Positions 1 through 64,000 of a DNA stretch of 64,000 bases are shown here, piece by piece; position 1 is the first letter of the stretch, and every line of letters begins with the position of its first letter. Both the position numbers and the translations under genes were made by a program. The DNA lies in contig JASLKK010000001.1 of assembly GCA_030747595.1 (NCBI GenBank), forward strand, positions 242,133 to 306,132. Reading direction: 5' to 3'. The notes under the pieces were generated by a model. It ran no database searches. It was not told the origin of the DNA and saw nothing but the letters and a program-made list of their open reading frames with translations. This DNA comes from Acidimicrobiales bacterium (lineage in GTDB: Bacteria > Actinomycetota > Acidimicrobiia > Acidimicrobiales > MedAcidi-G1).

Positions 1-773
1 TGGTCGACCACCACGACCTCCACATCCGGGTACCGGGTGCGGTCGCGCAAGCTGGTCAGGCAGGCCTCCAGAAGGCGCCCCCGGTCCCGGGTCGGGACGA
101 CCACCGACACACGCGGCGGCGGGTCGCCAACCGGCCACCGGTAGCGAACCGGCACCGAGTCGGCATCGCGTAGCCGGACAGGACGTGATGCCAGCACGAA
201 CGGCAGGTGGTAGACCACCGCGCCGTCCAGGCCGGTTACCTGCTCGGAAGGCACCGTTCGGTGGCGGGCCACCAGGGCACCGATCCGACCTAGCCCGTCG
301 AACAGGTCCGGGTTCCAGTCGGGAAGGAAACACGGATCGGTTGGCCGCCCCCCATCATCGAGGTGGTCGTGGTCGGCGTACACCAGGCTCAGGCCCGGGT
401 CGGCATCTACGACCCGGGCAATGGTGGCCATCGCCGCCGGGTGGAGCACCACCCCTGCCTCCAAGTCCAACACCCAGTCGGCATCCTCGGCCTCTGACCC
501 GACCGCCCACTGTTTGTGCAACTGGGTCCCCAGGGACCCGACCGTGGCGGCTACCGCGTCTGGCGGTCCGTCGCCCACCGATACGGCGAACCGTGTCGCC
601 GACTGCCATCCGGCCACCACTTCTCGGTCCCGTTCCGTGAGGTCCACCCACCGATTCCGCCACTCTCCGTAGTCAATCGGGTCGTCGCGGGCTCCTAGGG
701 CGCCCCAGAGGCCCGCCAGGCGCCTCCAGAGCCGCCGGGCGAACCCGGCCAGGTCACCGGACCGCAGAAGCAT
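1..773 (-). CDS. Glycosyltransferase family 2 (multi-domain O-antigen/rhamnan-type), N-terminal part; continues beyond the left edge
   Basis: Absent from the ORF track because it has no stop inside the window. By hand translation the minus-strand frame is open from an in-frame stop at 873-875 down to base 1, with the first ATG at 773-771. Product reads MLLRSGDLAGFARRL...LVYADHDHLDDGGRPTDPCFLPDWNPDLF...PPPRVSVVVPTRDRGRLLEACLTSLRDRTRYPDVEVVVVD. This is the typical 'YxDxD..D..G.R..P.F.PDWNPDL' spacer followed by the start of a GT-A/GT2 core. Confidence 0.75.
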   Translation of the reverse strand, partial: MLLRSGDLAGFARRLWRRLAGLWGALGARDDPIDYGEWRNRWVDLTERDREVVAGWQSATRFAVSVGDGPPDAVAATVGSLGTQLHKQWAVGSEAEDADWVLDLEAGVVLHPAAMATIARVVDADPGLSLVYADHDHLDDGGRPTDPCFLPDWNPDLFDGLGRIGALVARHRTVPSEQVTGLDGAVVYHLPFVLASRPVRLRDADSVPVRYRWPVGDPPPRVSVVVPTRDRGRLLEACLTSLRDRTRYPDVEVVVVD

Positions 774-881
774 CCAGGCGCTCCTGAGCGTCCGACGGCG
801 GACGCCGAACGGTCGGAAAGCAGCCGGCACGACCCTCACTCTACGGGGGTGACCTGACCCGACTCGGTAGCCTCACAAACC

Positions 882-2246
882 GTGCAACCCACACGATTTG
901 TGATAATTGGCGGCGGCCCCGGAGGCAACACCGCTGCGAGCTATGCCGCCCGCCACGGCGCCGAAGTCGTAATGATCGAAAAGGACGTCGTCGGTGGCGC
1001 CGCCCACCTGTGGGACTGCATCCCGTCCAAGGCCATGATCGCCACCGGCGGTGCCATGTCGTTCCTGGCCCGGGCCGAGGGAATGGGCCTCGGCGACGTC
1101 AACCCCCGCATCGACGTAGACAACCTGGCCACCCGCCTGGCCACCATCGAACAGCGCCTGCACCGGTCCACGACCTCGCTGCTCGAAAGCCAGAACGTCC
1201 GCCTGATCGAGGGCACCGGCTCGCTCAAGGGCCCCCACCAGGTGGTGGCCGAAACAGCCGACGGCCTCGAGGAAATCGAAGCCGACGTAGTCGTTCTATC
1301 GACTGGCAGCCGTCCACGCATCCCCGACTGGGCACCCGTCGACGGCGAACGCGTCCTCACCACCCGCGACGCCTACCCACCCGATGAGATGCCCGAGCAC
1401 GCGATCATCATCGGCTCCGGCGTCACCGGCGTGGAGTTCGTCCACATGTTCGCATCGTTTGGCTGCGACGTCACCCTGGTGGTCAGCCGCCAACAGGTCC
1501 TCCCGGCCAAGGACCCTGAAGTCGCCGCCGCCCTCGAAGCCGACTTCCTACGTCGGAACGTCAAACTCTTCAAGGGGGCCCGGGCCCAGTCCGTCGAACG
1601 CGACGGCGACCGGGTCTCGGTGCACTGCGACGACGGCCGAATGGCCACCGGCAGCCACGTGATCCTGGCCGTCGGCTCCATCCCCAACAGTGAAGGCCTG
1701 GGCCTCGACACTGTCGGCATTGAAACGGACGGCGGCTACATACCCATCGACCCCTACTGCCGCACCAGTGTCCCGCACATCTACGCCGCCGGAGACGTTT
1801 CCGGCAAGCTCCCGCTCTCGTCGGTGGCCCAGATGCAGGGCCGCAAGATCGCCGAGCACGCCATGGGCGTCGTCGACGACCGATCCCATCGGGTCCTGGA
1901 CTACGACAAGGCCGCCTCAGCGGTATTCACCGAACCGGAAATCGCCGACGTGGGCCTCGCCGAGGCTGACGCCTTCGCCGAAGGCCGCAAGATCCGGGTC
2001 ACCAAGGTGCCGTTCTCGGCATCACCCAAGGCAATCATCAACGACGACCCGCGGGGCTTCATCAAAATCGTGTCCGACCCGGCCACCGGGGTGGTACTGG
2101 GTGGGTCCATTGTTGGGCGCCACGCCGCTGAACTCATCGCGATCGTGGCCCTGGCCGTCACCGCCGGGCTGACCGTGCACGACATCCAAGAGAGCCTGTT
2201 CGTGCACCCCACGTTGGCCGAGGCGCTGGCCGACGCCGCCGAGTAG
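882..2246 (+). CDS. Pyridine nucleotide-disulfide oxidoreductase, LpdA-like NAD(P)H-quinone/flavoprotein reductase (not a canonical lipoamide dehydrogenase)
   Basis: 454-aa ORF with a GTG start. FAD-binding GxGxxG (IIGGGPGG), an NAD site (IIGSGVTGVEF), and a C-terminal dimerisation region with HPTLAE. The redox-disulfide position reads GGAAHLWDCIPSK, so it has only one Cys instead of CxxxxC. Confidence 0.85.
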   Translation: MQPTRFVIIGGGPGGNTAASYAARHGAEVVMIEKDVVGGAAHLWDCIPSKAMIATGGAMSFLARAEGMGLGDVNPRIDVDNLATRLATIEQRLHRSTTSLLESQNVRLIEGTGSLKGPHQVVAETADGLEEIEADVVVLSTGSRPRIPDWAPVDGERVLTTRDAYPPDEMPEHAIIIGSGVTGVEFVHMFASFGCDVTLVVSRQQVLPAKDPEVAAALEADFLRRNVKLFKGARAQSVERDGDRVSVHCDDGRMATGSHVILAVGSIPNSEGLGLDTVGIETDGGYIPIDPYCRTSVPHIYAAGDVSGKLPLSSVAQMQGRKIAEHAMGVVDDRSHRVLDYDKAASAVFTEPEIADVGLAEADAFAEGRKIRVTKVPFSASPKAIINDDPRGFIKIVSDPATGVVLGGSIVGRHAAELIAIVALAVTAGLTVHDIQESLFVHPTLAEALADAAE

Positions 2247-2271
2247 GAACCATCGGGCCGGGCCGGACAGC

Positions 2272-2288
2272 GACCCGTTCGACGGGTC
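2272..2288. terminator. Possible bidirectional hairpin between convergent genes
   Basis: gacccgt-tcg-acgggtc: a 7-bp perfect stem with a 3-nt loop. It lies between the stop of the 882-2246 gene and the stop of accA. There is no U-tract and the loop is very tight, so this is weak. Confidence 0.25.
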
Positions 2289-4085
2289 CTATTCGATTAC
2301 CACCACCACGTCGCCGGAACCCACCGAGTCACCCGGCCCGACCAGGACCTCGGTCACTGTGCCGGCCTTGTCGGCCGCCACGTTGTTCTCCATCTTCATG
2401 GCCTCCAACACGCAGACCGGATCGCCGGCGTCCACGGAGTCGCCCACAGCGACCAGCACCTTGATGATGGTGCCCTGCATCGGAACTGCCACCCGACCGT
2501 TTCCCAGATTGCCGGCGCCGCCTCCTGACCGCTTGGCCCGGGTACGGGCGGCAGGCCCGACAGTCGGCGCGGCTTCCGGCACCCACATGCTCACCGCGAA
2601 GCGGCGCCCGTCGACCTCGACGGAGATGTCCTGGCGAACCGTCGACACGTCGTCGGTGCCGGCCGGGCAGGCATCAGCTGAGACGTCGGATAGGTCCAGC
2701 GTCTCTTCCACCCACTTGGTGGAGTGGGCGACCGCGGAGAAGTCGGGATGTTCCAAGATGGCGATGTCGGCCGGGATGGTGGTGGCCACGCCCCGGATCT
2801 CGAAGTCGGCCAGGGCCCGCAGGGTCCGGCGGATGGCCACATCGCGGCTGCGACCCCAGACCACGAGCTTGCCGACCAGGTTGTCGTAGTACTGGCTGAC
2901 CTCGTCGCCCGCTTCGTAGCCGCCGTCGAACCGGATGCCGAAGCCGTCGGGCACCCGGAGCGCGTCGATCCGACCCGGACTGGGCAGGAACGCCCCGCCG
3001 GCCGGGTCTTCAGCGTTGATGCGCACCTCGATGGCATGACCGGTGATGGTGACGTCGTCCTGGCCGAAGTCCAGTGGTTCGCCCGAGGCGATCCGGAGCT
3101 GTTGTTCGACGAGGTCAAGCCCGGTCACCAACTCGGTCACCGGATGCTCGACCTGGAGTCGGGTGTTCATTTCGAGGTAGTGGAAGGCCCCATCCTCGTA
3201 GAGGAACTCGACTGTGCCGGCGTTGGTGTATCCGCATCCCAAAGCCACGGCGACAGCCGCTTCGCCCATGGCGGTCCGCACGTCGTCGGGAAGATCGGGA
3301 GCGGGCGCCTCCTCGATGAGCTTCTGGTGGCGACGCTGGGCCGAGCAGTCACGTTCGCCGAGGTAGACGGCGTTGCCGTGGGTGTCGGCCAGTACCTGGA
3401 TCTCGATATGGCGGGGAGCGGTCAGGTACCGCTCCATGTAGATCTCGTCGCGGGCAAAGTAGGCCAACGCCTCGCGTTGGGCTGATTCGATGGCATCGGC
3501 GATAGCCGACTCGTCGGCCACCACTTTCATCCCCCGGCCGCCGCCGCCGTAGGCCGCCTTGATGGCTATCGGGTAGCCGTGTTCGGCGCCAAACGCCCGC
3601 ACCTGGTCGGGGTCGGTGATGAAGTCGGTGGTGCCCGGAACGCTGTGGACGCCGACCTTCTCAGCGGCCAACCGGGCGCTGATCTTGTCGCCCATCACCT
3701 CGATGGCCTCCGGGGGCGGGCCGATGAAGGTCACCCCGCGGTCAGTCACCGCCCGGGCGAAGTCGGCATTCTCCGAGAAGAAGCCGTAGCCGGGATGCAC
3801 CGCGTCGGCGCCGCTCCGGTCGATGGCCGAAAGGATGGCCTCGGTGTCGAGGTAGCTCTCGGCGGCTGTCTGACCCCCGAGGGCGTAGGCCTCGTCGGCT
3901 AGACGGGCATGGAGGGCGTCACGGTCGAGATCGGAGTAGACGGCGACCGTGGCCACGCCCATCTCCCGGCACGCCCGGATGACCCGGACGGCGATTTCGC
4001 CGCGGTTTGCGATCAGTACCTTGGTGAACACGTCCCTATCATCGCCCGAATGGGAGGTCCTACGCACCCCCGAAGGGGCGAACAT
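2289..4085 (-). CDS. accA: Acetyl/propionyl-CoA carboxylase alpha subunit (biotin carboxylase + biotin carboxyl carrier domains)
   Basis: 598-aa ORF. Biotin carboxylase N-terminus KVLIANRGEIAVRVIRA, an ATP-grasp region (GGGGRGM), and a C-terminal biotinyl-lysine motif EAMKMEN. The true start may be the GTG about 19 codons in (around 4028), just before VFTKVLIANRG. Confidence 0.93.
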   Translation of the reverse strand: MFAPSGVRRTSHSGDDRDVFTKVLIANRGEIAVRVIRACREMGVATVAVYSDLDRDALHARLADEAYALGGQTAAESYLDTEAILSAIDRSGADAVHPGYGFFSENADFARAVTDRGVTFIGPPPEAIEVMGDKISARLAAEKVGVHSVPGTTDFITDPDQVRAFGAEHGYPIAIKAAYGGGGRGMKVVADESAIADAIESAQREALAYFARDEIYMERYLTAPRHIEIQVLADTHGNAVYLGERDCSAQRRHQKLIEEAPAPDLPDDVRTAMGEAAVAVALGCGYTNAGTVEFLYEDGAFHYLEMNTRLQVEHPVTELVTGLDLVEQQLRIASGEPLDFGQDDVTITGHAIEVRINAEDPAGGAFLPSPGRIDALRVPDGFGIRFDGGYEAGDEVSQYYDNLVGKLVVWGRSRDVAIRRTLRALADFEIRGVATTIPADIAILEHPDFSAVAHSTKWVEETLDLSDVSADACPAGTDDVSTVRQDISVEVDGRRFAVSMWVPEAAPTVGPAARTRAKRSGGGAGNLGNGRVAVPMQGTIIKVLVAVGDSVDAGDPVCVLEAMKMENNVAADKAGTVTEVLVGPGDSVGSGDVVVVIE

Positions 4086-4133
4086 CGGTCACAGGCCGAC
4101 TCGACATCTGCCGGAGGACGATCAGATGCTGGC

Positions 4134-4904
4134 GTGCCGCCCCGTTTCCGGATCGAGACGGTGGCTGAAACCGGATCAACCAATGCCGATCTGGTGGCCC
4201 GGGCCGCCGCCGGCGCGCAGGACGGCCTGGTGTTACGGACCGACCACCAGACGGCGGGTCGGGGCCGCCTGGACCGCCGCTGGAACGCCCCACCAGGTAC
4301 CAACCTGCTCTTCTCGGTGCTGCTCCGCCCCGACTGGCCGGTCGAACGGTTCACCCTGGTGACCTCGGGACTGGCCGTGGCGTTGGTCGACGCCCTGGGA
4401 CCGCTGTTCGAAACGAAAGCCGTCGACGTCGAAGCCATGGTCAAGTGGCCCAACGACGTCGTGCTGTTCGACCGGGAGACCGGTTTGCTGCAGGGCAAGG
4501 TGGCGGGGATCCTGGCCGAGATGGTTGCCGGACCGGCTGCGGTGGTCGGCATGGGGGTCAACGTTTCCTGGCCGGGCCCCGACGATCCGGCGCCACCGGG
4601 AGCGGTCTCCCTGGTCGGAGTCGGTGCGGAGGTTGACCCGTCGGTCCTGCTGGACAATGTGCTGTGGTCTCTGGACCGACACCTGACCACGCTGGGCGGC
4701 CCCGACGGTCCAACGGCGCTCAGCGAGGCTCATCGGGAGCGTTCGGCCACCATTGGTCGGAACGTACGCGTCGAGCGCGACGGGGACGACCTGACGGGCA
4801 GGGCGGTCGACGTGGCTGTCGACGGTGCGCTGGTGGTCGAGGTGGCCGACGGATCGACCGTCGAGGTGCTGGCCGGCGACGTGGTCCACCTGCGGGCGGA
4901 CTGA
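4134..4904 (+). CDS. birA: Biotin-[acetyl-CoA-carboxylase] ligase (group I BirA, no N-terminal HTH)
   Basis: Motifs RTDHQTAGRGRLDRRWNAPPGTNLLFSVLL and KWPNDV. The track ORF starts at 3909, but that start would overlap divergent accA. The GTG at 4134 (V-PPRFRIETVAETGSTN) is the first start clear of accA, and the ATG at 4050 is an alternative. Start is uncertain. Confidence 0.85.
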   Translation: MPPRFRIETVAETGSTNADLVARAAAGAQDGLVLRTDHQTAGRGRLDRRWNAPPGTNLLFSVLLRPDWPVERFTLVTSGLAVALVDALGPLFETKAVDVEAMVKWPNDVVLFDRETGLLQGKVAGILAEMVAGPAAVVGMGVNVSWPGPDDPAPPGAVSLVGVGAEVDPSVLLDNVLWSLDRHLTTLGGPDGPTALSEAHRERSATIGRNVRVERDGDDLTGRAVDVAVDGALVVEVADGSTVEVLAGDVVHLRAD

Positions 4905-4946
4905 ACCGGGCCGCCAGATCGCCAGTCGCCGATCAGGGGCCGGCGA

Positions 4947-5849
4947 TTAGGGATCTGGGATGTGGGCCTCGAGGTCGTCGAACGCCTCAGCGACCCGGGC
5001 AGTCATCGGTCCCGGCGCCGGATCGAAGGTGGCCTTGACCTCACCGGTGACCGCCGAGATGGCGCTCACGTTGCGGGTGGCCGACGTCAGGAAGGCCTCG
5101 TCGGCTCTCAGGAGCTCGTCCGGGTCGACATCGCGGACCTCCACCTCACCGACCGAGGTGATCAGTGGCTCGCGCCCGGCCAGTTCCAGGACCAGACCGC
5201 GGGTTACTCCGGCCAGACAGCCTGACGACAGCGGCGGGGTGACCAGTCGACCGTCGACGACCAGGAACAGGTTTGTTCCCGTGCCCTCGCACAGCATCCC
5301 GGCAGTGTTGCGGAACAGTGCCTCGGTGCATCCGGCCCGCTGGGCGGTGGCCAGGGCCATGGCGTTCTCGGCATACGACGTCGTCTTGAGGCCGGTCAGT
5401 GCGCATTCCTCGTTGCGTGCCCACGGCACCAGGTGCACCTGCTCGGCGGTGGGCCAGACGTTGCCCCCGGAGGTGGACACGACGAGCGTGCCCGGGCCGC
5501 CTCCGCGTCCCGACCCGAGCGGACCGGGACCACTGGACCACGTGATCCTGAGCAGGCCGGCAGCCGGATCGGCGGTCAGCACGTCGTCGATGGCCGTCCG
5601 GATCAGGCCCTCGCTGGGCTCGGCGAGGCCGAGGCCCGATGCGGACCGGACGAGTCGGCGGAGGTGTCGGCTGAGGGCGAACGGTACGCCGCCCACCACC
5701 TTGGTGGTCTCGAACACGCCGTCGCCCACCACGATGGCGTGGTCGTCGGCCCGCAGGGCGGCTTCGCCGGGCGCCAGCAGGCGTCCATCCACCCAGCTCA
5801 CTCCCGTAGCGGCGGAAGATGCAGCGTCGTGGGCGGTCGGATCGGCCAT
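4947..5849 (-). CDS. Class IV (fold type IV) PLP aminotransferase, aminodeoxychorismate lyase-like
   Basis: 300-aa ORF. Contains GDGVFETTKV, the candidate PLP-lysine context GLKTTSYAENAMA, and GCLAGVTRGLVLE typical of the PabC/IlvE/DAAT family. The exact substrate cannot be assigned. Confidence 0.75.
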   Translation of the reverse strand: MADPTAHDAASSAATGVSWVDGRLLAPGEAALRADDHAIVVGDGVFETTKVVGGVPFALSRHLRRLVRSASGLGLAEPSEGLIRTAIDDVLTADPAAGLLRITWSSGPGPLGSGRGGGPGTLVVSTSGGNVWPTAEQVHLVPWARNEECALTGLKTTSYAENAMALATAQRAGCTEALFRNTAGMLCEGTGTNLFLVVDGRLVTPPLSSGCLAGVTRGLVLELAGREPLITSVGEVEVRDVDPDELLRADEAFLTSATRNVSAISAVTGEVKATFDPAPGPMTARVAEAFDDLEAHIPDP

Positions 5850-5941
5850 CGGCGCAGGCTAGGGCGCCCGCGCCTTCCGATGGGGTCGTGCCGTGCGGGG
5901 GCGCCCGGGTGGGTCCGAAGGCCACTGGTAACCTGAGCAGC

Positions 5942-7672
5942 GTGTCGGACGGACCTGCCGACGGACCTGTCGACGGGCCTGCAGATGGGCCTGATTCCGT
6001 CGAGGCGCCGTCCCCCCATGTGGTGGCCCCCCATGCCACGGTTGCGCCCCCTGACGGGCCTCCTGCCCGAGAAGCCGCCCCTGAGACCGCCTACCGGCGA
6101 ACCTGGCCCCAGCGACTGCTGATCGCGGCCAACGTGGCGCTGGCTGCCGGCCTGTTCTTCGGGGCGTACCGTCTGGCCTCCTTCGAGGCGGCGGTGGGCA
6201 GCATCATCCGGATCGAAGTGCCGGCCGGAGTGCTGGCCGATCTCGACGTGCCGATCGGCGCCGACGGCACCGAGGACGACGGCGGCTCCTCAGCCGACCC
6301 GGTGGCCGCCGAATCCGACGAGGACCGTCCGTCACCTCCGCGCAACATCCTGCTGATCGGCACCGACAGCGCGGTGGGACTCGACGACGACGACCCTGCC
6401 GGCTGGCGGGACCGCACGCCCGGGGTGGCACTCGCCGACGCCATCATGCTGCTGCGCCTGGATCCGCATCTGGGCACCGCCTCGTTGGTCTCGTTGCCCC
6501 GGGACCTCTACGTGATGATCCACCGCGAGGGAGTGCCAGTCCGCGAGGAGAAGCTGGCTTCGGCACTGCTGGTCGGAGGCATGGAACTCGGCGCCCCGAC
6601 GCTCGTCGAAACGGTGACCAGGAACTTCGGCGTCCCCATCCACAACTTCGTGGTCATCGATTTCCTGGGCTTCGAGGCCGTAGTGGACGAGATCGGTGGG
6701 GTACCAGTGTGGTTCCCCCATCCGGCCCGTGACGTGGCCTCAGGCCTCTACATCACAGAGGCCGGGTGCACCTCCTTGGACGGACGGGCGTCGTTGTCCT
6801 TCGTGCGGAGCCGCAAGCTGGAACTCTTCGTGGATGGCCGCTGGCAACGGGTCGGCGTGTGGAACGACCTGGAACGGAACCAGCGCCAGCAGGACTTTCT
6901 GACCCTGGCCCTCGAACGGGTGGCCGACACCGGTGCCCGATCGATGATCGTGCGCGACGACCTCATCGAGGCGGCCGCCCGGTCGGTGGTGCTCGACGAC
7001 CGCCTCACCCTGCGGACCCTCCTCAACCTGGGCAACGCGTTCGCCGGCTTCGACCCGTCAGACCTCGGACGTCATGTGCTGCCCGTCTACGACGACACGG
7101 TGGGGTCCGCCTCGGTGCTGCGGCTCCGGTCCGACGCCCGCCGGGTGTTCGACGTGTTCCGGGGAATCACGCTGCGACCTGAGGACGTGCCCGTCGTCGT
7201 CGTCGATGGACGGGGTCCGGTCGACGAGTCGGTGCCGGCCCACACCCAACTGAGGCTCAAGGGCTTCCCGATCGAGGCCGAGCCGGGCGCCACGGTGGCC
7301 TCCACCACCGTCCGGGCGCATCGCGACCGGTTCGCGGCGGCCGTGCTGGTAGCCCAGATGCTCACCCCCACCCCCCGGTTCGACTTCGTAGACGACCCGG
7401 CGTTCGGCGACCGCGTGGAACTCACCCTCGGGGAGGACTTCGCCTCCTTCCTGCTGGTACCCCGGGCCCTGCGCGAGGTCGATGCCTTGGCACGAGCGAC
7501 CCTTCCGCTCCGGGTTGACGAGGAGGAGACCTCGGCGCCAGAACCGGCATCGGTGGTGGGCATGGCCGCCTGGGAAGCCGACACCCTTCCCGTTCGCGCC
7601 GGGATGCGGGTACCGACCGAGGTCCGGACCACGTTCGATGGTCGTCGACCCGATGGTTCGGCGTGCTCCTGA
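5942..7672 (+). CDS. LytR-CpsA-Psr (LCP) family glycopolymer ligase with a C-terminal LytR_C-like domain
   Basis: One TM helix (LLIAANVALAAGLFFGAY). LCP core NILLIGTDS...ADAIMLLRLDP...SLVSLPRDLYV...SFVRSR. The start is uncertain: the track gives 5819, which overlaps the upstream convergent gene, so the GTG at 5942 is used here. Confidence 0.85.
   Translation: MSDGPADGPVDGPADGPDSVEAPSPHVVAPHATVAPPDGPPAREAAPETAYRRTWPQRLLIAANVALAAGLFFGAYRLASFEAAVGSIIRIEVPAGVLADLDVPIGADGTEDDGGSSADPVAAESDEDRPSPPRNILLIGTDSAVGLDDDDPAGWRDRTPGVALADAIMLLRLDPHLGTASLVSLPRDLYVMIHREGVPVREEKLASALLVGGMELGAPTLVETVTRNFGVPIHNFVVIDFLGFEAVVDEIGGVPVWFPHPARDVASGLYITEAGCTSLDGRASLSFVRSRKLELFVDGRWQRVGVWNDLERNQRQQDFLTLALERVADTGARSMIVRDDLIEAAARSVVLDDRLTLRTLLNLGNAFAGFDPSDLGRHVLPVYDDTVGSASVLRLRSDARRVFDVFRGITLRPEDVPVVVVDGRGPVDESVPAHTQLRLKGFPIEAEPGATVASTTVRAHRDRFAAAVLVAQMLTPTPRFDFVDDPAFGDRVELTLGEDFASFLLVPRALREVDALARATLPLRVDEEETSAPEPASVVGMAAWEADTLPVRAGMRVPTEVRTTFDGRRPDGSACS
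5948..5995 (+). repeat. In-frame 12-bp tandem repeat x4 (encodes DGPA-DGPV-DGPA-DGPD) in the cytoplasmic tail of the LCP protein
   Basis: gacggacctgcc / gacggacctgtc / gacgggcctgca / gatgggcctgat, read directly from the sequence. Confidence 0.9.
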
Positions 7673-7700
7673 TCGCGCCGGTGGCGGCCAGGCGACGGTC

Positions 7701-8855
7701 ATGACGACCCTTCGGGTGGCCTTCCTGCTCGAACAAGCCTGGCACCGGGTACCCGGCGGCACCGCGGTAGCCGCCGTCGAATCGGCCCGTGCCCTGGCCG
7801 AGCGCAAGGACGTGGACCTGGTGGGCCTCACCGCCAGGCACCATTCGGGTGACCTGCCGCCGCTACTGGCCAGTACCGACGGTGGGCCTGCCGGGTCAAC
7901 GGTCGCCTTCCAGGAAGGGTCACTGGTCGGTTCGCGCCTACCCAGGCCCGTCCTCTACGAGGCATGGCACCGGACCGGGCGGCCACGGGTCGACCGGATG
8001 TCCGGATTCTCCGGCGTACCACCCGACGTGGTGCACGCCTCAGGGGGTGCCGTCCCGGCGACCGGCGCCCCGCTGGTGGCCACCATCCACGATCTGGCCT
8101 GGCGGCGGCATCCCGAGGCGGCGACCCGCCGGGGGCGGCGGATGTTCGAGGGCTGGCTGGCCGATGCCCGTCGGGCCGACCGGATCGTCTGCCCGTCGGA
8201 GAGCACCCGCCACGACCTGGTCGACGCCGGCTTTGACGACGGCCGGATCCGGGTGGTGCCCCTCGGCGTGGTTCCAACCCACGTGGAACCCGGCCTGCCG
8301 GGTCGCCTCCGGAGCCGGTACGGCATTGACGGTCCGTTCGTCCTGTGGGTGGGCACCCTCGAACCCCGCAAGAACCTGGATCGCCTAGTGGCCGCCATGT
8401 CGGCGTCGGCCACGCTGACCGACGTGGCCCTGGTGCTGGTGGGACCCGAGGGTTGGCGGACCGACGTGGCCCGGACCGTGGAGCCGCTGGGGGAGCGAGC
8501 AGTTGTCGTCGGATCGGTGGACGAGTCCGAGAAGCGAGCCTGGTACGAGGCGGCCGACGTCTTCTGCCTTCCCAGCCTGCACGAGGGCTTCGGCCTCCCG
8601 GTGCTGGAGGCCATGGCCCACGGAACTCCGGTGGTCACCTCGGCCGGGACGGCCACCGGTGAAGTAGCCGGCGACGACGCGCTGCTGGTGGATCCGACCG
8701 ACGTGGGGGCCATTGCCGAGGCGCTGTCCACCGTGCTGGCCAACGCAGCGACAGCCGACCGCCTCGCTGCAGCCGGCCGGATTCGGGCCGCCGCCCACCC
8801 ATGGTCGAGGACGGCCGAAGGCCTGGTCGACGTCTACCGGGAGGTGGTCCGATGA
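7701..8855 (+). CDS. Glycosyltransferase family 4 (GT-B)
   Basis: Start chosen at the ATG at 7701 (MTTLRVAFLLEQAW), because the ORF's upstream extension is Arg/Pro-rich junk. C-terminal GT4 signature PSLHEGFGLPVLEAMAHGTPVVTS. Confidence 0.85.
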   Translation: MTTLRVAFLLEQAWHRVPGGTAVAAVESARALAERKDVDLVGLTARHHSGDLPPLLASTDGGPAGSTVAFQEGSLVGSRLPRPVLYEAWHRTGRPRVDRMSGFSGVPPDVVHASGGAVPATGAPLVATIHDLAWRRHPEAATRRGRRMFEGWLADARRADRIVCPSESTRHDLVDAGFDDGRIRVVPLGVVPTHVEPGLPGRLRSRYGIDGPFVLWVGTLEPRKNLDRLVAAMSASATLTDVALVLVGPEGWRTDVARTVEPLGERAVVVGSVDESEKRAWYEAADVFCLPSLHEGFGLPVLEAMAHGTPVVTSAGTATGEVAGDDALLVDPTDVGAIAEALSTVLANAATADRLAAAGRIRAAAHPWSRTAEGLVDVYREVVR

Positions 8856-10000
8856 GCAGTGACCGGTCCGGACCGGCCCGGATCGCCGTCGACCTGCTGT
8901 GGCTGGTGCCCGGTGACGTCGGGGGGAGCGAGGAATACGCCGTGCGAACCCTGCTGGCCTACGCATCCCACGGACCGTCCGATCTGCGGCCCGTTGTCCA
9001 CCTGACCGGAGCGGCGGCCGAAGCCCACCCGGAACTGGGCCAGTTACTCGATGTCGAGACCTGCCCGGTGGACAACCGTCACCGGGGCCGCCGACTGCTG
9101 GCCGAGTCAACGTGGTTGGCTTCGCGAACCCGGCTACTGGACGCCGTCCACCACATGGGCGGCAGAATCCCCGCCCGGACAGGAGCGCCGGTGGCCGTCA
9201 CCGTCCACGACCTCCAACCCCTCGACCACCCGGAGCACTTCTCGGTGGCCAAGCGGGCCTACCTGGGTCGAGCGCTGCCCCGCTCGATCCGGCGGGCCGA
9301 CGTGGTGGTCGCCGTCTCGGATGGCGTCGCCCATCAGATCATGGACCGCTTCGCCATCCCGGCCGAGAGAGTGGCCGTGGTCTCGTCCGGGGTCGTGCCT
9401 GCCGTCGGGCTCCCGGTTCCGTCGGATCCACCGACCATCCTCTATCCGGCGGTCACCCACCCCCACAAGCGACACGTCCTACTCGTCGAGGCGTTCCATC
9501 TGCTGGCGGGTCGACACCCCACGGTCCGACTGGTACTCACCGGGGGACCAGGCCGAGCCGAGGGCGACGTTCGTAAGGCCATCGACGGCGGCCCCCACGC
9601 CGAGCGGATCGACCGGACCGGACGGATCCCCGCCGACCTCCTGGCCTCTCACCTCTCGGGTGCCTCGGTGGTGGCCTTCCCGTCTTCCTACGAGGGCTTC
9701 GGCCTCCCCGTGGTGGAGGCCATGGCGGCCGGAGTGCCCGTGCTCGTGTCGGATGGGACGCCGGCAGCGGACCTGGTGGGTGGTGGCTCGGTAGTGCCGG
9801 CGGTAGCCGGCCCCGACCAGTGGGCTAACGAGTTGGAGCGACTACTGGTCGACGATCACCACCGGCGAGCGCTGGTCGACGCTGGTCGACTGGGGGCCAC
9901 AACCCACACCTGGGAGGGGTCAGCGGATGCTCTGGAGCGGGCGTGGCGACTCCTGTTGGCCACGGCCCCGCCCGCCGCACGACGCGGGTCGGAGGCCTGA
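8852..10000 (+). CDS. Glycosyltransferase family 4 (GT-B)
   Basis: The ATG at 8852 overlaps the upstream stop (ATGA). Signature PSSYEGFGLPVVEAMAAGVPVLVSD. Confidence 0.85.
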   Translation: MSSDRSGPARIAVDLLWLVPGDVGGSEEYAVRTLLAYASHGPSDLRPVVHLTGAAAEAHPELGQLLDVETCPVDNRHRGRRLLAESTWLASRTRLLDAVHHMGGRIPARTGAPVAVTVHDLQPLDHPEHFSVAKRAYLGRALPRSIRRADVVVAVSDGVAHQIMDRFAIPAERVAVVSSGVVPAVGLPVPSDPPTILYPAVTHPHKRHVLLVEAFHLLAGRHPTVRLVLTGGPGRAEGDVRKAIDGGPHAERIDRTGRIPADLLASHLSGASVVAFPSSYEGFGLPVVEAMAAGVPVLVSDGTPAADLVGGGSVVPAVAGPDQWANELERLLVDDHHRRALVDAGRLGATTHTWEGSADALERAWRLLLATAPPAARRGSEA

Positions 10001-10002
10001 CG

Positions 10003-11250
10003 GTGCGACTTCTTGTCCTGACCCCGCACCTGCGGCCCGACTCGGCTCCCACCGGCGTGGTGGTTTCGGCCATCGTCGACGCCCTGACCGGTGCCGGCCA
10101 CGACGTCCACGTCGTCACCTCGCTGCCGTGGTACCGGGAGCACCGGGTGGAGGACCGGTGGCGTGGTCGACTGGTCCGGCGTGGCCACCACGGGACGGCG
10201 ACGGTGACCCGCCTCCATCCGTTCCCCACCGACAAGGGCAACCTCGTGGCCCGGGCCCTGGGGTTCATCGGACTGACCGGCCTGGCCACGGTGGCTGGCC
10301 TGGCTGCCCGAGGGCCGTTCGACGGGGTGATCGCCGTGTCGCCGCCGCTCACCTTCGGGGCCGCCGGATGGCTGCTGTCCCGTCGCCACCGCTGCCCGCT
10401 GGTATTCAACGTGCAAGACGTGTTCCCGGACGTGGCCGTCGAGGTGGGGGCCATCCGGTCGCCCCGAGCCATAGCGTTCTTCCGGTGGCTGGAGCGGGCC
10501 ACTTACCGGCGGGCCGACGCCGTCACCGTCCTGTCCGTCGACCTGGCGGCCAACGTCGCCCGGAAGATCGACGTGGCCGGTGGTACGGGCCGCCGCCCGG
10601 TGGTCCGAGTGGTGCCCAACTTCGTGGACACCGAGTCGATCCGGCCCGCCGACCGGATGACTCGTTACCGGGTCGAGCACGGGCTGGGCGACCGGACGGT
10701 CGTCATGTACGCCGGGAACCTCGGCCACTCCCAGTCGCTCGACCTCGTGGTGGCCGCCGCTGACTGCCACCGGGACCGCCACGACCTCGTCTACGTGGTG
10801 AATGGGGGAGGAGTCAGGGCCGACGACCTTCGGGCCGCCGCGGCCCAGCGGAAGAACCTGGTGGTGGTCGACTACCAGCCTGCCGACCGGGTGCCCGAGG
10901 TGCTGGCCAGTGCTGACCTCCACCTGGTGCCGTTGCGGGCCGGCCTGGGTGAGTCCAGCGTCCCGTCCAAGACCTACTCGGTCCTGGCCGCCGGGCGGCC
11001 GCTGATCGCCTCCATCGACGAGGATTCCGAGGTGGCCCGGGTGGTGGTCGAGGCGGGAGCCGGGCTGGCCGTGCCGCCCGACGACGTCGAGGCCCTCGTC
11101 GAGGCGGTGGAGGCGCTCGTCGCCGATCCGGAGCGCAGGACCCGGATGGGTGAGGCGGGCCGACGCTGGGCTAAGGCGTGGCGGTCGCCTGACCAGGTCG
11201 CCGTCACCTATGCCGAACTGGTGGCCGAACTGGGAGGCGCCGGGGCCTGA
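10003..11250 (+). CDS. Glycosyltransferase family 4, WcaI/WbuB-like
   Basis: The GTG at 10003 lies 2 nt after the upstream stop. N-terminus VRLLVLTPHLRPDSAPTG and C-terminal PSKTYSVLAAGRPLIAS, typical of the WcaI-type GT4 subgroup. Confidence 0.8.
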   Translation: MRLLVLTPHLRPDSAPTGVVVSAIVDALTGAGHDVHVVTSLPWYREHRVEDRWRGRLVRRGHHGTATVTRLHPFPTDKGNLVARALGFIGLTGLATVAGLAARGPFDGVIAVSPPLTFGAAGWLLSRRHRCPLVFNVQDVFPDVAVEVGAIRSPRAIAFFRWLERATYRRADAVTVLSVDLAANVARKIDVAGGTGRRPVVRVVPNFVDTESIRPADRMTRYRVEHGLGDRTVVMYAGNLGHSQSLDLVVAAADCHRDRHDLVYVVNGGGVRADDLRAAAAQRKNLVVVDYQPADRVPEVLASADLHLVPLRAGLGESSVPSKTYSVLAAGRPLIASIDEDSEVARVVVEAGAGLAVPPDDVEALVEAVEALVADPERRTRMGEAGRRWAKAWRSPDQVAVTYAELVAELGGAGA

Positions 11251-11972
11251 TGATCGGGGCCGGCGCGCCGCTAGCCTCGGCGCCCATGGCACGTGGAGAT
11301 TCAGCGAGCAAGGTCGCGCGCGCCGCCCGGGCAGGAGCTTCGGGTGGCACTGGTGAACGACGGAAGATCGGCTTTCCGGCAATGGTCGCCCTTGTCGTCG
11401 TCCTCGGGTCCCTCCTGGTCTTCTGGGCCCGGACCGACCGGGAGGCCACCTCGGCCCCGCGGGTCGGCGACCACTGGCACTCGGTGTACGACGTCTACGT
11501 CTGCGACACCTTCCGCTCCAAGATCGTGTTGGAGACCGATCCCAACGGCATCCACACCCACGGTGACGGCCTGCTCCATATCCACCCGTTCAACAAACTG
11601 GCCTCGGGTCGCGACGCCACGTTGGGCGAGTTCTTCTCGGCCTTCGGCGGCTCCATCGACGACCAGTCGTTCGTGCTGGACACCGGAGAGACGGTGGCCG
11701 AGGGCTTCGACTGCGGCGGCGAACCGGCCGTGTTGAAGGTGGCCCGCTTTGACGCCGACGACCTGGATCGCGACCCAGAGATCCTGACCGAGGACCTGGC
11801 TGGCATCCGGTTCCTCAAGGACCGTGAGGCGTTCACCATTGCCATGGTGCCCGAGTCGGTCGACCCTCCGGCGCCGCGGAGCGAACGCATGTCCTTCCTG
11901 GACCTCGTGAGCCCGGACAAACTGGCGTCGGATTCGCCGACGCTGGTTCCCACGACGACCGCCGCGGACTAG
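11250..11972 (+). CDS. Membrane-anchored His-rich protein of unknown function (DHWH / HTHGDGxxHIHPF motifs)
   Basis: 240-aa ORF whose ATG overlaps the upstream stop by 1 nt. One TM helix (FPAMVALVVVLGSLLVFWA) followed by GDHWHSVYDVYVCD and GIHTHGDGLLHIHPF. An internal start at MARGD (11286) is possible. Confidence 0.65.
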   Translation: MIGAGAPLASAPMARGDSASKVARAARAGASGGTGERRKIGFPAMVALVVVLGSLLVFWARTDREATSAPRVGDHWHSVYDVYVCDTFRSKIVLETDPNGIHTHGDGLLHIHPFNKLASGRDATLGEFFSAFGGSIDDQSFVLDTGETVAEGFDCGGEPAVLKVARFDADDLDRDPEILTEDLAGIRFLKDREAFTIAMVPESVDPPAPRSERMSFLDLVSPDKLASDSPTLVPTTTAAD

Positions 11973-11983
11973 CCGGTCGGGCC

Positions 11984-13018
11984 GTGCAGGCCGTCGTCCT
12001 CGTCGGGGGACTGGGTACCCGACTTCGTCCGCTCACCGCGGACACACCCAAGCAGATGCTGCCGGTCGTGGATCGACCCATGATCGAACACGTGGTGGCC
12101 CATCTAACCGGCCACGGGGTGACCCGGGTGGTGCTGTCGATGGGCTTTCATCCCGAGGCCTTCACCGATGCGTACCCGGATGGGACCTGTGTCGGGGTGC
12201 CGCTGCACTACGCCGTCGAACCCGAGCCTCTGGACACCGCCGGAGCGGTGCGGTTCGCCGCCGTCGCCGCCGGAATCGACGAGACCTTCCTGGTTCTGAA
12301 CGGTGACGTCCTGACCGACCTCGACGTCTCGACCATGGTCGCCGACCACCGGGCGTCGGGAGCGATGGGGACCATTGCGTTGACCGAGGTCGACGATCCC
12401 TCGCGTTACGGGGTGGTCACGGTCGCACCCGACGACGGTTCGGTCGAACTGGGGGACATGACCCACGGCCGGGTGACCGGCTTCGTCGAAAAGCCGCCCC
12501 GTGGCGAGGCACCCTCGAACTGGATAAACGCCGGCACTTACGTCCTTGAACCGGCAGTCCTCGACCGCATCGAAGCTGGTCGCCGGGTATCCATCGAACG
12601 GGAGGTCTTTCCTTCGCTGGCTGCCGAAGGGAGCCTCCGTGCGGTTTGCTCGGAGGCCTACTGGCTCGACACCGGAACGCCCGAGGCCTACCTCCAGGCC
12701 CAGACCGACCTGTTGGACGGGACCCGGGCCCGAATGGAACCGCTGGCCGCCACAGCCTCCGTGGCGGTGGACGCGGTAGTGGATCGTGCCGTGGTCATGT
12801 CCGGGGCCTGCGTGGGGTCCGGGGCGACCGTGTGTGATGCTGTCCTCATGGAGGGGGCGGTTGTCGAAGCCGGAGCGGTGGTCCGCCATTCGGTGCTTGG
12901 TCCCGGTGCACGGGTCGGACGTCGGGCAGAGGTCACCGGCTGGAGCCTGATCGGCCGTGGCCAGGTGGTCGGCGACGATGCGAGGGTCGACGGTTCGCGC
13001 ATCCCCGACGAGGGCTGA
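11984..13018 (+). CDS. manC: Sugar-1-phosphate nucleotidylyltransferase, mannose-1-phosphate guanylyltransferase-like
   Basis: N-terminus MQAVVLVGGLGTRLRPLTADTPKQMLPV is the nucleotidyltransferase signature. The C-terminus is a left-handed beta-helix-like repeat. The GDP-mannose assignment rests on context (gmd, manA and PMM lie nearby). Confidence 0.8.
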   Translation: MQAVVLVGGLGTRLRPLTADTPKQMLPVVDRPMIEHVVAHLTGHGVTRVVLSMGFHPEAFTDAYPDGTCVGVPLHYAVEPEPLDTAGAVRFAAVAAGIDETFLVLNGDVLTDLDVSTMVADHRASGAMGTIALTEVDDPSRYGVVTVAPDDGSVELGDMTHGRVTGFVEKPPRGEAPSNWINAGTYVLEPAVLDRIEAGRRVSIEREVFPSLAAEGSLRAVCSEAYWLDTGTPEAYLQAQTDLLDGTRARMEPLAATASVAVDAVVDRAVVMSGACVGSGATVCDAVLMEGAVVEAGAVVRHSVLGPGARVGRRAEVTGWSLIGRGQVVGDDARVDGSRIPDEG

Positions 13019-13021
13019 TCG

Positions 13022-14068
13022 GTGGCCGTGCTGGTCACCGGCGGGGCCGGCTACATCGGCAGCCACGCCGCTGTGGTGCTTCACGACGCCGGCCGCGACG
13101 TGGTCGTGCTGGATGACCTCTCCAACTCGTCGGTGGCAGCAGTCGAAGCACTGCGGGCACTGACTCGGCCCGACCTCCCGTTCATCCGTGCCGATGCGGC
13201 TGACGTGGATGCCGTCGGGCGTGCCATTGTCGACCACGGGATCGACGAAGTCGTCCACTTCGCTGCGTTCAAGTCGGTCAGCGGTTCGATTGCCGACCCG
13301 GACGGCTACCACCGCAACAATGTCGGCTCGACGGTCGGCGTCGTCGAAGCCATGCGTCGTAATGGCGTCTCCCGCATTGTCTTCTCGTCGTCGTGCACGG
13401 TCTACGGCGAACCGACCAGCCTGCCGGTCACCGAGGACTCTCTAATAGGCGCCTCCAACCCGTACGGCGCAACCAAGGTGGCCTGCGAGGAGTTGCTGGC
13501 CGCTGAGGCCGACGTCGGCGGGCTGGATGTCCTCCTGCTCCGGTACTTCAACCCGGTGGGCGCACACTCCAGTGGTGACCTGGGAGAGGACCCGCGTGGT
13601 ACGCCGGACAACCTCGTGCCCTACCTCATGCAGGTGGCAGTCGGCCGCCGGGAGCGCCTTTCCGTATTCGGCGACGACTACGACACGCCGGACGGTTCGG
13701 CCATTCGCGACTACATCCATGTTGTGGACTTGGCCGAGGGCCACCTGGCGGCCCTGGACGCGCTCGTCGGATCGGATGACGAAGATGTCCGGGGTCTGCC
13801 AGTCAGGTCAGCGGGCTGCCGGGCAGTCAACCTGGGAACCGGCACCGGCCATTCCGTGCTCGAGGTGCTTGCCGCCGCTGGTCGGGTCGTCGGCCGCCCG
13901 GTGCCCTACGAGGTCGTGGGTCGTCGCGACGGTGACATCGAGCGGATCTGGGCTGACCCGTCGCTGGCGGCGGACCTGCTGGGCTGGAGTGCTACACGCG
14001 ACCTCGACGAGATGCTGGCGGACCACTGGCGTTGGCAGCAGCGCCACCCCGACGGATACGACGCGTGA
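13022..14068 (+). CDS. galE: UDP-glucose 4-epimerase
   Basis: VLVTGGAGYIGSH, catalytic NPYGATKVACE (YxxxK), YFNPVGAH, and DGSAIRDYIHVVDLAEGH. Confidence 0.9.
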   Translation: MAVLVTGGAGYIGSHAAVVLHDAGRDVVVLDDLSNSSVAAVEALRALTRPDLPFIRADAADVDAVGRAIVDHGIDEVVHFAAFKSVSGSIADPDGYHRNNVGSTVGVVEAMRRNGVSRIVFSSSCTVYGEPTSLPVTEDSLIGASNPYGATKVACEELLAAEADVGGLDVLLLRYFNPVGAHSSGDLGEDPRGTPDNLVPYLMQVAVGRRERLSVFGDDYDTPDGSAIRDYIHVVDLAEGHLAALDALVGSDDEDVRGLPVRSAGCRAVNLGTGTGHSVLEVLAAAGRVVGRPVPYEVVGRRDGDIERIWADPSLAADLLGWSATRDLDEMLADHWRWQQRHPDGYDA

Positions 14069-14105
14069 TAGTGGACTTGTTCTTGACTGATCCATCGTCT
14101 TAGCG

Positions 14106-15920
14106 TTGGCGTACATGAGGCGACGGACTACCGGGCTGACACTTGGCCTTCTCGTTTCCCTACTGGTCGCTTGCGGTGGTGGCTCGGAGGTAGAAGGGCC
14201 GGCGATGGCCGAAGATCCGGTAGTCGCCTCTACTTCGGTGACTGCCACTCCTACGACTGGTTCCCAGTCGACAACTTCGGATGACGCCGCGTCTACCGCT
14301 ACTTCTTCCACCACGACCGAAGTCACGCCCACGGCTTCCACCGTTGCTGGCACTGCGACGACTGAGGCGCCTGTCACGACTGAGGCGCCTGCGACGACTG
14401 AGGCGCCTGTGACGACTGAGGCGCCTGCGACGACTGAGGCGCCCGTCAACGAAGAGGCAGGATCGTCAGTCGACCTGGACGAGCCGGCACAGGAGGAGAC
14501 TGCTTCGACGGTTGTTCCGCCAACAACAACGCATGGGTCAGTTCCGACTACCACCGCGGCATCGGAGCCACTCGGGTCCAGCGAAAGCGATCCCCAGTAC
14601 GTGGCGGCAATCGAGGCGTTCGTCGCAAATGCCGGCTCCGACTGGGGGTCTGCGCCCTACCTCGGTGACTGCATGATCCGCAGCGAACAACAACTGTTGG
14701 ATGCCTCGAAACAGCTAATCGTCGATAACGGCCTGCTCGGCTCACTGCCGCTCATTGGAGGTCTAGGCGGTGACGGAACCTCTTTCTTCATGGTCTGGGA
14801 GGAATGCCAGGCGGAAGCCGGAGAGCTCTTGGCGAGCGCCGCGAGCGCCACAGGGCCAACCGTGCCCTGCCAAGGTGCTCTGACAACCCTGCCGATTGAT
14901 CGCCAATCGCTCATGGGAGTCGTACCCCTCGGACACCTCAACCCGCCGGCCCACACCCAAACCACTGACCACGTCTACCTCTTGCTTCCGGGCTGGGCGG
15001 AACAGATCTCACCCACTGTGAATATCGTCGCCCCGGCCAATGGCACCGTCGTGAAATTGGCGAACTTCACCAGCGACCACACCGGTGTGACCTTCACGGA
15101 CTGGCAGGTCGAGATCAGTGTCTGTGCTGGGGGCGTTATCCGCTTTGGACACGTATCGACCATCTCTGACGATCTCCTAGCCCTCACGGAGGCCACGCCG
15201 ACCTCGTGTGAGACATATGGCTACGCGGGCTTCATGACCGAAGAATGCAAGTGGATGGATGAAATCGGCTACCCGTTGTCAGAAGGCGACCTGATCGGGA
15301 CGGCTGGCGGCCTCGATACACCGAACACGGGGCTTGATTTCTGGGCATATGACTGGGACGGCGAACTGCACTTCGCAATCGATCCGACGGCCCAACCAGA
15401 GGGCATCTTGCGTGCCCAGTGCCCTCTGGACTGGTTTGTAGACGACCTCAGGACCGAGCTCTACAGCCAGCGGATGGAACGAGGCATCATGGCGGACCAG
15501 GAGACTGGTTGCGGCAAGGTGTTCCAGGACGTGGTCGGGGCAGCCAAGGGCTTCTGGTACAGCACCGTGGAGGTCGATGGCAAGTGGCTCGACCACCTGG
15601 CCCTCGTGGACGACAACGTACGCAGCGACCATCAGGCTGTCTCGGTCGCTTCCATGGTGGCCGATCCCGGCTACTGGATCTTCCAGAAGCAGTCGACCGG
15701 GACCGTGAATCGTGACTTCGCCCAGGTGACAGCAGGGTCGGGGATCTACTGCTACGACACCTTTACCGCTGACTCCAACGGACCGGAGGGTGCCACCGAC
15801 CGGTTCCTCATCGAGGTGGTCGACGCCGACACGCTCCACATCGAGCATCAAGGCGGGAGTTGTGGATCATCGTTTTCGTTCAGCAGTCCACACGTGTACT
15901 CCCGATACGAAAAGAAATGA
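14106..15920 (+). CDS. Secreted lipoprotein with a Thr/Ala/Pro-rich repeat linker and a C-terminal domain with a degenerate M23/LytM-like pattern
   Basis: Signal peptide plus lipobox (LLVSLLVAC-GGGS). Five TTEAP(V/A) repeats. The C-terminal part contains VAPANGTVVKL ... IRFGHVSTIS ... LSEGDLIGTAGGLDTPNTGLDFWAY. The gene is visibly more A/T-rich than its neighbours. Confidence 0.75.
   Translation: MAYMRRRTTGLTLGLLVSLLVACGGGSEVEGPAMAEDPVVASTSVTATPTTGSQSTTSDDAASTATSSTTTEVTPTASTVAGTATTEAPVTTEAPATTEAPVTTEAPATTEAPVNEEAGSSVDLDEPAQEETASTVVPPTTTHGSVPTTTAASEPLGSSESDPQYVAAIEAFVANAGSDWGSAPYLGDCMIRSEQQLLDASKQLIVDNGLLGSLPLIGGLGGDGTSFFMVWEECQAEAGELLASAASATGPTVPCQGALTTLPIDRQSLMGVVPLGHLNPPAHTQTTDHVYLLLPGWAEQISPTVNIVAPANGTVVKLANFTSDHTGVTFTDWQVEISVCAGGVIRFGHVSTISDDLLALTEATPTSCETYGYAGFMTEECKWMDEIGYPLSEGDLIGTAGGLDTPNTGLDFWAYDWDGELHFAIDPTAQPEGILRAQCPLDWFVDDLRTELYSQRMERGIMADQETGCGKVFQDVVGAAKGFWYSTVEVDGKWLDHLALVDDNVRSDHQAVSVASMVADPGYWIFQKQSTGTVNRDFAQVTAGSGIYCYDTFTADSNGPEGATDRFLIEVVDADTLHIEHQGGSCGSSFSFSSPHVYSRYEKK
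14358..14447 (+). repeat. In-frame 18-bp tandem repeat x5 (acgactgaggcgcctgNN, encoding TTEAPV/TTEAPA)
   Basis: Five consecutive near-identical 18-mers read directly from the sequence. They differ only in the last codon, plus one t-to-c change in unit 5. Confidence 0.95.
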
Positions 15921-16011
15921 TGATGGGCCGGTAAGAACCAACCGGATCTCCGGTCCAACCGATTTCAGTCCCGACAGTTTGGTGCCAGAGGCGCCTAAAG
16001 GTCTGCCTCGG

Positions 16012-16722
16012 CTAGCGGAACAGGTCCTCGTCGGGGGATCGGACCACGTCGTCGACAACGCTCCCGTCGCCGAACCACGCCGGGTCCACACCGCGCACCA
16101 CGGCCACCGGGATCCCGTAGGCCTTACCCATGACGAGTTCGGCGGCCGCCGCAATCTCGTCCACCACAGCCACCTCCGTCACCTGTAGCTCTCGGCCCAG
16201 CGCATCGGTGGTGCCCCGCAGGTCGACCACAGGACGCAGGCCCGCACACCCGATTGCCACGTCGGTCACTCCGCGCCGCCATGTTCGTCCGAAGGTGTCG
16301 CTGACCACCACGGCCACGTCGACACCGAAGCGGTGGATCAGGGCATCGCGGATCCGTCGGGCCGACCGGTCCGAATCCACGGGAAGCAAAGCGGCCTGCC
16401 CGGCCTCCACGTTGGAGAGGTCGATTCCGGCGTTGGCGCATACGAACCCGTGCGTGGTCTCGCTGATGATCAGGTCGCCCCGACGTCGCAGCACCCGGAC
16501 CGATTCACGCTCCACCAGCGGCTTGTGCCCGACCTCAGGATCCACGTCGACGAGGCGGTCCTCGGCCTTGGAGACCACCTTCTGGGTCACCACCAGCACG
16601 TCACCGTCCAGCAACCCGCCGCCGGCCAGATCGGCGGCTTCGGCGATGATGGCCGCAAGGTCGTCACCGGGTCCGATCTCGCCGATGCCGGTCACCGGGA
16701 TAATGGACAGCGGGCCGCTCAT
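16012..16722 (-). CDS. cofE: Coenzyme F420-0:L-glutamate ligase, single-domain CofE type
   Basis: Start set at the ATG at 16722-16720 (MSGPLSIIPVTGIGEI), which overlaps the cofD stop (ATGA). Contains GDVLVVTQKVVSKAE and ISETTHGFVCANAGID. Length is about 236 aa, with no C-terminal nitroreductase-like extension. Confidence 0.85.
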   Translation of the reverse strand: MSGPLSIIPVTGIGEIGPGDDLAAIIAEAADLAGGGLLDGDVLVVTQKVVSKAEDRLVDVDPEVGHKPLVERESVRVLRRRGDLIISETTHGFVCANAGIDLSNVEAGQAALLPVDSDRSARRIRDALIHRFGVDVAVVVSDTFGRTWRRGVTDVAIGCAGLRPVVDLRGTTDALGRELQVTEVAVVDEIAAAAELVMGKAYGIPVAVVRGVDPAWFGDGSVVDDVVRSPDEDLFR

Positions 16723-17702
16723 CGGGGTTGCCTCGCCGGGGATTCCGCCGGCCGGTCCAGCGAGAGCAGCGTCCGGCAGAGGTCGGTGGCCACGCCGACG
16801 TCGGTCATGACCGTCGGAGTGACCATGCACCGCATCCCCTCGGCTTCCACGGCGTCGACCAGTTCGCCATCCGCGGAGTCCACCACCAGGGTGGAGGCGA
16901 AGTCGCGGTAGAGGCGGGCCACGCCGACCACCGTTGGTTCATGGCCGAGCTCGCGCAGCATGCGTTCGGCGGGTCCCTTCAGCGCCGAGCCGGCCACGAT
17001 GGGCGACACGGCGACCACATCGTTCCGCCGGGCGGCCAGGGCCTTCGCGACGCCGGGCACGGCGACGACCGGGCCGATGGACACGATCGGGTTGGACGGT
17101 GCCACGACCACCGTGTCGGCCGACGTGATGGCGTCCAGCACGCCAGGTGCCGGTCGGGCCGCGTTGATGCCGTCGAACCGGACGCCCGATATGGGCACGT
17201 CGTGGCGGAGGCCCACGAAGTAGTCCTGGAAGCCGATCTCCATCTCGGTAGCCCCGTCTGTGGGAACCCCGTTAGAGGAGAGGGTCACCATGGTGGCCAC
17301 CCGGTCCTCGGTCATGGGAAGCAGGCGGGCGTTGATGCCGAACGCCCGCGTGATCTCGGCGGTCACCTCGGTGAGGCCTGCCCCGTCGGCTAGTCGACCG
17401 GTTCGGTGGAGGTGGGTTCCCAGGTCACGGTCGCCGAGGCGGAACCACGCCGCCCCGCCGAGCCGCTCCAGGGCCTCCATGGCCTGCCACGTCTCACCGA
17501 CCAGACCCCAGCCGGTCTCGGGGTTCACCGCTTCAGCCAGGGTGTAGGTCACGGTGTCGAGGTCGGGTGAGATCGACAGTCCGTGGAGTACCAGGTCGTC
17601 GGCCGTGTTGACGATCGCCGTGACCTCGTGGGCCGGCACGGCGCGGATCATGCCGCGCAGTAGGCGGGCCGCGCCCACCCCACCGGCCAGGACGGTGATC
17701 AC
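16719..17702 (-). CDS. cofD: 2-phospho-L-lactate (or EPPG) transferase for F420 biosynthesis
   Basis: MITVLAGGVGAARLLRG, and DRDLGTHLHRT, typical of CofD/FbiA. Confidence 0.88.
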   Translation of the reverse strand: MITVLAGGVGAARLLRGMIRAVPAHEVTAIVNTADDLVLHGLSISPDLDTVTYTLAEAVNPETGWGLVGETWQAMEALERLGGAAWFRLGDRDLGTHLHRTGRLADGAGLTEVTAEITRAFGINARLLPMTEDRVATMVTLSSNGVPTDGATEMEIGFQDYFVGLRHDVPISGVRFDGINAARPAPGVLDAITSADTVVVAPSNPIVSIGPVVAVPGVAKALAARRNDVVAVSPIVAGSALKGPAERMLRELGHEPTVVGVARLYRDFASTLVVDSADGELVDAVEAEGMRCMVTPTVMTDVGVATDLCRTLLSLDRPAESPARQPR

Positions 17703-17720
17703 CTGTTCAGAACCATCAGT

Positions 17721-18761
17721 TCAGGACAGGTTCCGGAGGCGACCCTCGAGCAGGGCCATGTCCGCGTCGACCATCATCTCGACCAGCTCCACGAAGCCGA
17801 CGGTGGGCTGCCAGCCGAGTTGGTCGGCGGCCCGGGTGCCGTCACCGACCAGCAGGTCGACCTCGGCCGGCCTGTAGAACTTCTGGTCGACCACCACGTA
17901 CTTCTCCCAGTCCAGTCCGACCCGGGCGAAGGCGGCCTGGCAGAACTCCCGGACGGTGTGGGTCTCGCCGGTGCAGATCACGAAATCCCCGGGTTCGTCC
18001 TGCTGGAGCATCCGCCACATGGCGTCCACGTAGTCGCCGGCGAATCCCCAGTCGCGCTTGGCGTCCAGGTTGCCGAGGCGCAGTTCGGTGGCCTTTCCAA
18101 GGGCGATCTGGGCTGCGGCGTGGCTGATCTTGCGAGTGACGAACTCGAGGCCTCGACGGGGGCTCTCATGGTTGAAGAGCATCCCCGAGCAGGCGTGCAG
18201 CCCGTAGCTCTCCCGATAGTTCACGGTGATCCAGTGCCCGTAGACCTTGGCCACCCCGTAAGGGCTCCTGGGATGGAAGGGGGTGGACTCGTTCTGGGGG
18301 ACCTCGTGGACCTTGCCGAACATCTCGCTCGAGCTGGCCTGGTAGAAGCGGATCGTCGGGTCGACCAGTCGGATCGCGTCGAGCATCCGGGTCACACCGA
18401 GGGCCGTGGTCTCGCCGGTCAAGACCGGCTGGCCGAACGACGTCTGGACGAACGACTGGGCGGCCAGGTTGTAGACCTCGTCGGGAGCGTGCTCCCGGAC
18501 GGCCTCCACCATGGACAGCTGGTCCAGAAGGTCGCCGGAATGGAACTCGACTCGATCCATCAGGTGGGCAATGCGTTCGTAGTTGACCGTGGAACTCCGA
18601 CGGACCATGCCGGTCACCTCGTAGCCGCGGTCCAATAGGAACTCGGCCAGGTAGGAGCCGTCCTGCCCGGTGATGCCCGTGATGAGGGCGCGCTTCGTCG
18701 TAGAGTTGGTAGAGGTTCCAGCAGGGGGGCCGGTTGCTGGGTCAGCCGTGGGGTCAGCCAT
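17721..18761 (-). CDS. gmd: GDP-mannose 4,6-dehydratase
   Basis: Start set at the ATG at 18761 (MADPTADP...), because the longer ORF would overlap the upstream gene. Contains [37 protein letters not shown], and [11 protein letters not shown]. Confidence 0.92.
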
Positions 18762-18765
18762 GGGA

Positions 18766-19686
18766 TCAGTCTGCCGGGGCCGGCTCACGAAGGCGCCGTC
18801 GCCAGTCGTCGAGCAGGTCGGCCAGCGTCGCATCGAGGGTGATCTCGGGTGTCCAGCCGGTGTCGTGGTGGATGCGGGACGGATCGCCCACGAGCTCGGG
18901 GACGTCGGTCGGTCGGTGGAGGGCCGGGTCCTCCTCGAGACGCATGGACCGGTCGGACATGGCCAAGAGGCGGTGGGCAATGTCGCTGACGGCTACTGAT
19001 CGCCCGGTGCAGACGTTGTAGGCGGCGCCCGGTTCGCCGTCCACGGCCAGTCGCCGGTAGGCCCGGACCACGTCGCGGACATCGGTGAAATCCCGGCGGG
19101 CCTCCAGGTTCCCGACGGTGACCACGTCGTGGCCGGCCAACTCGTTGGCGACGACCCGGGCGGCCAGTGCCGAACAGACGAACCGGTCGCTCTGGCCCGG
19201 CCCGAGGTGGTTGAACGACCGTGCCCGGACCACGTCCTGCTGGTGGCCGAGGAAGGCCTGGAGGGCGATCAGGTCGGCGGCCGCCTTGCTGGCGCCGTAG
19301 GGGGACACCGGCCGGAGCGGGGCGTCCTCGGCCAACGGGAGGTCGTCGGGGGCGACAATGCCGTACAGGTCGGCGCTACTCACCGTGACCACACGGCGGA
19401 CGCCGTGGCGGCGGGCGGACGCCAGGAGGTTCAGCGTGCCCTCGGCGTTGGATCGGAGGGTGCCCGCCGCGTCATCCCACGACCCACCCACGTCGGCCTG
19501 GCCGGCCAGGTGGTACACCACCTCAGGTGACGCGGCGGCGATCTCACTGTGGAGGTCCTCGGTAGCCAGGAGGTCGGCGCCGCCCGCCGCCCGATCGGTG
19601 GTGGTCACGTCATCACCCTCGGCCTCCAGGTGGGCGACCAGATGGCGGCCCACGAAGCCTGCGGCACCGGTGACCAGTGCCTTCAT
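18766..19686 (-). CDS. rmd: Extended SDR, GDP-4-dehydro-6-deoxy-D-mannose reductase (Rmd)-like
   Basis: Start at the ATG at 19686 ([20 protein letters not shown]). Catalytic [12 protein letters not shown]. About 306 aa, ending 4 nt upstream of the gmd start. The Rmd versus other GDP-sugar reductase/epimerase assignment is an inference from N-terminal similarity and context. Confidence 0.65.
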
Positions 19687-19774
19687 CAGTCGGCCATCCG
19701 GGAACGGGCCTGTCGGGGAGCGTCCATCGGAGCATCGTAGGAGCAGGCGCCCGTCAGGGCGGTGAGTCGATCGG

Positions 19775-22700
19775 GTGGATCGGGGTCGCGCCAGTAGTCT
19801 CGGCGGCACCGTGGATGCCGCACCTTCCCCCGTCAGCGGTCAGCCCAGCCCCGCCGCAGGAGTTACTCCGACCCCCCGGGCGTCGTCGGCCCGGGTACTG
19901 GCCGTGATGGTCGTGGCCGACGAGGCACCGGCGCTCGAGGCGACGCTGACTGGTCTGGCCTCTCAGGACCATCCCCGGACCGACATGCTGGTTGTCGACG
20001 TCCGTCGCGACGGAGACGGTTCGGGCCCATCGCTCGTGGAACGGGTGGGGTTGATCGCACCGTCGTCTCTGGTCGTTCAGGCGCCCGGGGTGCGCGGCGG
20101 TGGCCCGGCGGTGTCGGCCGGTCTCCGGGCGTGGGCGACGGCCCACCCGACGGCGTCCGATCCGCGCTTCCTCCTCTTCGTTCCGGGACCGGTCGTTCTC
20201 GGGGATACCGCGGTGCGTCGCCTGGTGGAGCGAGCCGTGGAGGCCAATGCCGCGGTGGTCGGGCCCAAGGTCATCGGTCCGGACGGGGTGCTCGAGGAGA
20301 TGGGTTGGTGGTTTGACGCCCTCGGTTCGCCGGTGCCCGTGGTCCCCGATCCCGAATTCGACCAGGGTCAGCACGACGACTACCTCCAGCCCGAAGCGGT
20401 GGCCGGTGCAGCGTGGATGGTGCGTGCCGACCTGTTCGCCGAGCTGGGTGGCTTCGATCCCGAGGGGGTAGACGGCACGGCCCACCTGGGGTTCTGCCAA
20501 CGGGCCGGTTCTGCCGGAGCGTCGGTGCTGGTGGTCCCGTCGGCGGTCGCCCGACGGGTCGGCGCCCCCGAAGCGGTACGGCACCCTCCGGAACTCGTCC
20601 GGTCGAGGTTCCGGCTCCGACAGGCTTTGGCCGCACCTCTCGGTCGACTGGCCGTGCTGGTCCCCGTGCTGGCGGCGGCGACGGTGGTCGGGGCCCTGTA
20701 TGGCATGGCCACCGGCCGGCTACGGCATGCCCGTGGGTTGCTCGCCGCCTGGACCTGGAACCTCCGCCGCATCGGCTCGGCCCGACGACTCGCTGGGGCT
20801 GGCCCGGCCGGTCGGGGCTCGACTAGCGCGGGGTATCAGGGTCAGCGGGCCTCGTGGTGGTTGGCGTTCCGACGGGTAGCCACCGGGCGGGATCTGGCTG
20901 GAGACGACGACCGGTCCGAAGGGCTTCGGCGGCTGAATGGCGCCTTCGGGGCGGTGTTCGGCCCGGGCGGGTTGGCCATGATGATCGCCGCAGTGGTTCT
21001 GGGCTTCGGTTCTCGTTCTCTGGTGACCGACGGGATGCCGGTCGTCGGCCGCCTCCAGCGGCTACCGGAGGCACCGGGAGCCCTGGTGGACTCGTGGTGG
21101 GCCGGTTGGCGATCCACGGGGATGGGGGCCTCGGGGTCAGGGCCTGATGGTCTGGCCCTCGTCGGTCTGCTGGTCGACCGGTGGCCGGGTTCGCCGGATT
21201 CCGCGTGGACCGTCCTGATCCTCGGTGCGTTCGCCGTGGGGGCGCTTGGCGTCTGGCGCCTCGTACGCCCGGTGGGCGGCGGCCGGTCACGCGCCGTTGC
21301 CGTGCTGGTATATCTGGCGGTTCCGATTCCCTACGACGCACTTCGCGTCGGACGCCTGGCCCCTCTGGCCGCCTATGCCGTCCTGCCCTGGTTGGCTCGC
21401 CGACTGGCCGGAGCCCAGGCCATGGCTCCCTACGGCGTTCGGGGCGGCGATCCAGGCCCAGGCACCCGTCTGAGGGGCCTGTGGGCCGACGTGGTGATGA
21501 CCGGCCTGGCCCTGGCCGCAGTAGTCGCCGTGGATCCAGTCCTGTTGGTTCCTGCCTGCCTGATCGTCGTGGGGTTGGCGGCCGGCACGGTGCTGTCAGG
21601 GAGCCTCGATGGGCTGGTTCGGCTGACGATGGTGGTCGGCGGTGGGACGATGTTGGCTGCCGTGGTCCACCTGCCGGCGGCCGTAGTCGTCGCGGGACGC
21701 GACGGTGCAGGTTGGAGCGGTTGGTGGGGATCGGCATCGGGCGGCGGTTGGGAGGCGACGGGATCGATCGGCCTCTCCGGGGTTCTGGCCCTGGCGCCGG
21801 GAGCCGACGGGCCGACAGCGGTCACAGGGTTGTTCGTCCTTCCGCTGTTGGCCCTCTGTACGGCACGGGGACGGCACCTCTCGGTGGTCGTCCGAGCCTG
21901 GTTCGTGGCCGCTGCAGGGGCTGTGGTGCTGGTATCAGTGGACCAGGGTTGGCTAGGGGTCGAAGATTCGTTCCTCCGGTCGGTGGATCCGGCGGTCCTC
22001 CTCGTGCCGGTGGCCCTCGGCCTTGCCTGGGTATCGGCAGCCGGGGTGGCCGGGCTGGGTGCCGACCTGGCCCACCTGGCCGCACAGGTCCACGTGGGTC
22101 GAATGGCCCGGGTGGTTCGCAACGGGCTGCTAGGAGCAGTGGTGATCAGCCTGGCCATCGGGGCGTTGCCGGTCCTGACCGGTTCGTTCGCCGGCGACTG
22201 GGGAGTGCCGCGTGCCGATCTGACGGTGGCGCTGCCCGGGGCCGGGGCCCGTCTGGCTGATGGTGACACGGTGCCCGGTGGGGATGCCCGTGTCCTGTGG
22301 ATCGGGGATCCACTCGTGCTTCCGGCAGCGGGAATCCCGCTTTCGTGGAGCGATCGTTCGTCCGGCGTGCCGTCGGATCGATTCGACCGCCTGGCGCTTG
22401 CCGTGACCGACGGGCGACCGGACCTGTCTGACCAGTGGTCGCCGGGTGAGACGACCGCGATGGTGGCGTTGCGAGATGCCGTGGGTTCCGCGCTTGACGG
22501 TGCCACCCACCGACTGGGGGCCGATCTGGGCCGATGGGGGGTGGCCCGGGTGGTGGTCGTCGAGCGATCGGCCCCGGTCCCCGGCCCGGGCGTCGAGCGA
22601 CCGGTACCCGGCCGTCTCACCGAAGTGCTGGCCCGACAACTCGACCTGGAGCGCGTCGAGGCGGTGAACCGGTCGGTGACCGTGTATCGCAACACAGCGG

Positions 22701-23086
22701 TAGAGGCCCCGTTCTCGGTGGTTCGGGACCGGAACCGGCGGGTTGTCCCCGCTGGGGTGACCCGCCGTTCGCTGACCCGGTGGGTGGTCGAGGTTCCGGC
22801 GGACGGCGCCCTGCGTTGGATGGTGGGTCCCGACGACCGCTGGGAAGTCGGGGTCGACGGGCAGCCGGCGACGGTACTGGCGCCCGACGCGGACCATGGA
22901 GTACCGGGGCGGCCATCGGTCAGGGTGGCCACCGGGAGCATGGCCACGTTCGAGGTCGACGATGACGGGCTAGCCCGGCGTCGCCAGATCCAACTGGTAC
23001 TGGTCGCCGTGTTGGTGCTGCTGGCCAGTTGGGCTCGCACGTCCCGGGACTCGAAGCGACGACAGCAGCGGGCGGGGATCCGATGA
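19775..23086 (+). CDS. Giant glycosyltransferase family 2 protein fused to a large polytopic membrane domain and a C-terminal extracytoplasmic region
   Basis: 1103-aa ORF with a GTG start (the alternative GTG at 19811 is in frame). The GT2 core spans roughly aa 40-290 (RVLAVMVVADEAPALEATLTGLASQDHPRTDMLVVDV; GAAWMVRADLFAELGGFDPEG). After it come many hydrophobic helices rich in Ala/Leu/Val/Gly, then a final TM segment (IQLVLVAVLVLLASWA). Confidence 0.8.
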   Translation: MDRGRASSLGGTVDAAPSPVSGQPSPAAGVTPTPRASSARVLAVMVVADEAPALEATLTGLASQDHPRTDMLVVDVRRDGDGSGPSLVERVGLIAPSSLVVQAPGVRGGGPAVSAGLRAWATAHPTASDPRFLLFVPGPVVLGDTAVRRLVERAVEANAAVVGPKVIGPDGVLEEMGWWFDALGSPVPVVPDPEFDQGQHDDYLQPEAVAGAAWMVRADLFAELGGFDPEGVDGTAHLGFCQRAGSAGASVLVVPSAVARRVGAPEAVRHPPELVRSRFRLRQALAAPLGRLAVLVPVLAAATVVGALYGMATGRLRHARGLLAAWTWNLRRIGSARRLAGAGPAGRGSTSAGYQGQRASWWLAFRRVATGRDLAGDDDRSEGLRRLNGAFGAVFGPGGLAMMIAAVVLGFGSRSLVTDGMPVVGRLQRLPEAPGALVDSWWAGWRSTGMGASGSGPDGLALVGLLVDRWPGSPDSAWTVLILGAFAVGALGVWRLVRPVGGGRSRAVAVLVYLAVPIPYDALRVGRLAPLAAYAVLPWLARRLAGAQAMAPYGVRGGDPGPGTRLRGLWADVVMTGLALAAVVAVDPVLLVPACLIVVGLAAGTVLSGSLDGLVRLTMVVGGGTMLAAVVHLPAAVVVAGRDGAGWSGWWGSASGGGWEATGSIGLSGVLALAPGADGPTAVTGLFVLPLLALCTARGRHLSVVVRAWFVAAAGAVVLVSVDQGWLGVEDSFLRSVDPAVLLVPVALGLAWVSAAGVAGLGADLAHLAAQVHVGRMARVVRNGLLGAVVISLAIGALPVLTGSFAGDWGVPRADLTVALPGAGARLADGDTVPGGDARVLWIGDPLVLPAAGIPLSWSDRSSGVPSDRFDRLALAVTDGRPDLSDQWSPGETTAMVALRDAVGSALDGATHRLGADLGRWGVARVVVVERSAPVPGPGVERPVPGRLTEVLARQLDLERVEAVNRSVTVYRNTAVEAPFSVVRDRNRRVVPAGVTRRSLTRWVVEVPADGALRWMVGPDDRWEVGVDGQPATVLAPDADHGVPGRPSVRVATGSMATFEVDDDGLARRRQIQLVLVAVLVLLASWARTSRDSKRRQQRAGIR

Positions 23087-24567
23087 ACGCCACCCGGGGT
23101 CCGGCCATCCTGGTGCTGGCTGCCATGACGGCTGCGGCGGCCGCGCTCTCTTCCGGACCGGTCGAGGTGTCAGGCGCCGAGGCCCGCCCTGAGGCCCGAG
23201 CCGCCACGACCCTCGACAGTTCCTCGACGGCCCTCTGGTTCTGTACCGGGCCGACCGCTGAACTGGACGGGATCGATGAGCGGACCGTCGAGGTGGTGGG
23301 GATCTCGGCTTCACCCACCGAGGGTCGGGTGACGGTGGTGGACGAAGCCGGTCGGGCCGTGGAGCGGGCCTTCAGGATCGATCCGGGAGACCGCCTCAGG
23401 ATCTCGCCCGGCCAGTTCGTCTCCGGGGCGATGTTCGCCGGTGTCACCGTCGAGGTCAGGGGTGGTGCCGCCGTGGTAGGCCAGACGGTGGCCGGTCCGG
23501 ACGGAGCGGATCGTCGGCCATGCACGACCAGGGCTTCTGATACCTGGGTGGTGCCCTGGTCGACCACGGCCCGGCCCGGAAATCGTGCCTGGGTGCTGCT
23601 CCACAATCCGTTCCGAGCCGCAGCGGTGGCCGATCTACGGTTCGTCGGCGACATCGGTCGCCGCGAGACTTTGGACTCCCAGGGCGTCGTGGTGCCCGGC
23701 CGTTCCATTGTGGCCTACGACGTGACGGAGCGGATCGCCGATTCCGCGGTCGTTTCGGCCACCATCGACGTCCGCGTGGGTCGGGTGGTGGTTACTCGAC
23801 TCCAGGCGTCGGACGGGTCGGGCCCCCTGGCCACCCGGGGTCTGGACCTGGCTCCCGGGGTGCCGGAGCTCGCCACCCGGGCATTCATTCCCGGGGTCGG
23901 CACGGGAGCGGTGTCGACCGGAAGCCCGGGTGCCGGTACGTCGGTGGTGGTCGTCAACACGGGCGTGGAGGCCGTTGAGGCCGAGGTGGTGGTCCGGACC
24001 GGTGAAGAGGTGACCGGCCTGGAGCCGTGGCGTCTGGTGCTGAGGGCCGGCCAGCGCCACGTGGTGGACCTAGATGCCGGTCGTCTCGAGGGGGCTGACG
24101 CCTTCGGGGTGGAAGTGAGGACGCTGGACGGTCGCCCGATCGCCGCTTCGGTGGTGCAGCGGTTCGGAGGTGACGGTGTCTCAGAGGCCAGTAGTTCAGT
24201 AGAGGGCGGCCTGGCGGTACGGCCGGCGGCTGTCGTGGCGGCTCGAGGGTGGGTGGTGGATCTCAATGATCGGTACGGGGCCACCGCTGATGTCCTCGCC
24301 GTCATGAATCCAGCCAGCGAGGGAATCGCCACCATCGAGGTGAAGGTTCTGGCCGGGACAGCACCGGCTGGTGTGGCGCGTTCGGTGGAGTTGGCGCCCG
24401 GGACGCAGGTCTCGTTCGATCTGGCGGGCGGACCACCGGCGGTTCTGGCCGTGGAGTCCACGGCGCCGGTCATTGTCTCTATCCACAGCAGGACAGGTGA
24501 GGGAGCAACCGCTTCTTTCGCAGTGGCGGTCGCCGGGACCGAGGCCCGGCCCGTTCCCAGCAACTGA
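23083..24567 (+). CDS. Secreted/anchored beta-rich protein, DUF5719-like
   Basis: The ATG at 23083 overlaps the upstream stop (ATGA). N-terminal signal/anchor (AILVLAAMTAAAAALSS). The remainder is repetitive and Val/Gly/Ala-rich with beta-strand character. The DUF5719 assignment is from memory of the conserved pairing with the giant GT2. Confidence 0.6.
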   Translation: MNATRGPAILVLAAMTAAAAALSSGPVEVSGAEARPEARAATTLDSSSTALWFCTGPTAELDGIDERTVEVVGISASPTEGRVTVVDEAGRAVERAFRIDPGDRLRISPGQFVSGAMFAGVTVEVRGGAAVVGQTVAGPDGADRRPCTTRASDTWVVPWSTTARPGNRAWVLLHNPFRAAAVADLRFVGDIGRRETLDSQGVVVPGRSIVAYDVTERIADSAVVSATIDVRVGRVVVTRLQASDGSGPLATRGLDLAPGVPELATRAFIPGVGTGAVSTGSPGAGTSVVVVNTGVEAVEAEVVVRTGEEVTGLEPWRLVLRAGQRHVVDLDAGRLEGADAFGVEVRTLDGRPIAASVVQRFGGDGVSEASSSVEGGLAVRPAAVVAARGWVVDLNDRYGATADVLAVMNPASEGIATIEVKVLAGTAPAGVARSVELAPGTQVSFDLAGGPPAVLAVESTAPVIVSIHSRTGEGATASFAVAVAGTEARPVPSN

Positions 24568-24568
24568 G

Positions 24569-24630
24569 GGCCGGTTTCAGAAGGCTTGTTTCGGAAGGCC
24601 CGTTTCGGAAGAACTGTTCTGGAAGGCTGG
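24569..24630. repeat. Non-coding 14-bp tandem repeat x4 (GGCnnGTTTCnGAA), each unit with a TTCnGAA palindromic core
   Basis: ggccggtttcagaa / ggcttgtttcggaa / ggcccgtttcggaa / gaactgttctggaa, followed by ggctgg. The repeat begins 2 nt after the stop at 24565-24567 and ends 18 nt before the convergent gene's stop. Confidence 0.9.
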
Positions 24631-24647
24631 TCGACAGGATGGCGGGT

Positions 24648-25094
24648 TCAGGAGCCGGCGCTGCAGCCGTCGGGCGTGGAGCCCGGATTTCGTAGCTCAG
24701 CCAACGAGCCCCAGAGGTGGGTGGCGCTGACCGGGCCCATGTGGTGGTCGCGGACCACGCCGAGGGCATCGGCGATCAGCACCATGGGAACAGCGTCGAC
24801 GGCATACCGGTCGTGGATGGCCCGGTGGGTTCCGACCTCCACCTCTTGAACGGCGACCTCGGCGCTAGCCAGGGGAGAAGCGGTGGCCATCACCGATTCG
24901 CACGAGTCGCAGGTAGCCGAGGTGAACACGGCGACCAGCCAGGCCACGTCGGGTTGCTCAAAGTCGTCGCGGTCGAGTTGTTCGGGAACCGTCCAGCCGG
25001 TCCGGACCGGTGCATCGGGTCGACGTCGTTGCAGCAGCCGTGCGGCGATGGCGGCAGCTGTGGCCACCACGACGAGCAGGATCAGGCGGTCCAT
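24648..25094 (-). CDS. Small membrane-anchored thioredoxin-like protein (CxxC)
   Basis: 148-aa ORF with high GC3. N-terminal TM helix (LILLVVVATAAAIAARLL) and a CDSC motif in the context VAVFTSATCDSCESV. The function is a guess. Confidence 0.5.
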   Translation of the reverse strand: MDRLILLVVVATAAAIAARLLQRRRPDAPVRTGWTVPEQLDRDDFEQPDVAWLVAVFTSATCDSCESVMATASPLASAEVAVQEVEVGTHRAIHDRYAVDAVPMVLIADALGVVRDHHMGPVSATHLWGSLAELRNPGSTPDGCSAGS

Positions 25095-25120
25095 GGAATC
25101 AGTCGTCGGTCGGGCTGGGC

Positions 25121-27091
<1,971 letters not shown>

Positions 27092-27171
27092 CGTACGGGG
27101 GCCCTGCGACGCTCCGACCGTCGGCGGCCCGTTGGTGGCCCGTCGGTGACCGGTAGTGGCCCGTCGGTAGG

Positions 27172-27915
27172 GTGCGCCCGATGGAGGGCCCGACGGAAGG
27201 TGAGGTGGTCGCGTCGTCGCGTCCGTCCGTCGCCTGGGGTCTGGGCCACGTGGCGGTCGGATGGGTGGTCGGCCTGATAGCCACCGTGGCGGCCCTGGGC
27301 GTGGTCGTGGCCATCGCGGGTGACGAAACGGCCAAGGATCCCAGTCTGGCCGTGGGAGCGCTCATCCAGGGTGCCCTGTACGTGGGGTTGGTCGGGGTCC
27401 CGGCGTGGCTGGTGATGGTCCGCGGGGTCAGGTGGGCCGACTTCGGCTGGGCCGGGCCAGGCCGGGGCGGTCACTGGCGAGACGCCTGGCACGGCCTGAT
27501 CATCGGCGTGGTGGCTCAGGTGGCAGTCGTCCCGGCCATCTACCTCCCGATCCTTTTGCTGACCGACGACCTGGATATCTCGGGGCCGGCCCGTGAACTG
27601 GTCGACCGGGCCGACGGGCTCGGCATTGTCCTGCTGGTCCTGATGGTGGTGGTGCTGGCCCCCGTGGCCGAGGAACTTTTCTTCCGCGGGATGGCGCTTC
27701 GGGCGTTGGAGGCACGGATGGCCCGACGGATTGCACTGGTCGTCTCGGCTTCCTTCTTCGGACTGACCCACTTCCAACTCCTGCAGCTTCCGGCGCTGAT
27801 CATGATCGGGTTGGTGTGCGGATGGTTGGCCCAACGCGACGGGCGGCTGGGCCGGGCCGTATGGGCCCACGTGGGCTTCAACGCCACCACGATCGTGATC
27901 CTGTTGGCCGGATGA
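27172..27915 (+). CDS. CPBP family intramembrane glutamic endopeptidase (CAAX protease-like)
   Basis: Polytopic. Motif 1 APVAEELFFRG and motif 2 FGLTHF, plus a later HVGFN. Confidence 0.85.
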   Translation: MRPMEGPTEGEVVASSRPSVAWGLGHVAVGWVVGLIATVAALGVVVAIAGDETAKDPSLAVGALIQGALYVGLVGVPAWLVMVRGVRWADFGWAGPGRGGHWRDAWHGLIIGVVAQVAVVPAIYLPILLLTDDLDISGPARELVDRADGLGIVLLVLMVVVLAPVAEELFFRGMALRALEARMARRIALVVSASFFGLTHFQLLQLPALIMIGLVCGWLAQRDGRLGRAVWAHVGFNATTIVILLAG

Positions 27916-30533
27916 CCGAGATGACCGAGACGCCAATCCCGGAAGGATCGCCCGGAGGACCGGGAGAGGCCCCGGACAGCGGGCCCGACGAGACGGCCAG
28001 CCCCGTGGCGGCCCTGATCCGACGGGTACCGCTGACCCGCTGGGTGGACCTCCTCATCGTCCTCGGAGGCGTCTGGTTCGTGCTCTGGGTGGTGAATCCG
28101 GACGGCGTACTGTTCACCCGCTCTACCCCCACCGGCGGCGACCTCGGCGCCCACGTGTGGGGGCCGGCATTCCTCCGCGACGAGTTGCTGCCCCGGTTTC
28201 GCCTGACCGGATGGACACCTGACTGGTACGCCGGATTCCCCGCCTACCACTTCTACATGGTGGTTCCCATGCTGCTGGTGGTGGCCGTCGACGTGGGGTT
28301 GGCCACCCCGTTGCTGGCCGTGGTGCTGCCCGTCCTGCTGGCCGCCGGGGTGGTGGTGCACCGACACCGCCTGCCGGGCTGGCCGGTGCGGCTGGGCCTG
28401 CTGGCCGCGCTGGTGGTCCTCGTCGTGCCGGTCCACTACGGCATGGCCGTCAAGTGGGTCACCGTGGCCGGCCTGGTGGTCATGCCGGTGGCCGGATGGG
28501 CGGCCGGTCGACTGGCCGGGCTCCCGTTCCCGGGTCCCGCGCTCACGTCGGTAGCCACCCTCCCGTTCCTGTTCGACCAGTCGTTCAACATCATGGGCGG
28601 AAACCTGATGTCGACCATGGCGGGCGAATTCGCCTACGCCCTCGCCATGGCGGCCTGCCTCGTGTACCTGGGCCTCCTAGTTCGGGGCATGGAGACCGGT
28701 CGGGGCCGCGCTCCGGCAGCCGCCGTACTTGCGTTGACCGGACTGTGCCATCTGCTGGTGGCGTTCTTCGCCCTGGTGGCGTCGCTGGTTGCCTTTGCTC
28801 TGCGTCCCAGTCGACAGGCCCTGCGGTGGTTGGTGACCACCGGTCTGGTGTCCGGGCTCTGCGCGGCGTTCTGGGTTCTGCCGTTCTGGTGGCGTCGGGA
28901 CCACCTCAACGACATGGCGTGGCACAAACTCACCCGCTTCCGGTCGTACCTCTGGGACCGGGGTGACCTGGCCGCCGACTTCCTGAGCAATGATCCACCG
29001 CTCCAGCCGGCCATCGTGCTGGCCGTCGTGGGCCTGGTGCTGTCGGTGGCCTTCCGCCGACGCTTCGGATTCGTCCTGGCCGGATCGGCGGTTCTGCTCG
29101 GACTGGCCTTCGTGCACCTGCCGGAGGGCCGCCTCTACAACGGCCGGATCCTGCCCGCCTACTACCTGAGCATCTACCTGCTGGCCGCGGTCGCCCTGTC
29201 GGAGGGACTGCGCCTCGCGGGCCGACTACTCGACGGAGTCCGACGATCTGCCACCGGACGGCCGGGCCGTCTGGTGGCCGGGGGAGGGGCCGTCGCCGTG
29301 TTCCTGGCGGTGGTGATCCTGCTCGGGATGCCCCTGCGGGTCATGCCTGGTGGGTCCATGGACGGCAACACCTACCGGTGGATGGGCATGGAATCGACCG
29401 AACTGAACCTCGGTCGGCCGTGGGTCCGCTGGAACTTCGAGGGCTACGAGGCCCGGGTCGGCGACTCGTCGGGTGGTGGCTGGGAGGAACAGCGGGAGTT
29501 GGCCTCCACCATGGAGAACCTGGCCGACGAGGTGGGTTGCGGCCGTCTCATGTGGGAGTACAGCAGCGACCTGGTTCGGTACGGGACGCCCATGGCCCTG
29601 ATGCTCCTGCCTCACTGGACCGACGGTTGCATCGGTTCCATGGAAGGCCTCTACTTCGAGGCTTCGACCACCACGCCGTACCACTTTCTCGTCCAGTCGG
29701 AACTCTCGGAGGGGCCGTCGCGAGCCCAGCGTGGCCTTCCGTACCGGGGCTTTGACCTAGACGCCGGCGCGGACCACCTCCGGCAACTCGGCGTACGGTG
29801 GTACTCGGCCTTCTCGGAGCGGGCCGTGCGCGAAGCGAGGGACCACCCGGGCCTGGTCGAGAAGGCGTCCAGCGGGCCGTGGACCATCTTCGAGGTGGAG
29901 GGCGCCGAAGCCGTGGTGGCCCTCGACGTGGAGCCGGCGGTGTTCACCGACGTGGATCACGAGAGCTGGCTGGATCCGTCGGTGGAGGTCTTCCAGCAGG
30001 GTTCGACCGCTGTTCCGCGAACGGTCGGTGGCCCCGGGTCGTGGCAACGAGTGGAAGCCGGAACCGAACCGGAACGTCGGCCGCTGCCCGCTGTCGAGGT
30101 CACAAACGTCGTGAGCGGGGTGGACTCGGTGTCATTTCGCGTCGACCGGGTCGGCGTACCGGTGCTAGTCCGCACGTCCTATTTCCCCAACTGGAAGGTG
30201 GAGGGTGCCGACGGTCCGTGGCGGACCACGCCGAACCTGATGGTGGTGGTCCCGACGTCCGAAGACGTCCGTCTGACCTACGGTCGAACGCCGGTCGCTG
30301 TGGTCTCGGTCCTGTTGACCCGCGTCGGACTACTGGCCCTGGTGTCTCTGGCCCGCCGGTCGGCCGTTCCTTCTGAACCGGCAACACCGGAGAACGCATT
30401 GTTCGACGTAGCGGCCGCTGGCCCCGACGGTGACCGGCGGCTGGACCGATGGGTGGATCGCCGGGTAGCCAACGAGCCTTCGGAGGAACCGGAGAGTTCG
30501 GAGTCGGCGGCCGGGGAGCACGGCGAGTCATGA
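27912..30533 (+). CDS. Large polytopic membrane protein with a roughly 350-aa extracytoplasmic C-terminal domain; GT-C-like putative glycosyltransferase
   Basis: The ATG at 27912 overlaps the CPBP stop (ATGA). About 12 or more hydrophobic helices. An early loop reads TPTGGDLGAHVWGP...TPDWYAGFPAYHFYMV. The C-terminal soluble part contains WNFEGYE and LPHWTDGCIGSMEGLYFE. The fold assignment is an inference. Confidence 0.7.
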   Translation: MTEMTETPIPEGSPGGPGEAPDSGPDETASPVAALIRRVPLTRWVDLLIVLGGVWFVLWVVNPDGVLFTRSTPTGGDLGAHVWGPAFLRDELLPRFRLTGWTPDWYAGFPAYHFYMVVPMLLVVAVDVGLATPLLAVVLPVLLAAGVVVHRHRLPGWPVRLGLLAALVVLVVPVHYGMAVKWVTVAGLVVMPVAGWAAGRLAGLPFPGPALTSVATLPFLFDQSFNIMGGNLMSTMAGEFAYALAMAACLVYLGLLVRGMETGRGRAPAAAVLALTGLCHLLVAFFALVASLVAFALRPSRQALRWLVTTGLVSGLCAAFWVLPFWWRRDHLNDMAWHKLTRFRSYLWDRGDLAADFLSNDPPLQPAIVLAVVGLVLSVAFRRRFGFVLAGSAVLLGLAFVHLPEGRLYNGRILPAYYLSIYLLAAVALSEGLRLAGRLLDGVRRSATGRPGRLVAGGGAVAVFLAVVILLGMPLRVMPGGSMDGNTYRWMGMESTELNLGRPWVRWNFEGYEARVGDSSGGGWEEQRELASTMENLADEVGCGRLMWEYSSDLVRYGTPMALMLLPHWTDGCIGSMEGLYFEASTTTPYHFLVQSELSEGPSRAQRGLPYRGFDLDAGADHLRQLGVRWYSAFSERAVREARDHPGLVEKASSGPWTIFEVEGAEAVVALDVEPAVFTDVDHESWLDPSVEVFQQGSTAVPRTVGGPGSWQRVEAGTEPERRPLPAVEVTNVVSGVDSVSFRVDRVGVPVLVRTSYFPNWKVEGADGPWRTTPNLMVVVPTSEDVRLTYGRTPVAVVSVLLTRVGLLALVSLARRSAVPSEPATPENALFDVAAAGPDGDRRLDRWVDRRVANEPSEEPESSESAAGEHGES

Positions 30534-33127
30534 GGGAACGTCTCCGTCGGTTTGCGGTCGTCGGCCTGGTGGCAACGACGATCGACGTCGGCCTGGCCGT
30601 CCTCCTGCTGGGAGCTGGTTGGTCTCCGTGGTCGGCCGATGTCGTGGCTCTGGGTCTGGCCGCCGTGGCAGCCCGCCTGCTGCACCGGTCGGTGACGCTT
30701 CGCGACGACCCGTACGCCCGCTGGATCCGCCTCAAGCGGGTCTTCGTCACGGTCGTCGTGGTGGCCGGGCTGGTCGATCTCGCCACCCTCACGGCCGGTC
30801 GAACCCTGTTGGACGGAACTGACGCCGGTGGGTCCGAAGATTGGCGGATCGACCTCGCTGCCAAGCTGGTCGCCGTACTGGTGGCCGGCCTGGTGCGAGC
30901 GGTGGCCTACCGGGCGTTCCTGTTCCGCGTGATCCGGCGGGAACAGGACCATCCGTCGGAACGACCTCCTCCGGCCGGTGACGTGCGGGTGACCGTCGTG
31001 CTTCCCGCCTACCGGGAGTCCGACCGGATCGCCGAGACGGTCGCCCGGGTGCGAACTGAGCTAGCCGTCGCGCTCGCCGAGGCCGATGGTCAGACCGAGG
31101 TGGTGGTCAATGACATCGAGGTAGTAGTGGTCGACGACGGATCGCCGGACGACACCGCGACGGTTGCCGAGGCAGCCGGAGCAGATCGGGTGGTCCGTTT
31201 GGATCGCAACCAGGGCAAGGGCGCAGCCGTGAGGGCTGGGGTCGCCGTCGCATCGGGTCGCACCGTGGTGTTCACCGACGCCGACCTGGCATACGGGCCC
31301 GCTCAGGCCGCGGCACTGGTGGCCCGGGTCGAAGAGGGATACGACCTCGTGGTGGGTAGCCGGCGACACACCGACACCACCACTCTGGTGCGGGCCGGCC
31401 GCCTTCGCGAGGTGGGTGGCCGGTTGGTGAACCTGACCACCCACGCATTGCTGCTAGGGCAGTACCGCGACACACAGTGTGGTCTCAAGGCCTTCCGGGC
31501 CGACGTCGCCCAGCCGCTCTTCGAGGCGTCGGTGCTGGGTGGCTTCGCCTTCGACGTCGAGTTGTTCCACCTGGCCGAGCGGTGGCGCCTCACCCTGGCC
31601 GAAGTGCCCGTAGAGGTCGAGAACTCGGAGCGGTCCACCGTCCGGGCGGTCCGCGACGGCTTACGCCTGGTCGCCGACCTCGTCCGCGTCCGCCAGCGGG
31701 CCCGACGCGGCGACTACCCCGAGGCGCCGACCTTTCGACCGCCGGGCAACAAGACCCGACTTTCAGAGACCCCTATTTTCAAGGCATACGACATCCGTGG
31801 ACGGGTGCCTGAGGAGTGGGACGAGTCGGTGGCCGAAGCCATCGGCCGGGGGTTCGCCAACCTGGTCCGACGTCGGGAACCCGAGAGCACTCAGGTCGTC
31901 GTGGGCCGCGACATGCGTCCCAGCGGCGTGTCCCTGGGAGCGGCCCTCATCCAGGGGATCACTGGTGAGGGCCTCGACGTCGTCGATGTGGGCCTGGCAT
32001 CCACCGACCTCGTCTACTTCGCGTCAGGCCACCTCTCGTCGCCCGCCGTGGTGCTCACAGCCAGCCACAATCCAGCCGGCTACAACGGCATGAAGTGCTG
32101 CCTCTCGGGCGCCGCCCCGCTGGGCTACGACAACGGCCTGAACGAAGTGGAGGCCGACGTCCTGGTCGGAACTCCACGAGGTGAACCGACCGGTGGCCCG
32201 CCGGGCAGCGTCCGCACCCTGGACATGCTCGACGTCTTCGTCGAGCATGTCCGGTCGTTCGCCGACCTCTCGGCACTACGACCGCTACATCTCGTGGTCG
32301 ATACGGCTAACGGCATGGGAGGCCTGGTCGTTCCGGCGGTGTTGGACGGCCTCCCGTTCACGGTGGACCACCTCTATCCGGAACTGGACGGGACCTTCCC
32401 CAACCATCCCGCCGATCCGATCCAGCCGGAAAACCTCCGCGACCTCCAGGCCCGGGTGCTGGCCACCGGCGCCGATCTGGGACTGGCCTTCGACGGTGAC
32501 GCCGACCGGGTCTTCCTGGTCGACGAACAGGCCCGCCCGATCTCGGGGTCGACAACCACCGCACTGGTGGCCCGGGGGGTCCTACGGCGTGAACCCGGTG
32601 CGACCATCCTCCACAACCTCATCTGCTCGAAGGCCGTGCCCGAAGTGGTCGCCGAGGAGGGAGGGGTCGCCCTACGGACCCGGGTCGGCCACTCTCTCAT
32701 CAAGCAGGCCATGGCCACCGAGGGGGCGGCCTTTGCCGGCGAACACTCCGGGCACTACTACTTCCGCGACAACTTCCGGGCCGACAGCGGGATCATTGCC
32801 GTCCTTGTCGTCCTCGAGGCCCTCTCCACCCACGGCGGACCGATGAGCGACCTGGTCGCCCCCCTGGAGAGGTATGGGGCATCTGGCGAGCGCAACACCG
32901 AAGTGGATGACCCAAAGGAGGTCATCGAACGAGTGGCCGCCCACTACCGCACCGAGGCCCCCGAGGCCGACCAGGACCGCCTCGACGGGTTGACCGTCGA
33001 CTTCGGCGACTGGTGGTTCAACCTGCGACCCTCCAACACCGAACCGCTCCTACGTCTCAACGTTGAGGCGGCCAACGCCGAGGCGTGCGCGGTCCGGGTC
33101 GACGAGGTCCAAAGCCTGTTTACCTAG
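30530..33127 (+). CDS. Tri-domain fusion: GtrA-like membrane module + GT2 polyprenyl-phosphate glycosyltransferase + phosphomannomutase/phosphoglucomutase
   Basis: The ATG at 30530 overlaps the upstream stop (ATGA). aa 1-140: RRFAVVGLVATTIDVGLAVLLL plus 3 further helices. aa 150-400: VTVVLPAYRESDRIAETV, VVVVDDGSPDDT, VFTDADLAY, RDTQCGLKAF. aa 416-865: IFKAYDIRG, TASHNPAGYNGMK, AFDGDADRVFLVDE, GEHSGHYYF, RPSNTEPLLRL. There is no stop between the domains. Confidence 0.85.
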   Translation: MRERLRRFAVVGLVATTIDVGLAVLLLGAGWSPWSADVVALGLAAVAARLLHRSVTLRDDPYARWIRLKRVFVTVVVVAGLVDLATLTAGRTLLDGTDAGGSEDWRIDLAAKLVAVLVAGLVRAVAYRAFLFRVIRREQDHPSERPPPAGDVRVTVVLPAYRESDRIAETVARVRTELAVALAEADGQTEVVVNDIEVVVVDDGSPDDTATVAEAAGADRVVRLDRNQGKGAAVRAGVAVASGRTVVFTDADLAYGPAQAAALVARVEEGYDLVVGSRRHTDTTTLVRAGRLREVGGRLVNLTTHALLLGQYRDTQCGLKAFRADVAQPLFEASVLGGFAFDVELFHLAERWRLTLAEVPVEVENSERSTVRAVRDGLRLVADLVRVRQRARRGDYPEAPTFRPPGNKTRLSETPIFKAYDIRGRVPEEWDESVAEAIGRGFANLVRRREPESTQVVVGRDMRPSGVSLGAALIQGITGEGLDVVDVGLASTDLVYFASGHLSSPAVVLTASHNPAGYNGMKCCLSGAAPLGYDNGLNEVEADVLVGTPRGEPTGGPPGSVRTLDMLDVFVEHVRSFADLSALRPLHLVVDTANGMGGLVVPAVLDGLPFTVDHLYPELDGTFPNHPADPIQPENLRDLQARVLATGADLGLAFDGDADRVFLVDEQARPISGSTTTALVARGVLRREPGATILHNLICSKAVPEVVAEEGGVALRTRVGHSLIKQAMATEGAAFAGEHSGHYYFRDNFRADSGIIAVLVVLEALSTHGGPMSDLVAPLERYGASGERNTEVDDPKEVIERVAAHYRTEAPEADQDRLDGLTVDFGDWWFNLRPSNTEPLLRLNVEAANAEACAVRVDEVQSLFT

Positions 33128-33224
33128 CGGCATCCCGGTGAACGGAACCCTTCCAACAGTCGCCGGGCGGGTGTCACCGCTGTCGCGACCAATAGCCTGA
33201 GGCAATGATGTCTGGCCTGACGAA

Positions 33225-33461
33225 ATGACGCTCGATCCGAAGCTCCTAGAGATCCTTGCCTGCCCGGAGGACAAGGGCCCGCTGCTCTGGTTCGCCGACG
33301 AGGACGCGTTGTACAACCCCCGACTGCAGCGCCGGTACGCGGTACGGGACGGCATCCCGGTGATGCTGGTCGACGAGGCCGAACAGGTCGACGACGCCGA
33401 GCACGACCGGCTCACCGCTCTGGCGGCCGCCGAGGGCATCCAGCCGACCTTCGGGGACTGA
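33225..33461 (+). CDS. Trm112 family small protein
   Basis: 78 aa. LLEILACPEDKGPL ... YAVRDGIPVMLVDEA, typical of the Trm112/DUF343 family (the variant without the four-Cys zinc site). Confidence 0.8.
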   Translation: MTLDPKLLEILACPEDKGPLLWFADEDALYNPRLQRRYAVRDGIPVMLVDEAEQVDDAEHDRLTALAAAEGIQPTFGD

Positions 33462-33527
33462 CCTCCCCGGTCACGACCTGGCCCCGTCTGCACGCCCTCT
33501 TCTCTACGGCCTGTCCGGAAGCGACCC

Positions 33528-34658
33528 ATGGACCTGCTCGACGGTGTGATCCGGTCCTACGACTGGGGATCCACCACCGCGCTGGCCGACCTGCGTGGCG
33601 TCGCTCCCAGTGGCGTGCCGGAGGCCGAGTTGTGGTTCGGCGCCCACCCGTCTGGCCCCTCGACCTTCCGCGGCGACGGTCGCGACGTGACGGCGGACGA
33701 GATGCCGTTCCTGGTCAAGGTGCTGGCCGTGGAGCGGCCGCTCTCTCTCCAGGCCCATCCCGACCAACAGGCGGCCGTGGTCGGACACCGGCGAGAGGAC
33801 GAAGCCGGACTGGCGACCGAAGATCCTCAGCGGTGCTTTCCCGACGCCTGTGCCAAACCGGAGATGGTGTGTGCAATCGGGCGGTTCGAGACCCTCTGCG
33901 GGTTCCGGCCGGTCGACGAGGCGGTGGCCGCGGGGACGGCGCTGGGGCTACCGGAAGCGGTCGTCGACGCCATCCGGCGGGTCGACTGGCCAACCGTGGT
34001 GGCTGCCGTCCTGGCGTCCACGCCCGATGACCTAGCGGACCTTCTCTCGGCCGCCCACGGGATCGCAACCAGCGCGCCGTCCAGTGAGGCGCACCGCCCT
34101 GCCGCCGAGATGGTTCTGCGGCTGGCCGAACTGCATCCGGGAGACCCCGCGCTGTTGCTCGTCCCGCTGCTACGTCATCTGGTGCTAGCCGACGGTGATG
34201 CCCTGTTCGTGGCTCCCGGTGTCCTGCACGCCCACCTCTCGGGACTGGCTGTCGAGGTCATGGCCGTCTCCGACGACGTGGTCCGGGCCGGGCTAACCAG
34301 CAAGCACGTGGACCCGACCGCTCTGGCCGAAGTGCTCCGCTCCGACCGGGTCGACGTCGTGGAGTCACCGACCGGCCCGGTCCACCGGTACGCAGCCGGC
34401 CAGACGGAGGACCAGATCAGCGAGGTCGGCGCCGTTTTATGGCGGCTGGCCGGCGATGGGCTCGACGTCGACCTGTCCGACCGTCGTGGCCCCGAACTGG
34501 TGATCTGCACGCAGGGCACAGCGCTGATCGGTACGCCGGGCGACGGTCCCGATCTTGTCGTCGGGAGCGGTGAGGCAACCTGGATCGGACCGGATGACGG
34601 CCCGGCCCGGATGAGGGTGGACGGCACCGTCCATCGGGTGACCGTGGGGGAGGGTTGA
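33528..34658 (+). CDS. manA: Mannose-6-phosphate isomerase, class I
   Basis: YDWGS, ELWFGAHP, PFLVKVLAVERPLSLQAHPD, and VAPGVLHAH. Confidence 0.9.
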   Translation: MDLLDGVIRSYDWGSTTALADLRGVAPSGVPEAELWFGAHPSGPSTFRGDGRDVTADEMPFLVKVLAVERPLSLQAHPDQQAAVVGHRREDEAGLATEDPQRCFPDACAKPEMVCAIGRFETLCGFRPVDEAVAAGTALGLPEAVVDAIRRVDWPTVVAAVLASTPDDLADLLSAAHGIATSAPSSEAHRPAAEMVLRLAELHPGDPALLLVPLLRHLVLADGDALFVAPGVLHAHLSGLAVEVMAVSDDVVRAGLTSKHVDPTALAEVLRSDRVDVVESPTGPVHRYAAGQTEDQISEVGAVLWRLAGDGLDVDLSDRRGPELVICTQGTALIGTPGDGPDLVVGSGEATWIGPDDGPARMRVDGTVHRVTVGEG

Positions 34659-35009
34659 GCAGTGCCACGAACGGGTGAATCTGGCGGGGAACATCTCGCA
34701 AAAGCGCACGCCTCACCGGACGGTGACTTGGCGCCCCCGACGGCATTGGTGCGCAAAGCCCGCCCGACGACCGGCCGACATCGGAGGTAGGGCTGGTCGC
34801 GCTCCGGGCCTGGAGTAGCGGGTGTGACACCCGGGCGATCCGATTCATCCGGTGGTGTCCGGTAGCCTGCAAATACCGTGGCTGCCTGAATTGGCGTCAG
34901 AAGACCCCAGCCCGGCTTCGTCCAGAAACCTGATCTCCCCATCGTCCGGGCTGGCCCTGACCGGTGGGTGGATCCGACCACATGGCACCTCGCGTGCCAG
35001 GGAGCCGAC

Positions 35010-36467
<1,458 letters not shown>

Positions 36468-36487
36468 GCCGCCCACCAGTTGGCCGG

Positions 36488-37183
36488 ATGCCTCCAGGTA
36501 CCGGGCCGTTGGCCGTTGGCCGTGCCGGACCTGTCCCCCTAGGCTTGACTCCCGTGCGGAGCGCGGTGCTGGGCCTGGCCGGAGGTAGTGGAGCGGGGAA
36601 GACCACGCTGGTCAACGGCCTCACGTCCCGCCTCGGCGACGACGCGTCGGTGCTGTGGTTCGACGAGTACTACCACGACCTCGCCCACCTGCCGGTCGAG
36701 CAGAGGGCCGTTGTCAACTACGACCATCCGGACTCGTTGGACGAGGCGCTGCTGATCGACCATCTCGACGGCCTGCTGGCCGGCCGGGCGGTCGACGTAC
36801 CGATCTACGACTTCGCCAGCCACACCCGGACCGGGCGGACCCGACGGGTGGAGCCTCGCCCCGTAGTGGTAGTCGACGGGATCCTGGTCCTGGCTGTGCC
36901 GGAACTGCGGCAACGTCTCGACCTGGCGGTCTTCGTGGATGCGCCGGCCGAGATCCGGCTGGCCCGTCGCATGGATCGAGACGTGCGTGAGCGTGGGCGA
37001 ACAGCGGCCATGGTGCAGTCCCAGTTCGAGGCGACCGTGGCGCCCATGCACGAAGCGTTCGTGGGACCGAGTGCCTTACACGCCGACCTGCATATGGACG
37101 GCACAGCAGACATGGTTGCGAACCTCGACACGCTGATGGGCGCGGTCGAACACCTGCATTCCAGCCACATGCAATCCAGCTAG
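36488..37183 (+). CDS. udk: Uridine kinase
   Basis: P-loop GLAGGSGAGKTT, NYDHPDSLD, and VVVDGILVL. The start is uncertain. The ATG at 36488 is the first ATG after the ahcY stop. The TTG near 36545 or the GTG near 36554 would give a more typical N-terminus. Confidence 0.85.
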   Translation: MPPGTGPLAVGRAGPVPLGLTPVRSAVLGLAGGSGAGKTTLVNGLTSRLGDDASVLWFDEYYHDLAHLPVEQRAVVNYDHPDSLDEALLIDHLDGLLAGRAVDVPIYDFASHTRTGRTRRVEPRPVVVVDGILVLAVPELRQRLDLAVFVDAPAEIRLARRMDRDVRERGRTAAMVQSQFEATVAPMHEAFVGPSALHADLHMDGTADMVANLDTLMGAVEHLHSSHMQSS

Positions 37184-37411
37184 CAGCGCCTCGGGCTGCG
37201 GGATGGGGACTTCACCGGGACGCTCGCACCTCGTCCGTCGCGTCCGGCCCATGACGGGCGAGGATCAGGTGTGGATGTCAGGGGACCCGGCGCCGGCAGT
37301 CGGTTCGTGCCGGGGTGAGGCCAGTCACCTCGTGCGGGCGTCGAGGCTCGTTGGCGACCCGCCCGCCTCGACGGGCTTCCGGGAGTACGGACCCCGGTAG
37401 ATTCCCTCACC

Positions 37412-37936
37412 GTGAACGAGACCACCGAACCCGTCGAGGAAGAACCCGTACCCGCCGACGGTGACGTTCGCGACGCACTTCCCGACGACCTAGACGCACG
37501 TGGTGCCGGGCTGGTCGGGCCCTACGTATTCCCCGACAACGACCGGCGACGGATCCCCGGGTTCATCTACCTGGTGTTGGCCGCGGTCACCGTTTGTGTT
37601 GCCACGCTGGCTGAAGGCTCGCCGCTGGTCGATGGAGGACTGGTCGCCGGAGCCATTGGCCTCGCCCTGGTGGGCCTGTACCACCTGCAGGCCGGCTGGA
37701 GCCTCAAGATCGACGAGGCTGACGCGCTGGTGGCGGCCGTGCGGGCCGTGGGCTTCCCCGTTGGTCACGCATCGGCCCAGATGGCCTGGCGCGGCCTACG
37801 GAGTCGTCCAACGTGGCGGGTTCTCGTGTATTCGAACGAATCGCCGCCCGAACGTCGCGGCCTGGTATTCGTCGACGGCATCGACGGCGAGATGGTTGCC
37901 GCCCACGTCGAGGACAATCCCGAAGACTGGTCCTGA
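37412..37936 (+). CDS. Hypothetical membrane protein (acidic N-terminus, two TM helices)
   Basis: 174-aa ORF with a GTG start and high GC3. Two hydrophobic helices (IPGFIYLVLAAVTVCVATLA; LVAGAIGLALVGLYHL). No motif recognised. Confidence 0.55.
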   Translation: MNETTEPVEEEPVPADGDVRDALPDDLDARGAGLVGPYVFPDNDRRRIPGFIYLVLAAVTVCVATLAEGSPLVDGGLVAGAIGLALVGLYHLQAGWSLKIDEADALVAAVRAVGFPVGHASAQMAWRGLRSRPTWRVLVYSNESPPERRGLVFVDGIDGEMVAAHVEDNPEDWS

Positions 37937-38065
37937 CCCGGCACCGAACCTGACGTGGTGGCCGATCCGTCATGCCCGGAAGCCCGCCGGTACCCCGAGG
38001 GTCGACCGTGACTCCGGTAACCTCTCGAGGTCTGGGACCCGCCGGGTCCAACAGGAGCAACCATC

Positions 38066-38746
38066 ATGCTGGACGGCAGTTGGCGCACCGTGGTGGATCG
38101 CGGTCTCACGCCCATTGGTCAGAGCCTGCAACGGGCCGGGATCTCAGCGGACGTCGTCACGGTCGTCGGCATCCTCATGGCGTCCGGGGCCTCGGTGGCC
38201 ATTGGCATGGGCAACTTGCGTCTCGGATTCATGCTGCTGGTGCTGACCGGGGTGCCCGATGCACTCGATGGGGCAGTGGCCAAGGCCGCAGGAACGGCGT
38301 CATCCCGCGGCGCCTACTTCGATTCCGTGGCCGACCGGCTCACCGACGCCCTCCTCTTCGGTGGCGTGGCGTGGCATCTGGCCACCGTTCGCACCGACCG
38401 GATGATGATGTTGCCGGTGGCCATCATGGCCACGGCCATGTTCATCTCCTACCAGCGAGCCAAGGCCGAGTCGCTGGGCTACGACGCCAAGGGCGGGCTC
38501 ATGGAGCGCGCCGAGCGGTTCATCGTCCTGGCCTTCGGTCTGCTCTTCTTCGAGATCCTCGTTCCCGTGCTCTGGGTGATGCTGGCGCTCAGCCTGGTTA
38601 CCGCGGTGCAGCGGTTCGTGAAGGTGTGGCGTCAGGCCACCGCAGACCGGGAACTCCCGGCAGGCGGTTGGCCCGGCCGGCGCCGGCAGCTGCGGATGGA
38701 GCGTCGTCGACGTCACGGCGCCCCCACTCGGCCGAATCGCCACTGA
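38066..38746 (+). CDS. pgsA1: CDP-alcohol phosphatidyltransferase, phosphatidylinositol-phosphate synthase-like
   Basis: CDP-OH-P motif DALDGAVAKAAGTASSRGAYFDSVADRLTD (D-x2-DG-x2-AR...G-x3-D-x3-D). Lies immediately upstream of the patA-like and pimA genes, as in mycobacteria. Confidence 0.88.
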   Translation: MLDGSWRTVVDRGLTPIGQSLQRAGISADVVTVVGILMASGASVAIGMGNLRLGFMLLVLTGVPDALDGAVAKAAGTASSRGAYFDSVADRLTDALLFGGVAWHLATVRTDRMMMLPVAIMATAMFISYQRAKAESLGYDAKGGLMERAERFIVLAFGLLFFEILVPVLWVMLALSLVTAVQRFVKVWRQATADRELPAGGWPGRRRQLRMERRRRHGAPTRPNRH

Positions 38747-38762
38747 CGCCTCCACCTTCCGG

Positions 38763-39668
38763 TTGCTCATGACCCGGGGAATCGTCAATGCCTTCCGACT
38801 TGCTTCGGTGGTCGCGCGCGTGGTCCCTCCGGCGATCTCGTTGCCCGTTGCCCGGATGGTGGGTCGTATCGCCGGCTACCTCGACAGGGACCGTCGTCGA
38901 CTCGTTGAACGCAACCTGCGTCGGGTTCGTGGGCCGGAACTGACCGGCCGCCAACTGCGGCGATCAGTGGACCTGGTGTTCGCCTCGTACGCCGACTACT
39001 ACCTCCAGAGTTTCCGGCTGCCGTCAATGAGCGCCGAGGAGATTGTGTCCGGCTTCACCGAGGAGGGCTACGAGCGGATCGCCGAGGGGCTCGAGGCCGG
39101 TAACGGCGTCATCATGGCCATGCCACACCTCGGTAGCTGGGAGTGGGCTGCCCACTGGTTGACCCTCCACCACGGCGTTCCCGTGGGGTGCGTGGTCGAG
39201 TCGCTCGAGCCGCCGGAACTCTTCGACTGGTACCGGAGCTTCCGGGCGTCCCTTGGGATGAAGGTGGTGGGCCTCGGCCCGGGTGCCGGCACCGAGACCA
39301 TGGCCATGCTCCGCGAGAACCGGGCGGTGTGCCTGCCCAGTGACCGGCATGTCGGTGGCTCGGGCGTGGCGGTCGAGTTCTTCGGCGAGGTCACGATGCT
39401 GCCCGCCGGTCCGGCCACCCTGGCGCTGCGCACCGGGGCCGTCCTGTTGCCCATTGCCATCTACGACCACCCGGGCGGCTGCCACGGCGTGGTTCGCCCA
39501 CCGGTAGCGGCCCAACGCGAAGGTCGGCTACGTGACGATGTGGCCCGGGTGACCCGGGCGCTGGCCGCCGAACTGGAGGTACTGATCGCCGCCGAGCCCG
39601 AGCAGTGGCACCTCCTGCAACCCAACTGGCCGTCAGATCAGGAGGATTCGGCATGCGAATCGGCCTGA
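38763..39668 (+). CDS. patA: LPLAT/HtrB-family acyltransferase, phosphatidylinositol mannoside acyltransferase-like
   Basis: 301-aa ORF (TTG at 38763 or ATG at 38769). Contains MPHLGSWEWA, the HX4D/E-like acyltransferase region. Position between pgsA1 and pimA supports the call. Confidence 0.75.
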   Translation: MLMTRGIVNAFRLASVVARVVPPAISLPVARMVGRIAGYLDRDRRRLVERNLRRVRGPELTGRQLRRSVDLVFASYADYYLQSFRLPSMSAEEIVSGFTEEGYERIAEGLEAGNGVIMAMPHLGSWEWAAHWLTLHHGVPVGCVVESLEPPELFDWYRSFRASLGMKVVGLGPGAGTETMAMLRENRAVCLPSDRHVGGSGVAVEFFGEVTMLPAGPATLALRTGAVLLPIAIYDHPGGCHGVVRPPVAAQREGRLRDDVARVTRALAAELEVLIAAEPEQWHLLQPNWPSDQEDSACESA

Positions 39669-40726
39669 TCTGCCCGTACAGCCTGACGGTGCCCGGGGGA
39701 GTCCAGGGGCAGGTCCTGGGTCTGGCCCGGGTGCTGCGGGCCGCAGGCCATCCCACCCGCGTGCTGGGCCCCTGCGACGGTCCGCCGCCCGACGCCGGTG
39801 TCACCCCGCTGGGAGACAGCCTTCCAACGGCGGCCAACGGTTCGATGGCTCCCATTGCCCCGGACGTGTCGTGTGCGCTTCGCACCATTCGGGCGCTGCG
39901 TGATGAGGAATTCGACGTGCTCCACCTGCACGAGCCGTTGGCCCCCGGGCCGACCACCACGGCTCTCTTTCTGGCCCAGTCGCCCATGGTGGGGACATTT
40001 CACGCCGCAGGCGGGAGCCTCGCCTACGACCTCCTGAACCGCCCTGTCCGTTGGCTCAGCAGGCGAATGGACCGGGTGTTCGCCGTGTCTGATGATGCGG
40101 CCGCCATGGCTCGGGACTCACTGGGCGGGGATTACGAGGTCCTGTTCAACGGGGTGGAGGTCCGTCGGAGCCGGGAGGTCGCTCCGTGGCCCACCGAAGG
40201 CCCTACCGTCTTCTTCATCGGACGTCACGAGCCCCGCAAGGGCTTGGCGGTACTGCTGGACGCCATGGCCGGTCTAGGCGCCGACGTTCGCCTCTGGGTG
40301 GCCGGCGACGGTCCCGATACCGACGAGCTCCGAGCCCGGGTGGCCGGCGACGCCCGGGTCCAGTGGCTGGGCCGAATCTCCGACGAAGAGCGAACGGCGA
40401 GGATCCGCGGCGCGGACGTCTTCTGCGCGCCGTCGCTGCGTGGCGAATCGTTCGGCGTGGTGCTGCTCGAGGGGATGGCATGTGAGACCCCGGTGGTAGC
40501 CAGCGACATCCCGGGCTACGCCAAGGTGGCGCGTGGTGGTGACGATGCGCTGCTAGTCCCCGCAGGCGATGCCGAGGCGCTCGGCGCGGCCATCGCCAAG
40601 GTCCTCGCGGAACCGGCCCTCGCCACCCGGTTGGTGGTCAGCGGGCGGGAGCGAGCAGAGGAATTCTCGATGCATCGGCTGGCCGACAAGTACCTAGAGG
40701 CCTATTCCTCGGTGGCCGGCGCGTAA
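39653..40726 (+). CDS. pimA: Phosphatidyl-myo-inositol alpha-mannosyltransferase (GT4)
   Basis: Start at the ATG at 39653. MRIGLICPYSLTVPGGVQGQVLGLARVLRAAGH closely resembles the mycobacterial PimA N-terminus. C-terminal ESFGVVLLEGMACETPVVASD. Confidence 0.88.
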   Translation: MRIGLICPYSLTVPGGVQGQVLGLARVLRAAGHPTRVLGPCDGPPPDAGVTPLGDSLPTAANGSMAPIAPDVSCALRTIRALRDEEFDVLHLHEPLAPGPTTTALFLAQSPMVGTFHAAGGSLAYDLLNRPVRWLSRRMDRVFAVSDDAAAMARDSLGGDYEVLFNGVEVRRSREVAPWPTEGPTVFFIGRHEPRKGLAVLLDAMAGLGADVRLWVAGDGPDTDELRARVAGDARVQWLGRISDEERTARIRGADVFCAPSLRGESFGVVLLEGMACETPVVASDIPGYAKVARGGDDALLVPAGDAEALGAAIAKVLAEPALATRLVVSGRERAEEFSMHRLADKYLEAYSSVAGA

Positions 40727-40790
40727 CATGCGGGTCGGCCATCTGGTCCGTGTTGACCTTCGCTAGTCCGGCCATCAGTTCCTGAACAAC

Positions 40791-41567
40791 ATGTCCCGCC
40801 CCCGAACCAATCGAAGCCACCGTTCGCCCATGTCGCTGCTACGCCACCCGATCCTCGTGCCCGCCCTGCTCGTCAGCCTCTGCCTGATGGTCGTGGTCGC
40901 CCTGATCGGCCTCCCGCTGCCCGTCGCCGCCGTGATCGGCGTCCTCGTTGGGACAGGCATCACGGTGATGGTGACTCGACGGGCCGAGGGCATGCTCCGA
41001 CGCACCATCGGTGCCCGGACGGCCCATGCCGGTGAGTTCCCCCGACTGCACAACACCGTTGACGGTCTCTGTCTGACCCACGGGATCGACCGCCCGGACG
41101 TCTTCGTCCTGGATTCGCCGGCAGGAAATGCACTGGCCATGGCCGGGAGGGAAGGTGCATCGATCGTCCTGACCACCGGTGCAGCCGATCGCCTCACCCT
41201 CGTCGAACTCGAAGCCCTGGTCGCCCACCTGCTGGCGCGGTGTGCCGCTGACGAACTTCGTGGTGAGACCACGACAGTCGCACTCGGCCGGTTCTCCTTC
41301 GTGGGCCGGGGTATGGGCGGGTTCGGACGCTCGACGGCCGACGGCCCCGACCGCATGGTCCAAACGGACTTCGATGGCGCCGACCTGACCCGTTTCCCGC
41401 CGGGCATGCAAGAGGCGCTCCGAGGGCTGTCCGACCTCGGTGCGGCGGTCGATGCGCCGGCGTCGACGGCCCGGTTGTGGCTGCTGCAACCCGACGGCCG
41501 GACCGACGTGGCCACCGCGGACCATCCGGCGGTCGACGTGCGAATCGCCGCGTTGGCTGAGCGGTGA
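40791..41567 (+). CDS. M48/HtpX-like membrane protein with a degenerate zinc site (pseudo-protease)
   Basis: Two N-terminal TM helices. FVLDSPAGNALAMAGREGASIVLTTGAADRLTLVELEALVAHLLAR aligns by eye with the HtpX pattern ...NAFA.G....v..t.GL...l...ElegVlaHElsH. However, HExxH is replaced by HLLAR. Confidence 0.65.
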   Translation: MSRPRTNRSHRSPMSLLRHPILVPALLVSLCLMVVVALIGLPLPVAAVIGVLVGTGITVMVTRRAEGMLRRTIGARTAHAGEFPRLHNTVDGLCLTHGIDRPDVFVLDSPAGNALAMAGREGASIVLTTGAADRLTLVELEALVAHLLARCAADELRGETTTVALGRFSFVGRGMGGFGRSTADGPDRMVQTDFDGADLTRFPPGMQEALRGLSDLGAAVDAPASTARLWLLQPDGRTDVATADHPAVDVRIAALAER

Positions 41568-42793
41568 TGCTCCTACGAGGCGTCGCCACGCCGCGACCCG
41601 GCGTGGTCACGATGCGGTTGGGATCGCCTCTCCTCCGGGTCGGCCTGCTACTTGGACTGCTGGGCGCCGCCGGTTGCGGATTCGGGGGTGAAGCGAACGC
41701 CCCGGCGCCCACGCTGGGCACCATCGGGTCCACTGCTGTCGCCCCCGATGACACGTCCGCTACCGCCCCCGATACGGCCACCGATGGTGCCGCTGCCGAG
41801 GAGGAGTCGGGTGGCGATGCCATGCCGACCACCACGACCGGAATGCCGACCACCACGATCATCACGGGTTGGACCGGTGCGACCCATCCGCTCACCGGCC
41901 TGCCAGCCGTCGACGGGGTGGCCGACCGCCCGGCGTTGGCCGTCAAGATCGGCAACAACGACACCAAGTCGTTGCCGCAGATAGGCATCCAGTCCGCCGA
42001 CGTGGTCTACGAAACGCACATCGAGAACGGGGTGACGCGCTTCCTGGCCATCTTCCAGAGCGAGGTCCCGCTCACCGTGGGACTGGTCCGGTCGGCCCGA
42101 TCTAGCGACATCGACCTGATCGGCAACCTGAACCGCCCAGTCTTCGCCTACTGGGGCAGCAACCAGGGCGTAGGCGACGAGGTCGCCGAGGCGGAACGTC
42201 AGGGCACGTTCGTTCCCGTGAGCACCAACGGTGAGGGTCAGGCGTTTTTCTTCCGTGACAAGGCCCGGGGCGAAGCCCCCTACAACGGGTTCCTAGACGC
42301 TGCGGCGCTGGTGGCTTCGGCCCCTGGTGGCGCACCCGACGCCCTGTTCGATTTCGGCCCTTTGCCGTCCTCCGCGGTGACCACCAAGGGCATCGGATGG
42401 CGAACGCCCCGACGTGAGATCGACTGGGTCTGGGATCACGCCACCGCCCGCTGGCTGCGATTCCACCGCGGAGTGCCACTGCTCGACGAGACTGGCGTGC
42501 AGTTGGCCGCCGACAACGTGCTCGTCCTCTACGTGGACTACCGGACGTCAGATGCCGATCTGGAGTCGCCGCAGTCCATTACGACCGGATCCGGCGACGG
42601 CTGGTTGCTGCGGGACGGCACCATCACCGGCGTGACGTGGAGTCGACCGTTTATCGCCGACCGGTGGTCCCTGGCCGACGATGACACCGGCGACCGGGTG
42701 AATCTGCGAACAGGTCGCACCTGGGTGGCGCTGGCCCGACTGGGCGAGGGCATCCTGCTGGATCCGGAGCGCATTGCCGAACTTGTCGGCTGA
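41564..42793 (+). CDS. DUF3048 family lipoprotein
   Basis: The start (GTG at 41564 or ATG at 41567) overlaps or abuts the upstream stop. Lipobox LLGAAGC. Core [44 protein letters not shown], typical of DUF3048. Confidence 0.75.
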
Positions 42794-42852
42794 CCGCTCC
42801 GAAAACGATTCCGATACCCGCTCGTCGACCCACCCTTCCTAGACTCCGCGTC

Positions 42853-43743
42853 ATGAGTGACGTGACCCGGTCGACCGGAACCCAGTTGGTAAAGCGCGGA
42901 CTAGCCGAGATGCTCAAGGGCGGCGTGATCATGGACGTGGTCGACCCCGCCCAGGCCAAGATCGCCGAGGATGCCGGAGCGGTCGCGGTGATGGCGCTCG
43001 AGCGAGTGCCGTCCGACATCCGCCGGGACGGCGGTGTTGCCCGCATGTCTGATCCGGAGATGATCGAGGGCATCCAGGAGGTCGTGACCATCCCGGTGAT
43101 GGCCAAGGCCCGCATCGGCCACTTCGCCGAAGCACAGATCCTCCAGGCGCTCGGCGTGGACTACGTCGACGAGAGTGAGGTCCTCACGCCGGCTGACGAG
43201 GCCCACCACATTGACAAGTGGGCCTTCGACGTGCCGTTCGTATGCGGGGCGACCAACCTCGGTGAGGCGCTGCGACGGATCTCCGAGGGCGCCTGCCTGA
43301 TCCGGTCCAAGGGCGAGGCGGGTACCGGCAACATCGTCGAGGCGGTCCGCCACCTCCGGTCGATCCTCGGCGACATGCGTCGGATCACCCAGGCCGACCA
43401 GGCCGAACTGTTCGACTGGGCCAAGCGCCTACAGGCCCCGTTGCCCCTGGTGCAAGAGATCGCCGAGACCGGCGTCCTGCCGGTCCCCATGTTCTGCGCC
43501 GGTGGCATCGCCACGCCGGCCGACGCAGCATTGGTCATGCAGCTGGGTGCCCAGTCCGTCTTCGTGGGCTCGGGCATCTTCAAGAGCGACGATCCGGCGC
43601 CCCGTGCCCGGGCCATTGTCGAGGCGGCCACCAACTTTGAGGATCCGACCATGTTGGCCAAGGTCAGCCGAGGCCTTGGGAGCGCCATGCCGGGTCTGGA
43701 GATCGGCCAGCTGGAAACCCGCCTGGCTGATCGCGGCTGGTAG
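42853..43743 (+). CDS. pdxS: Pyridoxal 5'-phosphate synthase lyase subunit
   Basis: [31 protein letters not shown], and [10 protein letters not shown]. Confidence 0.97.
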
Positions 43744-43789
43744 TCGACCGGTCACCCATGGCCACACACCTTCCCGTGAAAATCGGGCG

Positions 43790-44365
43790 ATGAAGGTCGG
43801 GGTCCTGGCCCTCCAGGGGGCATTCGTACGTCACATCCAGGCGCTGGACGACCTGGGCGCTGCGGCCACTGAGGTACGAACCGTGGGAGAACTGTCCGCC
43901 GTGGATGCCCTGGTGCTGCCGGGAGGCGAGTCCACGACCATGTCGATGCTGCTCGACTCGTCGGGCCTGCGAACAGCGGTGGCCGAGCGGATCGACGGAG
44001 GGATGCCGGTCCTGGGTACCTGCGCCGGGATGATCCTGCTGGCCAGTCACGTGGCCGATGGTCGCCCGGACCAACGGTCGTTCGCGGCGATCGACATCGA
44101 CGTCCGACGCAACGGCTACGGCAGACAGGTGGACTCCTTCGAATCCGACCTGGACGTGACCGGTCTGGACGAGCCCTTCCACGGGGTGTTCATTCGGGCC
44201 CCGGTGGTCGACCGGGTGGGCAATGGTGTCGAGGTGCTGGCCTCCGTGGACGGTCGACCCGTGTTATGCAGCCAGGGTTCGGTCGTGGTGACATCCTTCC
44301 ATCCTGAGATGTCCGGAGACGGACGGATCCACGGGAAGTTCCTGGACATGGCGTTCGCCGCCTGA
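43790..44365 (+). CDS. pdxT: Pyridoxal 5'-phosphate synthase glutaminase subunit
   Basis: Start at the ATG at 43790 (MKVGVLALQGAF). Contains LPGGESTT, GTCAGMILL, and FIRAP...SFHPE. Confidence 0.93.
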   Translation: MKVGVLALQGAFVRHIQALDDLGAAATEVRTVGELSAVDALVLPGGESTTMSMLLDSSGLRTAVAERIDGGMPVLGTCAGMILLASHVADGRPDQRSFAAIDIDVRRNGYGRQVDSFESDLDVTGLDEPFHGVFIRAPVVDRVGNGVEVLASVDGRPVLCSQGSVVVTSFHPEMSGDGRIHGKFLDMAFAA

Positions 44366-44427
44366 CCAGCCACTGGTGGACGAACCGCCTGGTTGCAACA
44401 AGTAGACGAGACGAGACGGAGGGCGAC

Positions 44428-45177
44428 ATGTCGGGCCATTCCAAGTGGGCGACCATCAAGCACAAGAAGGGCGCTGCGGACGCCAAGCGCGGCAAGCTCT
44501 TCGCCAAGCTCATCAAGCAGGTCGAGGTGTCGGCCCGCCAAGGCGGAGGCGACCCGGACTCCAACCCGACGCTACGGACCATGTTCCAGAAGGCTCGTGA
44601 CGCATCGGTGCCGCTCGACACCATCGAACGGGCCGTCAAGCGCGGTACCGGTGAACTTGAAGGAGTCGACTACGAGACCATCACCTACGAGGGGTACGCC
44701 CCCCACGGTGTAGCGCTCTACGTGGAGACCCTGACCGACAACCGGAACCGGACCGGCTCGGAGGTTCGTTCCCTCCTGACCAAGAACGGTGGTTCGCTGG
44801 CCGAGCCCGGATCGGTGGCCTGGCAGTTCGATCGCAAGGGGGTGGTCCTGCTGGCCGGCTCAGTCGACGAGGACGAAATCATGGTCGCCGCGCTGGATGC
44901 CGGAGCCGAGGACCTGATCGACGATGACGGGACCTGGCGCTTGACGTGCGAGGCCACCGACCTCCCATCTGTCCGTGACGCCCTCGAGGCAGCCGAGGTG
45001 CCGTTCCTGAACGCCGACGTGGCGATGCTGGCCACCACGTCAGTGGCCCTGGATTCCGTCGACCAGGCCAGGGCTGTGCTCCGGGTCATGGACCTTCTGG
45101 ATGACAACGACGACGTCCAGGACGTGCACGCCAACTTCGACATCTCCGCCGAGATCCTCGAGGAACTCGACGACTGA
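44428..45177 (+). CDS. yebC: YebC/PmpR family DNA-binding transcriptional regulator
   Basis: MSGHSKWATIKHKKGAADAKRGKLFAKL is diagnostic. Confidence 0.95.
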   Translation: MSGHSKWATIKHKKGAADAKRGKLFAKLIKQVEVSARQGGGDPDSNPTLRTMFQKARDASVPLDTIERAVKRGTGELEGVDYETITYEGYAPHGVALYVETLTDNRNRTGSEVRSLLTKNGGSLAEPGSVAWQFDRKGVVLLAGSVDEDEIMVAALDAGAEDLIDDDGTWRLTCEATDLPSVRDALEAAEVPFLNADVAMLATTSVALDSVDQARAVLRVMDLLDDNDDVQDVHANFDISAEILEELDD

Positions 45178-45234
45178 TCGGCCGGCGGAAGGGATGCACC
45201 GGTCGTCGGGGCGGCCACCGCTAGAGTCGTACAC

Positions 45235-45741
45235 ATGTTCGTTCTGGGGGTTGACCCGGGTCTGACCCGTTGTGGCTACGGCGTCGTGTCGCGCACCGGG
45301 CGTCGCCTCGAAGCCGTGGCCGCCGGAGTGATCCGGACCGACCCGGGGGCCGACACGGCAGTTCGTCTGGCCGAGCTTCATCGCGAGGTGGCGGCACTGA
45401 TCGACGAGTACCGACCCGACGAGGTGGCCGTCGAGCGGGTCCTCTTCCAAGTCAACGTCCGTACCGCCATGCAGACGGGACAGGCCTCGGGAGTCGCCAT
45501 GGCTGCCGCGGCGACCGCCGGTTGTCCGGTGACGCTCTATTCGCCGAACGAGGTGAAGGACGCAGTGGCCGGCTGGGGCGCCGCCGACAAAGACCAGATG
45601 GAACAGATGGTCCGGGGCCAACTCGGCTTGACCACACCGTTGCGCCCGGTCGACGCCGCCGATGCCGTGGCCGTGGCCCTCTGCCATCTGGCCATGGTGC
45701 CGCCCAGTCGTCGGGTGACGGTCGCCGGTGCTGGTCGATGA
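45235..45741 (+). CDS. ruvC: Crossover junction endodeoxyribonuclease RuvC
   Basis: VLGVDPGLTRCGYGVV, and C-terminal DAADAVAVALCH. Confidence 0.93.
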   Translation: MFVLGVDPGLTRCGYGVVSRTGRRLEAVAAGVIRTDPGADTAVRLAELHREVAALIDEYRPDEVAVERVLFQVNVRTAMQTGQASGVAMAAAATAGCPVTLYSPNEVKDAVAGWGAADKDQMEQMVRGQLGLTTPLRPVDAADAVAVALCHLAMVPPSRRVTVAGAGR

Positions 45742-46331
45742 TCGGGTCGCTGAGAGGTCGACTGCTGGAACGCTTCGGAGAGGGCGAGGTCCTCATCGAG
45801 GTGGCAGGTGTCGGCTACCGGGTGGTCGTCACCCCAACCACCGCAGTCCGGTTGGGCGATGTGGGCGGCGATGTGTTCGTCCACGTCCACCATCACTTCC
45901 GGGAGGCCGACCAGACGCTGTACGGCTTCCTCGAGCGTGACGAACGCGCCTGCTTTGAGGCACTCCTCTCGGCTCACGGAGTCGGGCCGTCGCTGGCTCT
46001 CGCGGTGCTAGGCGTACACGGGCCTGGAGAGTTGGCCCGTCTCTTGGCCGATGACGACGTGGCTGCCCTCTGTCTCGTTCCCGGTGTCGGAAAGAAGACC
46101 GCCACCCGGCTACTGGTCGAACTCAAGGACTCGCTCGACCTGCCGTTGGATGGGATTTTGGACGGCGGTGAGGGGCCGGGCGTACCCCGATCGGCAGTGG
46201 CCGAGGTCCAAGATGCTCTCGGTGGCCTTGGGTACACCCCGGATGAGGTCCGGTCGGTGCTGGCCGACCTGGGTGGCGACGATCCGGCGATCCTGTTACG
46301 CGAGGCCCTCCAGCGCCTCGCCCGGGCCTAG
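45738..46331 (+). CDS. ruvA: Holliday junction branch migration complex subunit RuvA
   Basis: The ATG at 45738 overlaps the ruvC stop (ATGA). MIGSLRGRLLE...VAGVGYRV, and LCLVPGVGKKTATRL (HhH). Confidence 0.92.
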   Translation: MIGSLRGRLLERFGEGEVLIEVAGVGYRVVVTPTTAVRLGDVGGDVFVHVHHHFREADQTLYGFLERDERACFEALLSAHGVGPSLALAVLGVHGPGELARLLADDDVAALCLVPGVGKKTATRLLVELKDSLDLPLDGILDGGEGPGVPRSAVAEVQDALGGLGYTPDEVRSVLADLGGDDPAILLREALQRLARA

Positions 46332-46360
46332 GTCCGGACGCGGGTCGGGGCAGGTCGGTC

Positions 46361-47407
<1,047 letters not shown>

Positions 47408-47463
47408 ACCGACGTTCGGCGGTCGGAACTCCACGGGCCGTGGCTCCCTAGGCTTGCCGACCC

Positions 47464-48573
47464 ATGGGGCCCGACGATTTCGACTACGACCTCCCGGCGT
47501 CGGCCATAGCCCAGGAGCCGCTGGCCGACCGCTCGGCGGCCCGGCTGCTGGACGCCACCGGCCCCTCGGTCGTTCATAGAACAGTGAGGGACCTGCCCTC
47601 GCTCCTCGGGCCCGCAGACATCTTGGTTCTCAACAACACGAGGGTCCTGCCGGCACGACTGCGCCTCAGGCGACCCACCGGCGGTGCCGCCGAGGTCCTG
47701 TTGTTGCATCCGGTCGACGAACATCGTGCCCAGCAGCTGGATCCCCAGAACCCGGACGACCTTCGTCAGGATGGCCATCTCTGGGAGGCACTGGTTCGGC
47801 CCAGTCGTCGACTACCCGACGGTGTCGTCCTGACCCCCGACGGACCCAACATCGAGGGATTAGCCGGATTGGCCGTCGAGGTGGGCGCCGATCTGGGCGA
47901 GGGGCGCCGTCATGTCCGGATCCGGACCGGCGACGATGATCTTGAGGCTGCCCTGGATCGGTACGGCGAGATGCCGCTCCCGCCGTACCTCACCACCGTG
48001 CTGGCAGACCCGGAGCGTTACCAGACGGTGTTCAGTGACCGGCCGGCGTCGGCCGCCGCTCCCACCGCCGGCCTGCATCTGACCGACGACGTCCTGGAAC
48101 GCTGCCGATCGGCAGGAGCACGCGTCGAGTACCTCGAACTGGTGGTGGGCCTGGACACGTTCCGACCGGTGACCGTGGGCGACTTCGACGACCACCGGAT
48201 GCACCACGAGCGTTACCAGGTGGCCCCGGAGGTGATCGAGGCCTGTCTGGCGGCCCGCCGCAACGGCGGACGGGTGGTGGCGACGGGCACCACCACGGTC
48301 CGGGCACTGGAATCCGCGGCCCGGTTCGGCCCCGCTGGATCGACGGACCTGTTCATCCGGCCCCCCTTCGAGTTCCAGATGGTGGATGCCCTGATGACGA
48401 ACTTCCACCTGCCACGGTCCACGCTTCTGGTCATGCTCGAAGCGTTCGCAGGGACAAGGTGGCGCGACCTCTATCGGGGAGCCCTCAACGACGGGTACCG
48501 CTTCCTCTCGTTCGGGGACGCCATGCTGGTGGCCCGCACCGCGACGGATCTACCGGGGGAGACAGACCGGTGA
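47464..48573 (+). CDS. queA: S-adenosylmethionine:tRNA ribosyltransferase-isomerase
   Basis: FDYDLPASAIAQEPL, LVLNNTRVLPARL, GEMPLPPYL, and FRFLSFGDAML. Confidence 0.93.
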   Translation: MGPDDFDYDLPASAIAQEPLADRSAARLLDATGPSVVHRTVRDLPSLLGPADILVLNNTRVLPARLRLRRPTGGAAEVLLLHPVDEHRAQQLDPQNPDDLRQDGHLWEALVRPSRRLPDGVVLTPDGPNIEGLAGLAVEVGADLGEGRRHVRIRTGDDDLEAALDRYGEMPLPPYLTTVLADPERYQTVFSDRPASAAAPTAGLHLTDDVLERCRSAGARVEYLELVVGLDTFRPVTVGDFDDHRMHHERYQVAPEVIEACLAARRNGGRVVATGTTTVRALESAARFGPAGSTDLFIRPPFEFQMVDALMTNFHLPRSTLLVMLEAFAGTRWRDLYRGALNDGYRFLSFGDAMLVARTATDLPGETDR

Positions 48574-49679
48574 GAGCCGAGTTCACCGAGTCGGCGATCG
48601 ACGGAGGCGCACGTTCCGGCACGGTTCGGGTGCCCGGGGGAACGTTCCGGACCCCATGCTTCATGCCGGTCGGAACGAGGGGAGCGGTACGGCACCTCTC
48701 ATCGGTCGATCTGGCCGAACTGGGAGCCGAGGTGGTCCTCGGAAACACGTACCACCTGATGCTGCGACCGGGTGCCGAGGTGATCCGGGCACACGGGGGA
48801 CTGGGCGCCTTCGCCGGTTGGGAGGGGCTCACCCTCACCGACTCAGGTGGCTACCAGATCTTCTCGCTGAAGCCGAAGGTCGATGACCAGGGCGCCACCT
48901 TTCGATCGACCTATGACGGGTCCACCCACGTGCTCACCCCGGAGGGGGCAGCCGAAGTCCAAGCCGACCTGGGAGCTGACATCCAGATGGTCCTGGACGT
49001 GTGTCCTGCCCTGCCGGCAACGGAGAAGGTCCTCCGGGCCGCGGTAGTCCGCACCGCGACATGGGCCGGCCGGGGCCGTCGGGCCTTCCTGGAACACCCG
49101 GATGCCGCTGGCCGGCAGAGCCAGTTCGGCATCGTGCAGGGAGGCACCGACACCGGTCTGCGGATAGAGAGCGCCGAGCGGACCCTCGAGGTGGGTTTCG
49201 ACGGCTACGCGGTGGGTGGTCTCAGCGTGGGAGAGACCCGTGACCAGATGCTGGAGCCCCTGGCTGCGGTGACGAGTTTGCTTCCGGCCGACCAACCGCG
49301 CTACTTCATGGGTCTCGGGGACCCGGCGGGCCTCGTCGAGGTGGTGGCGGCCGGGATCGACATGTTCGACTGCGTCCTGCCCACCCGGCACGCGCGGCAC
49401 GGGACAGTGCTGACCACTGCTGGACGTCTCAACCTGCGAAACGCCCGGTTTGCCACCGACGATTCGCCCCTGGATCCCGCTTTCCCGGCCAGCCCGGCTG
49501 GGCGGTGGTCCAGGGCTTACCTGCGACACCTCCTGATGACCGACGAACCCACCGGTGGTCGGCTCCTCTCGATGCACAACCTGGCCTGGTTGCTGGACTT
49601 CGTGGATCGTCTCCGGGCATCCATCGAGGCCGGAACGTTCGAGGCGTTCCGGAGCGACACCCTGACCGTCTGGGGTTAG
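48570..49679 (+). CDS. tgt: Queuine tRNA-ribosyltransferase
   Basis: The GTG at 48570 overlaps the queA stop (GTGA). RTPCFMPVGT, LGNTYHL, DSGGYQ, GIVQGG, GYAVGGLSVGE, and MFDCVLPTR. Confidence 0.95.
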   Translation: MRAEFTESAIDGGARSGTVRVPGGTFRTPCFMPVGTRGAVRHLSSVDLAELGAEVVLGNTYHLMLRPGAEVIRAHGGLGAFAGWEGLTLTDSGGYQIFSLKPKVDDQGATFRSTYDGSTHVLTPEGAAEVQADLGADIQMVLDVCPALPATEKVLRAAVVRTATWAGRGRRAFLEHPDAAGRQSQFGIVQGGTDTGLRIESAERTLEVGFDGYAVGGLSVGETRDQMLEPLAAVTSLLPADQPRYFMGLGDPAGLVEVVAAGIDMFDCVLPTRHARHGTVLTTAGRLNLRNARFATDDSPLDPAFPASPAGRWSRAYLRHLLMTDEPTGGRLLSMHNLAWLLDFVDRLRASIEAGTFEAFRSDTLTVWG

Positions 49680-49694
49680 GCACCGACGGGTGCC
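49679..49694 (+). terminator. Possible stem-loop directly after the tgt stop
   Basis: ggcacc-gacg-ggtgcc: a 6-bp stem with a tetraloop, starting at the last base of the TAG stop. There is no downstream U-tract, so this is weak. Confidence 0.25.
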
Positions 49695-49800
49695 CGACGG
49701 GTTGCCTGCCCGCTATCTCCCGGGTTACCTGTCGAGGTACTCGCGGCTCGGCGTAGGCTCACGGGGTCCACTGGCGGCCATGAGGTCGTCCGGATCATTG

Positions 49801-49828
49801 TCTCAAATCCCCTCTCAAATCCCCTCTC
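49801..49828 (+). repeat. Perfect 12-bp tandem duplication (tctcaaatcccc x2 + tctc) abutting the yajC Shine-Dalgarno
   Basis: tctcaaatcccc tctcaaatcccc tctc, followed by t-aggag (SD) and the GTG start at 49842. Read directly from the sequence. Confidence 0.9.
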
Positions 49829-49841
49829 TAGGAGCGTTCCC

Positions 49842-50198
49842 GTGGCCGGCTTCATCCCCCTGATCCTCATCTTCGGGCTCATGTACGTGCTCATGATCCG
49901 ACCGCAGCAGCGCAAGGTGAAGGAGCAGCAGGCACTCGTATCGTCGATCTCGGCGGGTGATGAGGTGGTCCTCAGTTCGGGCATCTTCGGGGTCGTGAAG
50001 GAGGTCGACGGCGACGACGAGCACGTGCTGTGGATTGAGGTGTACTCGGGCATCGAGCTGAAGGTTCTGCGAAGTGCCGTGGATCGTCGCTTCAACGAGC
50101 CCACCACCGTTGACGAGGAACTGGTTGCTGAGGAACCGGTCACCGCGGAACCGGGCGAAGAGACCGGTTCCGAAGAGACCGGTTCAGACGAGGCCTGA
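49842..50198 (+). CDS. yajC: Preprotein translocase subunit YajC
   Basis: FIPLILIFGLMYVLMIRPQQRKVKEQQ, and GDEVVLSSGIFG. Confidence 0.93.
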   Translation: MAGFIPLILIFGLMYVLMIRPQQRKVKEQQALVSSISAGDEVVLSSGIFGVVKEVDGDDEHVLWIEVYSGIELKVLRSAVDRRFNEPTTVDEELVAEEPVTAEPGEETGSEETGSDEA

Positions 50199-50234
50199 GC
50201 GGCTCCACCGTCACCGGAACCCTGCGTCGCCGAA

Positions 50235-51740
50235 ATGCCCCGCCGTCAACTTGTCTACCTGCTCGGGATCGTCATCCTGAGCGTCCTCGCCTCGACCATG
50301 ACCGTGGTCTGGGGCAACAAGCCCCTGCTCGGGCTCGACCTGCAGGGTGGCGTGTCGGTTCGGCTGGTAGCCACCGAGCCGGCCACCGAGGAGATGCTCG
50401 ACCAGACGGTGTCGATCATTCGTGACCGGGTCGATGGACTCGGCGTGGCCGAACCCGAGATCTCCCGGACCGAGACCGGTGTGCTGGTCTCGCTTCCGGG
50501 GGTGGACGACCAGGACCGGGCCCTGTCGCTCGTGGGCACCACGGCCGAACTTCGCTTCCGGCCGGTCTGTAGCGTCACCTCGACAGTCCGTCCCGAGACA
50601 CCGGCGTCAGGCTCGTGGTCGACTGCCCATGCCATGTGTTCGGAGGTCAATACCGGAGCGGTGGTGCCGGCCATCGGTGCCGACGGGTACACCGCCCCGG
50701 AGGACGATCTTGCCGAGAACTTCGTGGTGCTGGGGCTTCGTGGCGACACCGCCGGCCAGCGCTACCTGCTGGGACCATCGGTCCTGACCGGTGAAGCGAT
50801 CGCTGACGCCAACCCGCTGTTCATCGACTACCAGTGGCAGGTCGGACTGGACCTCCATCAGGGACAGGTCGGCATCGACGGTTTCAACGAGGTGGCGGCC
50901 CGGTGCTACACGGGTGACCCCTCGTGCCCCCTGGCTGTCGGTTCGACCAACGGCCGTCTAGCCATCGTGCTTGATGGCCAAGTGGTCACCGCACCATCCA
51001 TCCGGGCGCCCCAGTTCCAGCACGACGCCATCCTGATCTCCGGTGGGTTCGAGAAGGCCGAGGCCGACGACGTGTCGCTCTCGCTGCGCTACGGCGCGCT
51101 GCCCGTGGAACTCGAACCCGATAACACCAGGGTGGTGTCGGCGACCATTGGCGAGGACTCCCTGAGGGCCGGCGTGGTAGCCGGCCTGGTCGGCCTGCTA
51201 CTGGTTGCCCTGTTCATCGTGACCTACTACCGCATCCTCGGTCTGGTGGCTCTGTTGAGTCTCGGGATCTCCGGTGTGCTCCTGTGGGCCATCATCGCCC
51301 ACCTCGGAACCCAGTCGGGGTTGGCCCTCACGCTGGCCGGTATCACCGGCATGATCGTGGCCGTCGGCGTCTCGGTGGACTCCAACATCGTCTACTTCGA
51401 ACACCTCAAGGAAGACGTCCGCGACGGTAGAACTGCCCGGTCCTCGGTCGACCGGGCCTTTCCGATCGCCTTTTCGACCATCGTCAAAGCCGATCTGGCT
51501 TCGCTGATCGGCGCCGGCCTGTTGTGGGCGCTCACCGTCGGTGCTGTTCGGGGCTTCGCCCTCTACCTCGGCCTGGCAACCATCCTGGACCTGGTGGCCA
51601 CCTACTTCTTCATGGGTCCGATGGTGCGCCTGTTGGCCACCACACGCTGGTTTGCCGATCACCCTGAACGCTTCGGCCTGCCCGCCTCGGGTGCCGTGTC
51701 GGCTCGAAGGGGCGCAGTCCCATCGGAGGTCGGAGCATGA
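50235..51740 (+). CDS. secD: Protein translocase subunit SecD
   Basis: LGLDLQGGVSV and the periplasmic P1 domain. C-terminal TM bundle with LAGITGMIVAVGVSVDSNIV. Confidence 0.94.
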   Translation: MPRRQLVYLLGIVILSVLASTMTVVWGNKPLLGLDLQGGVSVRLVATEPATEEMLDQTVSIIRDRVDGLGVAEPEISRTETGVLVSLPGVDDQDRALSLVGTTAELRFRPVCSVTSTVRPETPASGSWSTAHAMCSEVNTGAVVPAIGADGYTAPEDDLAENFVVLGLRGDTAGQRYLLGPSVLTGEAIADANPLFIDYQWQVGLDLHQGQVGIDGFNEVAARCYTGDPSCPLAVGSTNGRLAIVLDGQVVTAPSIRAPQFQHDAILISGGFEKAEADDVSLSLRYGALPVELEPDNTRVVSATIGEDSLRAGVVAGLVGLLLVALFIVTYYRILGLVALLSLGISGVLLWAIIAHLGTQSGLALTLAGITGMIVAVGVSVDSNIVYFEHLKEDVRDGRTARSSVDRAFPIAFSTIVKADLASLIGAGLLWALTVGAVRGFALYLGLATILDLVATYFFMGPMVRLLATTRWFADHPERFGLPASGAVSARRGAVPSEVGA

Positions 51741-52855
51741 AGACCCTACGAGCCCTCTATCGCGGCGAATCGCCGGTCGACTTTCCCTTGCTGTGGCGCC
51801 CGGCCGTCACCACGTCGGTGGTGGCCGTCGTCCTGGGCCTGCTTTCGTTTGCCGTCTTTGGCCTGAACCTGGGCCTCGACTTCGAGGGTGGAACCTCTTA
51901 TGAGGTCCGGGCACCTGACGTGTCGGTAGCTGACGCCCGTGAGTTGATGGCCGACCTCGGGGCGCCCGAGGCCCGCATCCAACTGGTTGACGACGATCTG
52001 GTCCTGGTGCGCTCCGACGTTCAGGACCCGGTCCGCGCCGCGGAGATCCGTGATGGTCTGGCCGCTGGTCTAGGCCCCGTGGTGGCCTTCGAGCAGGTCG
52101 GACCCACATGGGGCGACGAAGTCACCGGCAAGGCGGTCAAGGCACTGATCGTCTTCTTCATCGTGGTGGCGATGTACATCGCCGTCCGTCTGGAATGGAA
52201 GATGGCGGTCGGTGCATTGGTCGCCGTGGCCCACGACATCGTGCTGAGCGTCGGCGTCTATTCGGTCTTCCGGTTCGAGATCACCCCAGCTACGGTCATC
52301 GCCTTCCTGACCATCATGGGGTACTCGCTCTACGACACCATCGTGGTCTACGACAAGGTGCGAGAGGTCGTCGGCCGTCTAGGTGCGACCGAGCGGTACA
52401 CCTATTCGGAACTCATGAACCTGGCCTTGAACCGGGTGGCCATGCGGTCCATCAACACCAGCATCACCTCGGCCATCCCGGTCTTGTCGATGCTGGTGGT
52501 GGGTTCGTTCATCCTGGGGGCGGGCACCCTGCGCGAGTTCGCGGTGGCTCTCCTGGTGGGCATCGCCGTGGGTTCCTACTCGTCGCTTTTCCTGGCCTCG
52601 TCGTTGGTTTCCGTGCTCAAGGAGCGCGAGGAGCGGTGGAGTCAGATCGCCCTCAAGGTCCGGAATCGAACGGGCGACGATGTCGACGGGTCCATGAAGG
52701 GGACACGGACCATCGAGCGGAGCGATGCGGTGGGTGTCGACACCCGGGCCGCACCGCGGCGGGCGCCCGGTGGTGGCCCGGCGAAGCGTCGTCCGACCAT
52801 GACGGCGCCGACAGGCGGTGGCGTGCCGCCCCGCCCACGCAAGAAGAAGCGCTGA
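51737..52855 (+). CDS. secF: Protein translocase subunit SecF
   Basis: The ATG overlaps the secD stop (ATGA). GLDFEGGT, and LTIMGYSLYDTIVVYDKVRE. The C-terminal tail is basic. Confidence 0.94.
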   Translation: MKTLRALYRGESPVDFPLLWRPAVTTSVVAVVLGLLSFAVFGLNLGLDFEGGTSYEVRAPDVSVADARELMADLGAPEARIQLVDDDLVLVRSDVQDPVRAAEIRDGLAAGLGPVVAFEQVGPTWGDEVTGKAVKALIVFFIVVAMYIAVRLEWKMAVGALVAVAHDIVLSVGVYSVFRFEITPATVIAFLTIMGYSLYDTIVVYDKVREVVGRLGATERYTYSELMNLALNRVAMRSINTSITSAIPVLSMLVVGSFILGAGTLREFAVALLVGIAVGSYSSLFLASSLVSVLKEREERWSQIALKVRNRTGDDVDGSMKGTRTIERSDAVGVDTRAAPRRAPGGGPAKRRPTMTAPTGGGVPPRPRKKKR

Positions 52856-53050
52856 CGCACGTCGTCCAGCGAGACCTGACCGAAGGGTCCGGCTTCGGGG
52901 CCCACTGGCCGGTGGCCCCCCACGACTACCGTGGAGGCATGGGAACGCTGGTGATCTCAGGTCGTTCCAGGGAACCGGGCCTTTCCAGGAGCCCGTATAG
53001 CGGAAGCCTTCGTCTCAGAAACCTGTGTCCCGAAAGCGGGTGCCGCTGAG

Positions 53051-55300
53051 ATGGCCACGATGACCCGGGTGCTCCCGTGGCGACGCCGCCCCCGTGAGGT
53101 GGTCGGCGAGACGTCGGCACTGCTGACCGAATATCGGGCCCATCATCCCGGAGCGGATTCGTCGATGATCGAGCAGGCCTACCAGGTGGCGTTGGCCGCC
53201 CACGCAGGCCAGACCCGCAAGTCCGGAGAGCCCTACATTCACCATCCGCTGTCGGTGGCCACCATCGTGGCCCGGCAGGGTCTGGATGACGTGACGGTGG
53301 CCGCCGCCCTGCTACACGACGCGGTGGAGGACACCTCCATCTCCCTTGATGACCTCGAGCGGGACTTCGGTTCCGATGTCCGGCTCATCGTGGACGGCGT
53401 CACCAAGTTGGAGCGCCTCCACTTCGACACCCGCGAAGAACAGCAGGCGGCCAGCGTCCGCAAGATGCTGGTCGCCCTGGCCAAGGACCTTCGTGTGCTG
53501 ATCATCAAGTTGGCCGACCGACTCCACAACATGCGAACCCTGGCCGCGCTGCCCGAACACAAGCAGGAACGGGTGGCCCAAGAGACTCTGGACATCTACG
53601 CCCCGCTGGCCAACCGGCTGGGCATGCAGGAGGTCAAGGACCAACTGGAAGACCTGGCGCTGGCCACTCTGCATCCCAAGCGCTACAGCCAGATCGACCA
53701 GATGGTCCAGGACCGGTCGCCGGAGCGCGACCTGTACCTGGCACAGGTCATCGGCGAGGTCGAGGGTCGGCTCGGCGAGGTGGGCGTCACCGGCGAGGTC
53801 GACGGTCGACCGAAGCAGCTGTGGAGCATCTACGAGAAGATGATCGTGAAGGGTCGGCCCTTCGAGGAGATCCACGATCTGGTTGGGGTGCGTGTCGTGG
53901 TCGAGAACGTGCGCGACTGCTACGCAGCGTTGGGCACCATCCATGCCACCTGGAAACCGGTGCAGGGACGCTTCAAGGACTATGTGGCCATGCCCAAGTT
54001 CAACCTGTACCAGTCGCTGCACACCACTGTCGTCGGGCCCCAGGGCAAGCAGGTGGAGTTCCAGGTACGCACCTACGAGATGCACGCCAGGGCCGAGCAC
54101 GGGGTGGCCGCCCACTGGGACTACAAGGCCCAATCGCCGAGCGACGAGATGGCCTGGCTGGGTCGGATCGTGGAGTGGCAGGCCGAGACGGAGGACCCCG
54201 GCACCTTCATGGCCAACCTGAAGACCGATCTGGAACTCGACGAGGTCTACGTCTTCACGCCAAAGGGGCGGGTGGTGACTCTTCCGCTGGGGGCCACGTT
54301 GGTCGACTTCGCCTACGCCATCCACACCGACGTCGGACATGCCTGCGTGGGCGCCAAGGTGGGGGGCCGGCTCGTCCCCCTGGAGACGGAACTAGTCACT
54401 GGCGACACAGTCGAGGTGGTGACGTCCCGTCAGCCGGGGGCTGGACCCAGCCGGGACTGGTTGCAGTTCGTGGCCACCCACCGGGCATCCAGCAAGATCA
54501 AGCACTGGTACTCACAGGAGCGACGGACCGAGGCAATCGACGCCGGTCATGAGGAACTCACCAACGAACTCCGGCGGGCCGGGCTGCCCATCAGGGAGGT
54601 GCTCGACGGGCCCGAGCTGGCTGCGGTGGCTGCGTCGATGAACTACCACGAGCCCGACACGTTGTACGCGGCGGTGGGCGAGCATCACGTGTCGGCCCGG
54701 TCGCTGGTCGGTCGGGTGGCCAATGTGCTGCGACCCGACGAGGATGACGAGGTCACGGCGATTCCGGTCAAGACCCGACGGCCTCGCAGGGACACTGACC
54801 GGGTGGGGGTCCACGTCGAAGGGCTGGACGACATGCTGGTGCGGCTGTCGAGGTGCTGCACGCCGGTGCCGCCCGACGAGATCATGGGGTTCGTGACCCG
54901 CGGTCGCGGGGTGAGCGTGCACCGGTCGGACTGCGCCAACGCGGTGTCACTGATGGCCGAACAGGGCGACCGACTCATCGACGTCGACTGGGGCGGCGAG
55001 ATGGGAAGCCACTTCGTGGTCTCTGTGGACCTCAAGGCACTCGACCGACCGGGACTGCTGCGCGACGTCACCGGCGTCCTGGCCGACCACCAGGTCAACG
55101 TCTTGTCCACCACGACGTCGACCAGTGGTGCCGACCGGGTGGCCACCATGCGCTTCGACTTCGAGATCGTGGACCCGACACACCTCGAGACCTTGTTGCG
55201 GATGTTGCGTCGTGTCGATTCGGTCTACGACGTGCACCGTGCAGTGCAGGGTTCGCCCGACCTGGTCGACGACGCCGACGGTTCCACTGACAAGGGCTGA
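53051..55300 (+). CDS. relA: Bifunctional (p)ppGpp synthetase/hydrolase
   Basis: HD domain (HPLSVATIVA...LLHDAVEDT), synthetase region (RPKQLWSIYEKM; YQSLHTTV), TGS (VFTPKGRVVTLPLGATLVDFAY), and a C-terminal ACT domain. Confidence 0.97.
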   Translation: MATMTRVLPWRRRPREVVGETSALLTEYRAHHPGADSSMIEQAYQVALAAHAGQTRKSGEPYIHHPLSVATIVARQGLDDVTVAAALLHDAVEDTSISLDDLERDFGSDVRLIVDGVTKLERLHFDTREEQQAASVRKMLVALAKDLRVLIIKLADRLHNMRTLAALPEHKQERVAQETLDIYAPLANRLGMQEVKDQLEDLALATLHPKRYSQIDQMVQDRSPERDLYLAQVIGEVEGRLGEVGVTGEVDGRPKQLWSIYEKMIVKGRPFEEIHDLVGVRVVVENVRDCYAALGTIHATWKPVQGRFKDYVAMPKFNLYQSLHTTVVGPQGKQVEFQVRTYEMHARAEHGVAAHWDYKAQSPSDEMAWLGRIVEWQAETEDPGTFMANLKTDLELDEVYVFTPKGRVVTLPLGATLVDFAYAIHTDVGHACVGAKVGGRLVPLETELVTGDTVEVVTSRQPGAGPSRDWLQFVATHRASSKIKHWYSQERRTEAIDAGHEELTNELRRAGLPIREVLDGPELAAVAASMNYHEPDTLYAAVGEHHVSARSLVGRVANVLRPDEDDEVTAIPVKTRRPRRDTDRVGVHVEGLDDMLVRLSRCCTPVPPDEIMGFVTRGRGVSVHRSDCANAVSLMAEQGDRLIDVDWGGEMGSHFVVSVDLKALDRPGLLRDVTGVLADHQVNVLSTTTSTSGADRVATMRFDFEIVDPTHLETLLRMLRRVDSVYDVHRAVQGSPDLVDDADGSTDKG

Positions 55301-55379
55301 AGCGGGGGCTGACTGCCCGGGGCCAGAGAGACGGCAACGTCGCCGAGTGCCGCTTGGAGCGCCGGTAGCCTCCATCACC

Positions 55380-56639
55380 GTGTCCGACCACGTTTTCCGC
55401 GCCCCGAAGGGCACCCGTGACATCCTCTGGCCGGACTCGGCCCGGTGGCGTGCCTTAGTCGACGTCTTCGCCGAGGTGGTCGGCTCCGCGGGGTACCTCG
55501 AGGTCATCCCGCCGATGTTCGAACACGTCGAGGTGTTCCAGCGTCTCGGCGAGACCACCGACGTCGTCCGCAAGGAGATGTACTCCTTTGAGGACAAGGG
55601 TGGACGGACTCTGGCGCTGCGGCCCGAGCAGACCGCATCGGTGGTCCGCGGATTCTCCGAGCATCGACCCACGCTGCCGTACAAGGCCTGGTACGCCGGG
55701 CCCAACTTCCGATATGAGCGGGCGCAGAAGGGCCGTTTCCGACAGTTCGACCAGGTGGGGGTGGAGGTCCTGGGCCCGACCGACCCGCACCTCGATGCCG
55801 AGGTCATCTCCCTGGCGTGGCGCTTCTACGAGCGGCTGGGCCTGAAACAGGTAACCCTGCTGGTGAACTCGCTGGGTGGCCCCGAAGACCGCGCCCGGTA
55901 TGTCGAGGCACTGCGGGCCCACTTCACCGCGGAGAGCGACGCCCTGAGCGAGGAATCGCGGGCCACCTTGGAGGCCAACCCGTTGCGGGTACTGGATTCC
56001 AGTCGGGAAGCCGATGCACCGCTCATCGACGCCGCTCCCCGGATGGTCGACCACCTGTCCGACGACGCGGCGGCCCACTTCGCCGGTGTGACCGCGGCGC
56101 TCGATGCCGTCGGCGTGCCCTACACCGTGGCGCCACGGCTGGTCCGTGGCCTCGACTACTACGTCCGTACCACCTTCGAATTCGCCGCCGAGGCACTCGA
56201 CGCCGCGCAGAACGCGGTGGGTGGCGGTGGACGCTACGACGGTCTGGCGGCCGACCTTGGTGCGCCGGAGACCCCGGGTGTGGGATTCGCCCTCGGAGTG
56301 GATCGAACCCTGTTGGCGTGCGACGCCGAGGGAGTGTTCAACGCACCGGCAGCAGCCATCGACGTGTTCGTGGTCGATGCCACAGGTGGTGACGAGGCCG
56401 TGGTGGTGACCGACCTGATCCGCACGGAAGGCCTGCGGGTCGACCGGGCGTGGGACGGACGGTCCATGAAGGCCCAGATGAAGGCCGCCGACCGCAGCGC
56501 CGCTGCGCTGGCAGTCATCGTGGGCGAAGACGAAAAGGCGGCCGGCACGGTGACCGTGCGGGACCTCCGGGGTGACGGCGGACAGGAGACCGTCACCCGG
56601 GACCAGATGATCCAGACCCTACGAGCGAGGCTGCGTTGA
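55380..56639 (+). CDS. hisS: Histidine--tRNA ligase
   Basis: Start set at the GTG at 55380 (VSDHVFRAPKGTRDIL). LALRPEQTASVVR, FRYERAQKGRFRQFDQ, and GGGRYDGL. Confidence 0.94.
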   Translation: MSDHVFRAPKGTRDILWPDSARWRALVDVFAEVVGSAGYLEVIPPMFEHVEVFQRLGETTDVVRKEMYSFEDKGGRTLALRPEQTASVVRGFSEHRPTLPYKAWYAGPNFRYERAQKGRFRQFDQVGVEVLGPTDPHLDAEVISLAWRFYERLGLKQVTLLVNSLGGPEDRARYVEALRAHFTAESDALSEESRATLEANPLRVLDSSREADAPLIDAAPRMVDHLSDDAAAHFAGVTAALDAVGVPYTVAPRLVRGLDYYVRTTFEFAAEALDAAQNAVGGGGRYDGLAADLGAPETPGVGFALGVDRTLLACDAEGVFNAPAAAIDVFVVDATGGDEAVVVTDLIRTEGLRVDRAWDGRSMKAQMKAADRSAAALAVIVGEDEKAAGTVTVRDLRGDGGQETVTRDQMIQTLRARLR

Positions 56640-58375
56640 CCGATTATTCCACCTCCATGCGAACCGACCGCTGCGGAGACCTCCGGGTCGACGACGTGGG
56701 TCGCCAGGTCACCCTGTGCGGGTGGGTCGACCGACGACGCGAGCACGGCGAGCACCTGGCGTTCATCGACCTGAGGGACCGCTCCGGTGTCGTCCAGCTG
56801 GTGGTCGACGGCGCCCACGACCTCCGCAGCGAGTACGTGCTGCAGGTCAGCGGGACCGTGCGCGAACGTCCGGCCGACACGGCCAATGATTCGTTGGTGA
56901 CCGGCGCGGTCGAGATCGACGCCGTCGAGGTGACCGTGCTTGCGGCAGCTGAGCCGCCGCCCTTCCCAATCGACGAACGCACCGACGTCGACGAGATGCT
57001 GCGCCTGAAGCACCGGTACGTCGACCTGCGGCGCCCCAGGATGCAGCGCAACCTCGAGGTCCGGGCCCGGGTCAACAGCGCGGTGCGTGGCGCAATGGAG
57101 GAGCAGGGGTTCGTCGAGGTCGAGACGCCGATGCTCATAGCTAGTACGCCCGAAGGGGCCCGCGACTTCGTGGTCCCGTCACGCAAGGAACCCGGCTCGT
57201 TTTACGCCCTACCCCAGAGCCCCCAGATCTTCAAGCAACTGTGCATGGTGGGTGGCGTCGACCGCTACTACCAGATCGCCCGCTGCCTCCGTGACGAGGA
57301 CCTCCGGGCCGATCGCCAGTTCGAGTTCATGCAGCTCGATGCCGAGGCGAGCTTCGTTTCCCAGGACGACGTGCTGGCCTTCATCTCCCACGCCGTCTCG
57401 GCTGCCGCCGAAGCGATCACCGGGGAGCGGCCCGGCGAGATTCCGCGGATGTCGTGGCAAGAGGCCCAGGAGCGGTTCGGGACCGACAAGCCCGACATCC
57501 GGTTCGGCATGGAACTCGTTGAGCTCACCGAGGTGTTCGCCGGCACCGAGTTCCGCGCCTTCCAGGCGCCCTGCGTGAAGGGCATACGGGTGCCCGGTGG
57601 CGCCGATGCGTCCCGCAACCGGCTCGACGACCTGACCGAGCAATGCAAGGGCTGGGGCGCCAAGGGCCTCGTGTGGATGCGGGTCACCGACGATGGCCTG
57701 GACTCACCGGTGGCCAAATTCCTGACCGACGGCGAGAAGGCGGCGCTGGGCTCCACGTTGGAGGCCGAGGTCGGCGACCTGCTTCTGCTGGTAGCCGACG
57801 AGCGCCGGACGGTTCGACACATCCTGGGCCTGCTGCGCCTCGAGTTGGGTCGTCCGCCGGTCACTGAGGGTGGACTCCACTTCCTCTGGGTGGTCGACTT
57901 CCCCCTGTTCGAGGGACTCGACGAGTCGGGGAACCCCATCCCGGCCCATCACCCGTTCACCATGCCGCATACCGACGACCTGGACGCGCTCGAGCGGGGC
58001 GACCTGCTGGACGTGCGCTCGCAGGCCTACGACCTCGTACTGAACGGATGGGAACTGGGCTCCGGCAGCGTCCGGATCCACCGCCGTGAGATCCAGGAGC
58101 AGATTTTCTCCATCTTGGGGATCGAATCCGAGGAGGCGCACGCCAAGTTCGGCTTCCTGCTCGACGCCTTCCGGTACGGCGCTCCGCCACACGCCGGCTT
58201 CGCCTTCGGCATGGATCGCCTCACGGCCATCCTGGCTGGCGAGGAGAACATCCGCGAGGTCATCGCCTACCCCAAGACCCAGTCAGGGGGAGACCCGCTG
58301 ACCAGCGCACCGACGCCCATCGATGGTCGACACCTCGAGGAGTTAGGTCTGCGGGTCCTTCCCCCGGCGGAATAG
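56636..58375 (+). CDS. aspS: Aspartate--tRNA ligase
   Basis: The TTG start overlaps the hisS stop. GWVDRRREHG.LAFIDLRDRSG, QSPQIFKQLCM, FRDEDLRADRQ-type motif 2 (CLRDEDLRADRQFEFMQLD), and GFAFGMDRL (motif 3). Confidence 0.96.
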   Translation: MTDYSTSMRTDRCGDLRVDDVGRQVTLCGWVDRRREHGEHLAFIDLRDRSGVVQLVVDGAHDLRSEYVLQVSGTVRERPADTANDSLVTGAVEIDAVEVTVLAAAEPPPFPIDERTDVDEMLRLKHRYVDLRRPRMQRNLEVRARVNSAVRGAMEEQGFVEVETPMLIASTPEGARDFVVPSRKEPGSFYALPQSPQIFKQLCMVGGVDRYYQIARCLRDEDLRADRQFEFMQLDAEASFVSQDDVLAFISHAVSAAAEAITGERPGEIPRMSWQEAQERFGTDKPDIRFGMELVELTEVFAGTEFRAFQAPCVKGIRVPGGADASRNRLDDLTEQCKGWGAKGLVWMRVTDDGLDSPVAKFLTDGEKAALGSTLEAEVGDLLLLVADERRTVRHILGLLRLELGRPPVTEGGLHFLWVVDFPLFEGLDESGNPIPAHHPFTMPHTDDLDALERGDLLDVRSQAYDLVLNGWELGSGSVRIHRREIQEQIFSILGIESEEAHAKFGFLLDAFRYGAPPHAGFAFGMDRLTAILAGEENIREVIAYPKTQSGGDPLTSAPTPIDGRHLEELGLRVLPPAE

Positions 58376-58404
58376 GCCCCCGCCCAGGAACAGCCTCAGG
58401 TGGA

Positions 58405-59802
58405 ATGGCCGTCCCGCCAGACAACCGGACTGCCGGGTACCGTCCGACCGTGTCCGGAGACCTCTTCGCCAGCGCGGCGACCGAACGCCTGGCTCGCCGG
58501 GCGCCGTTGGCTGACCGCCTGCGGCCGACCAGGTTGGACGACGTCGTCGGCCAGGAGCACCTTCTGGGCCCGGGACGTCCCCTACGGCGACTGATCGAGG
58601 CCGACCGCCTGTCATCAGTGGTGCTCTGGGGTCCTCCGGGAACAGGTAAGACGTCCCTGGCCAGACTCATCGCGCGGGTGACCGCTCAAGAGTTCGCTGA
58701 ACTCTCGGCCGTCAACGCCAGCGTTAAGGACGTCCGGGAACTGGTGGCTTCGGCAAAAGCCCGTCTGGGTGAACGCGACGTGGGCACCATCCTGTTTCTC
58801 GACGAGGTCCATCGGTTCAACAAGGCCCAGCAGGACGCCCTCCTACCGTCGGTGGAGTCCGGACTACTGGTGCTCATCGGGGCCACCACCGAGAACCCGT
58901 TCTTCGAGGTCAACGCCCCGTTGCTGTCGCGTTCCACCCTGTTCCGACTGGAGCCTCTAGGGCCCGAAGCGTTGCGGCGCCTCCTGGAACGGGGGCTGGC
59001 CGTCGAGGCCGTCGAAGCCGACGATGATGCGCTGGACCTGCTAGTCGACCGGGCCGCCGGGGATGGTCGACATGCCCTGACCAGTCTGGAGGTGGCGGCT
59101 GCGCTGGCCGTCGGTCGGGCAGCGGAGCAGCCGGCCGAGGGTTCAGAAACCCGGGTAGTGCTGGCCGATGCCGAGGCGGCACTGGGCACCAAGGCGCTGC
59201 GTTACGGCCGCGATGCCCACTACGACGTGATCAGTGCTTTCATCAAGAGCATCCGGGGCTCGGATCCCGATGCCGGTCTGTACTGGCTGGCCCGGATGCT
59301 CGACGTCGGCGAGGACGCCCGGTTCATTGCCCGCCGGCTGGTCATCCTGGCCAGTGAAGACGTCGGCATGGCCGATCCGATGAGCCTTGTGGTTGCCGAC
59401 GCGGCCGCCCGGGCCGTTGAGTTCGTGGGCCTTCCTGAGGCGAAGTTGAATCTGGCCCAGGCCGTGGTCCACCTGGCCACGGCCCCCAAGTCCAACCGGG
59501 TGACCATGGCGCTCGGCGCCGCAGAGGGCGATGCCCGGGCGGCAGGCACCGGCGAGGTCCCGATTCACCTGCGTGACGCCCACTACCGGGGGGCCGCCCA
59601 GTTGGGCCATGGCAAGGGATACGACTACCCGCACGACCATCCTGAGGGTTGGGTCGAACAACGTCATCGCCCAGCGGAGGTCGATGGGCGTCGCTACTAC
59701 GATCCATCCCAACATGGCTTCGAGAACGAGATTGCTGAACGCATGCGGTCCACACAGCCTCCGGAGAAGGGTTCGGATGAGGAGGATCCTGACAATGGTT
59801 GA
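58405..59802 (+). CDS. rarA: Replication-associated recombination protein A (AAA+ ATPase)
   Basis: [30 protein letters not shown], and [11 protein letters not shown]. MgsA C-terminal region [26 protein letters not shown]. Confidence 0.95.
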
Positions 59803-59835
59803 TCTGGACACCCGTCGACCGGTTGGTTCGGTCTG

Positions 59836-60129
59836 ATGCGTCGACGACTGCTCTGGCTGATGGGCGGATGGGTCGTCGGCACCCTGTCGGCCGCATGGTT
59901 GCGTCGAAGGGCCCGTCAGGCGATTCGCCGTTACGCACCGGCTCGACTCCGTCATGAGGTCTCGGACCGAAGTTCAGCCTTGGTCGACAGCGTCCGCCGT
60001 ATTGCCGGTCAGGTAGCCGCCGTCGGTCGCGACGAGGAGGGCGCCACCCGAACCGGAGCGCGATCGTCCGAACACTATTCCCCGCGTCGGCATCGCCGCC
60101 CGATCCGGTCGACGCCCGGCGAACGCTGA
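59836..60129 (+). CDS. Hypothetical small basic protein with an N-terminal hydrophobic helix
   Basis: 97-aa ORF that fills the rarA-alaS gap. LLWLMGGWVVGTLSAAWL, then an Arg-rich tail. No motif recognised, and it could be a high-GC artefact. Confidence 0.3.
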   Translation: MRRRLLWLMGGWVVGTLSAAWLRRRARQAIRRYAPARLRHEVSDRSSALVDSVRRIAGQVAAVGRDEEGATRTGARSSEHYSPRRHRRPIRSTPGER

Positions 60130-60202
60130 GCCGTTCATTCGGAGCGAGGACCGTCGCCGAGGTTCCACCGACCACGGGTGGCTTCCCTAGGCTGGGCTGA
60201 CC

Positions 60203-62806
60203 ATGTCTGCTACTCCCGAGACCCTGCCCACCGCCGCCGGCCTCCGCCGGGCCTTTGTCGACTTCTTCATCGAGAACGGCCACCATCATGAGGCATCCGG
60301 GAGCCTGATCCCCCACGACCCAACGCTGCTGTTCACGGTGGCCGGGATGGTGCCGTTCAAGCCGTACTTCGTGGGCGAGCAGCCCGCGCCCTGGGACAGG
60401 GCAGTCACCGTCCAGAAATGCGTGCGGGCCGGCGGCAAGCACAACGATCTCGACGAGGTGGGACGCACCAGTCGGCATCTCACCTTCTTCGAGATGATGG
60501 GCAACTTCAGCTTCGGCGACTACTTCAAGTCTCAGGCCTGTGCCTTTGCCTGGGAGTTCGTGACCGATGTTCTGGGCCTGGATCCCGAACGACTATGGAT
60601 CACCGTGCACGTAAGTGACGACGAGGCGGAGGCCATCTGGCGTGACGAGGTGGGTGTCCCCGCCGAGCGGATCCAACGTCTCGACGAGGACAACTACTGG
60701 CGGATGGCCGACACCGGTCCGTGCGGCCCGTGCTCGGAAATCTTCTGGGACAAAGGCCCGGCGTTCGGTGACGATGGTGGTCCGGCCCACGGAGACGACG
60801 AGCGGTTCATCGAGATCTGGAATCTCGTGTTCATGCAGTTCGAGCAGCATGACGACGGGTCGATGACCGAGCTGCCCGCGCCGTCCATCGACACCGGTGC
60901 CGGCCTGGAGCGGATCCTGAGCGTGCTGGGCGGCGTGGACTCAGTCTGGGAGACCGACGAGTTCGATCGCCTCCTGACCCGTATCGGCGAACTCAGCGGG
61001 ATCCCCCACGGGTCCGGCGACCGGACCGACGTGTCTCAGCGGATCCTGGCTGACCATGCCCGGTCGTCGACCTTCATGATCAGCGACGGTGTGTTCCCCA
61101 GCAACGAGGACCGTGGCTACGTGTTGCGGCGAATCATTCGTCGGGCTGTCCGGCACGCCTGGTTGCTAGGTGTCGAAGACCAGGTCATGCCGGAACTGGT
61201 CGATGCCGTCGTAGGGATCATGGGACCCGACTATCCGGAACTGGTTCGAAACCATGCCTTCGTGCGCGACGTCCTGGACAGAGAGGAGCATCGGTTCCGC
61301 GAGACCCTGCGGACCGGATCGGTGATCCTCGACGAGGCTCTGGACGGGCTGGCCGACGGTGGCCGTCTCGACGGCGACGTGGCCTTCAAGCTCCACGACA
61401 CCTACGGCTTCCCCTTGGAACTGACCGAGGAGATCACCGCCGAGCGTGGCCTCGGGGTGGACCTCGAGGGTTTCCGAGCTGCCATGGCCGACCAGCAGAC
61501 CCGGGCCCGGTCTGCTCGGAAAAGCGCGGGCGGGTCGGCGGCGGCCGGTGACCTGAGGGCCGTGCTCGAAGAGCATGGCGCCACGACGTTCGTGGGGCGT
61601 GAGGTCAATGAGGCCACGGCAACTGTGCTGTACGCCGACGATGACGTGGTGGTGCTCGATCGCACGCCCTTCTACGCCGAGTCGGGAGGCCAGATCGGCG
61701 ATACCGGCACGTTGGTCTTCGAGGGTGGCACCCTGGAGGTGTTCGACACCACGCTGGCTCTCGACGGTCTCCACCGGCACCACATCCAGTTGCCGGATGC
61801 CAGCCAGTCGGATGATGGGCTGGCCGTTGGACAGGAGGTCCGGGCGACCATCGACATCGAACGGCGGGCAGCCATCCGACGCAACCACACCGGAACGCAC
61901 CTCCTGCATTCAGCCCTGCGTCGTGTGCTCGGAGACCACGTCAAGCAGCAGGGCTCCCATGTCGGACCCGATCGGCTCCGGTTCGACTTCAGCCACTTCG
62001 AGGCCCTGACCGCTGAACAGATGACCGCTGTCGAGGACCTGGCCAACGCCGACATTCTCGCCAACCCCTCGTGCAACCATTACGAGACCAGCAAGGATGA
62101 GGCTGAGGCCGCGGGTGCCATTGCCTTCTTCGGCGACAAGTACGGCGACACCGTGCGGGTGCTCGAAGCCGGACCGCACTCGACGGAGTTATGCGGCGGC
62201 ACCCACGTCTCGGCCCTGGGCGATATCGGTCCGATCAGGATCGTGGCCGAGGGCTCCATCGGTTCGAACATCCGTCGGATCGAAGCGTTGACCGGTACCG
62301 CGCCCATTGAGCGACTCCGTGACGTGGAGACGGTCCTGGGGCGTGCTGCCGAACTGGTTGGTGTGCCGGTCGACGACGTCCTTGACGGAATCGAGAAACG
62401 ACTCGCCGAAGCCCGCGCTCTTCGCGGCGAACTGGCCGGCCTGCGAACGGTGGCCGCCCTGGGGCGTGCCGACGAGTTGGCTGAGTCCGCCGAGGACGGA
62501 CTGGTTGTGGCACTGATCGACGGGATCGACCGCGACGGGTTGCGCCAGTTGGCCATGGCGGTTCGTGACCGCGACGGGGTACGGGCCGTTGTCCTGGGTG
62601 CCGCCCCCGAAGGGGGAGGGGCCGCCCTGGTAGCCGCCGTGGCGACGGGCAGTGGTCTGGACGCCGGGGCGCTGGTCGCTGAGGCCGCCCGGACCATCGG
62701 CGGCGGTGGCCGCCCCAATCCCGAGGTGACCGCGGTCGGCGGCAAGGCACCGGAACGCCTGGCCGAGGCACTCGAACAGGCGCGGGCGGCAGCCCAGGCC
62801 GGCTGA
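60203..62806 (+). CDS. alaS: Alanine--tRNA ligase
   Basis: FTVAGMVPFKPYF, RAGGKHNDLDEVG...RHLTFFEMMGNFSFGDYFK, and WNLVFMQF. Editing-domain HTGTHLLH and CGGTHV. Confidence 0.97.
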   Translation: MSATPETLPTAAGLRRAFVDFFIENGHHHEASGSLIPHDPTLLFTVAGMVPFKPYFVGEQPAPWDRAVTVQKCVRAGGKHNDLDEVGRTSRHLTFFEMMGNFSFGDYFKSQACAFAWEFVTDVLGLDPERLWITVHVSDDEAEAIWRDEVGVPAERIQRLDEDNYWRMADTGPCGPCSEIFWDKGPAFGDDGGPAHGDDERFIEIWNLVFMQFEQHDDGSMTELPAPSIDTGAGLERILSVLGGVDSVWETDEFDRLLTRIGELSGIPHGSGDRTDVSQRILADHARSSTFMISDGVFPSNEDRGYVLRRIIRRAVRHAWLLGVEDQVMPELVDAVVGIMGPDYPELVRNHAFVRDVLDREEHRFRETLRTGSVILDEALDGLADGGRLDGDVAFKLHDTYGFPLELTEEITAERGLGVDLEGFRAAMADQQTRARSARKSAGGSAAAGDLRAVLEEHGATTFVGREVNEATATVLYADDDVVVLDRTPFYAESGGQIGDTGTLVFEGGTLEVFDTTLALDGLHRHHIQLPDASQSDDGLAVGQEVRATIDIERRAAIRRNHTGTHLLHSALRRVLGDHVKQQGSHVGPDRLRFDFSHFEALTAEQMTAVEDLANADILANPSCNHYETSKDEAEAAGAIAFFGDKYGDTVRVLEAGPHSTELCGGTHVSALGDIGPIRIVAEGSIGSNIRRIEALTGTAPIERLRDVETVLGRAAELVGVPVDDVLDGIEKRLAEARALRGELAGLRTVAALGRADELAESAEDGLVVALIDGIDRDGLRQLAMAVRDRDGVRAVVLGAAPEGGGAALVAAVATGSGLDAGALVAEAARTIGGGGRPNPEVTAVGGKAPERLAEALEQARAAAQAG

Positions 62807-62811
62807 GACCG

Positions 62812-63249
62812 TTGAGGGCCCTGGGTCTGGACCTGGGGTCCAAGCGGATCGGGGTGGCGGTCAGCGACAGCGACGGCCGGGTGGCTACGCCCATCGAGGT
62901 CGTTCATCGGACTGGCGACCGGCCCGGCGAACATCGCACCCTGGCTGGCCTCGCCGAGGAGTGGGGGGTCGAAGTGGTCGTCGTCGGCATCCCGTACTCC
63001 CTGGATGGGTCGGTGGGCCCCATGGCCGAAGCCATGGCGGCGGAAGCCACCCTTCTGGCGCAGGTCCTGGGTGAACGGCCGGGGGTTCCGGTCGAGACCT
63101 ACGATGAACGCCTGACCACCGTGACCGCCGAACGGGCCCTCCGTGAACAGGACCTCCGAGCTCCGCAACGCCGGAAGGTGGTCGACATGGTGGCCGCAGC
63201 GGTCATGCTCCAAGGGTGGCTGGATGCCCGCCGGGAGGCCCTCGGGTGA
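62812..63249 (+). CDS. ruvX: YqgF/RuvX putative pre-16S rRNA nuclease (Holliday junction resolvase-like)
   Basis: TTG start. RALGLDLGSKRIGVAVSD, and DERLTTVTAER. Confidence 0.9.
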   Translation: MRALGLDLGSKRIGVAVSDSDGRVATPIEVVHRTGDRPGEHRTLAGLAEEWGVEVVVVGIPYSLDGSVGPMAEAMAAEATLLAQVLGERPGVPVETYDERLTTVTAERALREQDLRAPQRRKVVDMVAAAVMLQGWLDARREALG

Positions 63250-64000
63250 CCGGCTCGCCGCCGGCCCCCGATTCCCACGGGGCCCCCGATCAGCACCAGC
63301 CCCGCCCCGATGTCCGCTGGGTCCGTCATCGACCGTTGTTGGGGCCATTCCCACGATGGGGACTGGTGATGGCCCTGGTGCTACTGGCCCTCGTCGTCGG
63401 CTATCGGCTGTTCCTGGGGTGGGTGGACGACCAGATGACGCCCGAGGCGCTTCCCGGCGACGAGGTGGAGTTCTCCATTGTTGAGGGCTGGTCGACCAAT
63501 GACGTGGTGGTTTCGCTCGGCGATGCCGGGGTGATCGACAACCCGGCCATGTTCCGTCAGTGGATGCGATGCCCCTCAGCTATTCGTTGGCTGATCGGCT
63601 GCGAGTCCGGCATCGAGTACTCGTTTCAGGCTGGGGACTACGTCCTCAGGGAACACCTCGGGTTCGAGGCCGTGGTGGCCCTCCTCGACGAGGGGCCGAT
63701 CCCCGAGGAGGTCATAAGGGTGACTGTGCCCGAGGGCCTGACCGTTGAGCAGACGGTGCAACGACTGCTGCGCGAGATGCCGCTCTTTGAAGAGGACGAA
63801 CTGCGGGCTTCGCTGGTCAGCGATCGTCTCCAATGGGAGCACGGGTCGACCGGGCACCGGGAACGGGCGCTCGAGGGTCTGCTATTTGGCGACACGTACC
63901 AACTGGATGAAGCAACCGTGGCTGATGAACTGGGCCTGGTGCTCCGAATGCACCAGCAGTTCCGTCGGGTGGTCGAGCAGTTGGACCTCGTGGCCCGGTC
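63246..64000 (+). CDS. mltG: Endolytic murein transglycosylase MltG/YceG, N-terminal roughly 250 aa; runs off the right edge
   Basis: Absent from the ORF track because it has no stop in the window. Hand translation from the GTG at 63246 (GTGA overlap with the ruvX stop) stays open to base 64000. It shows a TM helix (LVMALVLLALVVGYRLF), then FSIVEGWSTNDV, VTVPEGLTVEQ, and LEGLLFGDTYQL (compare the MltG EGYLFPDTY motif). Confidence 0.85.
   Translation, partial: MTGSPPAPDSHGAPDQHQPRPDVRWVRHRPLLGPFPRWGLVMALVLLALVVGYRLFLGWVDDQMTPEALPGDEVEFSIVEGWSTNDVVVSLGDAGVIDNPAMFRQWMRCPSAIRWLIGCESGIEYSFQAGDYVLREHLGFEAVVALLDEGPIPEEVIRVTVPEGLTVEQTVQRLLREMPLFEEDELRASLVSDRLQWEHGSTGHRERALEGLLFGDTYQLDEATVADELGLVLRMHQQFRRVVEQLDLVAR

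Follow-up and report, generated by a model that had tools for sequence, protein, structure and literature searches.

A probable three-component extracytoplasmic glycosylation module in the mannose-metabolism locus of Acidimicrobiia

Three same-strand genes of a marine Acidimicrobiales genome, read within a window of 64,000 nucleotides (the whole stretch of DNA analysed), probably constitute an extracytoplasmic glycosylation module of the three-component type (Gtr/Arn/CsbB-YfhO/PpgS-Rv3779; such systems are defined in PMC11127046) located in a conserved actinobacterial mannose-metabolism locus. The genes encode a CPBP-family protease, a large membrane protein (hereafter MID), and a single polypeptide that joins GtrA, GT2, and phosphomannomutase (PMM) domains. 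A sequence-only reading of the window had proposed a complete module of this kind, and the proposal is largely supported by the predicted GT-C fold of MID, the polyprenyl-phosphate type of the GT2, the presence of the GtrA domain, the gene neighbourhood, and gene fusions in related genomes. The trio appears to be a lineage-wide apparatus for decorating the cell envelope from outside, probably with mannose, and in MID it contains a large membrane sugar-transferase candidate from an unstudied family.

Gene borders and domain content of the trio

The first gene (27172..27915, + strand) encodes an Rce1-like glutamic-type intramembrane protease of the CPBP family (PF02517, 68.4 bits; 244-247 aa), the translation of which contains the EExxxR (VAEELFFRG), FxxxH (FFGLTHF), and HxxxN (AHVGFNA) motifs. 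Its start is likely the ATG at 27181 chosen by gene callers (244 aa) and not the GTG at 27172, a minor difference. The second gene (27912..30533, + strand) encodes the 873-aa MID, a membrane protein of predicted GT-C fold that is divergently related to PF10131 (PTPS_related), and translation from the ATG at 27912 gives a product identical to the called protein P0001 of an Acidimicrobiales MAG. The third gene (30530..33127, + strand) encodes 865 aa from the ATG at 30530. Adjacent pairs share an ATGA, as first noticed from the letters and now confirmed by the reading frames: at 27912-27915 (ggATGAccgag) the ATG is in frame with MID and the TGA is the CPBP stop, and at 30530-30533 (gtcATGAggg) the ATG is in frame with gene 3 and the TGA is the MID stop. 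Four-base overlaps alone mean little, since they are frequent in GC-rich operons; the CPBP/MID overlap is retained in 23 of 71 species genomes and the MID/GT2 overlap in 55 of 69. Terminator-like signals within the trio did not rise above background (4 sites vs 2.3 expected).

All three parts that had been ascribed to the third gene were found by Pfam. Residues 7-132 (30548..30925, + strand) form a GtrA/DPMS-type TM domain (PF04138, 36.7 bits, cut-off 26.1), followed by a GT2 domain of the polyprenyl-phosphate glycosyltransferase type (30986..31693, + strand; PF00535, 86.5 bits) with DDGS and DAD (TDAD) motifs. Fused to it in frame is a phosphomannomutase/phosphoglucomutase domain (residues 414-865; 31769..33127, + strand) comprising the four PGM_PMM domains PF02878, PF02879, PF02880, and PF00408; the TASHNP, DGDADR, GEHSGH, and RPSNTEP motifs are all present in its translation, and it scores 580.6 bits against NF007088, just below the cut-off of 618. 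The best NCBIfam matches of the GT2 are AglJ, PpgS, ArnC, Dol-P hexose transferase, and PgfS, and its best PDB matches are ArnC, GtrB (sll0501), and DPMS; these nearest named or solved relatives are all polyprenyl-phosphate glycosyltransferases.

Fold, conserved residues, and topology of MID

The suggestion that the middle protein is GT-C-like was borne out by its AlphaFold (AF2) model (pLDDT 78, pTM 0.82), the nine best PDB matches of which in Foldseek are all GT-C enzymes (AftD, AftA, DPY19, PglB, ArnT, and AglB) with E-values from 5.5e-8 (AftD, the best) to 2e-2, the next matches being unrelated transporters with E of at least 0.09. Foldseek probability is 1.00 for AftD, AftA, DPY19, PglB, and ArnT, and global TM-scores against GT-C structures are low (0.26-0.47). 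Searches with the MID sequence returned zero Pfam or NCBIfam matches, Pfam also being checked to E 0.01 for PF10131, and no match in a PDB sequence search. A MID profile search found 3591 representative proteins, and relatives at 36-46% identity, which match the profile at E ~1e-158, exceed the PF10131 gathering threshold of 26.4 bits (41.1 bits for P0150 and 39.3 bits for P0220). Direct membership of MID in PF10131 was rejected, as the window protein itself falls below the threshold and the relationship is transitive only, via these homologues. PF10131 belongs to the GT-C clan CL0111 and is without known function (PMC7801869); the searchable literature yields no characterised member. The modelling thus supports the assignment of MID to the GT-C fold.

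GT-C enzymes share an acidic residue conserved in the first extracytoplasmic loop, which follows TM1, and one had been anticipated for MID. Judged from conservation and the AF2 model, the first extracytoplasmic loop carries the motif GGDLGAHVWGP (residues 75-85; 28134..28166, + strand), after predicted TM1 (41-61) and before the following TM helix. Across 35-43 MID-family sequences with identity down to 32%, G75, G76, and D77 do not vary, with H81 conserved in at least 90%; D77, which is invariant in both the 35- and the 43-sequence set, is the acidic residue in question and a candidate catalytic base, in a loop that is modelled with low confidence (pLDDT about 40-67, residues 70-115). K181, E239, H280, N410, and R412 are, like D77, invariant in the family down to 32% identity.

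The extracytoplasmic soluble domain (residues about 476-793; 29337..30290, + strand), delimited by AF2 secondary structure, is mixed alpha/beta and then of beta-sandwich character, and contains many invariant residues. Searched alone it gave no significant structural match (best AftD, E 0.03), and the structure search found no recognisable carbohydrate-binding fold in it. Hydropathy and an AF2 helix place a C-terminal TM anchor at residues 794-817, in which G806 is invariant, with a cytoplasmic tail of ~55 residues (anchor and tail, 30291..30533, + strand). The topology originally described, of N-terminal TM helices, a first loop, and a large soluble domain, therefore stands but for the anchor, which was overlooked. 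Other lineages fuse a cytoplasmic GT2 or PMM behind helix 794-817, in keeping with an inward-facing C-terminus.

The want of a family-level annotation, a soluble domain with no recognisable carbohydrate-binding fold, and the low-confidence model of the catalytic loop would suit a GT-C-like fold with a role other than transfer, whether as scaffold, as exporter or chaperone of a polymer, or as a non-catalytic subunit like PIG-U. We regard such a role as highly improbable, as an active GT-C would be expected to show just such an invariant first-loop Asp together with invariant Lys, His, and Arg in the TM core, and the main reason for a protein to be fused to a lipid-sugar synthase would be that it is an enzyme using the product.

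Conservation, fusions, and the mannose context

The trio's conservation as neighbours, which the sequence-only reading had made a point of, holds in a sample of about 80 species genomes, all from the one class Acidimicrobiia. PMM lies downstream of MID in 74 of 74 genomes and GT2 in 69 of 74, and in the rearranged class-B loci, too, MID is accompanied by PMM and a GT2. An adjacent same-strand GT2 is lacking in at least five species genomes and several further loci, so a general synthase elsewhere may supply the donor in these genomes. Because all genomes belong to a single class, the synteny may also be partly inherited rather than selected.

Among the matches listed (150 representatives) there were at least five MID-GT2, at least one GT2-MID, at least one MID-GtrA-GT2, and at least two MID-PMM fusions. 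Several of these recur in 5-7 sequences from independent assemblies, one of them a RefSeq protein encoded by a complete genome. Fusion of GT2 to PMM is confined to the window's own clade (11 of 70 genomes), and the description of GtrA, GT2, and PMM as one gene accordingly holds for the window but, as regards the GT2-PMM joint, extends only to that clade. The different fusion types are carried by different lineages, and in every fusion the cytoplasmic domains attach at a predicted cytoplasmic end of MID. The GtrA domain shares an ORF with GT2 in 66 of the 69 loci that have a downstream GT2 and is absent from the MID-GT2 fusions; since it is lost where GT2 is fused to MID, it may be an anchor or lipid-binding domain rather than a proven flippase.

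The locus is core chromosome, not a prophage or O-antigen island. A Trm112p-like small protein (33225..33461, + strand; PF03966) follows PMM in nearly all annotated loci, with the same position in L084 and L088-L091, and is succeeded by the class I mannose-6-phosphate isomerase ManA (33528..34658, + strand; TIGR00218, 160.8 bits, cut-off 116.2); in other lineages the PMI slot near PMM is occupied by a non-homologous PGI/PMI-type (bact-PGI_C) enzyme. The step between PMM and GT2 is represented by a ManC-like mannose-1-phosphate guanylyltransferase (11984..13018, + strand; NTP_transferase plus LbH in Pfam), the best NCBIfam match of which is NF052502 man1P_GTase_Rv (273 bits, under the 440 cut-off); it lies 15 kb from the trio and was never found in a fusion. 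GDP-mannose 4,6-dehydratase Gmd is encoded at 17721..18761 (− strand; TIGR01472, 450.6 bits, cut-off 415), and PIM genes (pgsA, acyltransferase, GT4) are situated 5 kb downstream of the trio. The context of ManA, the ManC-like protein, and Gmd makes mannose the likely sugar; the GT2 sequence does not reveal specificity. Divergent from CPBP, with 89 bp between the starts, is FtsH (25121..27091, − strand; TIGR01241, 771.9 bits), the position and strand of which are kept in nearly all loci and which is a conserved neighbour without a demonstrated link to the trio.

PMM, Trm112p, PMI, and SahH persist as a block irrespective of the trio, and PMM-ManA-SahH is an ancestral actinobacterial arrangement (the Mtb Rv3255c-Rv3257c locus), so adjacency to PMM alone is weak evidence of a functional link. 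The association of the trio could thus be looser, with MID acting as a GT-C that draws on a general polyprenyl-phosphate mannose pool or, as PglB and WaaL do, on a glycan linked to Und-PP, inserted beside PMM in an ancestral housekeeping locus and flanked by CPBP and FtsH as unrelated neighbours. Besides the persistence of the block, the several lineages with MID and no adjacent same-strand GT2, the absence of CPBP from L085-L087 and L090, and the restriction of the data to a single class would agree with such an origin. We nevertheless consider it unlikely, given that MID is repeatedly found, across separate assemblies, in independent fusions to GT2 (on either side), GtrA-GT2, and PMM, that 55 of the 69 genomes preserve the MID/GT2 overlap, and that even the rearranged class-B loci retain PMM and GT2 beside MID.

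Proposed route, the CPBP protease, and related systems

Under the three-component reading that we favour, the route we infer would begin in the cytoplasm, where ManA and the PMM domain would supply mannose-1-phosphate and the ManC-like enzyme would convert it to GDP-mannose. The GT2, held at the membrane by the GtrA/DPMS-type TM domain, would move a hexose onto polyprenyl phosphate, and the lipid-linked sugar would be flipped, possibly aided by the GtrA-type domain. Outside the membrane MID would use this donor, with D77 as the putative catalytic base and the conserved K181, H280, and R412 as possible phosphate ligands, and would pass the sugar to an envelope acceptor held by its soluble domain. 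CPBP would be a frequent, translationally coupled accessory.

The catalytic motifs of CPBP are kept in 73 of 73 orthologues, and the gene lies upstream of MID on the same strand in 71 of 73 genomes; it is missing from class-B loci and Ca. Poriferisodalis. Its absence from class-B loci and Ca. Poriferisodalis despite wide occurrence makes it an accessory, not a core part, and the earlier view of CPBP as a partner in the trio survives in that the gene is widespread and overlaps MID in some genomes, with the reservation that some lineages do without it. The intact motifs, the upstream position, and the overlap retained in 23 genomes would also be compatible with coupled protein maturation, whereby a surface protein or propeptide anchored in the membrane is cut by CPBP and the same protein is glycosylated by MID, along the lines of O-mannosylation of the Pmt type or adhesin glycosylation of the Pgf type; the acceptor would then be a protein instead of a glycan or lipid. 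The GT2 also resembles PgfS and AglJ of protein-glycosylation pathways, and Actinobacteria O-mannosylate proteins from polyprenyl-phosphate mannose, as described in PMC5982138. This seems improbable to us, however, because no candidate substrate gene is conserved at the examined loci, and some lineages with MID dispense with CPBP; MID moreover lacks PMT and MIR features and is structurally most like AftD, an enzyme that elongates glycans, and the surrounding genes (LCP, a large GT2 with DUF5719, and, in class-B loci, YkuD) point to wall polymers. Similarly doubtful is a single CPBP-MID machine, with the protease cleaving either an envelope protein anchored in the membrane or the conserved C-terminal anchor of MID itself and the GT-C glycosylating or glyco-anchoring the resulting product; if true, this would be a new Acidimicrobiia-specific sorting and glycosylation pathway, fed straight from central metabolism via physically fused PMM, GT2, and GT-C enzymes.

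The three-component reading finds parallels and departures among known systems. Gtr O-antigen glucosylation in Shigella and Salmonella combines a GtrA flippase, the Und-P-glucose synthase GtrB, and a serotype-specific GT-C, and the trio likewise encodes together a GT2 of the polyprenyl-phosphate hexose synthase type, a GtrA-family TM module, and a GT-C-fold protein. Unlike Gtr, the trio has its GtrA as a domain of the GT2 protein instead of a separate small protein, a GT-C of roughly double the size that includes a soluble domain of 320 residues as well as a C-terminal anchor, a fused or adjacent sugar-phosphate mutase, a coupled CPBP, and a core-chromosome location in a Gram-positive-type actinobacterium, not one in a prophage or O-antigen island. 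Closer in phylum is mycobacterial PpgS (Rv3631)/Rv3632/Rv3779, which performs the galactosamine modification of arabinogalactan; it too pairs an actinobacterial GT2 polyprenyl-phosphate sugar synthase with a small GtrA-like helper and a GT-C, and decorates a wall polymer outside the membrane, whereas the GT-C families differ and the sugar is GalNAc there and probably mannose here. PpgS is the second-best NCBIfam match of the GT2 (5e-17), and orthology was rejected, its 62 bits being far under the 370-bit cut-off of the PpgS model NF058614.

The TM domain of Pyrococcus DPMS is C-terminal, the reverse of the N-terminal position in gene 3, which has in addition the PMM domain; the two are alike in a GT2 joined covalently to a GtrA/DPMS-type TM domain (PF04138; PDB 5mlz). 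Ppm1 is not known to have a GtrA-type domain such as that of the trio's GT2, and MID matches none of the GT87, PMT, and PMT_2 families in Pfam. The proposed order of GDP-mannose, polyprenyl-phosphate mannose, and GT-C is nonetheless that of Ppm1 with PimE, MptA/B, or Pmt, and Ppm1-dependent mannosylation by this order in Actinobacteria is reported in PMC3485146 and PMC5982138. AftD (PDB 6w98, 6wbx) differs from MID in size (about 1400 vs 873 aa, with 13% identity and a TM-score of 0.26-0.38), in having CBMs, none of which is recognisable in MID, in its five C-terminal helices against one, and in its decaprenyl-phosphate arabinose donor as opposed to a hexose/mannose context. Its C-terminal TM helices, with both termini cytoplasmic (bioRxiv 10.1101/2019.12.22.885152), are matched in kind by MID, which shares with it the N-terminal GT-C TM bundle, the large extracytoplasmic soluble region, and a C-terminal TM.

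Gene structure and chromosomal setting of the trio

The three genes lie on the forward strand and encode a CPBP protease (27172-27915), an 873-aa membrane protein hereafter called MID (27912-30533), and a multidomain protein of 865 aa (gene 3, 30530-33127). The ATGA joins read from the sequence were confirmed, with the TGA of the CPBP gene overlapping the ATG of MID at 27912-27915 and the TGA of MID overlapping the ATG of gene 3 at 30530-30533, and the same boundaries appear in the public gene calls of three contigs carrying an identical MID, save that the CPBP start is placed at the ATG at 27181. Gene 1 encodes a protease of the CPBP/Rce1-like type (PF02517, 68 bits) with all three catalytic motifs present, and these are retained in 73/73 orthologues. 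All three parts of gene 3 proposed in the sequence-only reading were recognised by domain search: a GtrA/DPMS-type transmembrane (TM) domain above its cut-off, a GT2 domain, and a complete four-domain phosphomannomutase/phosphoglucomutase (PMM) with every active-site loop. The nearest named relatives of the GT2 domain (AglJ, PpgS, ArnC, a Dol-P hexose transferase, and PgfS) and its nearest solved relatives (ArnC, GtrB (sll0501), and DPMS) are all polyprenyl-phosphate glycosyltransferases.

The source is a marine Acidimicrobiales metagenome-assembled genome, and both flanks of the trio consist of core chromosome genes. Upstream are LCP, two GT4s, a ManC-like nucleotidyltransferase, GalE, CofD/FbiB, Gmd, and a second epimerase. 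Nearer the trio come DUF5719 with a 1059-aa protein coupled to it, a small membrane protein with a CxxC motif, and FtsH, which is transcribed divergently. Downstream are a Trm112p-like gene, ManA, SahH, and a PIM-type cluster of PgsA, an acyltransferase, and a GT4, beyond which come PdxS, YebC, RuvB, QueA, SecDF, RelA, HisS, AspS, AlaS, and YceG. We take these flanks to mirror the Rv3248c-Rv3267 and Rv2582-Rv2612c blocks of M. tuberculosis, the place of the trio in mycobacteria presumably being taken by pmmA alone. A mobile-element origin of the trio is ruled out by the housekeeping flanks and by a base composition that is even across the window (~68-70% GC). Elsewhere in the window there was no paralogue of MID, CPBP, or GT2, and the window held no tRNA genes or Rfam families. 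A scan of 26900-33700 returned no promoter-like sites and terminator-like sites at background level only, an outcome that is uninformative for this GC-rich actinobacterium.

The middle protein as a predicted GT-C glycosyltransferase

By sequence, MID gave no usable match in Pfam, NCBIfam, or the PDB, whether searched singly or as a 35-sequence profile. An AF2 model built from a 34-sequence alignment (pLDDT 78, pTM 0.82) predicted a helical TM bundle at residues ~39-475, then at 476-793 a soluble domain that is partly mixed alpha/beta and partly beta-rich, a final TM helix at 794-817, and a disordered tail. When this model was compared with the PDB using Foldseek, the first nine places all went to GT-C glycosyltransferases (AftD three times, AftA twice, DPY19, PglB, ArnT, and AglB), followed by unrelated transporters with E-values of 0.09 or worse, which supports the GT-C-like fold suggested for the middle protein at the level of a predicted structure. 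Global TM-scores against GT-C structures were 0.26-0.47, modest values of the kind to be expected when multi-domain proteins share ~12% identity. AftD and MID have in common an unusual plan in which a GT-C bundle is followed by a soluble region and then by one or more C-terminal TM helices, with both termini cytoplasmic. The soluble domain modelled alone (pLDDT 70) matched nothing significantly among PDB structures, the best being AftD (E 0.03), followed by short beta-sandwich stretches from glycosidases.

When 1.8 billion representative proteins were searched by profile, 3591 relatives of MID were recovered, 1353 with E below 1e-30, and the named members of the family are all Acidimicrobiia or Actinomycetota. 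MID itself appears to be a divergent branch of PF10131 beyond the reach of the current model, since relatives at 36-46% identity exceed the gathering threshold of that family, which belongs to GT-C clan CL0111 and has no known function (PMC7801869). The acidic, His-containing first loop pointed out in the sequence-only reading was borne out: in 35-43 sequences with identities as low as 32%, G75-G76-D77 is invariant and H81 is conserved in at least 90%, and the same sequences share invariant K181, E239, H280, N410, and R412 in the TM region and G806 in the C-terminal helix. An invariant first-loop Asp together with core basic residues is the pattern that an active GT-C enzyme should show; the roles of individual residues are inferred.

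Linkage and variation of the locus across Acidimicrobiia

Neighbourhoods were counted in one genome per species for ~80 species, all of class Acidimicrobiia, and the trio proved to be conserved as neighbours. On the same strand as MID, CPBP lies upstream in 71/73 evaluable genomes (with a four-base overlap in 23), GT2 lies downstream in 69/74 (67 with a GtrA-domain match; a four-base overlap in 55), and PMM lies downstream in 74/74 (overlap not scored). Because all of the genomes counted belong to one class, synteny alone could be inherited, and gene fusions are the stronger evidence of linkage. Among the best 150 of the 3591 representatives, five are MID-GT2 fusions, one is GT2-MID, one is MID-GtrA-GT2, and two are MID-PMM; several fusion clusters contain 5-7 independently assembled copies, and one fusion is a RefSeq protein from the 4.4-Mb complete genome of Ca. 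Poriferisodalis. The fused cytoplasmic domains always stand at a predicted cytoplasmic end of MID, which supports a topology with the soluble domain of MID outside. The GT2-PMM fusion of gene 3 is confined to the close clade of the window (11/70 genomes), the two being separate, tightly packed genes elsewhere; an assembly frameshift is ruled out as its source by its recurrence in 11 independent species genomes and three same-sequence contigs.

The MID-GT2 fusions P0124, P0154, P0166, P0170, and P0235, and likewise locus L090, do without the GtrA-type TM domain, which suggests that this domain mainly anchors GT2 or binds lipid and is not indispensable for flipping, and hints that a GT2 tethered to the GT-C protein no longer needs it. 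Its loss where GT2 is fused to GT-C amounts to a natural experiment that could show whether flipping requires the GtrA/DPMS-type domain or whether anchoring is its only task.

Other lineages depart from the arrangement in the window. Loci L084, L088, and L089 have CPBP-MID-PMM without an adjacent GT2. In the rearranged class-B loci (L085-L087), PMM diverges from a tandem pair of MID paralogues of about 1100-1260 and 520-885 aa, CPBP is absent, and two or three YkuD L,D-transpeptidase genes come after a 250-aa GT2 on the opposite strand, an arrangement that suggests a connection to peptidoglycan-proximal chemistry. Ca. Poriferisodalis has MID-GT2 and likewise lacks CPBP. Given these lineages without an adjacent GT2 or without CPBP, the constant core is MID and PMM, usually with GT2, and CPBP is a frequent accessory; the co-translated protease noted from the sequence therefore holds as a common upstream neighbour but not as a fixed component.

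The CPBP gene (27181, +) and FtsH (25121-27091, -) are divergent with 89 bp between their starts, and this pairing of membrane proteases is retained in nearly all of the ~80 loci; a common regulatory region is possible. A small DUF3499 gene lies between FtsH and CPBP, upstream of the latter, in 43 loci of the more distant clade (L041-L084, at most 51% MID identity) and is absent from the window. Some relatives carry genes of other GT-C families (DUF2079, PMT_2) no more than a few kb from the MID locus (L091, 11656-13149, -; L084, 2442-3854, -).

Proposed function, sugar, and acceptor of the module

The reading of the trio as a complete module holds up well: functionally, it is probably an extracytoplasmic glycosylation module of the three-component type (defined in PMC11127046). 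The logic of the system is familiar, and it differs from Gtr, Arn, CsbB-YfhO, and PpgS-Rv3779 in that its GT-C family has no characterised member, its GtrA-type module forms part of a fusion, and it includes both a fused or coupled sugar-phosphate mutase and a translationally coupled CPBP protease. We found no prior description in literature on PF10131/COG5617, CPBP together with GT-C, or the Acidimicrobiia envelope, and nothing on Acidimicrobiia lipoglycans or PF10131 function.

Oceans, soils, and wastewater all harbour abundant Acidimicrobiia, most of them uncultured, and to our knowledge the cell envelope of this class is essentially unstudied. The locus defines a class-wide GT-C family with unusually explicit genetic links, the lipid-sugar synthase and phosphomannomutase being fused to MID or to each other in different lineages and the CPBP protease being translationally coupled to MID. 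It offers a concrete, testable way into how Acidimicrobiia build or decorate walls or lipoglycans, and would give PF10131-type GT-C proteins a first function.

Mannose is the favoured sugar, at a confidence just short of even, because PMM is always adjacent or fused, ManA follows in the window, a non-homologous PGI/PMI-type enzyme occupies the ManA slot in other lineages, and the window also encodes a bona fide Gmd and a ManC-like enzyme, the best match of which is a mycobacterial Man-1-P guanylyltransferase model at a score below cut-off. Against mannose, PMM/PGM enzymes serve glucose too, and sugar specificity cannot be read from the GT2 sequence. The slot after PMM and Trm112p holds a type I ManA in the clade of the window (33528-34658) and bact-PGI_C (PGI/PMI) in other lineages (L084, 11011-12042; L090, 12717-13778; L091, 10321-11373), a pattern that suggests non-orthologous displacement, with one type of phosphomannose isomerase exchanged for another while the slot stayed fixed.

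The context of LCP, a large GT2 with DUF5719, the class-B YkuD genes, and nearby PIM genes makes a wall glycopolymer or lipoglycan a slightly likelier acceptor than a protein. A PgsA-type CDP-alcohol phosphatidyltransferase, a lipid A-type acyltransferase, and a GT4 stand in a row at 38066-40726 (+), an order that we take to be that of the actinobacterial PI/PIM genes pgsA1-patA-pimA, implying that this Acidimicrobiales makes PIM-like glycolipids.

The 1059-aa protein (19907-23086, +), which overlaps the DUF5719 gene (23083-24567, +) by 4 nt, had no Pfam or NCBIfam match; it seems to be a highly diverged GT2-type synthase that pairs with DUF5719, because a ~1100-aa GT2 fills its position in L089 and L091. 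A 609-aa open frame of lower GC3 (0.71) between GalE and the F420 genes (14091-15920, +), a putative gene, had no family match. Between DUF5719 and FtsH, a 148-aa protein (24648-25094, -) combines a CxxC motif (TCDSCE) with a TM helix at its N-terminus, and a comparably placed gene in L084 gave weak thioredoxin matches.

Follow-up and report, generated by a model that had tools for sequence, protein, structure and literature searches.

An open reading frame (ORF) of an Acidimicrobiales bacterium appears to join three activities in one chain: a GtrA-like membrane module, a GT2 glycosyltransferase of the polyprenyl-phosphate type, and a phosphomannomutase (PMM). The question raised by this locus is whether such an ORF is a real gene and, if so, which pathway it serves and why its parts are joined. 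Acidimicrobiia are an abundant, largely uncultured class of Actinomycetota found in aquatic environments and soil. The window considered here is the whole stretch of DNA that was analysed, 64,000 nucleotides in length (GCA_030747595.1 JASLKK010000001.1:242133-306132), and all positions are counted from its first letter.

The fusion frame is open for 892 codons from an ATG at 30449 and for 865 codons from the ATG at 30530, ending in a stop at 33125-33127. The second ATG is the start used by the homologues, which have an equivalent of MRERLRRF, and by independent gene calls; it overlaps the TGA of the upstream ORF in an ATGA. In the 865-aa product (30530..33127), a GtrA-like domain of four helices is followed by GT2 and then by a complete PMM/PGM domain; all three pass the Pfam thresholds, and the catalytic motifs are intact: VVVVDDGSPDDT at 198, FTDADL at 248, TASHNPAGYNGMK at 510, DGDADR at 655, GEHSGH at 737, and RPSNTEP at 833. 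The uninterrupted frame, the three modules and the motifs put forward in the original prediction were thus all recovered, and, on sequence grounds, the ORF is one real gene whose three modules all look functional. The AlphaFold2 (AF2) model of the full fusion has a pLDDT of 84.6 and a pTM of 0.56, and no fixed docking of the PMM domain is seen in it. With this full model as query, the top 50 Foldseek hits were mutase structures only, with nothing for the GtrA-GT2 half.

Table 1. Features of the fusion gene and its neighbours, with the evidence used for each.
Feature	Position	Strand	Evidence
Sugar-1-phosphate nucleotidyltransferase (ManC-like)	11984..13018	+	Pfam NTP_transferase, E = 5.6e-52, and hexapeptide/LbH
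Rce1-like (CPBP) membrane protease gene	27172..27915	+	Pfam PF02517, E = 6.7e-19
Predicted GT-C-fold membrane glycosyltransferase, extracytoplasmic partner, 873 aa	27912..30533	+	AF2, Foldseek, homologues
GtrA-like four-helix TM domain, aa 1-140 of fusion	30530..30949	+	Pfam PF04138, AF2
GT2 (GT-A fold) polyprenyl-phosphate glycosyltransferase domain, aa ~150-395	30977..31714	+	Pfam, PDB relatives
Flexible interdomain linker, aa 396-415	31715..31774	+	Alignment of homologues, AF2
Complete alpha-D-phosphohexomutase (PMM/PGM) domain, aa 416-865 and stop	31775..33127	+	Pfam, NCBIfam, PDB, Foldseek
Trm112p-like small ORF	33225..33461	+	Pfam PF03966, E = 2.9e-12
Type I phosphomannose isomerase (manA)	33528..34658	+	Pfam PMI_typeI_cat, E = 2.2e-23

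The junction between the GT2 and PMM domains lies exactly where relatives have a stop codon and a PMM start codon. In five of them (L002, L003, L012, L013, and L016), it consists of one in-frame stop followed by M-x-x-LD-x-IFKAYD. The linker is predicted to be disordered (pLDDT < 50 at aa 403-413 in the AF2 model), and both its length (~15-50 aa) and its sequence vary among 38 homologues, while it stays in frame in all fusions. As had been claimed, it holds no in-frame start: there is no ATG, GTG or TTG between codon 359 (GTG 31604) and codon 426 (GTG 31805), and the latter falls after the conserved IFKAYDIRG at 416. An internal start yielding a separate PMM was discarded for these reasons. 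At least 10 contigs in Logan, JGI, and ENA assemblies, which stem from independent samples and assemblers, carry the identical 865-aa protein, and the 90%-identity clusters of the fusion contain 103, 204, and 275 members, which dismisses the doubt about an assembly indel at the linker. Full-length fusions in Acidimicrobiia, with hundreds of members at 53-96% identity, fall into some 40 protein clusters.

The N-terminal domain matches GtrA_DPMS_TM (PF04138 / IPR007267) over the whole profile (positions 1-117 of 117) at aa 7-132, scoring 36.7 bits where the cut-off is 26.1. Its four helices in the AF2 model (2-28, 33-55, 61-94, and 105-139; pLDDT ~70-89) lie within aa 2-139, which fits the size of the GtrA family (2-4 TM helices), and basic residues at both ends are consistent with an N-in/C-in topology. 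As modeled, this domain is the membrane anchor of the fusion. It is also a putative translocation module for lipid-linked sugars, an activity which is unproven for most named members of the GtrA family (PMC12992685).

The GT2 domain is recognized by Glycos_transf_2 at aa 155-326 (E = 2.5e-24), and its motifs VVDDGS (200-205), DAD (the metal motif, 250-252) and DTQCGLKAF are invariant across 38 homologues. An amphipathic helix (373-393) closes the domain in the AF2 model and, together with the GtrA-like four-helix bundle, suggests that the GT2 domain is membrane-associated. Its best PDB sequence relatives, namely ArnC 9hwj (2.6e-14), GtrB 5ekp (6e-10) and Pyrococcus furiosus dolichol-phosphate mannose synthase (PfDPMS) 5mlz (7e-9), are all polyprenyl-phosphate glycosyltransferases. 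The top NCBIfam matches are AglJ, PpgS, ArnC, and DolP-hexose transferase; glucosyl-3-phosphoglycerate synthase is a weaker match (E about 1e-5 to 1e-13). None of the NCBIfam equivalog cut-offs is approached, the best being AglJ with 74 bits against 325, and no orthology to one characterized enzyme was found among the NCBIfam and PDB neighbours. Since no equivalog cut-off is reached and the closest solved relatives use three different sugars, the sugar specificity of this domain is not readable from the sequence.

The C-terminal domain is matched by all four PGM_PMM profiles (I-IV, aa 416-859) above their cut-offs. NCBIfam PRK09542, the actinobacterial PMM/PGM family, is narrowly missed (580.6 bits against a cut-off of 618), so that the mutase domain is a close relative of that family and not a certified equivalog. 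Its PDB sequence match 5bmn has an E-value of 1e-98, and Foldseek superimposes it on Xanthomonas PGM 5bmp with a TMt of 0.93 and an rmsd of 2.1. The phosphoserine (TASHNP), metal (DGDADR), sugar (GEHSGH), and phosphate (RPSNTEP) loops are invariant in 38 homologues.

The ORF located immediately upstream reaches 905 aa from a GTG at 27816 and 873 aa from the ATG at 27912, the form given by independent gene calls. Its N-terminal half has multiple TM helices and is followed by an extracytoplasmic domain (about aa 510-825), a last TM helix, and a disordered cytoplasmic tail. In the window copy no Pfam, NCBIfam or PDB sequence match was found, and its assignment comes from structure prediction and Foldseek together with the PF10131 (PTPS_related) matches of its homologues. 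In this sense, the AF2 model (pLDDT 78.8, pTM 0.82) retrieves as its top 12 PDB structures only GT-C enzymes (AftD, AftA, ArnT, STT3, DPY19, PglB, and AftB), with E-values from 7e-7 to 4.5e-2 (7/12 at or below 1e-3) and probabilities of 0.94-1.0, at TMt values of only 0.34-0.51. PF10131, a member of the GT-C clan CL0111 (PMC7801869), is matched by 14 of 36 homologues (best E = 5.6e-16). Two aspartates C-terminal to TM1 (aa 73-93) are shared by 90% or more of the 36: D109 in the first loop (TPxGGDxGAHVW, nearly invariant) and D136 (TPDWY). According to these data, the upstream ORF is predicted to be a GT-C glycosyltransferase. Some relatives carry it as the N-terminal portion of fusions with GtrA-GT2, GT2, GT2-PMM or PMM, and over that portion the identity is 40-47%. 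ATGA overlaps are found at both ends of the upstream ORF, in the order Rce1-like, GT-C, fusion; that with the Rce1-like gene spans 27912-27915, and L081 and L083 have this gene in the same place. The GT-C context of this ORF had been missed in the original prediction.

The shared backbone is FtsH / Rce1-like / GT-C ... PMM / Trm112p / manA (or PGI-PMI) / ahcY, and it marks the PMM as the locus's own pmm gene. The Trm112p-like ORF is a conserved neighbour in this backbone (same position in L081, L083, and L084-L087), and manA is syntenic in L001, L003, L008, L011, L013, L014, and L083. The ManC-like gene, whose presence had been correctly anticipated, lies 17.5 kb upstream and is unfused; it is a candidate for the middle step from hexose-1-phosphate to NDP-hexose. 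Genes of the GDP-mannose dehydratase family are also found in the locus.

Among 120 relatives, the gene order GT-C > (GtrA) > GT2 > PMM is constant, while the fusions are diverse: GtrA-GT2-PMM (about 40 clusters), GT2-PMM, GT-C-GT2-PMM, GT-C-PMM, GT-C-GtrA-GT2, GT-C-GT2, and stand-alone forms. Every adjacent pairing of GT-C, (GtrA-)GT2 and PMM is fused in some relative. The species representatives L002-L020 have the same order in separate ORFs, and in the five of them mentioned above GT2 and PMM share one frame with a single stop between them. The fusion is conserved in Acidimicrobiia; close relatives keep its genes separate. In L081, GT-C is fused to PMM and no ppm-like GT2 is found within the 20-kb locus, so the link between both proteins there cannot run via an adjacent GT2. 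In a distance (NJ) tree of GT2 plus PMM, the only type of tree built, two clades of fusions, A and B, are each recovered in 200/200 bootstraps and their union in 0/200. These clades are not sisters, which indicates recurrent fusion or fission; a single origin of the three-way fusion was rejected on the same distance tree. A search of the literature on GtrA/GT2-PMM fusions, PF10131 function, and Acidimicrobiia envelope glycans found no paper describing this architecture, in agreement with the earlier impression that it is uncharacterized.

Because the upstream ORF is a predicted GT-C enzyme, the whole unit can be read as a three-component glycosylation operon plus the neighbouring pmm. The preferred explanation, held with moderate confidence, is that the fusion supplies the cytoplasmic and membrane-bound half of a GtrA/GtrB/GT-C-type extracytoplasmic glycosylation system (such systems have been described in PMC11127046 and PMC8035078), joined to the housekeeping pmm by stop loss. 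A polyprenyl-phosphate GT2, a GtrA-like module and a GT-C are indeed encoded together, adjacent and with overlapping start and stop codons, and the order or the fusions are shared by relatives. In the proposed pathway, ManA would supply mannose-6-phosphate, the C-terminal PMM/PGM domain would convert it into mannose-1-phosphate, and a separate soluble nucleotidyltransferase, for which the ManC-like protein is the candidate, would produce GDP-mannose. The GT2 domain, anchored to the cytoplasmic side of the membrane through the GtrA-like four-helix bundle, would then transfer the sugar to polyprenyl phosphate; the lipid-linked sugar would cross the membrane, possibly via the GtrA-like domain, and the GT-C enzyme would pass it to some envelope acceptor. 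The order of PMM product, nucleotidyltransferase and GT2 had been correctly reasoned beforehand, and the succession ManB > ManC > Ppm1 > GT-C of actinomycetes is a precedent for it (PMC5982138). The sugar is probably mannose rather than glucose; this, the proposed flipping by GtrA, the envelope acceptor, and why the fusion exists are all inferred. On the last point, the best explanation is that the stop codon between translationally coupled GT2 and PMM genes was lost, and that the fusion was kept because expressing both together near the membrane does no harm or brings a small benefit. That the fusion has been retained in two clades, and over ~45% sequence divergence, could reflect positive selection for tethering; a mostly neutral reading leaves this retention unexplained.

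The Acidimicrobiia fusion is thus a variant of known biochemistry, not new biochemistry. In the three-component systems GtrA/GtrB/Gtr* of Shigella phages, CsbB/GtcA/YfhO of Bacillus and Listeria, and PpgS (Rv3631)/Rv3632/Rv3779 of M. tuberculosis, as in the window, a polyprenyl-phosphate GT2 synthase, a small TM module of the GtrA family and a GT-C are encoded together. GtrB and PpgS show significant similarity to the window GT2, and the window GT-C has a large extracytoplasmic domain like those of these systems. Unlike them, GtrA and GT2 form one polypeptide with an added phosphohexomutase, the GT-C belongs to an uncharacterized PF10131-like family, and the genes sit in a chromosomal pmm-manA backbone instead of a serotype-conversion or teichoic-acid locus. 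The view that GtrA and GtrB/Ppm-type proteins are normally separate needs correction, since the type-III DPMS of P. furiosus (PDB 5mlz; E = 7e-9 with the window GT2) carries its GT2 and a GtrA-like TM domain of four helices in the same polypeptide, and a product-flipping role has been proposed for the TM domain (PMC5526996, PMC12992685). The TM domain is C-terminal in PfDPMS and N-terminal in the window fusion, and PfDPMS has no mutase domain. The Pfam family itself is named after both, as GtrA/DPMS TM domain.

The actinomycete pathway from ManB (SCO3028/Rv3257c) through ManC and Ppm1 to the GT-C enzymes (Pmt, PimE, and MptA-C) comprises the same enzymatic steps as those proposed for the window (PMC5982138), and the pmm-manA-ahcY neighbourhood is conserved between them. 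In characterized actinomycetes, however, ManB is a soluble stand-alone protein and Ppm1 is encoded elsewhere, whereas steps 1 and 3 are in one protein in the window, and the GT-C family is also different. Ppm1 of M. tuberculosis is itself fused to an Lnt-like domain. AlgA/WbpW PMI-GMP, GlmU, and HldE likewise unite enzymes of one sugar-activation pathway in one polypeptide. These bifunctional enzymes fuse consecutive soluble steps or, for PMI-GMP, steps 1 and 3, whereas the window fusion combines a soluble mutase with an integral-membrane lipid glycosyltransferase.

The alternative that survives best concerns the sugar. The PMM/PGM domain could act as a phosphoglucomutase, with the GT2 making polyprenyl-phosphate-glucose from UDP-glucose (cf. 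GtrB and CsbB) for a GT-C glucosyltransferase. Glucose is possible because the mutase is of the bifunctional PMM/PGM class; in structure it matches Xanthomonas PGM best, the solved relatives nearest to the GT2 include the glucose enzyme GtrB, and the actinomycete ManB SCO3028 has both activities (PMC5982138). This glucose pathway is nevertheless unlikely, as the conserved downstream neighbour is a manA or PGI/PMI gene, ManC-like and GDP-mannose dehydratase-family genes are present in the locus, and the standard GT-C donor in Actinomycetota is polyprenyl-phosphate-mannose (PMC5982138).

The original prediction had suggested substrate channelling, in which membrane-tethered PMM feeds hexose-1-phosphate locally, with a recruited nucleotidyltransferase, and the fusion is positively selected. 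In no fewer than five or six separate lineages PMM has become covalently attached to a membrane-anchored protein (GtrA-GT2-PMM twice, GT-C-GT2-PMM, and GT-C-PMM), and the fusion persists down to 53% identity; both points speak for such a metabolon. It is, however, decidedly unlikely, because the middle enzyme is in no fusion seen, the linker is variable and disordered, interdomain packing is not confidently predicted, and many sister lineages manage with split genes; stop-codon loss alone would give all adjacent-pair fusions in a tight, overlapping, high-GC operon. More doubtful still is an adaptive version, in which PMM would nucleate a membrane metabolon, recruit ManC non-covalently, and dedicate mannose-1-phosphate and GDP-mannose to polyprenyl-phosphate-mannose for an Acidimicrobiia-wide envelope mannosylation by the PF10131-like GT-C. 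If true, the repeated fusions of PMM to GT2 or GT-C would be convergent solutions.

The non-canonical reaction order that had also been suggested is highly improbable. It supposes that the GT-A-fold domain uses the sugar-1-phosphate of the mutase directly, or is itself a nucleotidyltransferase, bypassing ManC, and it draws on the one step between PMM product and GT2 donor that is absent from the fusion and on weak PF12804 (MobA-like NTP transferase) matches in 3/36 homologues (best E = 5.6e-4). These matches are expected from the shared GT-A-like fold, and a hidden nucleotidyltransferase was set aside accordingly. Furthermore, the GT2 retains the nucleotide-sugar motifs (DDGS and DAD), is significantly similar only to NDP-sugar-using polyprenyl-phosphate transferases, and has a ManC-like gene in the same window. 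Finally, an artefact or a pseudogene, with a missed stop or an indel at ~31650-31780 joining two genes, would fit the stop that close relatives show at this very junction, but its probability is negligible given the identical product on independent contigs, the many fusion clusters with a linker in frame whatever its length, and the conserved catalytic motifs.

Several implications arise from this fusion. Fusion proteins of this kind are currently annotated either as "glycosyltransferase" or as "phosphomannomutase"; with such one-activity names, pathway reconstructions can miss the other activity. The single GtrA-GT2 chain, whose domains run in the order opposite to that of the archaeal type-III enzyme, offers a useful means of asking whether GtrA-type modules flip lipid-linked sugars. 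The fusion pattern acts as a natural "Rosetta stone" which ties the PF10131-like GT-C family both to the supply of mannose and to a synthase of polyprenyl-phosphate sugars, giving this family a testable function and providing a first handle on envelope glycosylation in Acidimicrobiia.

At the fusion locus, the longest open reading frame (ORF) spans 30449..33127 (892 aa), and initiation at ATG 30530 gives 865 aa in the uninterrupted frame described in the original prediction. This ATG, which shares bases with the TGA that closes the upstream ORF (ATGA), is also the start in homologues (38-sequence alignment) and in independent gene calls on other assemblies. The three modules read from the sequence (GtrA-like, GT2 and PMM/PGM) all pass the curated Pfam cut-offs, and each motif quoted for them is found in its place, as are two further loops of the mutase, for sugar binding (GEHSGH, 737) and phosphate binding (RPSNTEP, 833). 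The linker, said to lack in-frame ATG, GTG and TTG codons, is indeed free of them from codon 359 (GTG 31604) to codon 426 (GTG 31805). Codon 426, the first candidate start, comes only after the conserved IFKAYDIRG, so that a complete PMM cannot be initiated on its own.

Features of the window and domains of the fusion protein
Feature	Position	Strand	Remarks
ManC-like nucleotidyltransferase	11984..13018		
604-aa ORF	14106-15920		
F420 biosynthesis genes (cofE/F420 ligase, cofD) and two GDP-mannose dehydratase-family genes	16012-19809	-	the latter two at 17721..19809
1103-aa ORF	19775-23086	+	upstream of the DUF5719 gene
DUF5719 gene	23029-24567		
Rce1-like (CPBP) membrane protease gene	27172-27915	+	TGA overlaps GT-C ATG 27912 (ATGA)
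GT-C ORF	27912..30533	+	predicted GT-C; probably 873 aa, start ATG 27912
Fusion gene	30530..33127	+	
Trm112p-like ORF, 78 aa	33225-33461	+	Pfam E = 2.9e-12; between fusion gene and manA
manA	33528..34658		downstream of Trm112p-like ORF
ahcY			downstream of fusion gene, with Trm112p-like ORF and manA
Lipid A-type acyltransferase (Lip_A_acyltrans), then GT4 glycosyltransferase	38763-40726	+	
GtrA_DPMS_TM	fusion protein aa 7-132		Pfam 36.7 bits, cut-off 26.1
Glycos_transf_2	fusion protein aa 155-326		Pfam E = 2.5e-24
PGM_PMM I-IV	fusion protein aa 416-859		Pfam, above curated cut-offs

An assembly artefact is ruled out. The 865-aa sequence recurs unchanged, each time with the same neighbour genes, on 10 or more contigs of independent origin in both sample and assembler (Logan SRR25584942 and SRR31477842, JGI 3300037802 and ENA ERZ4200890), and among 5.8 billion protein clusters searched, about 40 consist of full-length GtrA-GT2-PMM proteins. 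These are 845-885 aa long, with identities of 53-96%; some of the clusters hold 103, 204 or 275 sequences, and the named sources are MAGs of Acidimicrobiales, Acidimicrobiia or Microthrixaceae. The architecture is narrow in distribution; among the best 150 matches from 1.84 billion 50%-identity representatives, only P0021, P0121 and P0057 span GT2 and PMM. The 38 aligned sequences show no variation at the catalytic residues of either enzyme, and the segment from the end of GT2 (…G-x-Y-P/E/D) to IFKAYDIRG varies from ~15 to ~50 residues with little conservation, which argues for a real flexible linker. In the closest cluster representative, P0001 (872 aa), seven residues are duplicated in tandem (KAPIFKA-KAPIFKA) where the linker meets PMM, aligned with aa 408-416 of the fusion protein, which indicates that the GT2/PMM junction tolerates indels.

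The only significant solved relatives of the GT2 domain are polyprenyl-phosphate glycosyltransferases (ArnC, 2.6e-14; GtrB, 6e-10; PfDPMS, 7e-9), and in NCBIfam it comes closest to AglJ, PpgS, ArnC and DolP-hexose transferase, without reaching any equivalog cut-off. The mutase domain is a PMM/PGM-class enzyme, with 580.6 bits against PRK09542 (below the cut-off of 618) and 40% identity to Xanthomonas PGM (TM 0.93). The GtrA-like domain has an even number of TM helices and carries basic residues at either end, which would place GT2 and PMM in the cytoplasm.

The upstream ORF, which is predicted to encode a GT-C glycosyltransferase, has no sequence match in Pfam, NCBIfam or PDB. AlphaFold2 gave a confident model from 36 homologues (pLDDT 78.8, pTM 0.82), with a membrane domain of multiple helices at the N-terminus, then a mixed alpha/beta domain (~aa 510-825), a last TM helix and a disordered tail. 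With this model, the first 12 places of a Foldseek search of the PDB are all GT-C glycosyltransferases, including AftD, AftA, ArnT, STT3, DPY19, PglB and AftB (probability 0.94-1.0, target TM-scores 0.34-0.51), followed by unrelated transporters at E > 0.1. In the first loop that follows TM1, two aspartates, D109 (GGDxGAHVW) and D136 (TPDWY), are nearly invariant, as would be expected of a GT-C enzyme. PF10131 "PTPS_related", a member of Pfam's GT-C clan (PMC7801869), is matched by 14 of the 36 homologues. The terminal TM helix is predicted to bring the C-terminus back to the cytoplasm, which would explain the fusions to GtrA, GT2 or PMM in relatives. Overlaps of the ATGA type join the Rce1-like, GT-C and fusion genes consecutively; the Rce1-like gene is also the neighbour in the related loci L081 and L083.

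When the four modules (GT-C, GtrA, GT2 and PMM) were mapped onto the 120 best relatives, with pairwise checks, the order GT-C > (GtrA) > GT2 > PMM was invariant, and single polypeptides were seen for every adjacent combination. Larger forms are GtrA-GT2-PMM, GT-C-GT2-PMM (1,500 aa) and GT-C-GtrA-GT2 (1,100-1,430 aa); two-module forms are GT2-PMM, GT-C-PMM (~1,250 aa) and GT-C-GT2; GtrA-GT2 and PMM also stand alone. A 1265-aa protein of L081 (region 8001-13080) has GT-C fused straight to PMM; this 20-kb locus lacks a ppm-like GT2, and in place of manA it has a gene of the SIS/bact-PGI_C kind (bifunctional PGI/PMI type). As to whether the fusion is conserved or split, a question raised by the original prediction, both states occur. 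Among GTDB species representatives, the full fusion with GT-C and manA is found in one genome (L001, Acidimicrobiales BH16), and the same genes in the same order form separate ORFs in ~17 Acidimicrobiia genomes. In five of the latter (L002, L003, L012, L013 and L016), GT2 and PMM share one reading frame with a single stop between them and the PMM ATG 2-20 codons past it (stop, then …GRAPMAVLDSIFKAYDIRG…), so that a single stop-codon substitution would interconvert the two states. Bootstrapping of an NJ tree built on joined GT2 and PMM sequences (32 taxa, 672 columns) gave the two three-way-fusion clades, A and B, 200/200 support each and their joint monophyly 0/200; clade B is nested among the split loci L002, L003 and L005, and other GT2-PMM lineages are scattered over the tree. 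This pattern indicates that fusion and/or fission is repeated, the number of events being approximate with a distance method.

Two longer loci and the window share a backbone (large GT2 / DUF5719 / FtsH(-) / Rce1-like / GT-C … PMM / Trm112p / manA-or-PGI-PMI / ahcY), which marks PMM as the pmm gene resident in this conserved part of the chromosome, with the GT-C/GT2 pair immediately upstream. The Trm112p-like ORF keeps its position in the related loci L081, L083 and L084-L087. The 1103-aa ORF has no Pfam match even at E = 0.1 and is 31-35% identical to a ~1050-aa GT2 protein at the equivalent syntenic position of L083. In the interval from the manC-like gene to the glycosylation operon are the F420 genes and the two GDP-mannose dehydratase-family genes, an arrangement reminiscent of the whiB2-fbiAB-manC region of other Actinomycetota. 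Positions 14001-16000 have a G+C of 0.61 (~0.68-0.70 elsewhere), coinciding with the 604-aa ORF, for which no family match was found, so the sugar-nucleotide gene cluster may have received an insertion of foreign DNA here. The acyltransferase and GT4 genes resemble the PIM acyltransferase/PimA pair of actinobacteria, a hint that the organism may have mannosylated phosphoinositide lipids.

The genes are most economically modelled as a three-component system (PMC11127046, PMC8035078) that follows the pathway known from actinomycetes, ManB > ManC > Ppm1 > GT-C (PMC5982138). The ManA product would feed the PMM domain, whose product would pass to free, unfused ManC; the ManC product would go to the GT2 domain to make polyprenyl-P-mannose, which the GtrA-like domain, as putative translocator, would move across before GT-C transfers the sugar onto an envelope acceptor. 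Mannose is favoured because of the conserved neighbour manA or PGI-PMI; glucose is possible.

Loss of a stop codon in a compact operon of 68% G+C, whose genes are translationally coupled, is enough to account for the fusion. PMM has been attached repeatedly to a membrane partner, even directly to GT-C where a ppm-like GT2 is lacking (L081), and attachment might bring a modest selective benefit, a reading that we consider improbable. For the substrate channelling originally proposed, no positive evidence was found: the nucleotidyltransferase is never part of the fusion, the linker is disordered (pLDDT < 50 at aa 403-413) and split genes serve many lineages. Prediction of the whole product gave high local confidence and a pTM of just 0.56, and thus no fixed arrangement of PMM relative to GT2.

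Three-component glycosylation logic is well known. Type-III DPMS already pairs GtrA-like and GT2 domains covalently, although in the opposite order (PMC5526996, PMC12992685). The addition of a phosphohexomutase is what we did not find described in the literature. The fusion proteins themselves already figure in public databases, where their names are generic, and no function was found described in the literature for the PF10131-like GT-C family. The fusion pattern serves as a Rosetta stone, offering a clue to envelope glycosylation in Acidimicrobiia as well as to this uncharacterised GT-C family.
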